Positions 1 to 64,000 of a stretch of DNA of 64,000 nucleotides are shown here, in pieces. The notes under the pieces were generated by a model. The model did no database searches. It had not been told where the DNA came from and worked only from the letters and a program-made list of their open reading frames with translations. Where the stretch lies: NCBI GenBank assembly GCA_030390025.1, contig CM059432.1, forward strand, positions 31,064,001-31,128,000. The letters are read 5' to 3'. Origin of the DNA: Squalus acanthias (Eukaryota). Position numbers and translations under genes: made by a program. The first letter of the stretch is position 1. Every line of letters starts with the position of its first letter.

Positions 1-312
1 TCTCTGTTCATGCACCCCTTTTAGGATTGAACCCTTTAGTTTATATTTCCTCCCTCATTCTTTCTACCAAAATGTATCACTTCGCATTTTTCTGCATTAA
101 ATTTCATCTGCCACGTGTCTGCCCATTCCACCAGCCTGTCTATTTCCTCTTGAAGTCTGTCACTATATTCCTCACTGTTCACTATACTTCCAAGTTTTGT
201 GTCATCTGCAAACTTTGAAATTGTGCTGTGTACACCCACATCCGTGTCATTAATATATATTAAGAAAAGCAGTAGTCCTAGAACCGACCCCTGGGGAACA
301 CCACTTTATACT
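1..312 (-). mobile_element. CR1 LINE RT fragment (cut by window edge)
   Basis: ORF 36-239 has [10 protein letters not shown]...WQMKFNAEKCEVIHFG, typical CR1 ORF2. Confidence 0.9.
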
Positions 313-1387
313 CATGAACATGACAAAATGGCAGCCATTCTTCATTGGCTCCAGATGTCATTGGAAAGCTAAGTCATGAAGTGGATCTCAGGGTGTCCAG
401 AGGCACGAGTACTGACTCATTCATAATTTCCTTGCACACCGCCCCCTCCCCGCCCCCCCACCCCACCAAAATATATGGAATAGACAGTTTTTCTTCTTTT
501 GTAGTTGGGTATGAAAGGGAACTTAAAATAAGCATTAATTGTTCTCGTAATTCCACTGACTTGCTAAAGGATGGAAAGTAAAATTGGTTTACATTTCAAC
601 GTTGTAACACCTTGACACAAATTGGAAGACATTTCGACCTGTTTATCATATACTCTGCTTTTTCATGAGAAGCACAATCATAGTTGAGGTGTATTTCACA
701 CATCTCTGTAAAGAAGATTAAACATATCACTTCAGCTACAGCCTGACATTATCCCTGGGAGGCAAGGTAATAACTTGAACACTGTTAATCATTTGTATTG
801 TGGATTGAAGCAGTTGCCCAGGGTGATGATCAACTTTTATAAGGTGCTTTTACATTGCTTTAGTGCTGTGCTACTGGTGCTGGCTCTCATGCAGCCGACA
901 GCAACACCAAGTTAATATTATTTGGGTGAGCCTGTTACGTCTCCACAGGCAATGGACCTATTTTAAGAACATTAATGTCAGGCTGGATGCCTCGCTGGCA
1001 GCAGCCCGAAAGTAAGTCCCAGGAGTGAAGGGGTGCAGCGGCTATTAGGCCTCTCATTTACATATGTAAATTTCCTTGGAAGGAAATTACGGCATCTCCA
1101 CATCATTTACATATGTAAGAGACACAACGCATGTTTTAGTCAGCCGTCAGGAAGGCTTGAATAATGGCCCGACCCAATATCACGTCGGACGTCTTTCAGG
1201 TGTACTTTGGGCATGGGCGCAATGAGGTTCAACTTCTACCCCCAAAAGAATCTTGCTTGATTCGCTACTGGTGGGGGAGGGGAGTATATGAAGAAAAACT
1301 GGTCTTCCGGCCTTAGCGAAGCCACCTAGTGAACTTGGACGCTGCCGTCGGCTGGAGCAGATGGCACTTGCATTGCACCAAAACCAA

Positions 1388-3213
1388 TGTTTTTTTCAAT
1401 ATTCGTTCATGGAATGTGGGTGTCGCTGGCAAGGCCTGCATTTATTGCCCATCACTAGTTGCCCTTGAGAAGGTAGTGGGGAGCCGCCTTCTTGAACCGC
1501 TGCAGTCCGTGTGGTGAAGGTACTCCCACAGTGCTGTTAGGGAGGGAATTCCAGGATTTTGACCCAGCAACGATGAAGGTTCGACGATATATTTCCAAGT
1601 CAGGATTGTATGTGACTTGGAGGGGAACTTGGAGGTGGTGGTGTTCCCATGCGCCTGCTGCCCTTGTTCTTCTAGGTGGTAGAGGTCGCGGGTTTGGGCG
1701 GTGCTGCTGAAGAAGCCTTGGCGAGTTGCTGCAGTGCATCTTGTAGATGGTATACACTGCAGCCACGGTACGATGGTGCTGGAGGGAGTGAATGTTTACG
1801 GTGGTGGATGGGGTGCCAATCAAGCAGGCTGCTTTATCTTGGATGGTGTCAAGCTTCTTGAGTATTGTTGGAGCTGCACTCATCCAGGCAAGTGAAGAGT
1901 ATTCGATCACACTCCCGACTTGTGCCTTGTAGATGGTGGAAAGGCTTTGGGGAGTCAGGAGGTGAGACACTCGCCGCAGAATACCTAGCCTCTGACCTGC
2001 TCTTGTTGCCACAGTATTTATGTGTCTGATCCAGTTAAGTTTCTGGTTAATGGTGACCCCCAGGATATTGATGGTGGGGGATTCGGTGATGGTAATGCCG
2101 TTCAATGTCAAGGGGCGGTGGTTAGACGCTCGCTTGTTGGAGATAGTCATTGCCTCGCACTTGTGTGTCGCAAATGTTACTTGTCACTTATCAGCCCAAG
2201 CCTGAATGTCGTCCAGGTCTTGTTGCATGTGGGCATGGACTGCTTCATTATCAGAGGAGTTGCGAATGGCACTGAACACGCCAGGGTATGACTCCAGTCA
2301 GTGGAGAGTTTTCCCCCCAATTCCCATTGACTTCAGTTTTACTAGGGCTCCTTGGTGCTACACTCGGTCAAATGCTGCCTTGATATCAAGGGCAGTCACT
2401 CTCACCTCACCTCTGGAATTCAGTTCTTTTGTCCATGTCTGGACCAAGGCTGTAATGAGGTCGGGAGCCGAGTGGACCTGGCGGAACCCCAACTGGGCAT
2501 CAGTGAGCAGGTTATTGGTGAGTAAGTGCCGTTTGATAGCACTGTCGACGACATCTTCCATCACTTTGCTGATGATTGAGCATAGACTGATGGGGCGGTA
2601 ATTGGCCGGGTTGGATTTGTCCTGCTTTTTGTGGACAGGACATACCTGGGCAGTTTTCCACATTGTCGGATAGATGTCAGTGTTGTAGCTGTACTGGAAC
2701 AGGTTGGCTAGAGGCGCGGCTAGTTCTGGAGCACAAGTCTTCAGCACGATAGCTGGGATGTTGTCGGGGCCCACAGCCTTTGTTCTATCCAGTGCACTCA
2801 GCCGTTTCTTGATATCACGTGGAATGAATCGAATTGGCTGAAGACTGGCTTCTGTGGTGGTGGGGACCTCAGGAGGAGGCTGATATGGATCATCCACTCG
2901 GCACTTCTGGCTGAAGATGGTTGCAAACGCTTCAGCCTTGTCTTTTGCACTCATGTGCTGGGCTCCACCATCATTGAGGATGGGGATATTCAGGGAGCTA
3001 CCTTCTCCCGTTAGTTGTTTAATGGTCCACCACCATTCATGACTGGATGTGGCAGGACTGCAGAGCTTTGATCTGATCCGTTGATTGTGGGATCGCTTAG
3101 CCCTGTCTATAGTATGCTGCTTCCGCTTTTTAGCATGCATGTAGTCCTGTTTTGCAGCTTCCCCGGTTGGCACCTCATTTTTAGGTACACCTGGTGCTGC
3201 TTCTGGCACTCTG
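1388..3213 (-). mobile_element. Poly(A)-tailed CR1-group LINE (family B), 5'-truncated, with internal deletion near 2280
   Basis: ORFs 2358-3245 (GPDNIP..NYRPISL..LDIKAAFDRV) and 1455-2150 (KLDTIQDKAA); the QGSVLG/FADD segment present in the copy at 9430-9520 is missing; T-run at 1390-1397. Confidence 0.9.
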
Positions 3214-3432
3214 CAGTATAAACACGGTGGCCTGTATGATAGCAAGAGCTGCAGACAGTCTTATAGAGTCACTAAAGGAAACTGCATTACAACATAAATG
3301 GAGCTTCAACCATGTCCCTCCTCCGATTCGCCATCCCCGCTCACCCCCCCCCCCCCACCCCCCCCACCAACCCCACCACCCAACGAAAATATCCCTGCTT
3401 CCTCTAGATTTTTCCTGTATGGCAAAGACAAA

Positions 3433-4317
3433 GGGGGAGAAATTCAGTATCGCCCCATTTGGGGCGCAATTATCGGCCGGGTGCAAAGATTAGCACCTGC
3501 CGCTAATTATCGCCTCCAACTGCAAACTTGATTTTTATCGCCCCTGGAGGTGATTGGAGCGCTAAATCAGGCGCTTCACACCTGTCTTAAGGCGCAAAGG
3601 CTGAGGAGCGAGGCGCTACCTCAGAGCGCTGGCGAAGCTCATGTGATGTCAGTTAGCAATGGAACACTCACACAATGGCACCGGCCAGTTCTTAAAGGGG
3701 AGGGTTGATCTTGCTTTCCATCCACATCCTGCTCATTGCAGCCTTGAATCTCGGCCTGGAGAGACCTGTACATCAAATCTGCTGGAAAGAACAATGGAGA
3801 GAACCAGGGAAAGAGTTCAGAGTGCAGCCCCCACAGTCTCTTCTAAAGCGATACAAGGAAGGGCAAATCAAAATGAACCTGCAAAGTGCTGCTCAGTACC
3901 CAAAACTCCTTCACACAGCGTTGAATCTCTCCAGAAGTCTCTCTCTCAGAATGCGTGGTTCAAAAATGTCACCGACAATAAAAGGCAGGAAGCGGTCGCC
4001 TTTAAATAGCGCTCCCCCAGTCCCTTCCTGACTGCAAAACGCTCCCCTCAACCTGTCGTTGCTAGCGGCAGGTGGTAAGGCAGGGGGCACCACTCAATAT
4101 CCGGTCCGGGGCACTACCGGGGCATTGCGCACTCGACTGACGTCATGATCTGCCGGCGCAGGAGATCATGGCGGTAGTGTTTAGCGCCGCCGCAAAATGT
4201 CTAGTTAATTTCGCGAGCGCCGCAAACATCGCCGCGCCCGGGCGCTAGTTGCTTTGCGCCCCATTAGCGCCCTCTTAAGGCGCTAACGGGAGGCGCAACC
4301 AACTGAATTTTTCCCCC
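3433..4317. mobile_element. Non-autonomous PIF/Harbinger-like DNA transposon (MITE)
   Basis: TIR GGGGGAGAAATTCAG / CTGAATTTTTCCCCC (1 mismatch), 3-bp TSD AAA, CpG-rich subterminal regions. Confidence 0.8.
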
Positions 4318-4794
4318 AAAATATATTGTGAATGCTAAAGATCTAAAGTGACAGCAGAAAATGGTGGAAATATAGAGCAGGTTGCACAGCATCTGAAAGG
4401 TTGAAAGGTCATTTAGTGTTTTGGTTTGTAAGCCTTCATCAGAGAGACATCAGTATTGGGGAATGGATCAAGCACTGCCGGGTCGTGTGTGGAATGAGTT
4501 AGACAGAGAGTAGAACTCCCTCTGCACTGCCATAATACATGCCTCAGACCCGCTTCCAGATGTTCACCCATTCCTCCCACTAACATTGCACCTTTTCACA
4601 AATTCCCATTCCTTCATGATCTTTCTGAGAAGCATTGTCAAATTAAGGGCAGTTTTGTGCTGCGCCCTACTCCCACTAGGAGGTGGACTGAAACTATCCT
4701 GAATTCCTTTCACTTGCAACCAGCTGTCGGTGAGAAGGGACTTTCATCCTGTCTGTATGGCTGAGTTCCAAAAGGGACTAGACTGTGCTATTTG

Positions 4795-5102
4795 ATTTTT
4801 AAAAATATATTTCTCAGGATATGGACGTCGCTGGCAAGGCCAGTATTTATTGCCCATCCCTAGTTGCGCTTGAGAAGTTGGTGGTGAGCCTTCTTCTTGA
4901 ACCGCTGCAGTCCATGCAGTGAAGGTACTCCCATAGTGCTGTTAGGTAGTGAGTTCTAGGATTTTGAAGGAAGGAATGGTGATATATTTCCAAGTCAGGA
5001 TGGTGTGTGATTTGGAGGGGAACTTGAAGGTGATGATGTTCCCATGCGCCTGCTGCCCTTGTCATTCTAGGTGGTGAAGGTCACAGGTTTGGAAGGTGCT
5101 GT
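4795..5102 (-). mobile_element. LINE family B 3' end fragment
   Basis: Similar to 1400-1705 and to the reverse complement of 10110-10420. Confidence 0.85.
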
Positions 5103-5505
5103 TATAACTCACTGTAAACCCCAACCCTGCTGCCTGGCCCTCAGGTCATGAGTTGAAGCATTCTTGAAATATATTCGACTGAATTTGATAGAGAGTTGTG
5201 ACATATCTGGGCCTGTGTAAAAAGGGCATGGTTTAAAATGCTGCAAAATTTGTAATGGATATTTATTTCTACTTTGAATTCCCCAATGACTGAATGTCAG
5301 ATGGAACCCAGTCATACAAACAGGATGAAAGTCCCTTCTCACCGACAGCTGCAGGAGTTGCAAGTGAAAGGAATTCAGGATAGTTTCAATCCACCTCCTA
5401 GCGGGGGTAGGTTCACAGCACAAAACTGCCCTTAATTTAGTAGTGCTCAATCTAAATAGAGAAGTCGCACAACACCAGGTTATAGTCCAACAGTTTTATT
5501 TGAAA

Positions 5506-5542
5506 TTACGAGCTTTCGGAGCGCTGCTCCTTCGTCAGGTAA
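5506..5542 (-). ncRNA. Minimal type I hammerhead ribozyme in Penelope pseudo-LTR
   Basis: Minus strand TTAC CTGACGA A GGAGC AGC GCTCC GAAAGCTC GTAA: core CUGANGA / GAAA / UH, stem II GGAGC:GCTCC, stem I TTAC:GTAA, palindromic AGCT in place of helix III. Confidence 0.8.
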
Positions 5543-5785
5543 AGTGAGGGAATACAAATCAGATACAAAGCATATATAGACAGAGAACAATGTGTCTGCA
5601 GAGATACAATCAGTCAGGAAGGCATTACATCAAAGACACAGCAGAATACAGCTAAGACAATGAGGTGGGGTCACAGGGGGTCCAACGTGTCAAATGCTGC
5701 AGTCTGCAGTTAAGCTTTTTACTTTTTTTTTAAACTGGAAATCATATCTGTGAACAAGACAACGACGACTCTAGTCTGGATGACT

Positions 5786-7543
5786 CTACATCCTGTAGCG
5801 TGACATGAAACCAAGATCCCGGTTGAGGCCATCCTCATGGGTGCAGAACTTGGCTATCAGTTTCTGCTCGATGATTTTGCGTTGTCATGTGTCTCGAAGG
5901 CCGCCTTGGAGAACGCTAACCCACAGATCCGAGGCTGAATGTCCTTGACTGCTGAAGTGTTCCCCGACTGGGAGGTAACAATCCTGCCTGGCAATTGTTG
6001 CGCGGTGTCCGTTCATACGTTGTCTCAGTGTCTGCATGGTCTCGCCGATGTACCATGCTGCGGTGCATTCTTTCCTACAACGTATGAGGTAGACAACGTT
6101 GGCCGAGTCACATGAGTATGTACCATGTACCTGGTGGGTAGTGTCCTCACGTGTGATGATGGTATCTGTGTTGATGATCTGGCATGTCTTGCAGAGGTTG
6201 CCGTGGCAGGGTTGTGTGGTGTTGTGGTCGCTGTTCTCCTGACAGCTGGGTAATTTGCTGCGAACGATGGTACTTTTGAGGTTAGGCGGCTGCTTGAAGG
6301 CGAGTAGTGGAGGCGTGGGGATGGCCTTAGCGAGGTGTTCGTCGTCATCGCTGACATGTTGAAGGCTGCGAAGAACATGGCGTAGTTTCTCCACTCTGGG
6401 GAAGTACTGGACGACGTAGGGTACTCTGTTGGTTGTGTCCCGTGTTCGCCTTCTGAGGAGGTCTATGCGATTTTTCGCTGTGGCCCGTCGGAACTGTCGA
6501 TCGATGAGTCGAGCATCATATCCCATTCTTACGAGGGCGTCTTTCAGCATCCGTAGGTGTCCATCGCGTTCCTCCTCGTCTGAGCAGATCCTGTGTATTC
6601 GCAGGGCTTGTCCATAGGGGATGGCTTCTTTAACGTGGTTAGGGTGGAAGCTGGAGAAGTGGAGCATCGTGAGGTTGTCCGTGGGCTTGCGGTCGAGTGA
6701 AGTGCTGAGGTGTCCGTCTTTGATGGAGATTCGTGTGTCCAAGAATGAAACCGATTCTGAGGAGTAGTCCATGGTGAGTTTGATGGTGGGCTGGAACCTG
6801 TTGATGTTATCGTGTAGTCCTTTCAGTGATCCTTCGCTGTGGGTCCAAATGAAGAAAATGTCGTCGATGTATCTGGTGTACAGCGTTGGTTGGAGGTCCT
6901 GTGCAGCGAAGAAGTCTTGCTCAAACTTGTGCATGAAGATGTTGGCGTATTGGGGTGCGAATTTGGTCCCCATGGCTGTTCCGTGTGTTTGGGTAAAAAA
7001 CTGGTTGTCAAAGGTGAAGACATTGTGGTCAAGAATGAAGCGGATGAGTTGTAGGATGGCGTCTGGCGATTGGCTGTTGTTGGTGTTGAGTACTGAGGCT
7101 GTCGCAGCGATGCCGTCATCGTGGGGGATACTGGTGTAGAGTGCCGATATGTTCATCGTGGCGAGGAGTGTTCCTGGTTCAACTGGTCCATGGGTGCTGA
7201 GTTTCTGTAAGAAGTCTGTAGTGTCGCGACAGAAGCTGGGGGTTCCCTGTACGATGGGTTTCAGGATGCCCTCGACGTACCCAGAGAGGTTCTCACACAG
7301 GGTTCCGTTGCCTGATACGATAGGACGTCCGGGTGTGTTGGCTTTGTGTATCTTTGGGAGACAGTAGAAGTCTCCCACGCGGGGAGTACGTGGGATGAGA
7401 GCGCGTAGGATGCTTTGAAGGTCTGGATCGAAGGTCTTGATCAGTCTATTGAGTTGGCGGGTGTGTTCTTTGGTCGGATCTGCGGGTAACTGTCTGTATT
7501 GTTCCTGGTTGTCCAGTTGTCGGTATGCTTCTTTGCAATAGTC
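5786..7543 (-). pseudogene. Penelope RT / GIY-YIG endonuclease ORF, truncated, with premature stop at 5885-5887
   Basis: FYCLPKIHK, GTAMG, YTRYIDD, Cys linker PCHGNLCKTC, VVYLIRC..WYIGET; the second copy has CGA (Arg) where this one has TGA; N-terminal ~19 aa of ORF 5885-7600 come from flanking DNA. Confidence 0.9.
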
Positions 7544-7871
7544 CAATCTAAATAGGACACAGAGATATCTATCTCTGTGTTCACCCATCTGTGTGTGCAA
7601 GCTGCCTCATATATCCTGAATATCACACAAAACTAAAAGTACCCTAATGCCGCTATCGAATAGCATCCATTTCTCAAAAACAAATAAGAAGTGATTAAAC
7701 TTAAGGAAAAGCTCTGCCAGGAATTTCTTTCTTGTCGGGAAGATCTTCTAATTTCCAAAGATTTGAAAGTCAATAGAACAAACTGTTTAATAATTTCAGA
7801 GATGGTGATCGGAAAGTCAACTCCACTGCCATTTTTATTCAAAGGTGAAGGTAACTCTATAGTCTAATATA

Positions 7872-7959
7872 ATCACTGATAGGTACTGATCCATAGAATT
7901 CCTCCTGTATTATCACTGATAGGTACTGATCCATAGAATTCCTCCTGTATTATCACTGA
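7872..7959. repeat. 40-bp minisatellite, interrupted by a LINE; continues at 10426-10470
   Basis: Unit ATCACTGATAGGTACTGATCCATAGAATTCCTCCTGTATT x2 plus a third, split unit. Confidence 0.9.
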
Positions 7960-10420
7960 CAGAACCCAAACTGGGCATCAGTGAGCAGGTTAGTAGTGAG
8001 TAAGTGCCGTTTGATAGCACTGTCAACGACACCTTCCATCACTTTGCTAATAATTGAGAGTAGACTGATGGGGAGGTAATTGGCCAGATTGGATTTGTCC
8101 TGCTTTTTGTGGACAGGACATACCTGGGCAGTTTTCCACATTGTCAGATAGATGCCAGTGTTGTAGCTGTACTGGAACAGCTTGGCTAGAGGAGCGGCTA
8201 GTTCTGGAGCACAAGTCTTCAGCACGATAGCCGGAATGTTGTCGGGGCCCATAGCCTTTGCTGTATCCACTGCGCTCAGCCATTTCTTGATATCACGCGG
8301 AGTGAATTGAATTGGCTGAAGACTGGCTTCTGTGATGGTGGGGACCTCAGGAGCAGGCTAATATGGATCATCCACTCGGCACTTCTGGCTGAAGATGGTT
8401 GCAAATGCTTCAGCCTTGTCTTTTGCACGCACATGCTGGGCTCCACCATCATTGAGGATGGGGATATTCATGGAGCCTCCTCCTCCCGTTAGTTGTTTAA
8501 TGGTCCACCACCATTCACGACTGGATGTGGCAGGACTGCAGAGCTTTGATCTGATTCGTTGATTGTGGGATCGCTTAGCCCTGTCTATAGCATGCTGCTT
8601 CCGCTTATAAGCATGCACGTAGTCCTGTGTTGCAGCTTCCCCAGGTTAGCACTTGTGCGGCTCCTGGCATGCTCTTCTACACTCCTTATTGAACCACGGT
8701 TGGTCCCTTGGCTTGATGGTAATGGTAGAGTGAGGGATATGCCGGGCCATGAGGTTACAGATTGTGGTGGAATACAATTCTGCTGCTGCTGATGGCCCAC
8801 AGTGCCTCATTGATGTCCAGCTTTGAGCTGCTAGATCTGTTCTGAATCTATCCCATTTAGCACGGTGGTAGTGCCACACCACACGATGGAGGGTGTCCTC
8901 AGTGTGAAGACGGGACTTCATCTCCAAAATGACTGTGCGGTGCTCACTGCTACCAATGCTGTCATGGACAGATCCATCTGCGACAGGTAGATTGGTGAGG
9001 ATGAGGCCAAGTAAGTTTTTCCCTCGTGTTGGTTCTCTCACCACCTGTCGCAGGCCAAGACTGGCAGCTATATCCTTCAGGATTCGGCCAGCTCAGTCAG
9101 TAGTGGTGCTACCGAGCCACTCTTGGTGATGGACATTGAAGACCCCCACCCAGAGTACATTCTGTGCCCTTGCTACTCCAGACCGCATTACAGCCTTGGT
9201 CCAAACATGGACAAAGGAGCTGAATTCCAGAGGTGAGGTGAGAGTGACTGCCCTTGACATCAAGGCAGCATTTGACTGAGTGTGGCATCAAGGAACCCTA
9301 GTAAAACTGAAGTCAATGGGAATCAGGGGGGAAACCCTCCAATGGCTGGAGTCATACCTAGCACAAAGGAAGTTGGTTGTGGTGGTTGGTGGTCAATCAT
9401 CACAGCCCCAGGACATCGCTGCAGGAGTTTGTCAGGGCAGTGTCCTAGGCACAACCATCTTCAGCTGCTTCAACAATGACCCTTACTTCCAACATAAGGT
9501 CAGAGGTGGGGATGTTCGCTAATGACTGCACAGTGTTCAGTGCCATTCACAATTCCTCAGATAATGAAGCAGTCCATGCCCGCATGCAACAAGACCTGGA
9601 CGACATTCAGGCTTGGGCTGATAAGTGGCAGGTAACATTCGCGCCACAGAAGTGTCAGGCAATGACTATCTCCAACAAGCGAGAGTCTAACCACTGCCCC
9701 TTGACATTCAACGGCATTACCATCACCGAATCTCCCACCATCAACATCCTGGGGGTCAACATTGACCAGATACTTAACTGGACCAGCCACATATATACTG
9801 TGGCAACAAGAGCAGATCAGGGGCTAGGTATTCTGCAGCGAGTGTCTCATCTCCTGACTCCCCAAAGCCTTTCCACCATCTACAAGGTACAAGTAAGGAG
9901 TATGATGGAATACTCTCCAATTGCCTGGATGAGTGCAGCTCCAACAACACTCAAGAAGCTCGACACCATCCAGGACAAAGCAGCCCGCTTGATTGGCACC
10001 CCATCCACCACCTTAAACATTCACTCCCTCCACCACCGGTGTACCATGGCTGCAGTGTGTACCATCTACAAGATGCACTGCAGCAACTCGCCAAGGCTCC
10101 TTCGGCAGCACCTCTCAAACCCATGACCTCCACCACCTAGAAGGACAAGGGAAGCAGGCGCATGGGAACACCACCACCTCCAAGTTTCCCTCCAAGTCAC
10201 ACACCACCCTGACTTGGAAGTATATCGCCGTTCCTTCATCGTCACTGGGTCAAAATCCTGGAACTCCCTCCCTCACAGCACTGTGGGAGTACCTTCACCA
10301 CACGGACTACAGTGGTTCAAGAAGGCGGCTCACCACCACCTTCTCAAGGGCAATTAGGGATGGGCAATAAATGCTGGCCTTGCCAGCGACGCCCAGATCC
10401 CATGAACGAATAAAAAAAAA
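7960..10420 (+). mobile_element. LINE family B insertion with 5' inversion (7960-~9176 minus; ~9177-10420 plus), poly(A) tail, 9-bp TSD
   Basis: Minus part: APE endonuclease end and RT start up to FGFCQ; plus part resumes at PD(L)ITALVQTW through the 3' UTR and A9; TATCACTGA at 7951-7959 and 10426-10434. Confidence 0.9.
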
Positions 10421-11187
10421 GTACCTATCACTGATAGGTACTGACCCACTGAATTCCTCCTGTATTATCATACCCCGGGCATACCCCATCAACCAACCAG
10501 CAGTATTGTGCTCCACCTGGCTGCCCAGGTCAGGATCACAGCCTGGAACCAACATTTAAAAAATCATTTTAAGGCTGTCCCATTTATAGGAGGATTGTGG
10601 CAGAACTAAAGTAATTCTTGTAGAGGGAGAACCAACACTATGGTTGCCGCAACTGGGTACAATGTTCCTGGAATGGAAAAATCAACCAGTGTCCCAGCTC
10701 CTGATCACCATTCAGTAACCTGTACTTGATAGTGTGCATATCTGCTCTGTGACATTTCCCGAAGGTAAAATAGCCCACTAACATACAGTCAAAGCTCGTA
10801 CATGATCAATGGCCAATTGGGCGAGATATCAGAAGGCTGATGACTCCCACGGAACTGTAGGTCAGCAAAAGTCAGCTCCTTCAGAAGAGGAGATGAAAAT
10901 TGAAAAGAAAATACAACTGTGCTCAGCATTCATCATTCTGCAGATTACGTCATCCACAAAATGTTCTTAGCCATTACAGCATTGACATTTAGAGGCTTTC
11001 ACATTCGAGGACTTTCAATGGCTCTTGATAGCTTGTTGAGACTCCCAGTTCTTGTAATTAATTAAATGTAGGCGTCTGATCGTTGTGTAACTGAACGTGT
11101 CAACACAGCTGAGATGTTGCCAGTTGCTGAAAACAGGGCACTATGTAGAAGACAAAATTTATAACAAGTCCACGATATTGACTTCCA

Positions 11188-11508
11188 CCTTTCATATGAG
11201 ACGTTAAACTGAGGTCCCATCTGCCCTGTCAGGTGGAATTAAAAGATCCCGTGGCACTATTCGAAGAAGGGCAGGTAAGTTCTTCCAGTATCCTGGTCAA
11301 TATTTATCCCTTAACAAACATCACTAAAATAGATTATCTGATCATTATCCCATTTCTGTTTGTGGGACCTTGCTGTGCTCAAATAGGCTGCCGCGTTGCC
11401 TACATTATAATAGTGAATACACTTCAAAAGTACTTCACTGGCTGTAGAGCGCTTTGGGAGGTCCTGAGTTCATGAAAGACGCTATATAAATGCAAGCCTT
11501 TCTTTTTT
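11188..11508 (+). mobile_element. Deu-domain SINE (SacSINE1-like), 3' portion
   Basis: GAGACGTTAAACTGAGG...AAAAGATCCC.TGGCACTATTCGAAGAAG core and L2-like tail GCTATATAAATGCAAG; many similar copies in the window. Confidence 0.75.
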
Positions 11509-11833
11509 TCTACAATATCGTTTCCTTTTGCTTCTGAGTGTGCCTCCTCCATAATTACAGTGTGACATGTTTTCACAGCAGATGCATTCATCAACAAAAC
11601 TCATAGGAGTTACCTATTGTCAAACACTCTGCCTGATAATCTATTGTGTCATAAAGAAACCATCATTCATACCAGAAAAAAACCCAATACTACATCTTAT
11701 TTGCCAGACTTCTCAGAGGCGAAGAACTGCAAGCCAGAACAGTTTCTGCAAACTAGCAAATTACAATCATTCACAATGCAGAATCTGTTCTGATATTGAA
11801 AATATGAAGATTGATAAATTAGATGCATCAGCT

Positions 11834-12120
11834 TGGCTCAGTTGATAGCACTATCACCTCTGAGTTAGGAGAACGTGTGGTCGGAGCCCAGCACCAGGAC
11901 TTTAGCTCATGCAGCATTCATTTCCAAGGGGAAGGGTTTTTCTCCTGATCGGCCGTTGTAACTTTGGCAAAAGATCTGCGAAAACCACTGCAGAAATTCT
12001 ACCCCATAATCTAGGCTGAGACTTTAGTGCAGCACTGACGAAGTGCTGCATTGTCACGAGTGAAGTCTTTTGGATGAAACATTAAACCGAGCCCTCGTCT
12101 GTCTGTTCAGGTGGACGTAA
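11834..12120 (+). mobile_element. Deu-domain SINE 5' half (tRNA-like head), split by an LTR-like insert; resumes at 14345-14525
   Basis: A-box-like TGGCTCAGTTGATAGC; GGTGGACGTAA | AGATCCCATGGCAC is contiguous once 12121-14348 is removed. Confidence 0.75.
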
Positions 12121-14344
12121 TGAAGGGATAATTACTAGTCCTAGCCCTTTTTGGGCCACCCCGGATCAGGCGTATTCCCCAGACGTTCACCTTCAACTAA
12201 AGTTAGAGATAGCCGAATCCTATAAGATGCTTAATTGGGTCTAAAGGTTCAGACTATCTCTCCCTAAAGGAAAGGAACGACTTCAAGATGTTACCGTCCT
12301 CCAGATAGCACTTTTAATAAGTTTAACTAGACTGTAACCTTCCGGATATTATGAGGGTCCGGAAAACCCCCCCAGAATTCTGCAACTCCTCACAAAAGAG
12401 TGTACAGAGATTGAGTTTGCGAGTTTGATACAGAAGTACTCTGTGAGACGATTCTAAAAATATATAGCTTTATTAAAGAACCGACATGTAGTAACAGTTG
12501 GTGAGTCAATCGCAACTTTAACAGTTCAAAATACAAATAGCTTACAATCCTATTCTCAGAGATCCTTATTCTCAAATTTTAACTTCGTTACATTTTTACA
12601 TTTCTACTTATTCTTAATCCAGAATATCCACCAAAATCAAATAAAAGTAACTTTTGATCTCCGAGACTCAAAGAGTTAAAAACTTACAGAGCCTGCCTCT
12701 GAAGCTGAGAATCGCCTGCCCGTTCCAGCGACTTCTGACTTCCTATCTGAAAGCTCTATATTTTATACGCTTTTTGCAGTGGCATATTCTTTGAAGTTTT
12801 CTGCTGATGTAAACTAATCATCTCCAGTCATCTTTCTGTTGACTTCTTTCTATTCTTACTGTCAATTCAGCTGCTAACTTGCAGAATTCTGTCTCTACCT
12901 TTAGGTGTTCGAAACTTTTCATAAAATATGGTTATAACAGATTTATCTATTTGATGCCATTCTTACGAGGTCTTCTATTGAATTCTTAAATCAGTTTAGC
13001 TGCTTGTAAGCCAGACTTCGCGTCTCCATGTTTTCCAAGTTCAACACATAAACAATGGCCTAGAAATTCGCGTGGCCGGCTTGCCGCGGGGGTAAGGATC
13101 GCGCGCGCTCTTACCCACCGCGCCTGCCGTTGTGTTTTGGGCCCACGGGAACTTCAGCTCCTGGGCCTGCTCCAAGTGCCGGTGCGCAGTGCTTGCGTGT
13201 CCCAGGGGCGCAGTTAGTGCGATGCGACCCCTGGGATCACGTGGGCCATGGAGAGCCAATGGCAGCAGACCATCTTTCATTCATAGATTTGACAGGAGAC
13301 CTGTCATATCTGTGAATTGAAATCGGCCCCAAAAGAACAGCTAAACTTAAAATAAATTTAAAAAAAACCATCACATTTATAAAATAACTATAGTTAAATA
13401 AATTAACCACTTTAAACAAAAATTTAAATTTTTGAAAAAATTAAAATACTTTTTAAAAGTTATAAAAATAAACTTACCTTTCTTTAAAGTATCTAAAAAG
13501 ATAAACCAGTTGAAAAAATTTTAAAATTATACTTAATTAACCACTTACCTTGTTCAAAAGGGGTCTTATGCCTCCTTTTTATTAGCGTAGAATCTTCAAT
13601 CCTTACCCTCGCGTAGAAACCTGAAAAAAAATCTAAGTGTGCAGCGTGCGCGCAGCCTCTAGCGCGCACGCGGTTCACCTAGGAACCGCCCCCTTCACCA
13701 TACCGGAAGTTCCGGTTTCCCGCGCATGCGCAGTGCATGCAGGAAACCGGCACTTTGGGAATGAATACGGGTGAGTACACACTGTGTACTCACGCGGGAA
13801 GGGTCGAATTTTTGGGCCAATGTGATTGCTTGGTGCATCTATTGATGTAATATTTACAAAGTCTTCTGTTTGTGCCTTTTACAATATGTAAATCAAAAAC
13901 ACTTCAACTGAGTACTTGATTCTTTCCCCAGCCATCTTAGTTGGTTATATTACAAACTTATGTTTCCTGTCTTTCATTTGATGTTACTTTTTACAAAGAC
14001 ACATGGTTTTTTTATGTTCTGTGTTTCTGTTCGAAGTGTTAGTTTTTAACACTTTAAACTGGGTATAGCTATTGTGTTGGTTCCAAACTGCAGACTTCTT
14101 GGAACCAACTCTTTGCTTCTTCAATAGGGCCATTGACTCAGTGTTAACAACCAATTCCCATTTCAAAAGCTTGTATGGTGTTTACAGCTTTGTGACTCAT
14201 CTTATCTCAGAAGCCTGTATTTACAGCTTTGTGTCGTTGAGGCTTTTAGATTTTTAAACCCAGTTTGTCGTATTTTAATAAAGTCAGAATTCTGTTCTGT
14301 TCATAGGATGGTGTATTTTTCTGAAATATGGCTATTCCTTTACA
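12121..14344 (-). mobile_element. Solo LTR-like element (about 1.46 kb without the nested MITE)
   Basis: TG...CA termini with short inverted ends (TGAAGGGATA / TATTCCTTTACA), 4-bp TSD GTAA (12117-12120, 14345-14348), minus-strand TATAAAA at 12761-12767 upstream of AATAAA at 12469-12474. Confidence 0.75.
13057..13818. mobile_element. Harbinger-like MITE (family X), nested in the solo LTR
   Basis: TIR GGCCTAGAAATTCG / CGAATTTTTGGGCC, TSD AAT; GC-rich ends and AT-rich centre; homologous to 44691-45419 in opposite orientation. Confidence 0.85.
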
Positions 14345-14704
14345 GTAAAGATCCCATGGCACTCCTCCAATCAAGGGCAAGTGAGTTCTCCTGGTGTCCA
14401 ACATTCATCCCTCAACCGACACCACTGAAACAAATTAACTGTCAATTCATCTCACTGATATTTGTTGGTCTTGCTGTGCGCATATTGACTGCCACTTTCG
14501 GCTAAAAAGTATCAATGACAACACTTAGAACCATAGAATGGAACAGCACAGAAGGAGGCCATTTGGCCAATCGTGCCTGTGCCGGCTCTTTGAAAGAGCT
14601 ATCCAATTAGTCCCACTCTCCTGCTCTTTTCTTTTCAAGTATATATCCAAGTAACTAATTGGATATGAATCATTTTGAGATATCCTGAGGACACGAAAGA
14701 CGAT

Positions 14705-15454
14705 GGGCCAGATTTTGCTGTCAAAATAATGGTGAGGCTAATGGCGTTTGCTGTTATTTATGGGTAAATTGTACAGCAACTTAAGGTGAGCAGCAGATGC
14801 GCGGTTAAATGCAAATATCCAAATTGCTGTCTGAGTTGTGCGCCTCCGCCGTTAGCTTCACAACAAAGGCTTTTCGCTGTCTTCCTCACCATTGACATGC
14901 ATTGAATGTTGTGAAGTTGTTGTATTTGCATGGTAGCTGCAAACTAAACCTGTTGCAGATATTTAGGGAAAGTAATTACAAGCGTAAGTACCCTTTTAAA
15001 GATGTGATGAGTATTAATAACTGCCAATCAATCTCACTCACACTGAAAATTTACTATGATAAGTGTAGTCTCATTCCTTCAGGTTGTAAATTGTTTTAGG
15101 AGATTTAAAAAATGTAAAATTTTAAATTTGTGTTCTTGCTTTTCCTTTCTGTCTCTTTTTTCTCTCTCTCTCTTAATCCAATTTTTCTTTCCCTCTCTTT
15201 ATTTCTATTTCTGTACCTGATTTGCCATTGAATTTGCTCCCTTTAATTCATCCTCCTACTCAGTCTTTCCACTGTTTATTTCCCAATCCTTAAATCTCAT
15301 TGGTTGCCCTGTTCACTCAGGTTGCAGATTCTCTGTTTCCCTCGCTGCGTTGTTATCAGCTTGCACTTTCAACAACTTTTGAGCTAAAGGCTGCGGGGCA
15401 AGTCTAACTAACGGCAGATACTGTTAGATAATCTGCTACAGCAAAATCTGGCCC
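14705..15454. mobile_element. Harbinger-like MITE
   Basis: Perfect 17-bp TIR GGGCCAGATTTTGCTGT / ACAGCAAAATCTGGCCC, TSD GAT. Confidence 0.88.
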
Positions 15455-15491
15455 GATATAAAGTTTGTGCTTCTAATGTTTGTTGTGAGCA

Positions 15492-15929
15492 AGAGAGGTT
15501 GAGTAGAATGGGCCTATACTCTCCGGAGTTTGGAAGAATGAGAGGTGAGCTCATTGAAAGATATAAGATTCCGAGAGGGCTTGGCAGGGTAGATGCTGAG
15601 AGGCTGTTTCCCCTGGCTGGAGAGTCTAGAACTAGGGATCACAGTCTCAGGATAAGGGGTCTCAGGATAAGCCATTTAGGACAGAGGTGAGGAGAGATTT
15701 CTTCACTCAGAGGGTTCTTTGGAATTCTCTACCCCAGAGGGCTGTGGATGCTCAGTCATTGAGTATATTCAAGTCTGAAATCGCTAGATTTTTGGAAGGG
15801 AATCAAGGGAAATGGGGATAGTGCAGGAAGTGGAGTTGAGGTTGAAGATCAGCCATGATCTTATTGGCGGAGCAGGCTCGAGGGGCTGAATGGGCTACTT
15901 CTGCTCCTATTTCTTATGCTCTTATGTTC
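15492..15929 (+). mobile_element. CR1 LINE 3' fragment
   Basis: GLYS..RMRGELIE.YK..RTRDHSL and CR1 3' UTR ending in CTTATG repeats. Confidence 0.88.
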
Positions 15930-16254
15930 AATTCCTCTTTGCTCCGGGAGCCCTACTAGAAGCAAGTTGCTCCTTGGAGCTCTGTTCTCCATGGAATCAT
16001 GTTTCCCTGCAAGACTCAACATAGCCCTGAATTGATAACTAGAAGGTATGAAGATTAAAGGGAGCGGTTAGGATAAGTGTTTTTTATGCAGAGGCTTGTT
16101 AGGACATGGAATGCCCTACCGCAAACAGTGGTGGAAACAGAATCCATAATAGCTTTTAATAGGGAAGTGGATAAATATTTGAAAAATAAAAATTTGAAAG
16201 GGTATGGGGAAAGGGGATAGCACTCTCAGAAAGCTGGCACTGCCATGATGGAGC

Positions 16255-16782
16255 ATAGAAACATTAGGAACAGGAGTAGGCCATTCAGTCCCTCAAGTCT
16301 GCTCCACCATTTAATTAGATCTGGCTGATCTGTACCTTGTCTCCATTTACCCATCTTAGCTCCACATCCCTTGATAACCTAATCTAACAAATATCTATTG
16401 ATCTCAGTCTTGAACGCTCCAATTGTCCCAGCATCCACAACCTTTTGGGGTGAGAGTTCCAGATTTCTACTACTCTTTGTTTGAAAAAGTGCTTCCTGAT
16501 TTCACTCCTGAATGGTTTGTCTCTAATTTTAAGATTATGCCCCTTTGTACTGGATTCCCTCAACAGAAGAAATAGTTTTACTTTATCTACCCTATCAGAT
16601 CCATTTATCATTTTAACCACCTCAATTCATCACCCCTCAATCTTCTAAACTCAAGGGAATACAAGCCAAGTTTATGCAGTCTGTCCTCATAATTTAATCC
16701 TCTAAACCCCAAATTCATTCTGGTGAATCTGGGCTGCACTCCCTCCAAGGCTAGTATATCCTTCCTGTGGTGCAGTGCCCAG
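16255..16782 (-). mobile_element. CR1 LINE 3' fragment
   Basis: ORF 16384-16620 TKGHNLK..RKHFFKQRVVEIWNS. Confidence 0.85.
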
Positions 16783-17857
16783 AATTATGTTGTGTGACTG
16801 CCAGGCGGGACTCCTGCTGGGAATTGGCTCTCCCTCACAGTAGCAGGTGGGAAGATGTGCATTGCAGCAGTCCTCACAGGCCTGTAACAGCGCAACTCGG
16901 GGTGAGATTGAGGCCTGCTGCCAAACGATCTCCACCCCCCACTGTGCCATCCTGCTGTTCCCACTAGTTAAAATGTTTTTTAAAAGTCTTAGCTGAGGTC
17001 CAAAGAATGCTGCTGGTTGCCCCTCTGCAGGTCCACTGACACCGTTCCTCTACCCTGGCGTCCGCCAAGCATGAAGGCTTGAAAATAGTGTGGGAGGCGT
17101 TACGTCACTCCCACGTTATTTACATCTGGTAGTTCGATGCTTCCACCCATCCCAGGGATGCCCCAGAAAAAGGGCGTCAAGCACAAACGAGGTAGCGACC
17201 TGGTCCCAGAATTTCCTCAGAGCTGCTCTTACTCCGCCATTGTAACTTCACCGGAAGTGCAACGGAAACCCCATTTAGGCATGCAAAATGGGGCTTTCGC
17301 CGCATGTCTGGCGTAGTTACAGCAGCTCTGAGGAAATTCTTGGCCCTGGTGTTATGGGTCTCCTTTCCTATTTCCACTGCCTAAGCTCCGGGAACTGGCA
17401 CACGCAGAGCGTTAGTCAGAGGAGAGTCACTCCCCTCATTTTGGTGGAGATTATGACCTCACAGGTGCGCGACACAGTTCTCATGTCATGGATCATTCTG
17501 CTCTAGGCCTAGTCACCAGTTGGTTAATTGATAACATTTGTTATCGCTCGACCTGCCCATCTACTGGCAAATTACTTGCCCTGAAAATTGTGCATGGGCA
17601 GTCTGTTCATTTTGTGAATTCAAACTGCAAATGTAAAAGTAATGACATGCCATCAGCATACCCACAGCAGCGATTCCACAATTCCGCGCTCCCACCAGAA
17701 TGCTGCACTTGGAGAGATCACAGGTCAGAGAATTCAGGACTGCAGGGATGTAACCCGAACTCCGACATGTGGTTCCTGTGAGCCTGTCTTGTGACGGGCT
17801 TCTGATTAAAATGTTGTGATATCACTGCAAGTAAGTACTGGGCAGTGTCGGAATACA

Positions 17858-18055
17858 AAAACAACAACAACAATTTGCATTAATGTAGCGCCTTTAATGT
17901 AGTATAATCAGACAAAAATTGACACCGTGCCAAAGGAGGAGATATTGGACAGGTGACCAAAATCTTGGTCAAAGAGATAGGTTTTAAGGAGGGTCTTAAA
18001 AGAGTAGAGAGAGGGAGAGATTTAGGGAGGGAGCGGAGAGGTTTAGGGATGGAAT
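17858..18055 (-). mobile_element. L2-clade LINE 3' end
   Basis: (CAA)n tail and LKTYLFDQ-coding segment, as at 26616 and 62223. Confidence 0.7.
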
Positions 18056-18589
18056 ATAGTAGGAAAAAAATACATTCACTGCCTGAGAGGATTAGATAAA
18101 TCCAACAGGTTCAGGGAATGTTATGGCTACAGGCAAAGTGACATTCAAGCATTATTTACATGGTTATTTTTTATTTTTAGTGAAGTCCTGTAAATCAATG
18201 AGATAAGCTTTTAAGCATTTTAGTTCCAGTCCTTGGAGCAGAAAGAGTCTATTCAGTCAAACGTCAGCAGAATAACTGGTCTCAAGAGCCCGCTAAAATA
18301 AATATAAACGATCGGCTTTGCTCTTGATGAGACTGCGGTCATGGTGGCTAATATTGAAGCTGAGGAGAAAGTTCTAAAAGCAAAGAAGGAATCAAAAAGT
18401 CAGACTGTGATTTACAGAAAAGTCAGCTGAGGATGGTTAATAGTAGAAGTATAGAGATGCAATAGAAAAGGAATCCAAAGATGCATTAGGAACATAGGAA
18501 TATCGAAGTGTACAGGACCAGAATTCATCTGGCCAGCCCCAGAATACACCTATGTCTCTCAAATTAACTTTCTCACTTTTGATAGAGTA

Positions 18590-18893
18590 ACTAAGGAGAA
18601 AGTGTTTCCATTGGCAGGGGGGCTGGTAACCAGAGGACACAGATTTAAGATAATTGGCAAAAGAACCAGAGGGGAGATGTGGAGATTTTTTTTTTTTACA
18701 CAGCAAGTTGTTATGATCTGGAATGCACTGCCTGAAAGGCAGATTCAGCAGTAACTTTCAAAAGGGTTGAATAAATACTTGAAAAGGACAAATTTGCTAT
18801 GGGGAAAGAACAAGCGTGTGGGACTAGGATCTTTCAAAGAGCCGGCACAGACCCGATGAGATGAATGGCCTCCTTCTGTGCTGTATGACTCTA
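18590..18893 (+). mobile_element. CR1 LINE 3' fragment
   Basis: ACCAGAGGACACAGATTTAAG...GAATGGCCTCCTTCTGTGCTGTATGACTCTAT tail. Confidence 0.85.
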
Positions 18894-18896
18894 TAT

Positions 18897-20060
18897 GGGT
18901 TCAATTGGGCCGAGTAGCGCCCATTTTTTAAGTGCTGTGCAGCCACCTAAGGTTCGATAATGCTGTCCAAAATGCGTGCACTACCGACGGAGTTTGTGCG
19001 CTGCAATGGAAGCTGTAACATCAGTCATCAGATGTTGCATCATGGTGGGTTCCACAGGTGTATTGATGGAAGTGACCATGCGTTCCACGTTGGAAAGGAT
19101 GGGCTCCAAACTCTGCGCAAAGCTCTGCGCCAAGTTGGAGGTGGAATCCTCCATGTTCCTTGACATTGTGCGCGAGCTTTCTGGTAGGCTTCGCAGTGCA
19201 CCAAACATTTGGTTGTGTATGCCCCTGAGCCTTTTTCAGTAGCTGGGCCGATCAAAGTCATCATCTGAGTCCTCTGCATCAGAACCAGTGTGAACTCGCC
19301 TTCTAGTGAGGTGGCACCTGTGGTGTCCTTCTCCCCTGCCGTGGCTCCTGCACACTTGGGCCCAGTGTCTCACCATGTAAAGATCCCGCCTTTGTCCTAT
19401 CCTCTAAAGTACATGCAGTGGCAGTCACTAAGCTATGATTCTATGAGTGAAAAAAGGTCAAGGGTTAGGTTGTTGTGAGGGGAGAGGAGAGAGTAAGAAG
19501 GGTGTACTTACACAATCCTCAGCTTGTGAGTCATAAGAGATTATGGGATGAGGGAGAAAGGAGAAGTGGGAAGAGAGAAGGAGGATTAGGTATGCAGTGA
19601 CCCTGATCATCGACTCCTACAGCGCCGCCAGTGGCCACAGCCTCAGTGATGCCCTTTGCCATGGTCGGCAGGATTGTCTCTTCCATGGGGTTTAAAACAT
19701 GCTGGTGTGCTTGTCCTCCTCCAGTTGCTTGCTGCTGCTGCCTATTGTGTAACATCTTCTCCTGTAAGAAAGAGGGAAGTGTGTCAGTGAGCGTCCTGAG
19801 ATATGTTTGGGTGATGTGGCTGTCATGAATTAATAGCTGTCAGTTGTGGGTACGAGGATGCAACAGTGCTAACTGTGTGAGGATGAGTCAAAACATATGA
19901 AATAAAGTATTCAGTACTGATTGATAGAGAGTGTTGGTAGGCAGAGGAAAGTGGTGTGTGAATTAAGCAGTTGATGAGGCTAGTGGTGGAGCTGTTAGAA
20001 TATGTATTGAAGACTGATCTAAAGTTGACAACTCTTGTTAGATCATTAAACTTCTTTCTG
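18897..20060 (-). mobile_element. Harbinger remnant carrying a spliced Myb/SANT (trihelix) gene fragment
   Basis: RKKFNDLTRVV(n) at ~20025-20060, intron ending TTACAG, exon EKMLHNRQQQQATGGG..; paralogous to 35280-36290. Confidence 0.7.
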
Positions 20061-20462
20061 GACAACAGCCAGGCTTTTGCTGATAAGTGGCAAGTAACAT
20101 TCGCACCACACAAGTACCAGGCAATGACCATCTCCAACAAGAGAGAGGCTAACCATCTCCTCTTGATATTAAATGGCATTACCATCACTGAATCCCACTT
20201 ATTGAATTGTTATCTGCTGTATTTGTGTACATTTGGTAGAATTGGTTACATTTGTCTTTGTATTGCATTTGGTTACAGTTGTAAACATATTTAGTTAGAT
20301 TTGACTCTATTTTTGTATATTTGAACACAGTTGCTGGAATATTTACCTGGGTTTGTCTGCGTTAATGCTGTATTTAGTACAGTTGGTGGTATATTTAGAT
20401 GGAATTATCTCTGGATTTTGCTGTATTTACAATGCAATTCCAGATATATTGAGATAGTTTTA

Positions 20463-22450
20463 AGAACATAAGAAATAGGAGCAGGAGTAGGCCATTTGGC
20501 CCTTCAAGCTTGCTTTGCTATTCAATAAGATCATGGCTGATCTTCTACCTCAACTCCATCTTTCCTGCACTATCCCCATATCCCTTGATTCCCTTAATAT
20601 CCAAAAATCTAGCCATCTCTGTCTTGAATATACTCAACGACTGCCCTCCTGGGTAGAGAATTCCAAAGTTTCATAAACCTTTGCGTGAAGAAATTTCTCC
20701 TCATCTCAGTCCTAAATGGCCGACCCCTTATTCTGAGACTGTGACCCCTGGTTCTAGACTCCCCAGCCAGGGGAAAACATCTTCCCAGCATCTACCCTGT
20801 CAAACCTTGTAAGAGTTTTATATGTTTCAATGAGACCACCTCTCATTCTTCTAAATTTTAGGGACCAAAAGACTTTTCTCCTCAATTTCTCCTCATAGGA
20901 CAATCCCCCCATCCCAGGAATCAGTCTGGTGAACCTTCGTTGCACTCCCTCTAAGTCAAGTATATCCTTCTTTAGGTAAGGAGACCAAAACTGTATACAG
21001 TACTCCAGGTGTGGACTCATCAAGGCCATATATAATTGCAGTAAGACTTCTTTACTCTTATACTCCAATCCTTTTGCAATAAAGGCTAACAGACCATTTG
21101 CTTTCCAAATTGCTTGTTGTACTTGCATGTTAACTTTCAGTGATTCGTGAACAAGGACACCCAGGTCCCTCTGAATACCAACATTTCCCAATCTCTCACC
21201 ATTTTAAAAATATTCTGCTTTTCTATTTTTCCTACCAAAGTGGATAACTTCACATTTCTTCACATTATATTCCATCTGCCATGTTCTTGCCCACTCACTT
21301 AATCTGTCTATATCCATTTTTTAGCCTCTTTGCATCCTCCTCACAAATTACTTTCCCGCCTAGCTTTGTATCGTCAGCAAACTTGGATACATTATACTCG
21401 GTCCCCTCATCTAAGTCATTGATATAGATTGTAAATAGCTGAGGCCCAAGCACTGATCCTTGTGGTACTCCACTAGTTACAGCCTGCCAAAGAAAGAAAG
21501 AAAGACTTAGATTTATATAGTGCCTTTCGTGATCACTGGATGTCGCAAAGCTCTTTACAGCCAATGAAGTCATTTTGGAGTAGTCACTGTTGTAATGTGG
21601 GAAAGGCCAACCCGAAAATGACCCATTTTTTCCTACTCTCTGTTTTCTGTCCATTAAACAATCCATAATCCATGCTATTATATTACCCCCGATCCCATTA
21701 CATAGGATTACATAGGATATACAGCACAGAAAAAAGGCCATTCGACCCAACCAGTCCATGCCGGCGTTTGTGCTCCACTCGAGCCTCCTCCCGTCTTTCC
21801 TCATCTAACTCTATCAGCATAATCCTCTATTCCCTTTTCCCTCATATGCTTATCTAGCCTCCCCTTAAATGCATCTATACTATTCGCCTCAACCACTCCC
21901 TCTGGTAGCGAGTTCACATTCTCACCACTCTCTGGGTAAAGAAGTTTCTTCTGAATTCCCTATTTGATTTTTTGGTGACTATCTTATAATGATAGTTCTG
22001 CTCTTTCCCACACGTGAAATCACTCTCTCTGTGTCTACTCTATCAAAACATTTCATTAATTTTCAAGAGAAAAGAGACCCAGCCTGTTCATTCTTTCCTG
22101 ATAGGTATAACCTCCCATGAGCCCTAATTTTGTATAATAACCTTTTATGTGGCACCTTTTCAAAAGCTTTCTGAAAATCCAAATACACCACATCCACTGG
22201 TTCCCTCTTATTTACCCTGCTCGTTACAACCTCCAAAAACTCGAACAGATTTGTCAAACACAATTTCCCTTTCATATATCCGTGTTGACTCTGCCCAATC
22301 ATATTATGATTTTCTAAGTGCCATGTTACCACGCCCTTAATAATAGATTCTGGCATTTTCCCTACTACTGATGTCAGGCTAACAGGTCTATAGTTCCTTG
22401 TTTACTCTCTCCCTCCTTTCTTGAATAACGGGGTTACATTTGCTACCTTC
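20463..22450 (-). mobile_element. CR1 LINE, interrupted by a SINE tail (~21490-21600) and another CR1 3' fragment (~21699-22114)
   Basis: ORFs 20754-21191, 21295-21804 ([14 protein letters not shown]) and 22063-22356 (YLDFQKAF). Confidence 0.85.
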
Positions 22451-23365
22451 CTTCCTAAAGTGTGGTACCCAGAATTGGACACAGTACCCCAGTTGGGGCT
22501 GAACCAGTGTTTTATACAGGTTCATCATAATTGAAACACTTTTGTACTCTATACCCCTATTCATGAAGCCCAGGATCCTGTAAGCCTTTTTACCTGCTTT
22601 CTCAACCTGCCCTGCCACCTTCAACGATGTGTGCACACATACCCCCAGGTCTCTGTTTGTGCACCCCCTTCAGGATTGTACCATTTAGTTTATATGTCCT
22701 CTCCTCATTCTTTCTACCAAAATGTATCACTTCACACTTTTCTGTGTTAAATTTCATCTGCCACGTGTCTGCCCATTTCACCAGCCTGTCTATGTCCTCT
22801 TGAAGTCTATCATGCTCCTCCTCACTGTTCACTATACTTCCAAGTTTTGTGTCATCTGCAGATTTTGAAATTGTGCCCTGTACAGCCACATCCAAGTCAT
22901 TAATATATTTCAAGAAAAGCAGTGGTCCTAGAACCGACCCCTGGAGAACACCACTGTATACCTTCCTCCAGTCTGAAAAACAACCGTTCACCACTACTCT
23001 CTGTTTGTTATTACTTAGCCAATTCCGTATCCATGCTGCCACTGTCCCTTTTATTCCATGGGTTTCAACTTTGCTGGCAAGCCTATTATGTGGCACTTTG
23101 TCGAACGCCTTTTGGAAATCCATGTACACTACATCAACTGCATTACCCTCATCAACCCTCTCTGTTACCTCATCAAAGCACTCAATCAAGTTGGTTAAAC
23201 ACGATTTGCCTTTAACAAATCTGGGCTGGCTTTCCTTAATGAATCCACACTTGTCCAAGTGACTGTTAATTTTGTCCCTGATTACTGTTTCTAAAAGCTT
23301 CCCCACTACCGAGGTCAAATTGACTGGCCTGTAGTTACTAGGTTTATCCTTGCACCCTTTTCCCA
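22451..23365 (-). mobile_element. CR1 LINE RT fragment
   Basis: ORF 22602-23366 NYRPVNLTS..YMDFQKAFDKV..QGSVLGP; same subfamily as 1-312 and 58030-58910. Confidence 0.9.
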
Positions 23366-24559
23366 ACTTTTACACTCGGTTTAGGATGCACTCCGATTTA
23401 GACCACTTTGTGCAGACCACTCTTTTGTCTGTATATTTTGCTCCATTTCTGTCCAGGTACAGGTACATTTAGATGCATCTGTCTCAATGTTGATATGTTA
23501 GGATAGTTTTCTCGCAGTATTTTGCTGTATTTAGTACAGTTGCAGTATATTTAGATGGATTGATTGAATGCCTCTACAGTAACTATTGAATTAGAGCCCT
23601 GATAATAACCCATGCAATTAAAATGATATCCTTGCCATATTTTTAGAGAATTTAAAATGGCACAGATTATTGGTGGTGACGATATTGTGAAGCACAAATT
23701 CATCTGGGCCTGTTTTTGGGGGACCCGTTTTCAGGAGGGCCGACACCGGCCCGAAATTCAGCCTTGGGCCTCATTTCAATAATTTGGGCAAGCTGCCAGC
23801 ACCTGTCGCACCTTCACAGGCAGCTTGTCCATCACTGAACTTGCCTCACCCCAGTGGTCCTTAAGTAATTACCGGGGGTTGGGGGCAATGGAGGACAGCA
23901 TCATGTTGTGAAATGTTGTGGAGCCGGGAGGAGTATTCCTGCCCCAACTGGCTCCAAATGAATTTTTTTTTTTAAATGTTTTTACTTACCTTTCTGGTGT
24001 CAGCCACTAACTAGGCCGCATCCATGTCTGGAAAACCTGAGGGGGCCTACAACAGACATTAGGCCCCTCATTAAAATATGCAAGGGACCTAACGCCTGTT
24101 TTAGGCTGCCACCCTGAACACATGAAAACTGGCCTGACTAAATTTCGGGTCAGACGTTTTTCAGGCGTCCTTAGAATATCTGTCCCCGAATTTAGGCTTT
24201 GTTACTCCTGTTTTATGCCTGTAAAATGGCCGCAGCTAGATCCAATTTCTTCCAAAAAAAACTTGCATTAGAGGTTGTACGTGTAATGACACTGTGAAGA
24301 TTTTCATCATTGTTTTGCCCGTCACAAATCGGCATGAATTTTGTGACTTCCTTACAAAATGTTGTTACAGGAGGATCTTTAACACATCAGAAAACCCTGA
24401 AGGCTTTTGTTTGTTATGGGAGTGTGGGCGATCAAACTATGATCTATCTCTGGGCCGATTAACTATGGCAGTTCTTCAGTGGGCGAATTACCCGAGTACA
24501 ATACATTTGAAGTTTGATAAATAAGTTCACAGTCACCTACTAACTGACTGGAATTAAAG

Positions 24560-25620
24560 TTCCTCTGAGCATCGGAATTGCTAGATGAAAAAAGACTAAG
24601 GACCGTCTAGTTCGCCTCCTATTATCCTGGTATTAGCATGGTACAATGATAATGGAATTGTTAACTAATCATAGCAATCAATCTCTGTCAATTAGTCTAC
24701 AGCCAACCCAGATATGAGGCAAGGAAAACCACAGTGGTGGACAGCTTTAGGAACCATAGGTCCAAAGTCACCTGTTTATCCCAAACATGCCACACTTCTC
24801 ACATGTCATCTTTCACATTATTGATATACCATATCCCAAAATATTATTTTCTGAAAGAAATCTATCTAATTTGCATATGAATGAATCAATACTAACTGCT
24901 TCCATCATCTCATTAGATTACATAGGATTACATTACATAGGATATAACAACAACACATTCATTCGGCTCAACCAGTCCATGCCGACGTTTATGCTCCACT
25001 CGAGCCTCCTCCCATCTTTCCTCATCTAAATCTACCAGCATAACTCTCTAATCCCTTCTCCCTCATATGTTTGTCCAGCCTCCCCTTAAATGCATCGATA
25101 CTATTCGCTTCAACCATTCCCTGTGGTAGCGAGTTCCACATTCTCACCACTCTTTGGGTAAAGAATTTTCTTCTGAATTCCCTATTGGATTTCTTGGTGA
25201 CTATCTTATATTGATGGCCTCTAGTTATGCTTTTCCCCACAAGTGGAAACATTCTCTCTGTATCCACTCTATCAAAACCTTTCATAATTTTATAGACCTC
25301 TATTAGGTAACCTCTCAGCCTTTTTTGAAGAGAAAAGAGACCCAGCCTGTTCATCCTTTCCTGGTATGTATACCCTCGCATTTCTGGTATCATCCTTGTA
25401 AATCTTCTCTGCACCCTCTCCAGTGCCTCTACATCCTTTTTATAATATGGCAAACTTGTTCCTTAGATTGACCATTCACTCGCTGAAATATTGTTTCCGC
25501 AGATTCATTTTGAATTTACCCTTCTTTGAGCGCAGGCTCTGTCCTCTGGTTCTACTGTTATGGACAACATGAAACAGGTTGTCATGGTCAACATTATCTC
25601 GTCCCTTTAGAATCATATGC
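24560..25620 (-). mobile_element. Old LINE-like 3' region with long UTR, interrupted by a younger CR1 fragment (~24916-25452)
   Basis: 24575-24870 is similar to 42813-43103; ORF 25022-25453 is a CR1 C-terminus. Confidence 0.7.
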
Positions 25621-26615
25621 TATATTTCCTATGTTACTGTAAGTGGAATGAGTTTGGACTGTATCAACCAGTCCCTGGTGAATATAAATCCATAGCACTG
25701 ACCAGCCAATAATAACTATTTGGCAAACTTAATTGTTGGTTTGGAAGGCAGGAGAACCGAGCATGCCATTCTTCAGAGTATCATGAGGGAGCATGTACAA
25801 TTTATCATCATATCACGTGTTTACAAACAAACAAAAAAAACGTTTGTCAAACTTTTTTCAGGAACATGGTGCCTGTTTAACGTTCAAGGCTTGTAGCTGT
25901 TGAACTGCAAAAAGTCAAAGCTCTAGTTAACGGCTGTGGTAGTGGGAAATGTTTGCACTGGAGAAGAAAAGACTCAGGGAGTGTTGTAACGCAACTGAGG
26001 CCTAAAAATGTGTTTGACATAATCAATAACTCTACAAGAAGAGGGCACAGACTCTAGCTCAGAAGTAGGAAGGTGAACAGAATGTTTAGGTTCAAAAACC
26101 TCACATGAAGGGTTGTGAATATGTGGGACGTACTGCCCAGTGAGACAATGGAAGCTGATGGTGTTGACAAATTCAAGGGGGAACTGGATAGATACTTGGC
26201 AGAAAAAGTGATTGAGAGGAATAAGGAAATAAGTATTGTATGGGATTTTTCTGACTTTGGCACTGGTCTGAAGGACTGCAATAGTCTCTTTTGATTTTTT
26301 ACATTATCATGTTCTATTCCTAGATTGGTAGAAATTGCAGGTGAAGGGAAATGAGTCCAAGGCTCAGAAAGATTGAGATTGAGCCTGATTTGAGATTTTC
26401 TGACAGACGCATCAACTGTCACTCATGGAGAATGAAACTCAGTCATTTTGATTTAGACACCCAACCTAATCCAATATATCTCAATCTGAAATGTGAGCCC
26501 CATTCCTTATGTGTCAATCAGCATGAAATCTGTCTCATTCTTTTTAATTATAACTCTCAGTCATAATTTAGTATCAAATAACAATTTCAGTCAGGAGTAG
26601 ACCATTGGTCCATCT

Positions 26616-28767
26616 ACAACAACAACAACAACAACTTGCATTTATATAGTGCCTTTAACATAGTAAAACGTCCCACAACCCTTCACAGTAGCATAATCAG
26701 ACAAAATTTGATACTGGGTCACATAAGGAGATATTAGACCAAAAGCTTGGTCAAAGAGGTAGGTTTTAAGGAGCTTCTTCAAGGAGGAGAGAGAGGTAGA
26801 GAAGTGGAGAGGTTTAGGGAGGGAATTCCAGAGTTTAGAGCCTAGGCTGTAGCGGGTGGTGGTTTGTGTCAGCTTTACCTCTGACTTCTGAGCGGTTCGA
26901 ATCGCTCCCACTCTCTTGGTTCTAGACCTTGGACTTATTTGGGGGTTGTGACAAAAGGTGCAGCAGACAACTGAGTTTGATGAAAAGAACTTCAATCTTC
27001 ATTCAAAAGGTAAAACACAAATGACAACACTCTTAACACTCTAAAGGTGGGGAACACTTCGGTACAAGCGAGGGAAATGACAGTAGAACAATACTTCACC
27101 CCTCCCAACCCTACTTTACTAGTTAAGTTAGGTTTTGAAGGACCAGGGATAATGCTCACCAATCCTTTGACAGTTGGGCTAAATCGCGGTTTTGGGGTTC
27201 GCTGTTTATGGCGGTTAGTGTCTGCCGTAACCCGAACGCGGTAGAGGACTTCACCTACATCTCTGGTCAGTCTTCGCGAGTCCGCTGATGCGGTAGGGTG
27301 CGTTTTGGATCTATCAGGTGAGTACCCAATTTCCTTTGGTTAGGAGTAGGGTTTAGAGTCTTTTGGTAGAAATCTTACCCAGGGGTAAGTCAGGAGTAGT
27401 TTGTAGTGTGGAAACTTTGCGGTTCTTCGGGTTTTCTTTCCTCGAGTTGGTCTTTGTTGGTCACGGTGGCCTGCTATTACCCGGTCAGTTGGGGGTAATG
27501 TGCGGTTGTTGGTTTCGTGAGACCTTTGGTTTCCGCGATGGCTTTAGGCCTTGTCTAGTGTGTCGGTCGACCTTGTGGAGCCGTCGATGTCTTCTTGGCT
27601 TGTTGCTCTGGGTGACCGTGTTGGGACCATTGTTGGAGGTCTGTCGAGGTGGTATCTTCATGGGCTGGACTCAGGAGTGTCTGAGTGGTGAGCGATGCCG
27701 ACTCGCTTCCAGCTCGGTTTGTCTTCTTCCTGGTTTCTTCTTCTTCTGATGACCACCGACTGCGACTGACTTTGAACTGCTTAACGGGCCTTCAATTATA
27801 CTAAATTGAAGTGGCCTTATCTACCCACCAAATCTACTCAGTTCATTGTCTGGTTTTTGGTGGGCTCGTAAATCGGTAACGACTTACTAGTGCGTTAACT
27901 GGTTTTTTAACAGGCCTTCAATCTCACTCATTGAACATGGCCTTATCTACCTGCCAAATCTACTCAGTTCATTGTCTGGTTTTGGCAGGCCTGTTACCAG
28001 TAACTGCTCTGTAAGTGTCAAATGGCCTTTGGGATGGTTTGCATCCTGTCGATCTCCTTGGTTGATCACTGGTGATTGATTTCGTGTTTTGGGTCTCTAG
28101 GCTGGACTCGGTCTTTTCTATAGAATGGTCCTGAGTGGGTTTTATTATGCATGTTTTCTGATGGGCTCTGTAATCGGTTTGATGGGGCCTGTTATTTTGG
28201 GTGGGACTGTCTTCTCCCAGGGTCTATTGTTCAAATGTTAATGTCTGCTGGGCTTGAGTGGGGTCATCCCGGTTCCCCAGACAGTGCAATTAACTGCAAT
28301 AACCAAAACTGCTTTTACAGAGGTCGAACCCATCTCCTGTCCCTTTACAGGCCCAGACATAGTTTTAAAATGCCAAAACTTGGTTTTTGGTCTTAAATTC
28401 CTTAGGTTAGGCCCAAATGCATTTTTATCACTCTGAGGTAGTTCCAAAGTCCTTTTTCCTTAGGTTTTGGGATCTGTAAAATTTTGGAAACCTTACAGGC
28501 AATTGAAGGTATGTCCGCCAATGGTTGCGCGATGAAAATCAGGGATGTTCAAGAGGCCAGAATTTGAGGAGCGCAGAGATCTTGGAGGGCTATAGGGCTG
28601 GAGTAGGTTATAGTGATAGTGAAGGGCAAGGCCATGGAGGGATTTGAAGACAAGGATGAGAATTTTTAAATTGAGGCATTGCCGGACCAGGAGCCAATGT
28701 AGGTCAGCGAGCACAGGGGCGATGGGTGAACGGGACTTGGTGCGAGTTAGGACACGGGCCGCAGAGT
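26616..28767 (-). mobile_element. L2-clade LINE 3' fragment split by an LTR-like insert
   Basis: (CAA)n tail, KTYLFDQAF (26642-26847) and PVLADLHWL..FKSLHGLA (28498-28767). Confidence 0.85.
26848..28497. mobile_element. Solo LTR-like insert, 1650 bp
   Basis: TGTAG...TTACA termini, flanked by GGC/GGC (or AGGC overlapping the terminal A); cleanly interrupts the L2; internal ~100-bp direct duplication at ~27780-28000; no coding domain. Confidence 0.65.
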
Positions 28768-30221
28768 TCCCATTCAACTTCCCACCAGTTTACCTCGATC
28801 CATTTCCAAATCTAATAACCCTGAATCCTCTGTGCTGGCAGCAACTTGTCTAGTCTTGTTTTGAACCATGTCATGGTTTCATGTTCCCACCACCCTTGCT
28901 GATAGTCTGTTCCACATGTTTGTTGCCCTTTACTGAAAAAGAAACTGCCTGGATTTCTCATTTTCCTTTGTTGCCCTTAATTTGAAATCAGCACTGCATT
29001 GTCTTGAATTTCGTACCGGTCAGAAAGCTCATCTGAATCCACATTCTCTAAACCTCTCATAATTGTAAATACTTCTATCAAATCACCCCACAGTCTTCTC
29101 AAGAGACAAAAGTCCCAAGGTAGCTAACCTCTCCTAATAGGTCTGTCCCCATTGGTCAGCCAGGTGTCTGACACGCACAGCAACCCACCATCATGTTCAA
29201 GAGTCTCCAAATCAAACTACTGAGAAATGTATACCCAACTGTAGGGTTTCTGTTTGTCCAGTATGGAGTGCACACTATGGGAGCACATCCCACTTACCCA
29301 ATTCCAGAGAACATAGGTGCAGGTTGGCAGACCCAAGGCTTAGGGACTCCTGAGTGTGAACAAGGATACTTGCTGGACTTTAACCAGCTATGAAAAATAT
29401 GCAACTTTTCAGAGCTACTACCCTCTGATTGTCCACCTACCCACTGGGGCACTGGCTTGCGGGGTTAACTGGAGCCAATTGGGGAAAAATCCGAGCCCCC
29501 TGGGAGATCTGTTGTTCCAAGTTCCATTAGTGAGCCAGACAGCTGGACAATCATTAACTGTGCTCTGGAGTACTGCGGATCTTCTTGTTTCGGTAATTGC
29601 ATTACCGAGTATGCAACAGAGGGTACGTTTGGTTATGAGCTTCCATCACCAGGCATGTCATCTTGGAGCCACCTCAACCCTAAGGAGATCCTGCTTATCT
29701 TTTATGGCTCCCAAAAGTAGATCGTCACTACTTGGTCGTTGACAAGTACAGTTTTGAGCCTTTGCTAGGTGGCAGCGGTAACCACAAGCTCCTCATGAGT
29801 AGCTTGATGAGCACCACATCTCACCATAAAATGTGTAAGTGCATTGCCACTATCACCTGACCACAGCATGATGCACACCATATCCCATTGAATGATGGTT
29901 CTACCAGTTGGAGGTGTGATGCTTCTGATACATCTGTTTGCCTCTTTACAACTCAGTCCTGATAGGCATTGTGCCCTGGATATATGAATACGTAATCTTA
30001 TGCTCCACCTCCAAGTAATGCCTTCCATTCATTATTGTCCTAATTTTCAGTGTTTCCTTGTCAGCTTTACAATAGGCATCTGAATTCAGCATGGTGAAAG
30101 TATCTAAACAAGGACTTGTGTTGTGCCAGTCACCTTGTTGTTCTAGACATACAGTGCCACATACTAGGCTTATTCATCACCAGCTGCTTCCTCCATGTCT
30201 TTTGGAAAAGAGGCATACCTG

Positions 30222-30485
30222 CCATGCACGGGAACACTATCACCTTCAAGTTCCCCTCCAAGTCACGCACCATCCTGACTTGGACATATATTGCTGTTCC
30301 TTCATCGTCACTGGGTCAAACTCCTGGAATTCCTTACCTAATAGCATTGTTGGAGCACTTTCACCACATGGACTGCAGCTATTCAAGAAAAGGTCCACCA
30401 CCACCTTCTCTGGACTATCAAAGATGGGCAATAAATGCTGACCTTGCTACCGATGCCTTAATCCTGAAGAATTATTAAAAAAAAG
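30222..30485 (+). mobile_element. LINE family B 3' end, diverged
   Basis: Similar to 10160-10420, with A-tail. Confidence 0.8.
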
Positions 30486-30674
30486 GTTGATTCTCTCTGC
30501 AGCGTACTTAGCAACAGATAGATCCAGGCTAAAGCTTTCCCTTTTTACCACACGTCCATCTCATAGCTTGGCCCTCGATCTCGCACATGAGGTGGAGGAA
30601 ACCCTTCGCTGGAGCTCCAAACCATGAAGGAGAACTATTTGAGCACATGTATTATACACCACATGCTTAACCAG

Positions 30675-31001
30675 TGACTTGAACACAAATTCTAGGCTGA
30701 CACTCCAGTGCATTACTGAGGGAATGCTGCACTGTCAGAGATGCTGTCTTTCGGATGGTCATTAAATGGAGGCCCTGTCTGCACTCTCATTTGGATGTAA
30801 AAGATCCCATGGCACTGTTTGAAGAAGAGCACAGGAGTTCTCCCCGGTGTTCTGGCCAATATTTATCCCTGAACCAACATCACTAAAACAGATTATCTGG
30901 TCACAATAGTGACTACACTTCAAAAGTACTTTATTGGCTCTAAACCGCATTTGGACATCCTGAGGCCGTGAAAGGCGCTACATAAATGCAAGTTCTTTCT
31001 T
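30675..31001 (+). mobile_element. Deu-domain SINE
   Basis: CTAGGCTGACACTCCAGTGCA..AAAGATCCCATGGCAC..ATAAATGCAAG. Confidence 0.75.
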
Positions 31002-31920
31002 TAATCTAATACCAAGCCCAACAATGGACAAGCTTGCCCCACTCCTCATTCGAGAAAGATAGGCTCTGTAGATTTACTCCAGTAATCCTCCTCTATGCTG
31101 TTGCCAATGAATTTAATATTTCATAAACAGATCCCCAATGTATCTTACCACCTTTTAGAAAAGAGGAAGCAGAGAAGTGACCTTTGTTTGTGCAGGGAAG
31201 AGAGGATGTGAGTGGAAGCAGGAATGGTAAAAGGCTGAACATTGAAGAAAGGAGCCATGTGATGTTTTGAGGGCTAAGTGAGATCCAAGTGGTTGTCATG
31301 GGCCTGCATGAATCTTGTAGATTAAACTAAAATAGAGTGATGAATATTTCAGTGTTATTCATTCTGTTCTAGCTATTACTGTAGGTTTATTTTTATCTTT
31401 TTGTTTTATAAATGTTCTGCTCCCTAAGGTGAGCGATATTAGTGCTGAGGAATAGAATTCTTTCAGTTACCCAGTATCACAGCACTACATCCAGGTTAGA
31501 CCCAAAGTAAAGGTCTCTTCCAACAATATGCCCCACCATCAGGAGATTAGTGCCATCCGACTATATTTTCAATTTTCTATACCATGCCACTCTGTGGTGT
31601 CTCTGAATAAACATAACAGAAGTTCGATTACGTAGCACCCGTTGTTTGGGCGCTACGGGTCCCATTTTGTGTCGAGCAGCGCACGCACAATTTTGATGCA
31701 GGCCACGCTGGCCGCTATCTTGGTGAGGGCAGCAGCATTGGTGCTGGGAGCTTGCAGCAGAAGTATGTAGAGTAGGCAGATGATGACGTCAATCAGCGTG
31801 CAACGCTGACTTGATGCCAGAGCTGCCATTTTTGTTCTCAATGCTGGAAGTAACACCCTGTATTAACTTTGCACAGCTGACTATGCGTTCAGCAGTTGCA
31901 TGGACCCCCCTACCAGCGAC

Positions 31921-33730
31921 AGAACTAGCAAGGGGACATGCCATATTAGATTTAGTAATGAGTAATGAGCCAGATTTAGTTAACTGCCTAACATGCTCGA
32001 GTTTAAAGTAGCGTTTGAAAGGGTGAAACGGAAAGCAGCTACTCGGATTCTAGATTTAAGTAAGGCCGACTTCAATGCAATAAGACAGAGACTGTCCACA
32101 GTAAACTGGGCAAATCTGTTAATGAGTAAAACAACAGAAAATCGGTGGGAGGTGTTCAAAAAAGAATTTAATGTGATACAGAACCAGTTGATACCCCTCA
32201 GGGGCAAGAGCTCTATTTGCCAAAAAAAACAGCTATGGATGTCTAAAGAGTTAAGAGACAACATAAAACTAAAAGAAAAAGCTTACAAAAATGGAAAAAA
32301 TAGCACGGATCCTGGTGAATGGGAAAGAGACAAAGAACAACAAAGGGTGACAAAGCAAATAGTAAGAGCTACAAAAAGGGATTATGAAAAGAAACTTGCA
32401 AGGGATATCAAAATCAACACTAATTTTTTTTACAACAATATTAGGAAAAAGAGGGCAGGGGATGTTATTTATACGGACTTCCAGAAGGCATTTGGTAAAG
32501 TCCCTCATAAGAGATTGTTGGCTAAAGTTGAAGCCCATGGAATTGAGGGCATATTATTGACCTAGTTAGGAAATTGACTGAGCGGCAGGAGACAGAGAGT
32601 AGGGATAATGGGCAGGTACTCTAATTGGCAGGATGTGACTAGTGGTGTCCCGCAAGGATCTGTGTTGGGGCCTCAACTAGTCACCGTATTTATTAATGAC
32701 TTGGATGATGGGATAGAAAGCCACATATCCAAATTTGCCGATGACACAAAGATAAACAGTATTGTAAGCAGTGTAGATGGAAGCATAAAATTACAAAGAG
32801 ATATTGATAGATTAAGCGAATGGGAAAAACTGTGGCAAATGGATTTCAATGATCTATGTACCTGGACCCCTAAGTCTCTTTGGACCTCCACTGGTAAATG
32901 TGAGGTCATCCACTCTGGACCAAAAAAAGATAGAACAGGGTACTTTCTAAATGGTGAAAAGCTAAAAACAGTGGAGGTCCAAAGAGACATAGGGGTCCAG
33001 GTACATAGATCATTACAATCTATAATGATCTATGTACAGGGACACCTATGTCTCTTTGGGGGTCCAGAAAATAATCAAAAAGGCTAATGGAATGCTGGCC
33101 TTTATATCTAGAGGACTAGAAGACAAGGGGGTAGGAGTCATGCTTCAGCTATACAAAGCCCTTGTTAGACCACACCTGGAGTATTGTGAGCAGTTCTGGG
33201 TACCACACCTTAGGAAGGATATATTGGCCTTGTTGGGAGTGCAGCGTAGGTTTACCAGAATGATACCCGGACTCCAAAGGTTAAATTATGAGGAGAGATT
33301 ACACAAACTAGGGTTGCATTCCCTGGAATTTAGAAGGTTAAGGGGTGATTAGATCAAAGTTTTCAAGATATTAAGGGAAACAGATAGGGTAGATAGAGAG
33401 AAACTATTTCTGCTGGTTGGGGAGTCTAGGACTAGGGGGGCAGTCTAAAAATTAGAGCCAGACCTTTCAGGACTGAAATTAGGAAACACTTCTACACACA
33501 AAGGGTGGTAGATGTTGGGAACTCTCTTCCGCAAATGGCAATTGATGCTAGATCAATTGTTAATTTAAAATCTGAGATTGATAGATTTTTGTTAATCAAA
33601 GGTATTAAGGGATATGGGGCAAAGGCAGGTATACGGAGTTAGGTCGCAGATCAGCCATGATCTCATTGAATGGTGGAACAGGCTCGAGGGGTAAATAGTC
33701 TACTCCTGTTCCTATTTTCCAGTGTTCCTA
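31921..33730 (+). mobile_element. CR1 LINE, internally deleted and rearranged, nested in the Harbinger
   Basis: [39 protein letters not shown] and CR1 3' tail. Confidence 0.9.
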
Positions 33731-33921
33731 CATAAAGGGATCATCAACCACTCTCAGGTCAATTGCTGATTAATTTCTACTGGCTCTGTGTAAGTTAATG
33801 GAAGAGTTTCGAGCTTTCCAGAGTTGTTTAAAGTTGGTGAGGTGACAGGGAGTGGTGCTGCAAGTGGAGAAGGCCTTGCTTCTGACTTCAAGGATTCTGG
33901 TCAGACCTCTTACTTCCAGTC

Positions 33922-35125
33922 ATGGATGCTCTAGTTTTCATCCCCCTTGGCCTGCAGCATGACAGGGAGATGGAGCAGAGGCAGATAAGAAGAGAACAAG
34001 CTGCTCATAGAGAGAGGAGGAGGATGGAGAGAAGGGCTCTCAGCATGAGGCCCTACCCACCTAGGGTCTTCCGAGAGCAATTCTCTTATTTCAGCCTGGG
34101 TCGGGAGCAGTGTGTGAGGCGTCTGTGCTTTACGAATGAGATGCTCACAGAACTCTGCCACCTCTTGCAACCAGACCTGCAGCCTCACACCAGGGCAAGG
34201 ACAGCGCTGCCAATGGCTGTGAAGGTGACCGTGGCCCTGAATTTCTTCACATTGGGATCCTTCCATGCTGGAGCAGGCGACATCTGTAACATTTCCCAGT
34301 TCGCTGTCGACTGCTGCATAAGAGAGGTGACAGAAGCTCTTTATGCCAGGGGAGTGGACTTCATTGTCTTCTCTCTGACGAGAGAGAAGCAGGTGGTGTG
34401 TGCATGTGACTGTGCCAGGATAGCGTGCTTCCCCATGGGGCAGGGCACCATCGACTGCATGCATGTGGCTTTGCGGGCACCGTCTCTAAATGCTGAGATG
34501 TACCGCAACCGCAAAGGTTACCACTCACAGAATGTGCAGCTGGTACGCGACCATGCTCAGCACATCATGATGGTGAATGCCCAGTATCCTGGCAACAGTC
34601 ATGATGCTTTTATTCTGTGCCAGTCTGCTGTTCCCTCAGTCTTTGAGCCACCAAGACAAACCAAAGGCTGGCTACTGAGCGACAAGAGCCATCCACCGAT
34701 CACCTGGCTCATGACTCCACTCCGCAACCCAACCACGTGTGGGCAGCATGCATACAATGAGAGCCATGCTGCTACACAGAATCTGATAGAGCAGGCCATT
34801 GGCGTCCTGAAACAACGCTTCCACTGATTGGACCGCTCTGGAGGAGCCCTGCAGCACTCACCAGAGCACGTCTCAAGATTCGTTGTAGTCTGCTGCATGC
34901 TCCACAATCTCTCCCATCATGAGGGCACAGCCTTTGCCACCAGGCATACGGCGACCAGCTGAGGAGGAAGAGGAGGAGGAGGAGGAGGCGGAAGAGGAGG
35001 AGGTGGAAGAGGAGGAAGCAAAAGAGGAGGAAGCGGAAGGGAGGAGGCAACCCAGACAGCCCCTTTCTACCTGGGCTGTCTGCGATCATCCAACTGTGGT
35101 ACGAGTGAATGCAATTCCCCAATAA
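33922..35125 (+). pseudogene. Harbinger (HARBI1-like) DDE transposase with premature stop at 34825-34827 and acidic tail
   Basis: GTIDCMH, YRNRKGYHSQNVQ, YPGNSHDAFIL, WLLSDK, YNESH..LIEQAIGVLKQRF, then *LDRSGG..CCMLHN and poly-Glu. Confidence 0.9.
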
Positions 35126-35274
35126 ACAATAGTCCCACACCTTACCTTCCCTCTGTTACTGACCATCACATTGTCCTCTTGGCCACTATGCTGAAATAAT
35201 AGCCACCACAAAAGGAACATTCCAATCCAACTTTTAACTATCAATCCATCCAGTATAACCTAATAAAGTCAACT

Positions 35275-36300
35275 ACTCACCCTTATGCATTTCCTTAGTG
35301 CCTTTCGTCAGTGTGCCTTTGCCTGTCCTAGTGCTCCTACGAAGTGCTACTTCAGTATGGGCGGCAGCAGTCTGGGCTGGCTGGCTGACAGGAAACAGCA
35401 AGGGCACTGTGGTGGGAGGACAAATGCTGTCATCCCGAGAGGACAGCAGGTTCGTCCTCCACGCAGCCACTGCCACTGCCCTGGGGAGGCACCTCAGCAT
35501 TCCTAGCCATCTGTTGGAGGACACATTGCTGGACTGCTGTGACACCCTGCAAGCCCTTTTCCACACTGGTAAACCCAGCCACGGCAGTCTGAGCTAGCAT
35601 GATTTCAGTCTGAGCTTCCAGCGCAGCACTCAGACATAGGGTGGCCTGTGCTTGTGCTGCAAAGGAAGCTGAGACATTAGCCATCATACGCCACTGGCCA
35701 CGGGCTCAGCCATGCCAAAAATTGCCAGCACGTCTCCTCTAAAGGGGTGAGGTAATGTAGGCGAACCTATCTTTCTGCTGGGTAGGTCCTGCTGACGCCG
35801 GTTATGTACCACCTTTTCCTGCAAGAGAAAGGGAAGTGTGTCAGTGAGTGTGGTGCAATGTATTTGGGTGGTGTGCCTGTCATGGTTAAATAGCTTGCAG
35901 CAGTGGTAAGTGTGTGAGGGTGAGGTGAAGCTACGAATGTGAGGTATGAATCATGTTTGGTAGAGATTGTTGGTAAGTGAGTGATGGGGGTGTGGTGCAT
36001 TGAGCAGTGTGTGAGGATAGTGGTGCAGATAGTGGGATATGGCATTTGAAGATGAATTCACTGACCTTGACCACTCGTGTGATGTCATTAAACTTCTTTC
36101 TGCACTGTGTCCATGTCCTTGGGGCAACAATGCTGGCATTCACCACATTGGCTATCTGCTCCCATTGCACTTTTATTTGTTGCCTGGAGGGCCCCCTGTG
36201 GAAAGAAGACCTCTCTTCTCCAATTGACCTGCTGCACCAAGGCCTCCAGTGCTACATCGGAGAACCTTGGTGCACGCTCTCTCCTCTGTTGTGTTAATAG
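35275..36300 (-). pseudogene. Harbinger Myb/SANT-like DNA-binding protein gene remnants (spliced)
   Basis: RAPRFSDVALEALVQQV...WEQIANVVNA..RTWTQCRKKFNDITRVVK followed by GTCAGT donor (~36064) and TTGCAG acceptor (~35820) into EKVVHNRRQQ. Confidence 0.8.
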
Positions 36301-38794
36301 ATTTTTCCCTCTTTCTTCCCCAACCAGTTCAATGATCTGCTGCAGGCAGAATGCACCTCCCCTTTAAGATGTGCAGACTGCCTTTAAGTAGTGCAGGCTA
36401 GCTTTAATTGGTGCTAGCCTCGCACAAACTTGGGCCCCCTGCTGAGCGTTCAGCCCAATGCTGGGCTGAACGCCACAATCATGCCAATCAGCAGACAGCA
36501 TGAAGTTCGCGTGCTGCCTGCAGTCCACCGAACGGGCGCGGTTTGCTAGCGCATCACGATCCCCGTCCCAATTTCGGTGGCAAACCAATTTCTGGGCCAG
36601 CATATTGCAGGGGCACATTGCCCTCTGTGCCCAAACTCCCAATATGCATACTCCGTAATTATTAATCATGGGAGTTCTGCGTAACTGTAAAAGATGAGAC
36701 TCGATTAGTACAACAAGTTCACTGAAGGTTAAAATCGTGACAGTGCCAAAATCATGAGCTGTTAAACTTTCCTGGTATTTTAAAAATCCAGATTTGGGGA
36801 GAAGCAAATTCAAAAATGTGGAGAAAAGGAGAGTTGATGGAGTTGAGGTACAGACCAGCCATGATCTAATAGGATGGTGGAAAAGACTGAATGGGCTATT
36901 CCAGGTCCTATGTTCCAAATCAGAAGTTTATGGGTTCAAGTCCCACTGCAGCACTTGAGCATACAATCCAGGCTGGCACTTCAATGTAATACTGAGAATA
37001 CTGTGTCTCGGCAGACTGCCAAAAATGGCTCCAAAAGTTATTCCCAGTTGCTGTAAATGGTACTTGGATTTTCCATACACCTCAGTCTCACAAACTCCTC
37101 ACTTCTGCCTGTCTCATCTAATCCTGGCAGCAGCTGTACCTTATAATTCAGTGTCTGCCTTACCCCTTGTGTACTGTGAGCGTAAAAGCAGGAAATTCAG
37201 GGGTGCAGTGCCATTGGCCCTTATTATAATATATCGTAATGAAATAAAATATCGTCATTCGGGACTCACAACATGGATTGCGAAAAGGGCCAAATTGCAT
37301 TAGGAAACTCGGGGTGTGGGGACGGATTTTGGGTGTAAATCTGGAGGAAATAGGTACCATGCCATTTTGCTGTCCAAAATAAAAAGAGTTCCAAAGTTTG
37401 CACAGAAAAATGCCAAAGATGACGTGGAAATTCAGCACCAATCTATCTTTGATGGCATTGACTGAGGGAAGAGTGCTGACCAGGGTGTCCTAGTCTTTTT
37501 CGAATAGTGCTAAGGGATTTTTTACATCCAACTGAACAGGCAAAAGGGCCTCAGTTTAGCACTTCGTCCAAAATTCTACATGCCTGGCAATACACCACTC
37601 CCTCAGTGCTGCATTGAAGTGCCAGCCTGGATTATATGCTCAGATCTTGCAGTGGAGCCTTTTCCACCAATCTATTAGATCATGGCTGCTCTGCACCTCA
37701 ACTCTATTTATCCGCCTTTTGTCCCTATCCCTTGATGTCCTTACCCAACAGAAATCTGTTGATCTCAGTCTTGAAAACTTCAATTCAGGTGGAAGCACTA
37801 CAAACTGACAGAAGCTGACATAATTCTGCATGAAAAAGAGAGCAGAGCATGAATTATTTGAACTGCAAGTTTCAGAAATAACTCTTAAGTAGGTAAGCTG
37901 AAAGTGGTTAAGCTACTCATTCCATATCTACTAATGCTGTGTGGGCTAATGCCTGCCAATGAGTTTGTCACTTCTTGACTAGACAGTTGACAGAGCAGTG
38001 CTTATATAGACTCTCAACTATTTAAAGCTGTGGTACCTCTACAATAAATTGTTATAATTTGAAAATTTTAGAGCAGCAAAGTGTGAGTTTGTGTTGTGTG
38101 TGTGTGTGTGTTGTTGTGTTAACATCCAGGGTCAATTAGCCTGCCAACACTCGAGGGTAAATCTTATGATTGCTCGTTTCTGGCATGGAGCCTCACATAT
38201 CAGGACTCACACATGAGATCGCTGCGATTTTCTACCCATTAAAATTAATGAACTGGAAATCTTGAAGAGCGTGCCCAAGATTTCCCGATAATCGCTCCTC
38301 TCATTGAGGCCCTGCATCAGAAGGACGAATTTTGTAAACTTTATCCTTCCCTTTCTCGGCCCACACTTGAAGAATGCCATTTAGACAAGGCACCTTTGGG
38401 AAACTGGAGGAAAAGGCAACCATTGGAATAAGGATAGAGCATTTAAACCATTTAGCCCTTTTCCTTCTGCCGACCATGCCCCATTTGTCATCTCATGGAC
38501 TCTTTCTAACATTTTTTAAACTCCTAAGGACAGATTCTGCAAAGGAGTCAAATCTCCGGAAAACAATCGAATTTTACACACAAGGCCGATCCCAAGTGTT
38601 CGAGGTCTGAGTTGAAAGGAAAGACTGAAAAAACATGTTTTCAGCCTGTAAAGGAAGCATCTTAGAGGTGACCTTATAGAGATATTTAAGATAGTTAAAG
38701 GAATGAAAAAGGTAAATCTGAAATATTATTTTTAATTAAATTACACAAGTAAGACAAGGGGACATGGTTTTAGACTAATTAAAGGAAAATTTAA

Positions 38795-39008
38795 AATAAA
38801 AACAGAAAATGCTGGAAATACTCAGCAGGTCAGACAACATCTGTGGAGAGAGAAACAGAGTTAACGTTTCAGGTTGATGACCTTCAATCATTGACCTGAA
38901 ACGTTAACTCTGTTTCTCTCTCCACAGATGCTGTCTGACCTGCTGAGTATTTCCAGCATTTTCTGTTTTTATTTCAGATTTCCAGCATCTGCAGTATTTT
39001 ACTTTTAT
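38795..39008. mobile_element. 214-bp hairpin-forming non-autonomous retro-insertion, probably derived from Penelope-type termini; 17-bp TSD
   Basis: TSD ATTAAAGGAAAATTTAA (38778-38794, 39009-39025); arms ~38794-38880 and ~38888-38974; GACCTGAAACGTTAAC in both arms; inserted in an old CR1 fragment (~38660-39110). Confidence 0.8.
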
Positions 39009-39309
39009 ATTAAAGGAAAATTTAAGATTGATATCAGGAATCTCGTTCTTCATACAAAGAGTTAACACATGGGATAGAATAGTGGAGGAAAAAAACCCTG
39101 GAATCATTAAGTATGCCTTAAGTAGCCGAGGAGGAATTTGCCAGCGTTTTACTTGAAATTGGTGCGTGTTTTCGCGGAAGAATTTAGCATTAGTACTGGT
39201 TGAGGGCGGATGGTGCACAAGGTTGCACTCTCTAATGACAGGGTGAACATGGATAGGCCCAACGGTCTATTTCTTTTTGTGTTTGTTTGTTATGGGTTTA
39301 GGGACTTTA

Positions 39310-39660
39310 GGACTTAATCTAGACTAATACTCTAGTGCATTACTGAGGGAGTGCTACATTGCCAAAAAGTGGTAGTGTTTAGATGAGACTTTAAACCAAG
39401 GCCTCGTCTACCTGTTAAGGTAGATATTGAAGACTCTAAGACAGTGTTGGAAGTAGAGCAGGAAGCTCTCCTGTTTTCCTGGCCAGCATTCAGCCCTTAA
39501 TCAGCACCATCAAAAAAACATATTCGCTGATTTCTCAGCTCAGCGTTGTTTATGGGATCATGCTGCGTACACAATGGCTGCTTTTTCCTGCATTAACAAG
39601 TCAGTACATGTCCAAATATGAGATATGATAAGGCACCTTATAAATACAAGTCTTTCTTTC
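39310..39660 (+). mobile_element. Deu-domain SINE, diverged
   Basis: Similar to 30675-31001. Confidence 0.65.
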
Positions 39661-40132
39661 TGTTGGTGTCTTGCAAGGAAAAACAAAGCATCATTGGACA
39701 TTAAGCAGGTGACTTCAATAAAATGTAAAATTGGGTGGCATGTAAAACAGGCGGCTGATCCAATCCCGCCAGTTTCCTGCCGAACGGTTAGGTTAAAATT
39801 AACCCCTTAAAAAAAAGTAAAAGAAGCGATTTTTTTTGTAGGTTATTTTGATTCCGCCCCCCCGCCCCCACCCCCCTCCCAACCCCACACCTCAAAAGCA
39901 CTGACTCACATTAGCACAGCCCCCGGGCCACTGGGAAGCCCTTTGCTACCTCATCCAAAATGGCCGTTTCAAATATCGTGAGCCCAAACAGTGAGCATCT
40001 AGCATTGACCTCTTTCATATCCTGTTTATCAATAACTACAGCTGTCAGTTTCTGCACTAGAATTTTAGACAGCAAGTCAATCTAGGTGCAGATGCCATTG
40101 TACAACAGACTCACAGCTTTCATTGCTTGAAG

Positions 40133-40360
40133 ACTGTCTGTGTGGAGTTTGCACATTCTCCCCGTGTCTGCGTGGGTTTCCTCCGGGTGCTCCGGTTTCC
40201 TCCCACAGTCCAAAGATGTGCGGGTTAGGTTGATTTGGCTATGATAAATTGACCCTTAGTGTTAGGGGGGGTTATGGGGATAGGGTGGGATATGTGTCGG
40301 TGCAGGCTCGATGGGCCGAAATGGCCTCTATCTGCACTGTGGTGATTCTGTGATTCTGTG
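40133..40360 (+). mobile_element. V-domain SINE (HE1-like), 5'-truncated, CR1-derived tail
   Basis: TGTGTGGAGTTTGCACATTCTCCCCGTGTCTGCGTGGGTTTCCTCCGGGTGCTCCGGTTTCCTCCCACAGTCCAAAGA V-domain; GATTCTGT tail repeats. Confidence 0.85.
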
Positions 40361-41756
40361 ACACCCCCCCCCGCCCCCCCGAACCCCCCGAGGGAGGCTG
40401 TAGCAATTGAGCCCCCTTTATTTGCAATCACTCATCCTAAATTACTTTATTCTCCAGCGGCCGTGTGCTCTACCTCCAATGAGACGGTGACTGGTTGTCC
40501 ATCATCAGCTATATACAAAATAGAATTTAGATTTAACTTTGACACACGCTCAGCAAAGCTTATTTGACATTATGGACAACTGAAAGTCTTATTCAATAGA
40601 AAATTGTACTTAACTGCATATGGGTCACTGAATTGGGACCTTGTAGAGCTGTAAAGGTTATTTGTACTGACGGAAATAGCCTACAGGCATTCGGCTTGAT
40701 GCATTGTGAAGTGCGCCATTGATCTACCACCATTGTTTTTTATACTAGCTTTTATACTTTTATATTAGCTACTGACTTTAAACGAATACTATGATGCTTT
40801 CCCTCATTTCTGTGGAGAATTTTTTTCTCTCTCCCCTGCCTACTAATGGAAGGGCACCTCCACAGGTGCTAGCTTCTAGTATGGCATCCAGATTGCAACT
40901 CGTCATATGTGAGCCTTGACAGTAAGCATCAGCACACACAGCTCAATCTAATCCCGTCCTATCCTGAGATTTACTCTTTCCAGAAGGAGATGCTGGATGG
41001 CAATTAAGGGTGAGAAACCTGACTGAATTATAAATCGAGTGGCTTCTATAAAGGGCGGGTGATCCACTCTGCCAAGTTAGTACCCAGGTGGTGAAATTGA
41101 AAATTACCCATTTGCGATCTTTATACACTAGTTTGCCATATTGCTACAAGGAGAAAACTGTGGAAATCTTCCGAGCAGTAACATGCTGATGCCAATCATT
41201 GTACCTTGGCTACCGTGGCTCTTTGACACTCAGGAGCCCGAGAATCACTGCCTTCTTCAATGGACTGTCACACTCCTCTGTTGTAGTAGAGTTTGAAATG
41301 TTCTCAAAGCATTAATTAATTTAAGCTCTACTATAAAGTGCAGTGATCTATGAAGAGCAGTCTACTGCGTGAAATAGAAGCAGTTTAATCCTGATAAACA
41401 TGCATTCTCAGAGAAAATTCTGCTTAGCTCAAGATTTCTTCATTGCTTTTGAGAAAAATTAAGAAAGTCGATTTTTTTTTACCTCTACCTAGTTGTCACT
41501 TGCAAAGTGAACAAGTCCACACTGGGCTAAGTGAAGGGCCAAGGACAAAGGTTGAAATGAGTGGAAGAGAAGATTTGTTTTGGGTGGTTGCGCAAAATGG
41601 GCGAAAGCGAATTGGCCGTTTCTTTTGCGTTCCTTCTGATTTTCTTATGGAAAAGAAAATCGGGCGGAGTGCGAAAGGGGTTGCCGATTCTCTGTCGCCC
41701 ATTTTTCTGAAGAAATTATACATCGATGAGGCAAACCAGGTAGAAGTGTCAGCCTT

Positions 41757-42100
41757 TGCTCAGTGGTAGCTGAGAAGGTTCTGGGTTCAAACCCCAGTCC
41801 AAGGATTGAGCACATAATCTAGGCTGCCACTTTAATGCAGTACACTGTCAGAGGTGCCATCTTTCAGATGAGACGTTAAATTGAGGTCCCGTCTGGCCTC
41901 ACAGGTGGACGTCAAAATACCACGGCACTATTCGAAGAAGAGGATGGGAGTTCTTTTTGGTGTCCTGACCAACATTAATCCCTCAACCAATGCCTAAAAC
42001 ATATGATCTGGTCATTTATTTCATTGCTGTTTGTGGGAACCTGCTGTGCACAAATTGGCTGCTGCATTTCCTACATCACAACAGTGACTACACTTCAAAA
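41757..42100 (+). mobile_element. Deu-domain SINE with tRNA-like head
   Basis: GCTCAGTGGTAG A-box, GGTTCAAACCC B-box, Deu core. Confidence 0.8.
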
Positions 42101-42233
42101 TTTTAACATTTTCCAAAAAAACATACCCTTTGCCTATCACAATGAACCCTTTTTTGCTTTGCAACCAATTTGTTTCCATAAAGGTTTTGCAGTTAAGTCC
42201 TGACCAAGTGTTTGTTTTGTTTTGTTTTTACAG

Positions 42234-42319
42234 GAAGTGTGTACAGAGAATGTACTGGAAATGGAACATGGGCCTCTAGAATCAATTACTCCCACTGTGA
42301 GCCCATCTTAGAGGAGAAG
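42234..42319 (+). CDS. CRHR2: Internal coding exon of a corticotropin-releasing hormone receptor (class B GPCR extracellular domain), CRHR2-like
   Basis: Polypyrimidine tract + CAG acceptor (tttgttttgttttgtttttacag) and AAG/GTTAGT donor; 86 nt, phase 1 start, translates (x)[28 protein letters not shown], matching the recalled CRHR2 segment AYRECLENGTWASKINYSQCEPILDDK better than CRHR1 ([23 protein letters not shown]). Not in the ORF track. No neighbouring exons recognised in the window. Confidence 0.9.
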
Positions 42320-43288
42320 GTTAGTCTTGTCTACTAGTTATAAAATGTCAATGATAATTGTAGCACTGTCTTTTACCTCAACCCATATGTACCTTTTTTT
42401 GTGTGTGAGGGTACATATCCCTCTTGTCATTATAACCTCCAGATCATCTGCAGGCCATGTCCAACATCTACAGCCAAGGAGGTAGTTGGGTGACCTGCTC
42501 CCAACCTTCATCTATTCCACTCTTGAGCTGACTGCCAACAGAAGAGGAGCTCAGTGCTCAACTCTCCTTCCAGTTCACCCCCCTCCCCACCTTTTCCATC
42601 TCTTATTGCAGAAAGGCTGAGATTGAAGAGCAGAGTGCTGAGCACGAACTAACATCTCATGCACCCCATGCTGGAAATACATCACCTTCCCCTAATTTTA
42701 GCTGTAACCGCCCTCATAGTAAGACACCCCGTGGATCTTCATACATAGCTTCTTGTGAGGAAGCATGGTCTCCGAGGACCCAATTCAAAGGATCATTCAT
42801 AGGAACATATTAATTGCTAGACAAAAAAAGACAACGGTCCATTCAGTTCGCCTTCTACCATTCTAGTAGTCGCATGATACAATGATAATGGAGTTGTTGA
42901 CTAATCACTGTAATTAATCTCTATCAATTAGTCTACAGACCCAGATTTGACACAAGAAAAACCTCAGTACTGGAGAGCTTTGGGAACTATTGGTCCAAAG
43001 CCACCTGTTCCTCCCAAGCTTGCTACGCTTACTACATGTCATGTCTCAAATTACTCATATACTAGATCCCAAAATATTATTTTCTGGAAGAAATCTATCT
43101 AATGAGGTCTGTCTATCATCAGTAGGTGTGTCATTCAAAAGAAAAGCTGAACTATTAACAAATACTTTTGACCCCTCCAGGCTATCTTACTTCCATGAAT
43201 TAGGTGTATATGCCGGTATGTGTCTGAGATGAAGTCACTCGTGCATCACAATGTGAGGTGTACCTACTGTTTATAGATCACACCTAAG

Positions 43289-44638
43289 GGGGATTATTTT
43301 GGTGACAGGGTGAAGACAGACACTAAATGGGAGCTGTGCTAATAAGACACGCCTGTTTGAAAGTTTGGTTATAGCATATAATTTTAGTCCCAATTGCTGA
43401 TTACCACAATTTGAATTTGCCTGGATGTGCTAAATCAGACACCTGCAGATTTAGCACTCAAGCACTGATTAGACGCAATTGTCATGAAGCAGTATATGTG
43501 GGCTCCATGCACTCACTTCCACTGAGGGTGTGGAGTGTGCTGGCTGACACACAGCAGCACGTTTCAGGATGGCTCAGGGACCGAGTGAGAGGGCGCACAG
43601 GTCCTTGTACGTGGCATGGAGGTCCTGGTGGAGGAGATCCAGAGGATGAGAGGTGTCCTGTACCTGCAGGGGGGAAGGATTCCACCTCGCCCTCCTGTCC
43701 CTTTCTCCTCCAGTAGCTAGTGCTGCTCTGCCTGGCCTCATGTCCTCCTCCCATTCCTCCTGCAGGTCGACCCCTAGCAAGATGCCGATGACCAAGCACT
43801 CCCTTTCTCCTGGTGACTCCTATAAGGTGTCCAATAAGGTGGAGTAGCACAGCACTTACTCTTTTTGGGTGAGGTCCTCAGAAAATTTCCAGAACAAATC
43901 TTGATAGAGTGTTGGTGAAGTCTTGACAAAGTGTCCCAGAAAGTCTGCTGATGTGTTTCAAAAGTCCTCTTCAAACCTCCAGCAGCAAGTGACCAGTCCA
44001 GGTTGAGCGTCCTGAATCCGGCAACCTCGGGACCGAGGCCGAGCCGGTTTTCGTGTTTTTCCGGACTTCGGAACGTGTTTCTGATGTCCAAAGTCTGGAA
44101 ATATCGCAACCTGGGCTCGGGCGTTTCCGGACTTCGGACATCAGAAACACGTTCCGAGTCCAGAAATGTCTGGGCCCAGGTTGCGGTTTGACAGGGTGTC
44201 CGGATTCCGGAACATTTTACGGATTCCGGACGACCCTGCCACCAATCGTCCCGGAGTCCGGATTCCGGAACATTCCGGATTCCGGAACTCCGGATTTTGG
44301 ATGCTTAACCTGTAATGGGTAATATACCTTTAAGTAGCTCTGGCAATCCTCTGCAACAACTTGTTTACTCTAATCAGCTGGTCGATGTTGGGAGAGGGCG
44401 TTAGGTTAAGCACTATCCACCAAAATGCTGTGCAACCTCCTTAATGAGCGCTAGCAGGCAATTTAAGTGGCAATCAGCCCCTTAACGATCCTCCGGGCAG
44501 CCGTTCCTAGCGCAAGCCTTACCAAGGTGGTGTCTAGCGCAAAACGCGGGCTAAACCGACGTTTCAGCTTAAGACCCCATTTTGTCCACCTCGGAGGCTC
44601 TTTAGTGCCCAAAGTATCCGGGGGGGAAAATCACCCCC
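43289..44638. mobile_element. Internally deleted Harbinger-like element
   Basis: Imperfect TIR GGGG(A)TTATTTT / AAAATCACCCCC, candidate TSD AAG. Confidence 0.55.
43999..44312. mobile_element. Tc1/mariner-pogo (Tigger-like) MITE with TCCGGA-rich interior
   Basis: TIR CAGGTTGAGCGTCCTGAATCCGG / CCGGATTTTGGATGCTTAACCTG followed by TA; left TA site altered (TC). Confidence 0.75.
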
Positions 44639-44690
44639 AAGGTTTCTGGATGTGTTTACTGTTGAAATGATGGATCAGAACAGAAATAAT

Positions 44691-45419
44691 GGCCCGAAAA
44701 TTAGACCTAATACGCGAGAGTACGCACTGTGTACTCTCGCGTTTTAGGTCTCCAATTGCCGGTTTCCTGCATGCACTGCGCATGCGCGGGTAACCGGCAC
44801 TTCGTGAATTCAAAAGGGGGCGGTTCCTAAGTGAACCACGTGCGCGCTACAGGCTGCGCGCACGCAGTGCACTTAGTGCTTTGAACGCGCAGGTAAGCAT
44901 GGAAGATTTTACACATAAAGAAAGGAGGCATAAGACCCTCTTTTAACAAGGTAAGTAGTTAATTAAGTATTATTTAAAAAAAATTTCAACAGGTTTATCT
45001 TTTTCAGAGACTTTAAAGAAAGGTAAGTTTATTTTTATAACTTTTAAAAAGATTTTAAATTTTTTTGTTTAAAGTGGTTAATTTATTTAACTATACTTAT
45101 TTTATTAATGTGATGGCTTTTTTTTAAATTTAATTGAGGTTTAGCTGTTCTTTTGGGGGTGTGTAGGATTCATAGCTTTGACAGCCCTTGCTGTTAAAAC
45201 TATGAATGAAAGATGGTGTGCTGCCATTGGCTCTAACTGAATCACGTGATCCCAGAGCTCGCACAAACTAATTGCGTCTCTGGGTCATGCAAGCACTGCA
45301 CAGCTGCAGCCTTGAAACTAAAGTTCGTGTGGGCCCGGAGGAAAAAGGTAGGCGCGGAGTGAGATATCGCAGGGAAGCCTTACCCCCCGCGTGAACACTC
45401 ACTGTTTAATTTCTGGGCC
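44691..45419. mobile_element. Harbinger-like MITE (family X), second copy, inverted relative to 13057-13818
   Basis: GGCCCGAAAATTAG / TAATTTCTGGGCC, TSD AAT; long reverse-complement similarity to the first copy. Confidence 0.85.
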
Positions 45420-46231
45420 AATATGAAGGACAGACTTTTAGCTTCAAGAGTTCATTAAGTAGTATTTAGAAATGAGGTAGACGCAACATGATTTAAGGTG
45501 ATGCAGTATGTAGTGCTCATAATATCATAGAGCTTGTGACCTTCTCTCAAAGCAGCAGAAAGATCATTGGTTTTGTTGTTTCTGCTGGTGTGGCTTCAGG
45601 GCCCACTTTAATTGGCTGGTTAAGTATCCAGTGGTTGTGTGGTTGCTAGGGGAACATTGCTGTTTATCGTGGGATATAGCTCTTTGGCATGGGTGAGTGG
45701 AATGCAACTGTTATATTTTAAACAGATAGCATGTTTTGCTCCGCCCATACAGGGCACAGAACTAGTCTTATGAACGGAAAAAAAAATCAGAGCTCATGGT
45801 TCCTTTCGTCAGGGGAACAATGCAGCTGACTGTATGATCAAAGGATGTAGTTACAGGCAACCATGTGGTATCAATACCTTCGCAACAGAAAAAGAATCAA
45901 GAGCATCAAAATCAAAGTTTAGCCTCACAAGACGGAATATCAAAAGATGTTGCTCTGTACAGCATTGGTCAGACCTCATCTGGATTATTTTTTGTAGTTT
46001 TGATCACCAATTGTGGGAAATATTTCACTTTCATTGAGGGTCTGTAGGAGCAAGTAATCAAGATGGTTCCAGGTATACAACTGTACAGCTAATATTAGTT
46101 CCACTGCTACTTTACAACCTGAGTACTATTAAGATTAATTGACATTTAGATTATTGTATGCTTAATGAGTCTTTTTCTTAGTTTTGTTGCCATCTTTCAT
46201 TAGATTCCACTATCCGTATTACATAAGACTG

Positions 46232-46442
46232 AGGCTTAGTTAGTAGCAAGCTTGTCTTTGAGTCAGCAAGGATTGTAGGTTCAAGCTTCACTCTAGGCTG
46301 ACACTTCAGTGCATCATTGAGGCAATACTGTGTTGTTAAAGGTGCTCTTTTTAAGATGAGATGCCAAGCTGAGATGCTGTCTACTTGCTCAGCTATATAT
46401 AAAAGGTCCCATGGCACAAGGAGTAGTGTACTGGCCAATATT
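46232..46442 (+). mobile_element. Deu-domain SINE 5' portion, diverged
   Basis: GGCTTAGTTAGTAGCA..GGTTCAAG..CTAGGCTGACACTTCAGTGCA. Confidence 0.65.
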
Positions 46443-46447
46443 GTTCA

Positions 46448-47875
46448 AGCACCATTGTTCAAGAAAGGGTGTAAGGACAATCCTAGTAACTACAGGCTGG
46501 TCAGTTTAACATCAGTGGTGAGTTAAGTTTTAGAAACAATAATCAAGGAAAAAATTTACGGGCACTTGGAGAGGTTTAAGCTAATTAAGGAGAGCCAACA
46601 TAGATTTGTAAAAGGCAGATTGTGTTTGACTAATCGAATTGAATTTTTTGATGAAGCAACAGAGAGGACTGATGAAGGGAAGGCAATGGATGTTGTCTAC
46701 ATGGATTTTCGGAAGGCGTTTGACAAAGTACCACATAGAAGGCTGGTTAACAAAATTGAGGCTCATGGAATAGCTGGGTCAGTGGTAGCTTGGAAAAGGA
46801 ATTGGCTTAAGGAAGAAAACAGCGAGTTGTGGTAAATGGCTGTTTTTCAGACTGGAGGATGGTAGACAGTGGTGTTCCCCAAGGGTTAGTGCTGGGGCCA
46901 CTGATTTTTTTGATATATATAAATGACCTGGATATTGGAATACAGAGTAGAATTTCTAAATTTGCCGATGACACCAAACTTGGGGGGGTGGCAAACAGTG
47001 AGGATGATATCAATCGACTGCAACAGGACATAGAAAGGCTAGCAGAATGGGCAGACAAGTGGCAGATGGAATTTAATACAGAGAAGTGTGAGGTGATGCA
47101 TTTTGGCAGAAGGAACAGGGAGATGTAATATAAACTTAATGGCACAGTTTTAAAGAGTGTGCAGGGACAGAGGGACCTGGGAGTTAATGTGCATAGGTCC
47201 CTGAAGGTGGCAGGACATATTGAGAGAGTGGTTAGCAAAGCATATGGGATCTTGGGCTTCATAAATAGAGGTATTGAGTACAAAAGTAGAGAAGTTATGC
47301 TGAACCTTTATAAAGCGCTGGTTAGGTCACAACTGGAGTATTGTGTCCAGTTCTGGTCACCACACTTTAGGAAGGATGTGAAGGCCCTTGAGAGGGTGCA
47401 GAAGAGATTTACCAGAATGGTTCCGGAGATGGGGGATCTTAGCTACAAGGACAGGTTGGAGAAGCTGGATTTGTTTTCATTGGAGCATAGGAGGTTGAGG
47501 GGTGATTTGATAGAGGTGTATGGGTTTGGATAGGCTAGATGGGGAAAGGCTGTTCACACTAGTTGATGGTACAAGGACTAGGGGACACAGATTTAAGGTT
47601 TGGGCAAGAGATACAGGGGGGATGTGAGGAAAAACTTTTTTACGCAGCGAGTGGTGAAGACCTGGAATTCGCTGCCGATGGAAGTGGTGGAAGCGGAGAC
47701 ACTCAATGTTTTCAAGGGGAGACTGGATAGGCACTTGAGGGAAATAAACTTACAGGGCTACGGGGATAGAGCGGGGGAATGGGACTGACTGGATAGCTCT
47801 ACAGAGAGCCGGCATGGACTCAATGGGCCGAATGGCCTCCTTCTGTGCCGTATGACTCTCTGACTATGACTCTAT
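46448..47875 (+). mobile_element. CR1 LINE, 5'-truncated
   Basis: RT motifs in ORFs 46566-47788; (ATGACTCT)n-like tail. Confidence 0.92.
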
Positions 47876-48109
47876 ATTCTGCCCTCAAACAACAGGGCCA
47901 GACACAGAATTACTGCTCATTTATTCATTCAATTGCTGTTTTTGTGACCTTGCTCTGTGCAAGTTGACTGATGTGTTTGCATATGTGACTTAATTTCAAA
48001 AGTAATCCATTACTTTTGGCAACAAAAACAACTGTCTTTTTTTATAACTGGGTGGCTTTCTAGGCCACTTCAGAAGGCATTAAGAGTCAACCATGGAGTG
48101 TGGGACAAA

Positions 48110-48285
48110 GAAAGGAGGAACAAAAAGGAGAAGATTAGCCAAAGGAAAAGATAGACGGAAAGGGGTGTGGGGAGCAAAAGGAAGAGGATTAGTGAAAGGA
48201 GAAGAGAGAGGGAAGAAAAGAAAGAAAAAAATAGGAAAGGAGAAAAGAATGAGGGAGGAGAAAGAAAGAGAGAGAGAAAGAGAAG
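48110..48285. repeat. Purine-rich (GA) low-complexity tract
   Basis: Almost exclusively A/G on the + strand. Confidence 0.7.
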
Positions 48286-49967
48286 GCCGTGAGAACAGCA
48301 CCAGAAAATTTACAGGAAAACCGACAAGGAAATACGCTGAAACAAAGGGAAAAAATAATCTATGTTACACAGAGCACAGTGACAGTGATGTGATTTAAGA
48401 ATTCTAAGTTATCCTAAGTTATGCCATTTTAAGCTTCGAATCAGGGAACACTTCAGAGAGTTATTATAACAGTTTTCCCATAATACTTCATTACACGCCA
48501 AGCCTATACACAGATCAGACAGTGTAGCATCACTTAAAGGCAGAATTAGTGTTCACCCATTGCTCTACAACTGACAGTTTCTAAATTTCATTATCTGCTT
48601 GAGTGGGTTTTTCATTATAATGAATCAAACTGAAAAAGAGAACATTGAGTTTTTATCATATCTGGTTAGCTAGGCTTGAACAGTACATCTGAGCATATGT
48701 TGGCATTCCCACTGCTGCAGCTAGGCAGTTGTACTTTATATCCTACATTACAACAGTGACTGTATTGGCTGTAAAGTGCTTTGGGACGTCCTGTGGTTGT
48801 GATAGATAGAAACATAGAAACATAGAACAGTACAGCACAGTACAGGCCCTTCGGCCCTCGATGTTGTGCCGAGCATTGTCCGAGACCAAGATCAAGCTAT
48901 CACACTCCCTATCACTCTGGTGTGCTCCATGTGCTTATCCAATAACCGCTTGAAAGTTCCTAAAGTGTCCGACTCTACTATCACAGCAGGCAGTCCATTC
49001 CACACCCCAACCACTCTCTGAGTAAAGAATCTACCTCGGACATCCCTTCTATATCTCCCCCCATGCACCTTATAGTTATGCCCCCTTGTAACAGCTGCCT
49101 CTACCCGAGGAAATAGTCTCTGAACATCCACTCTATCTATCCCCCTCATCATCTTATAAACCTCTATTAAGTCGCCTCTCATCCTCCTCCGCTCTAAAGA
49201 GAAAAGCCCCAACTCCCTCAATCTTTCCTCATAAGACCTCCCCCCCAAACCAGGCATCATCCTGGTAAATCTCCTTTGCACTCTTTCCAATGCTTCCACG
49301 TCCTTCCTATAGTGAGGTGACCAGAACTGCACACAATATTCCAAATGTGGTCTCACCAAGGTCCTGTACAGTTGCAGCATAACCTCACGGTTCTTAAACT
49401 CAAACCCTCTGTTAATAAACGCCAACACACCATAGGCCTTCTTTACTGCTCTATCCACTTGAGTGGCAACCTTCAGAGATCTGTGGATATGAACCCCCAG
49501 ATCCCTCTGCTCCTCCACGTTCCTCAGAACCCTGCCGTTGACCCTGTAATCCTTATTCAAATTTGCCCTACCAAAATGAATCACCTCGCACTTATCAGGG
49601 TTAAATTCCATCTGCCATTTTTCGGCCCAGCTCTGCATCCTATCAATGTCTCTTTGCAGCCTACAATAGCCCTCCACCTCATCCACTGCTCCACCAATCT
49701 TGGTGTCATCAGCAAATTTACTGATCCACCCTTCAGTCCCCTCCTCCAAGTCATTGATAAAAATCACAAACAGCAGAGGACCCAGCACCGACCCCTGTGG
49801 CACACCGCTGGTAACTGGTCTCCAGTCCGAAAATGTTCCATCCACCACCACCCTCTGCCTTCTATGAGATATGTGGTCATGATGCGGAGATGCCGGTGTT
49901 GGACTGGGGTGGACAAAATTGAGAGGTCGCACAACACCAGGTTATAGTCCAACAGTTTTATTTGAAA

Positions 49968-50009
49968 TCACAAGCTTTCGGAGCTATCGATTGCTCCTTC
50001 CTCAGGTGA
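49968..50009 (-). ncRNA. Minimal hammerhead ribozyme motif in the inverted pseudo-LTR
   Basis: Reverse complement of 52045-52086. Confidence 0.72.
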
Positions 50010-50374
50010 AGTAAATTAGATACAGAATCGCCAAAGCATATATAGATAGAGAACAAAGCATGTGTACCTTACAATTGCAGACCACTAAATTAAATCATCC
50101 TGACTATCTGCCGAGGTGTGATAAAGTTAATCAAGTCAGCCAGGCAGGTACCACATCAAAGACATAGCAAGATACAACTGAGACAATGAGGTGTAGTCGC
50201 AGGGGTTCTAACGTGTCAAAAGCTGCCGTCTGTATGTAAAACGAAAAGCTTTAAAATTTTTACTTTTTTACTGGGAAAATTTTTACTTTTTTACTGGGAA
50301 TCACATCTGTGAACAAGCCAACGACGACTCGAGTCCGGATCACGTCATGTAGTCATGTATCGTGACATAAACCC

Positions 50375-51714
50375 CCCACGATGACGGCATCGCTGCAACA
50401 GCCTCAGTACTCAACATCAACAACAGCCAATCTCCAGACGCCATCCTACAACTCATCCGCTTCATCCTTGACCACAATGTCTTCACCTTCGACAACCATT
50501 TTTTTACCCAAACACACGGAACAGCCATGGGGACCAAATTCGCACCCCAATACGCCAACATCTTCATGCACAAGTTCGAGCAAGACTTCTTCGCTGCACA
50601 GGACCTCCAGCCAACGCTGTACACCAGATACATCGACGACATTTTCTTCCTTTGGACCCATGGCGAAGGATCACTGAAAAGACTACACGATAACATAAAC
50701 AAGTTCCATCCCACCATCAAACTCACCATGGACTACTCCTCAGAATCGGTCTCATTCCTGGACACACGAATCTCCATCAAAGACGGACACCTCAGCACTT
50801 CACTCTACCGCAAGCCCACGGACAACCTCACGATGCTCCACTTCTCCAGCTTCCACCCTAACCATGTTAAAGAAGCCATCCCCTATGGACAAGCCCTGCG
50901 AATACACAGGATCTGCTCAGACGAGGAGGAACGCGATGGACACCTATGGACGCTGAAAAATGCCCTCGTAAGAACGGGATATGACGTTCGACTCATCGAT
51001 CGACAGTTCCGACGGGCCACAGCGAAAAATCGCATAGACCTCCTCAGAAGGCAAACACGGGACACAACCAACAGGGTACCCTACGTCGTCCAGTACTTCC
51101 CCGGAGCGGAGAAACTACGCCATGTTCTTCGCAGCCTTCAACATGTCATCGATGACGACAAACACCTCGCTAAGGCCATCCCCACGCCTCCACTACTTGC
51201 CTTCAAACAGCCGCCTAACCTCAGAAGTACCATCGTTCGCAGCAAATTACCCAGCTTTCAGGATAACAGCGACCACGACACCACACAACCCTGCCATGGC
51301 AAACTCTGCAAGACATGCCAGATCATCAACACAGATACCACCATCACACGTGAGGACACTACCCACCAGGTACATGGTACATACTCATGTGACTCGGCCA
51401 ACGTTGTCTACCTCATACGTTGCAGGAAAGAATGCACCGCGGCATGGTACATCGGCGAGACCATGCAGACACTGAGACAACGTATGAACGAGCACCGCGC
51501 AACAATCGCCAGGCAGGATTGTTACCTCCCAGTCGGGGAACACTTCAGCAGTCAAGGACATTCAGCCTCGGATCTGCGGGTAAGCGTTCTCCAAGGCAAC
51601 CTTAGAAACACACGACAACGCAAAATCATCGAGCAGAAACTGATAGCCAAGTTCCGCACTCATGAAGACGGTCTCAACCGGGATCTTGGGTTTATGTCAC
51701 GATACATGACGTGA
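50375..51714 (+). pseudogene. 5'-truncated but uninterrupted Penelope RT / GIY-YIG ORF
   Basis: PHDDGI..GTAMG..YIDD..CHGKLCKTC..VVYLIRC..WYIGET..EDGLN; near-identical protein to 5786-7543. Confidence 0.9.
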
Positions 51715-52044
51715 TCCGGACTCGAGTCGTCGTTGGCTTGTTCACAGATGTGATTCCCAGTAAAAAAGTAAAAATTTTCCCAGTAAAAAAGTAAAAATTT
51801 TAAAGCTTTTCGTTTTACATACAGACGGCAGCTTTTGACACATTAGAACCCCTGCGACTACACCTCATTGTCTCAGTTGTATCTTGCTATGTCTTTGATG
51901 TGGTACCTTCCTGGCTGACTTGATTAACTTTATCACACCTCGGCAGATAGTCAGGATGATTTAATTTAGTGGTCTGCAATTGTAAGGTACACATGCTTTG
52001 TTCTCTATCTATATATGCTTTGGCGATTCTGTATCTAATTTACT

Positions 52045-52086
52045 TCACCTGAGGAAGGAGCAATCGATAGCTCCGAAAGCTTGTGA
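52045..52086 (+). ncRNA. Minimal hammerhead ribozyme motif in the 3' pseudo-LTR
   Basis: TCAC CTGAGGA A GGAGC AATCGATA GCTCC GAAAGCTT GTGA. Confidence 0.75.
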
Positions 52087-53198
52087 TTTCAAATAAAACT
52101 GTTGGACTATAACCTGGTGTTGTGCGACCTCTCAATTCTATGAGATAGCCAGTTACTTATCCAATCGGCCAAATTTCCCTCTATCCCACAACTCCTTACT
52201 TTCTTCATGAGCCGACCATGGGGAACCTTATCAAACGCCTTACTAAATGCAATTTCTTTCTTTCTTAAAGTATGAAAATTAAACCGTGGTAGAAGAACAA
52301 GCTACAATTGGGTTGAGAAAGAGACTAGTCAAGTTCCAGGTTTAGAAATGCATCAAGGTAATTTGATGCAAGGTTGGATGGGTGGGACAAATCGATCATT
52401 GGTCTACTCCTGCCTGAATCTCTTACGATGCTTCAATGTAACATGTACCAGTGCATTAAGAAGATATTGACCTAATATATAACTAGTAAATTGTATGAAA
52501 AATGTAGGGGATTAGGATTCAAAAGATAAAGGGCTGCCATAAGTGCAAGATGGTAGAGCAAGCTTGATGACTGAATGGCCTGCTCCAGTTCCTATGTTCC
52601 TATTCCTGATCATTTTTCATATAATTATCACCTCAACCTACTGTGAAGTTATATTTAATAGTGAAAAAATAATACTTACATTTACATAGTGCGTTAGCTT
52701 AAAGTGCTTCACATTCTGTGCTGTAAACTTTCATGAGTCTATTGTGATTAGTTTTGGATTGCTCTAGCAAATGAATGGGACAGACACAATGGCCTCCTGT
52801 GTGTCAACAAGGTCGTACAAGGACTTTATTTCAGTATCCAGAAGGTTGTGGATTTGATCCCAGTATAAGGAATGACTGACACTCCAGTGAAGTACAAAAG
52901 GAGTGTTGTATTATTGGAAGTGCTGCCCTTTGAATAAGATGTTGACATAGAATCATAGGCCCCGATAGGGTGGGGAGGGGGGCGGTCCGGTAGCGCCAGA
53001 AGTAAGTGAAGCACATCTGCAGTGGCTCTTTAACTCACCTTATTATAATTTTACTTCCGGGTTTCCCATCCAATTTGCGGCAGCGGGCATGATGTGGACC
53101 AACATGACGCAATTTCAATTCCAGTATTTAAAGGGACACTCCAATCATGCAAGTTGAAGGAGTTTGGAGTTCGGTAGAAAAGAGAAGCAGGTGGCACA

Positions 53199-53427
53199 AT
53201 GGATTCCAGATGGGAAAAGGCTGCACCTCATTTTGGTGACGCCTCCCTGGATGTGCTGCTGGGGCTGTGAGGAGTCGGAGAGAGAAATATGTTCCCTACC
53301 AATGGGAGGAAGAAGCCTGCAGCTGAGACCAAGAAGGCGTGGTAGGAGGTCAGCAGCAGGAGCGTGGTGCCATGTTCCTGGATTCAGTGCAGAAAGTACT
53401 TTAATGACCCAAGTAGGTCAGGAAAGG
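53199..53427 (+). pseudogene. Harbinger Myb/SANT exon 1 remnant
   Basis: MDSRWEKAAPHFGDASLDVLL..SWIQCRKYFND.SRSGK then GTGAG donor; frameshift and stop present. Confidence 0.7.
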
Positions 53428-54092
53428 TGAGCACAGTGGCACATTCACCTACACAGGTGCAGGTGGAGTACTCTTTGGCGGGGTCCTCACGGGCTCCAAA
53501 ATCCAGAGGTCGTCTGCCAAGTGCATCTCAGCAGTCAGAGCAGAGATCTGAGCAGGCTGCCTCTACCTCTGCTGAAGCCACACAGGTTGCACCAGTTAGG
53601 AGTAGCAGAAAAAAGGAAGAGTAAGGCTTTGTAGTTGCACAAAGGTACACACATGGGTGTCTGAGAAAATGCTGTTTTGATAAGTTTTTGTTCTTTATTT
53701 AGCTCACATAAATGTTATTCTTTTTCACCACTTTCCCGTCTTGTCCATTCTTGGCTGCTGGGTGGTAAGTGGTCTTCTAACTAGTTTGATGTTGAATGTG
53801 AAGACATGAATTGATGGGGACCAATGGGGAGATGTTGAAGGAGGTGGTTGGTTGCAGGACTGCTTTGTGTCAGTGGCATGGGGGGGGGTGAAGGGGGAAG
53901 AGTGGCCGTTGCATTTTCTGGGGACATTGGTGCACTGGTGCAACCTAAGTGAACCTCGCATTAATAACGGCATCCCTGGCAGCAATGTGAGCAGCTGGGG
54001 GTGCATTGCCCTCATTACCCCCCCTGCTCTTCATTTTCCTCCTCCCCCTCTGAATTGTCCAAGCAGGATCTGATCTCTTTGCATTGTTCCTC

Positions 54093-54960
54093 TCACAGGT
54101 CCAAGCCTCGCTGTTGCATTCTGGAGACCCTGGCCTGTGCGTACTGAAGGGCGCCTCCAGATCTGTCCAGACACCTGAAACGCATCTTCAGCATGCCAAT
54201 GGCCTGTTCAGTCACACATCTGGTGGTGATCTGGCATTCACTGTAGCACTGTTGGGCTTCAGTGGGCCGGTTTCTGACTGGTGTCAAGAGCCAAGTTTTC
54301 AGTGGTTATCCCTTGTCGCCTAGCAGCCACCCCTTACATCTGCTTCCCGGTCGGAAGAGCTCAGGGAGCTTGGACTGCCACAGGACGACAGCATTATGGC
54401 AGCTGCCCGGAAATCTTGCGCATACCTGCATAAACATCTTTTTGTGGTTGCACACCAGCTGAACATTGATGGAGTGGAATCCTTTGTGGTTGACGAATAC
54501 TCCTGGTTGTTCTGGGGGTGCCCAGATTGCCACGTGTGTACAGTTGATGGCAGCCTGCACGTGTGGGAAGCCAGCCACAGCCACAAAGCCGAGCGCCTGC
54601 TCATTCTAACTAGCATCATCGGTGGCAAAGTTAACATAATTGCCAGTCCTGGCAAACAACCCGTCAGTCACCCGTCTTATGCATTTGTGGGCGGCCGCCT
54701 GGGAGATCCTGCATAAATCTATGGCAGAGCCCTGGAAGGATCCTGAGGCAAAAATGTTGAGGGCTGTGGTGACTTTGACAGATACTGGTAACACGTGGCC
54801 ATCAGGTCCAGCAGGCAGCAGGTCTTCTTCTAGGAGGCTGCAGATGTCTGCCACCACCTGAGCTTCCTGAGACACTGCTATTCGGACATGTCAAGGAAAC
54901 TGAGCCTCTGCCTGTAGACCCTGTTTTGTGGGTAGTGCCTCCTGCGAGCTGCACCTCTCT
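54093..54960 (-). pseudogene. Harbinger transposase pseudogene
   Basis: [68 protein letters not shown], with in-frame stops. Confidence 0.88.
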
Positions 54961-55750
54961 GCTGGTCGCCTCTCTGCTGTGCAGCTACAGGTCTGTTAGC
55001 AGCAGGCTGCTGCGGGTGTTATTGCTGGTGCTGCTGCTGGTCATGTTGTTCCTCATCTGAGGTCCAATCTAAGGCAGCAAATCTCAAGCAAAAGTGTTGT
55101 GAACAAATCCTTTCTCACTAGCAGACAAGAAAGCAGCTGTGAGTACTGAGTATTTATTGGCATTTTTCAATTGCCGCTGTGTACTCGCCTTGGTTTCACT
55201 GGCGAGTTTCAGGAAGCCTGGGAAACCCGTGGACACGACGTTAAAGTGAAAACAGTGTGTCAATAACGCTCTAATTGAGCGATTAGCATATGGAAATTGA
55301 CAACCTGCCTCTCCCAAGGGGATTGCGCGCACGTAGCCTAACGTGCTCCATTCACATACGGAAGTCGGCGGGTTGGAGCCGGCTTCCCAACACGCTGTCA
55401 ATTTCGCCAGTTTTAAACCCCCCCCCCGCCCACCCACACCCAAACCCACTCGCATTTCCAGATTAAAATTTAGCCCACAGGAACAGAAGTAGGCCATTCA
55501 GCCCTTCAAACCTGTTCCGTCATTCAATTAGATCATGGATGATCTGTATCTCAACTCTATTTACCCGCCTTGGTTCCATATCCCTTAATACCCTTACCGA
55601 ACAAAAATCTATCAATCTCAGTTTAGAAATTTTCAATTGACCTAGCCGCAACAGTTTCTTGGGGGAGTGAGTTCCAGATTTCCATTATCCTTTGTGTGAA
55701 GACGTGTTTCCTGACTTCACCCCTGAACGGCCTAGCTCTAATTTTAAGGT

Positions 55751-56418
55751 AGGTAGTGCAGGAGTCCCCGGAGTGCATCGCGCTCTTCAACCAGTATTCT
55801 GTTCTGAGTACTGGTGAGGGCGATGGTTCCTCTGGGGAGTAGAGCCAGAGCCAAGTCCATGGCACCACGGGTGGCTCAGCTGTACAGGGGGGGAGGAGGA
55901 AGATAGGGAAAACAATAGTGGTAGGAGATTCGATAGTTAGGGGAGCAGACAGGCGTTTCTGCAGCAGCAGACGTGAGTCCAGGATGGTATGTTTCCTCCC
56001 TGGTGCCAGGTTCAAGGACGTCACCGAGCGGCTGCAGAACATTCTGAGGGGGGAGGGTGAACAGCCAGAGGTCGTGCTCCATATCGGTACCAACGACATA
56101 GATAGAAAGAGGGATCAGGTCCTGCAGGCAGATTTCAGGGAGCTGGGAAAGAGATTAAAAAGCAGGACCTCAAAGGTAGTCATCTCTGGATTACTCCTGG
56201 TGCCATGTGCGAGTGAGTATAGAAATAGGAGAATAGAGCAGATGAAAGCATGGCTGGAGAGGTGGTGCAGGAGGGAGGGCTTCAGATTCCTAGGGAATTG
56301 GGGCCGGTTCTGGGGGATGTGGGACTTGCACAGGCCGGACGGGTTGCACCTCAACAGAGCCGGTACCAATACTCTCGCAGGGAGGTTTGCTAGTGCTGTT
56401 GCGGAGGGTTTAAACTAA
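55751..56418 (+). pseudogene. CR1 ORF1 SGNH esterase domain (5'-truncated)
   Basis: VGDSIV (block I), PGA, HIGTND (block III), DGLH (block V). Confidence 0.88.
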
Positions 56419-59400
56419 GTTGGCAGGGGGATGGGCACCAGGATGTACCATTAGAAAGGAGAAACAAAGGGCACAAAGGATTGGGAGAGACGGATAGCAC
56501 TAAAGTAAGAAATAGTAAGGTATTAGGTGGGGTCAGACTAAGAGAGAACACAGGGTGGTCTAAGATAGATTTACAGTATATGAATGTGAACGCACGAAGC
56601 ATAGTCAATAAAGTTGGTGAGCTGCAGGCGCAAATAGCCACATGGGAATATGATGTCATGGCAATAACGGAAACCTGGCTCAAAAAAGGGCAGGATTGGG
56701 TATTAAATATTCCTGGATATAAGGTGTTCAGGAAAGATAGGGAAGGAATGCTAGGAGGTGGGGTGGCAGTATTGGTTAAGGAGAATGTTACCGTGCTGGA
56801 GAGAGAGGATGTCCTGGAGGGGTCAAGGACAAAATCTATATGGCTAGAGTTAAGAAATTATAGAGGTACCATTACACTACTAGGTGTATTCTATAGGCCA
56901 CCAACTAGTGGGAAAAATATGGAGGAGCAAATTTGCAGAGAAATTACAGAGAGATGCAAGAACTATAGAGTAGTGATAATGGGGGACTTCAACTATCCTA
57001 ATATAGACTGGGAATAAATAGTGTAAAGGGCAGAGAGGGGGAAGAATTTCTGACGTGTGTTCAGGAGAACTTTCTGGATCAGTATGTTTCCGGCCCAACG
57101 AGGAAGGATACATTGCTGGATCTGGTTCTGGGTAATAAGGTAGGCCAAGTGGAGCAAGTGTCAGTAGGTGAACATTTAGGGATCAGTGATCATAGTATCA
57201 TAAGGTTTAGATTAGCTATGGAAAAGGACAGGGAGCAATCTAGAGTAAAAATACTTAATTGGAGGAAGGCCAATTTCAGTGGGATGAGAACGGATCTGGC
57301 CTGTGTAAATTGGAATCAAAGATTGGCAGACAAAACTGTGATAGAACAATGGGCTGCCTTTAAAGAGTTCGGGTACAGTCGAGATACATTCCTACTAGGG
57401 GGAAAGGCAGAGCAACTAAAGTCAGAACTCCCTGGATGACGAAAGAGATAGAGAGTAAGATAAAGCAGAAAAAGAGCGTGTATGACAGATGTCAGGTCGA
57501 GAATACATCCGAGAATCAGGCCAAATATAGAAAGTTCAGAGGAGAAGTGAAAAAGGAAATAAGAGGGGCAAAGAGAGGGTAAGAGAATAGAATGGCAGCT
57601 AACGTAAAAGGTAATCCAAAAGTCTTCTATAGGCATATAAATAGTAAACGGGTAGTAAGAGGAGGGGTAGGCCGATTAGGGACCAAAAAGGAGACCTACG
57701 CATGGAGGCAGAGGGTATGGCTGAGGTGCTAAATGAGTACTTTGCATCTGTCTTCACCGAGGAAGAAGATGCTGCCATAGACATAGTGAAGGAGGGGGTT
57801 GAGGAGATACTGGATGGGATAAAAATTGATAAAGAGGAGGTACGAGAAAGGCTGGCTGTACTTAAAGTAGATAAGTCACCAGGACCAGATGGGATGCATC
57901 CTAGGACCCTGAGCGAAGTGAAGGAAGAAATCGCGGAGGTACTGGCCATAATCTTCCAATCCTCCTTAGAGACGGGGTGGTGCCAGAGGACTGGAGAATT
58001 GCAAATGTTACACCATGTTCAAAAAAGGGTGTAAAGATAAACCCAGCAACTACAGGCTAGTGGGGAAGCTTTTAGAAACAATAATCCAGGACATAATTAA
58101 CAGTCACTGCACAAGTGTGGATCAATTAAGGAAAGCCAACATGGATTTTTTAAAGGCAAATCGTGGTTAACCAACTTGATCGAGTTTTTGATGAGGTAAC
58201 AGAGAGGGTTGATGTGGGCAATGCGGTTGACGTGGTGTACATGGATTTCCAAAAGGCGTTCGACAAAGTGCCACATAATAGGCTTGCCGGCAAAGTTGAA
58301 GCCCATGGAATAAAAGGGACAGTGGCAGCATGGATACGAAATTGGCTAAGTGACAGGAAACAGAGAGTAGTGGTGAACGGTTGTTTTTCAGACTAGTGGA
58401 AGATATACAGTGGTGTTCCCCAGAGGCCAGTTCTAGGACCAATGCTTTTCTTGATATATATTAGTGACTTGGATGTGGGTGCACAGGGCACAATTTCAAA
58501 ATTTGCAGATGAAACAAGACTTGGAAGTATAGTGAACAGTGAGGAGGATAGTGATAGATTTCAAGAGGACATAGACAGGCTGGTGGAATGGGCGGACACA
58601 TGGCAGATGAAATTTAATGCAGAAAAGTGTGAAATGATGCATTTTGGTAGAATTAATGAAAGAGAGGAAATATAAACTAAAGGGTACAATCCTAAAGGGG
58701 GTGCATGAACAGAGAGACCTAGGGGTATATGTACACAAATTGTTGAAGGTGGCAGGGCAGGTTGAGAAAGCAGGTAAAAAAGCTTACGGGATCCTGGGCT
58801 GCATGAATAGAGGTATTGAGTACAAAAGCGTGGAAATTATGATGAACCTGTATAAAACACTGGTTCGGCCTCAACTGGAGTAATGTGTCCAATTCTGGGC
58901 ACCACACTTTAGGAAGGATGTGAAGCCCTTAGAGAGGGTGCAGAAAAGATTTACGAGAATGATTCCAGGGATGAGGGACTTCAGTTATGTGGATAGACTG
59001 GAGAAGCTGGGGTTGTTCTCCTTAGAGCAGAGAAGATTGAGAGGAGATTTGGTAGAGGTATTCAAAATCATGAGGGGTCTGGACAGAGTAGATAGAGAGA
59101 AACTGTTCCCATTGGCAGAAGGGTCGCATACTAGAGGACACAGATTTAAGGTAATTGGCAGAAGAACCAAAGACGACATGAGGAAAAACTTTTTTACTCA
59201 TCGAGTGGTTAGGATCTGGAATGCAATGCCTGAAAGGGTGGTGGAGGCAGACTCAATCACAGGTTTCAAAACGGAGTTGGATAAGTACCTGAAGGAAAAA
59301 AAATTGCAGGGCTACGGGGAAAGGGCGGGGGAGTGGGACTAGCTGAAGTGCTCTTGCAGAGAGCTGGCATGGGCTCGATGGGCCAAATGGCCTTCTTCCG

Positions 59401-59424
59401 TGTTGTAACCATTCTATGATTCTA
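55751..59424 (+). mobile_element. Near full-length CR1 LINE (ORF1 esterase + ORF2 APE-RT, disrupted), TSD TAAGGT
   Basis: TAAGGT at 55745-55750 and 59425-59430; ATTCTATGATTCTA tail; ORF2 fragments 56481-59342 with ITETW, GDFN, YMDFQKAFD, FADE. Confidence 0.92.
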
Positions 59425-60605
59425 TAAGGTTATGTCCCCTTGTTCTGGATTCCCCCACCAGAGGAAATAGTTTATCTCTATCTAACCTATCAACTCCTTT
59501 AATCATATTAAACACCTCAATTAGATCATCCCTTAATCTTCAATACTAAAGGGATTACAAGCCTAGTCCATGCAACCTGTACTCCTAATTTAACCCTTTT
59601 AGCCCTGGTATCATTCTGGTGAATCTGCGCTGCACACCCTCCAAGGCTAATATATCCTTCCTGAGGTGCAGTGCCCAGAACTGCACACAGTGCTTCAGAT
59701 GCAGTCTAACCAGAGTTTTATACAACTGTAGCATAAGTTCCACCCCTTTGCATTTCAGCCCCTTTGAGATATAGGCTAACATTCCAATAGCCTTTTTAAT
59801 TACTTTTTGTAGCTGTCCAGTAGCTTTTACTAATTTCTGTGCATGGCCCTCTAAATCTCTCTGCTTCTCCACAGTTCCTAGTTTTTTACCATTTAGAAAT
59901 TACTCTGATCTATCTTCCTTCGGTCCAAAGTGGATGACCTTACACTTCCCCACATTGAACTCCTTCTGCCACAGTTTTGCTCACTCACTTAATCTATCAA
60001 TGTCCCTTTGGGACTTTCTGCTCCCATCTACACTAGTTACTGTGCTACCTAACTTAGTGTCGTTAGACTGAGTTCCAATCTGCTTGCTGTCCTCCCCAAA
60101 TGGGAGTGCCGATGCAGCTCACTGGATTTGGGGCTGCAGAAAGGTAAGTCCTCAAAGGAGTTCAACATTGCAGGTGGGGTGGGGGGAGCCCAGGGCAACA
60201 GCAGCCCATATTATCTTTGTGGGGCCCAGAGGAGCACTCCTACCTTTGAGGGCCTTCACATCTTGGCCAACTGAGTGAGCATCCACGGCGGACCCTCCGC
60301 CCTGTAGGCCATAAAATGGCTTTGGGGTCCTAACTATGTAATAGGACGATGATTTAAATTTATTCATAAGGCTGAGTCAGGCTTAGCCACCTATTAACCC
60401 AGCGGCAGGAAGATGGCAGCAGGGCAGAAAACCAGCACTAAGTCCACCGCTTTGATTTTAACTTCAGTTGAAGATATCCTCATATAACAAACCATTTGCC
60501 AAGTACACATTTCCAAACCTAGACATGCTATAAGAAGCCACAGTGCCAACAAAGCATAACCAAAGATGTCTAAATGATCTCAAGATATCAACCTGTAGTA
60601 GTAGT

Positions 60606-61040
60606 GGGTTAAATTACGAGGAGAGATTGCACTAACTAGGGTTGTATTCCCTGGAATTTAAAAGGTTAAGGGGTGATTTAATTGATGTTTTCAAGATATT
60701 AAGGGAACTGATAGGGTAGATAGTGAGAAACTATTTCTGCTGATTGGGGAGTGTAGGACTAGGGGGCATCGTCTAAAAATTAGAATCAGGCCTTTCTGGA
60801 GTGAGTTAGGAAACACTTCTACATACAAAGGGTGGTAAATTTTGGAACTCTCTTCCACAAATGGCAATTGATGTTAGGTCAATTGTTAATTTTAAATCTG
60901 AGATTGATAGCTTTTTGTTAACCAAATGTATTAAGGGATATGGGGCAAAGGCGGGTATATGGAGTTAGGCCACGATCTCATTGAATGGCGGAACAGGCTC
61001 GAGGGGTTAATAGGCCCATTCCTGTTCCTATATTCCTATG
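60606..61040 (+). mobile_element. CR1 3' fragment, same subfamily as 33278-33730
   Basis: Clear nucleotide similarity to 33278-33730. Confidence 0.88.
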
Positions 61041-61995
61041 GTTCATTACTTATGTTTGTCCTAAAGAACTGAAACATGCAGGTCAGTTGAAAATATTTGA
61101 AATGACATTCATAAGTTGACTATTCTCTGCTTCTCAGTAAAATACAGGAAGAAGCCATTTAAAAATGTACCTAATCTCCATGAATAAATCTGCACATGAC
61201 AAAGTTCATGTCGCACATCACAGTCTGTCTCAAATAATGGTTGACAGAACTAGTCTCAACATGAAAGTAATTTCTTCTGACAGACATTATAAATTTTTTT
61301 AGAAATTATTTGTGATTTGGATCAACCCAAGGATGTGATTGAACTTGTCCCAACTGTACTTGAGATGCATCCTTAGGCACTAAGGTAAAAATTTCTCTTA
61401 TCCAAAAGGTCCGGGTATTTTTAGTGTTGAATTATCTTAGATTCAAAAAGAACATTTGTATTCGAGCAGATGATGTCACTGGATTCTTTCCGCTCTTTGT
61501 TTGAACCAAGTCCAGTCTGATGGGATGAAAAATCTTCCCTTTGCAGGGATCCTAAATTAAACGAGTATGAGACCATCTCAATGTGAAATATAACTTTATG
61601 AATCGACACTCCCACATCAGTGTTTCACCTGCCGGGAGTTCATACTAGGAATTTGAATATAGGAATTGGATGGAAAATGGTGGGGAATGGGTACCCAATA
61701 TGCGCGCCCACAAAGTGACTCTCTGTACTAGGAGCACGAATTAGTAAACGTTCCCCTCAAGTTCTTAGTGGGTGCAGCTCACAGCAGAAAACCACACATG
61801 ATTTGGCACAAGGTGGCTCTAAATTACTAGTCTCACTCAGAATAGCCATAGAATGGCTGGTGTGGGGAGTGGAAATGTCACACTAGTGCAGTAGAAAGAG
61901 GGTGCTTTCAGAGGTTGAGGTAAAGACCCGTTATAGGGCTAGAGTAGAGGGAATCTTTACTCTGTAGCTAACCTGTGCTATACTTGATGTCAGTC

Positions 61996-62222
61996 ATGGC
62001 TCACTGGTAGCACTCTCGCCTCTGAGTCAGAAGGCTGTGAGGTTCAAGTCCAACTCCAGAAACATAAGTACATAGACTAGGCTAATACTCCACTGTAGTA
62101 TTGAGGGAGTGCTGCATTATCGGTCTTTTGGATGAGACGTTAAACTGACTATCTGGTCATTATCTCATTGTGTTTGCAAATTGGCTGCTGAGTATCCTGC
62201 ATTACAACAGTGACTGCACTTC
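61996..62222 (+). mobile_element. Deu-domain SINE split by an L2; tail resumes at ~63257-63340
   Basis: TGGCTCACTGGTAGCACTC..GGTTCAAGTCC head; tail TTGGCTGTGAAGCACTTTG..AAATGCAAG. Confidence 0.75.
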
Positions 62223-63256
62223 AACAACAACAACCTGTATTTATATAGTACCTTTAACATAGTAAGATGTCCCAAGGTGCTTCACAGGAGTATTATCAAA
62301 CAAAATTTGACACCGAGCCACATAAGGAGATATTAGGGTAGATCTTGGTCAAAGAGGTAGGTTTTAAGGAGCATCCTAAAGGAGGAAAGAGAGGTAGAAA
62401 GGCGGAGAGGTTTAGAAAAGAAATTCCAGAGCTCAGGGCCTTGGCAGCTGAAAGCACGGCTGACAATGGTTGAGCGATTATAATCAGGGATGCTCAAGAG
62501 GCCAGAATTGGAGGAGCGCAGATATCTTGGTGGGTTGTGGGGCTGGAGGAGATTACAGAGATAGGGAGGGGCGATGCCATGGAGGGATTTGAAAACAAGG
62601 ATGAGAATTTTAAAATCTAGGCATTGCTTAACCGGGAGCCAATGTAGGTCAGCAAGCACAGGGGTGAACAGGACTTGGTGCGAATCAGGACACAGGGCAG
62701 CAGAGTTTTGGATGATCTCAAGCTTACGAAGGGTAGAAAGTGGAAGGCCGGCCAGGAGTGCTTTGGAATAGTCAAGTCTAGATGTAACAAAGGCATGGAT
62801 GAGGGTTTCAGCAGCAGATGAGCTGAGGCGGGGTGGAGTCAGGCGATGTTCCGGAAATGGAAATAGGCGGTCATAGTCATGGCACGGATATGTGGTTGCA
62901 AGCTCATCTGAGGGTCAAAAATGACACCAAGGTTGTGAACAGTCTGGTTCAGCCTCAGACAGCTGCCAGGGAGAGGGATGGAGTCTGTGGCTAGGGAACG
63001 GAGTTTGTGGCGTGGACCGACAGCAACGGCTTCGGTCTTCCCAATATTTAGTTAGCGGAAATTTCTGCTCATCCAGTACTGGATGTCGGACAAGCAATCT
63101 GACAATTTAGAGACAGTGGAAGAGTTGAGAGAGGTGGTGGTGAGGTGCAGCTGGGTATTGTCAGCGTTCATATGAAAACTGACGCGGTGTTTTTGGATGA
63201 TGTCGCTGAGAAACAGCACGTAGATGAGAAATAGGAGTGGGCCAAGGATAGATCCT
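62222..63256 (-). mobile_element. L2-clade LINE 3' fragment
   Basis: ORF 62333-62659 LADLHWLPV..LKTYLFDQ; YAD-like motif near 63160; (CAA)n tail. Confidence 0.88.
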
Positions 63257-63696
63257 TCATTGGCTGTGAAGCACTTTGTGACATCTTGAGGTTGTGAAAG
63301 GCGTTATACAAATGCAAGTCTTTTTTTCTTCTTTCTTTCTATATTGGCCTAGGCGTGCTCATTGCTTACACTGGAGGCGCAAAGGAGAAAAATGTTTAAA
63401 AAAATGTTGTATAGACAGCCACAGTTCAATAAACACAAACATTGAACAAAAGGTGACTCAAGAGATAAAATAATTCAAGGAGAAATGACTCACAAACATT
63501 AATAGTTTACATTGCTGCCTTTATTAGCTCATATATACCATTTAACTTTGCTTTGTGAACACTGTACATCTGAATGGGCCTGTTTCCATGGAGGTAGCAG
63601 AGCGTGATTAATCTGTTACCAACTAGTTTGACACTCAGCTGTCTTAGTACTCAAATCACCAATTTTGTGATGTGATAATAGAAAGAGCCTATATTT

Positions 63697-63822
63697 ATAT
63701 TAAAGCAAAATACTGCGGATGCTGGAAATCTGAAATAAAAACAGAAAATGCTGGAGATACTCAGCAGGTCAGGCAGCATCTGTGGAGAGAGAAAAACAAA
63801 GTTAATGTTTCAGGTCGATGGC
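63697..63822 (-). mobile_element. Single arm of the same family as the 38795-39008 hairpin element
   Basis: Near reverse complement of 38888-39008. Confidence 0.8.
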
Positions 63823-64000
63823 CAGTTTTTTCTTTAAATGATTCTAGGGTTTTTGCCTCCATTATTCTAACTGGATTTCTATTCCACGAGGAGTTGACTC
63901 CTTGTGTAAAGATGAACGTCCAGATATGGGGCCTCAATCTGCCTTTTATTATTTTGAATTTGTGCCACATTGTCCTACTATCATGGTTTAATTACAATTT

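Follow-up and report, generated by a model that had tools for sequence, protein, structure and literature searches.

How does a single retroelement insertion come to carry its own 3' end twice, in opposite orientations and with one copy longer than the other? As far as the portions of the published accounts available to us go, the origin of such inverted copies in Penelope-like elements (PLEs) is termed undefined in one of them (PMC8557442) and left open in another (PMC11167929). The question is raised again by an insertion in the window, i.e., the whole stretch of 64,000 nucleotides analysed here, which is composed of the following features:

49860..49871, plus strand: left TSD, 12 bp, within the CR1-like LINE RT region of the minus strand
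49872..49916, minus strand: tail of the inverted arm, 45 nt, comprising the Penelope ORF leader and the first three codons (ATG at 49880-49878)
49917..50374, minus strand: inverted arm as delimited by the arm alignment, with the final 8 ORF codons and the stop, then the pLTR
50253..50298, no strand: 23-bp tandem duplication in the inverted arm
50344..50359, no strand: 8-nt tandem duplication, in the inverted arm only, 15 nt from the junction
50373..50374, no strand: head-to-head inversion junction, with a 2-nt microhomology (CC) in the run of 6 C at 50372-50377
50373..51714, plus strand: 5'-truncated, stop-free ORF with the C-terminal half of the RT (YIDD) and a GIY-YIG-type endonuclease (VVY..YIG)
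51688..52137, plus strand: sense arm, i.e., ORF end and pLTR without the tail, its terminal TT common to the TSD
51754..51799, no strand: 23-bp tandem duplication in the sense arm
52136..52147, plus strand: right TSD, the second copy of the 12-bp repeat

To judge from the sequence, the Penelope-like insertion interrupts the RT frame of a CR1-like element. The 12-bp repeat at its borders, TTCTATGAGATA, occurs twice in the window with both strands counted (p ~1e-7 per fixed place), and the CR1-like RT frame, read over it as ..WISNWLSHR / SHRRQRVVVDG.., is continuous, which identifies the repeat as a true target duplication. One TSD encloses the whole insertion and none is found at the inversion junction, consistent with a single insertion event. 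Poly(A) is absent from both ends. In sequencing run X6, a contig passes directly from 49588-49871 into the right flank (52148 onwards); its depth of 428 assigns it to the multi-copy CR1 family, so that it need not represent the orthologous empty allele.

The inverted 3' end, 503 nt in total, stands head-to-head with the 5'-truncated sense copy. When aligned, the two arms differ by 2 substitutions (50212/51842 and 50145/51909) and the 8-nt duplication, and their main block is identical at 433 of 435 positions. The window also contains a related copy of the element:

5460..7543, minus strand: older related copy with its own TSD, lacking an inverted arm and a tail

This copy, whose 12-bp TSD lies at 5448-5459/7544-7555, shows 87% identity to the insertion over the aligned pLTR columns, with 123 gap columns, and its end falls about 5 nt or less from the sense end of the younger insertion. 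The initial annotation had described a young insertion with near-identical arms around which a single 12-bp TSD closes, and these points stand, with youth understood as relative to the 5460 copy. It had also called the 23-bp duplication private to the insertion; the duplication is indeed present in both arms and missing from the 5460 copy, but the word "private" reflects comparison with this one copy in the window.

The open frame of the sense copy comprises 447 aa. RVT_1 matches the truncated frame with an E value of 2.2e-5, which is below the Pfam cut-off, and the YIDD and QxxGTAMG motifs are conserved in protein alignment A1. With the frame of the 5460 copy, 871 of 8000 scored candidates reached E<=1e-50, the best matches being shark proteins. 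The endonuclease part, in which VVY..YIG, R and H are conserved, can be aligned with P0025 and P0046, both of which carry PF01541 (GIY-YIG). A Pfam search of the window protein gave no direct GIY-YIG match, and a PDB sequence search of the ORF returned one weak match (E 0.32). In N-terminal searches, query P0005 found itself alone among 559 candidates, and query P0048 found 4 of 1530, including P0122. A 23-nt sequence taken from the end of the pLTR and searched for exact matches had 0 loci in viral_contigs and 0 in metagenome_contigs; a metagenome protein scan yielded 1 locus from 68 candidate stretches, a 28% match that covers the endonuclease part only. The insertion thus combines features of endonuclease-positive (EN+) PLEs: a PLE-type RT with a C-terminal GIY-YIG domain in the same ORF, an inverted truncated pLTR, a one-end tail overlapping the ORF start, a hammerhead motif in the pLTR and a short TSD. 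By its resemblance to published descriptions, the element would belong to the endonuclease-positive Penelope/Poseidon type, a clade that lacks the additional Cys-rich domain of Neptune, in agreement with the Penelope-like identity originally assigned. Because the N-terminal half of the ORF is missing, the copy cannot be autonomous.

Inverted pseudo-LTRs and a short tail, cited from the outset as established Penelope traits, are published as typical, as is the TSD (PMC3846280, PMC8557442), and the insertion is a clean example of this already known architecture and no new system. In the available descriptions of the EN+ elements Pen2a_Av/Pen2_Av of Adineta vaga (PMC3846280, PMC8557442), a 5'-truncated pLTR is likewise inverted and placed head-to-head at the 5' end, one TSD likewise surrounds the whole unit (9-10 bp there, 12 bp here), and a one-end tail likewise occurs, with pLTR and tail entering the first ORF codons. 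The tail is 45 nt long here, compared with 30-40 published for EN+ PLEs (PMC3846280, PMC8557442). In contrast to the rotifer elements, the present insertion has no direct 5' pLTR, because its sense copy is truncated inside the RT, and its junction shows CC only, with neither a palindrome nor a 15-bp overlap.

The tail, at 49872-49916, has the length of ~45 nt initially estimated for the overhang of the inverted arm, or 47 nt if the TT common with the TSD is assigned to the target. Its translation, LSTPVQHRHLRIMTT, includes MTT and is identical at 9 of 11 positions to the shark homologue P0122, which goes on IDTTNCRL.. into the PLE N-terminus. Since the tail consists of the ORF leader and the first three codons, a junction of pLTR and ORF was the template of the inverted arm. 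The sense arm lacks the tail, which must therefore have come from the template rather than from the sense cDNA that was inserted, and the composition of the tail excludes simple fold-back copying of that cDNA. Neither the tail by itself (z 0.49) nor the tail with upstream sequence (z -0.06) gave a fold signal. At the junction, where X6 shows a loose end (50373), the arm contributes 3 C and the sense copy 5 to a run of 6, so that the microhomology is CC (2 nt) and the CCC proposed in the initial annotation has to be rejected.

The best explanation for this structure, which we hold with moderate confidence, is a single retrotransposition event with cDNA synthesis primed at both target nicks and the resulting cDNAs linked through CC. 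It coincides with the original suggestion that each of the two nicks primed at an internal RNA position of its own and agrees with published biochemistry (PMC11167929). In such an event, the GIY-YIG endonuclease would nick both strands 12 nt apart, as suggested by the observed TSD. The template would be a transcript, fully or partly tandem, with the ORF start following a pLTR, the inverted arm ending 9 nt into the ORF. The bottom-strand 3'-OH would prime at the proximal of the two internal sites, where 2 nt could pair (AA:UU), and give rise to a cDNA of ~1.76 kb reaching into the RT domain, whereas the top-strand 3'-OH would prime 45 nt further downstream and copy ~0.5 kb. Joining of the two cDNA 3' ends through the CC seen at the junction, by a repair route that we infer, and subsequent fill-in would then yield the head-to-head arms and one TSD. 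Whether one RNA was used, either a tandem transcript with two pLTRs or a single pLTR with strand displacement, or two RNAs, is about an even choice, and the variants common to both arms indicate the same source locus or subfamily and not the same RNA molecule, as had been inferred in the initial annotation.

Support for dual priming comes from PAc, a Poseidon element of Anolis carolinensis, which, according to the available text, resembles the present one in combining RT and C-terminal GIY-YIG with a hammerhead near the pLTR-ORF junction and in having RNA-internal ends a short distance downstream of the pLTR, with the tail between two end positions (PMC11167929). In vitro, both strands were extended and two adjacent start sites bounded the tail (Frangieh 2024, PMC11167929). 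Two points speak against the fit: the anole assay showed no difference between strands in the use of the start sites, and these sites are located 111-118 nt inside the ORF, compared with +2 to +9 for the distal end of the present insertion.

There is also a likeness to L1 twin priming, reportedly described by Ostertag and Kazazian in 2001, where the second nick primes internally, microhomology joins the two cDNAs and one TSD results. In L1 twin priming, the inverted part represents upstream, non-overlapping sequence of the same RNA and the first primer sits on the poly(A), whereas here one 450-nt sequence is present in both pieces, each of which starts internally. Given that the arm duplicates the 3' end, an L1-type scheme fits only with two pLTRs on the RNA, which the ORF-start tail allows. 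L1-type poly(A) priming was rejected, as neither end has poly(A).

The alternatives can be weighed against contigs of the sequencing runs X1, X5, X6 (RNA, at a guess) and X7, which contain at most 0.77 of the sampled words. Among the best 24 of 1583 loose-end rows, at least five, from X5, X6 and X7, fall at the tail end (positions 49874-49879), each comprising 7-59 contigs with an agreement as low as 0.37-0.52, which indicates that many further copies terminate here; none of these 24 falls at the proximal end (49917-49922), so that the proximal site is defined by the two copies in the window. At least six head-to-head joints among the best 15 of 85 link the sense ORF with the arm region on a single strand, no two of them at the same pair of positions, and the contig table holds 5 more position pairs, their kind not stated. 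As the joints all differ in position, each insertion seems to form its arms afresh; the sides of the six joints measure just 21-27 letters, with one contig per run and "between: not known" for four of the six, and joints of such short-sided type can arise from repeats. Published preference goes to self-priming (Arkhipova 2013, PMC3846280), with the tail attributed to endonuclease-mediated resolution of an intermediate (Craig 2021, PMC8557442). Here, a cDNA begun at the tail end would fold back or switch template at CC and copy itself, producing palindromic DNA that would be resolved asymmetrically by the endonuclease, with removal of one tail, and then integrate. This route, which we consider rather unlikely, accounts directly for the near-identical arms, and the 8-nt duplication so close to the junction is consistent with slippage at a template switch. 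However, fold-back on the target-primed sense cDNA cannot generate a tail that this cDNA lacks and so requires an extra trimming step, whereas PMC11167929, in its available part, accounts for the tail by RT start sites and without trimming; moreover, the junction contains no short palindrome, and the sequences brought together from 1.3 kb apart share CC alone.

The inversion may instead have pre-existed in the source locus and been copied as a unit through read-through RNA or DNA duplication, in line with the reported ability of PLEs to mobilise anything between pLTRs (PMC3846280) and with the derived variants common to both arms. This origin is very unlikely, because the contig joints listed differ mutually and from the present junction, and because the insert ends at most 7 nt from the common tail end of the family and not at an arbitrary point. 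The abundance of the family (18462-23439 matching contigs in X5 and X1) would favour two independent, opposite insertions at one spot, or arms of different subfamilies homogenised by gene conversion; with one TSD around both pieces, none at the junction, and arms 2 substitutions apart compared with 87% identity to the 5460 copy, this rival is nearly excluded. It is similarly hard to credit an assembly artefact, be it a fold-back chimera or a collapsed repeat. In its favour, no contig among the pieces listed (best 32 of 48231) bridges 50374, window letters 49667 and 50987 have zero supporting depth in X1 and X5, although contigs drop rare variants, and the runs cover the sampled words incompletely. 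Yet the exact TSD preserves the CR1 frame, the arms are unequal with three differences, the tail is in register with the ORF start and similar joints occur elsewhere, whereas a fold-back chimera would yield identical arms and no TSD. For a shark family of high copy number, the insertion pins down the positions of the two ends, the start of the ORF, the stagger of the nicks and the junction, and many insertions of this family could discriminate dual priming from fold-back.

Both arms had been described as ribozyme-bearing, and one minimal hammerhead motif was found in each, as descriptor hits whose activity is predicted:

49968..50009, minus strand: minimal hammerhead motif, inverted arm
52045..52086, plus strand: minimal hammerhead motif, sense arm, cleavage predicted to follow UU at 52082

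The descriptor matched the window 3 times, compared with 0 hits in 10 random sequences of 64 kb; stems I and II can fold, with a modest z of -1.7, and an Rfam search had 0 matches at E<=5. As far as described in PMC4209133, the minimal hammerheads of metazoan PLEs share the CUGANGA core, one unpaired base before stem II, G10.1-C11.1, GAAA, the palindromic 15.2-16.2 (GC) and a 4-bp stem I, which shows a C-G to U-A change between the two window copies; they differ in that the cut triplet here ends in UU (UC in the 5460 copy) and that stem II has 5 bp with a loop of 8 nt and no Rfam match. The predicted cut site lies ~90 nt upstream of the ATG, whereas the PAc hammerhead overlaps the start codon (PMC11167929). 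Closely spaced opposite-strand motif pairs are noted in PMC4209133 too. Because the two motifs are on opposite strands, any one transcript has one of them in active orientation, and a cis dimer of the two was rejected. Self-cleavage of min-HHR ribozymes proceeds through dimers or with the help of proteins. The hammerhead is a family feature and probably silent at the present locus, given that a plus-strand transcript would contain one sense motif, for which pairing with its perfect complement in the other arm is much stronger (-111 kcal/mol vs -13 kcal/mol).

The host gene context is provided by an upstream exon:

42234..42319, plus strand: CRHR2-like exon with AG/GT boundaries read (E 8.5e-12 to CRF receptor 2)

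The next CRHR exon was not found up to 64000, with 0 of 134 downstream non-repeat frames matching a receptor family in a scan of frames of at least 28 aa and no more than half repeat. From its position, the insertion would be intronic in a CRHR2-like gene. The arms are predicted to form a dsRNA stem of 448 bp (-841 kcal/mol), which would be a by-product of the insertion; a near-perfect 450-bp stem in the presumed intron could serve as an editing or small-RNA substrate. A>G places numbered 16, 16, 16 and 15 in X1, X5, X6 and X7, in multi-copy family contigs that are uninformative on editing.

Returning to dual priming, it is conceivable, if doubtful, that the asymmetry of the arms is a rule, imposed by a Penelope protein dimer that sits on one RNA with one subunit per internal start site. 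Each subunit would extend one target strand, the trailing one displacing the first cDNA. If so, every inverted insertion would show a single tailed arm, in most cases the shorter of the two, and the in vitro two-site, both-strand result would be linked to the long-unexplained inverted architecture. We found no paper that states this link, in a literature search that covered mainly freely accessible papers. The main text of PMC11167929 does not treat inverted copies, its supplementary figures S1-S2 (genomic ends) may bear on the proposed rule, and a term search of bioRxiv 10.64898/2026.07.22.740005 returned nothing about inverted copies or tails. In line with such a rule, both of the two inverted insertions found in the window have a tail at one side and none at the other, and at 49860-52147 the tailed arm is the shorter. 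The other, at 38778-39025, is a TSD-flanked insertion of another family, the arms of which, leaving the tail aside, are roughly equal.

The Penelope insertion at 49860-52147 has the structure described in the initial annotation, with small corrections only. As proposed there, a single 12-bp target-site duplication (TSD), TTCTATGAGATA, brackets it at 49860-49871 and 52136-52147, with no further occurrence in the window. This repeat is genuine duplicated target DNA, since a CR1-like reverse transcriptase frame on the minus strand continues across the insertion (..WISNWLSHR on the right side, SHRRQRVVVDG.. on the left) and a Logan contig from one sequencing run (X6) passes from 49871 straight into the right flank. 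Given its depth (428), this contig demonstrates an uninterrupted LINE family, not necessarily the empty allele of the locus. The left flank of the target (49852-49859) resembles the proximal end of the element (52128-52135), sharing CCTCT followed by three mismatches before the TSD, which may reflect chance or template-target annealing. In both Penelope insertions of the window (49860-52147 and 5448-7555), the inferred nicks, four in all, lie between two purines, a post hoc observation on positions blurred by microhomology, whereas an ATT preference has been reported for the anole element.

The inverted arm (49917-50374) and the sense arm (51688-52137) are nearly identical, as initially noted: two substitutions and an 8-nt duplication separate them. 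With the related older copy at 5460-7543 (minus strand) as reference, each arm carries one derived substitution. Both arms carry a 23-bp duplication that is missing from the older copy, and its description as private holds for that comparison alone. The inverted arm extends beyond the sense arm by 45 nt, in agreement with the earlier estimate. The translation of this tail, LSTPVQHRHLRIMTT, is identical in 9 of 11 aligned residues to a shark homologue (P0122), which runs on into the N-terminus of a Penelope-like element (PLE) past the matching segment. The inverted arm therefore stops nine bases inside the ORF, and its template was a junction between pseudo-LTR (pLTR) and ORF, such as a tandem or partial-tandem source would offer. 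The head-to-head junction consists of six C, and because three are attributable to the arm and five to the sense ORF (judged against the older copy and a family loose end), the overlap is CC instead of the CCC originally suggested.

The coding features relevant to the insertion are:

50373-51714, plus strand: stop-free frame; PLE reverse transcriptase (C-terminal half) followed by GIY-YIG-type endonuclease
42234-42319, plus strand: CRHR2-like exon

The closest named proteins are from sharks, with 90% and 85% identity to the frame of the older copy. Each arm contains a candidate minimal hammerhead motif, a type described, opposite-strand pairs included, in PMC4209133. The descriptor gave three matches in the window, all within Penelope ends, and zero in ten random 64-kb sequences; stem I reads UCAC/GUGA in the young copy but UUAC/GUAA in the older one. 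As the motif had no match in Rfam and a fold z-score of only -1.7, the call draws on the conserved core. The insertion likely lies in an intron of the CRHR2-like gene, a position we infer, as the window yielded no exon further downstream. In plus-strand pre-mRNA, the arms could pair as a predicted 448-bp duplex, which would bury the sole sense-oriented hammerhead.

An inverted architecture with a one-sided tail is already known as the typical Penelope structure: an adjacent inverted pLTR, a TSD around the entire insert and a tail at the end of one inverted pLTR are described in PMC3846280, and likewise in PMC8557442 and PMC8969392. The insertion has every sequence-testable feature of EN+ PLEs, an assignment by features rather than by tree-based clade placement. 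We consider it probable that it arose by dual target priming. While its anatomy is directly visible, we infer the individual priming and repair steps, leaning on the biochemistry of the anole protein. Two nicks 12 nt apart would each have primed a cDNA internally near the pLTR-ORF junction; the cDNAs (~1.76 and ~0.5 kb) would have been joined at CC, and repair would then have completed both strands. According to PMC11167929, both strands are cut and extended by the anole protein, which is a predicted dimer and has two adjacent internal start sites that bound the tail. However, start-site use did not differ between strands in that study, and its start sites lie deeper in the ORF than the ends seen here, both of which count against a simple transfer. 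We found no publication that explicitly ties the one-sided tail of inverted insertions to the pair of start sites seen in vitro, and a single locus is insufficient to establish this connection. That a dimer on one RNA imposes an obligate one-tailed asymmetry is doubtful. The initial interpretation is partly supported: dual priming stands as the best reading, but the proposed "same RNA" may equally be two RNAs of one source.

The main rival route runs through a fold-back intermediate that the endonuclease trims, the view published in PMC3846280 and PMC8557442. A plain fold-back is ruled out, as the sense copy lacks the tail, but a pre-integration hairpin cut asymmetrically is compatible with the anatomy. 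Overall, this route is rather unlikely. An inverted source formed beforehand is improbable, and two separate insertions, around which a single TSD is found, are more improbable still. An assembly artefact is similarly improbable, although none of the 32 pieces listed of 48231 bridges the insertion's own junction.

Sequence-collection scans for further copies were empty or yielded no usable matches. The older copy has its own 12-bp TSD, carries neither inversion nor tail, and ends ~5 nt or less from the young sense end. When Logan contigs from four runs were aligned to 49450-51686, five of the 24 loose-end entries listed (of 1583) fell within 49874-49879. Each of the five comprised 7 to 59 contigs in low agreement, the pattern that numerous copies stopping at the tail end amid different flanking sequence would produce; the proximal site was not represented among the 24. 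Of the 15 joints listed (of 85), six link the arm region and the sense ORF on one strand. Their positions all differ, and one of them is present in both X1 and X5, although with short sides (21-27 letters) they are individually weak; five more position pairs are listed without a kind. A further joint, 49870 to 49915, skips the 44-nt tail in X1 (depth 1962) and in X7, a run from another organism (depth 148), with sides of 24-25 letters; it may represent either a tailless multi-copy CR1-Penelope junction at this same target position or an alignment effect.

Other features of the window include:

38778-39025: palindromic, inverted insertion of a different family, 214 bp, TSD-flanked
55843-57014, plus strand: 5' part of a CR1-type LINE, with GDSL-esterase ORF1 domain and APE endonuclease
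32839-33066, 44068-44157, 17198-17350 and 41594-41705: further short local palindromes or inverted duplications
7880-7960: short tandem duplication (~40 bp) bordering a LINE fragment

The 214-bp insertion, for which no linked ORF was seen, is flanked by a 17-nt direct repeat (38778-38794 and 39009-39025), part of which may be microhomology. Its arms (38787-38880 and 38888-38981) are 95% identical, one of them alone is ~30 nt longer, and the longer end is common to a solo copy at 63697-63820 (minus strand), with a fragment at 4332-4395; the insertion resembles a mini Penelope-type element. Elsewhere, an inverted repeat of ~140 bp (~90%; 4631-4770 and 5302-5447) flanks a LINE fragment, its right arm ending at the TSD of the older copy.
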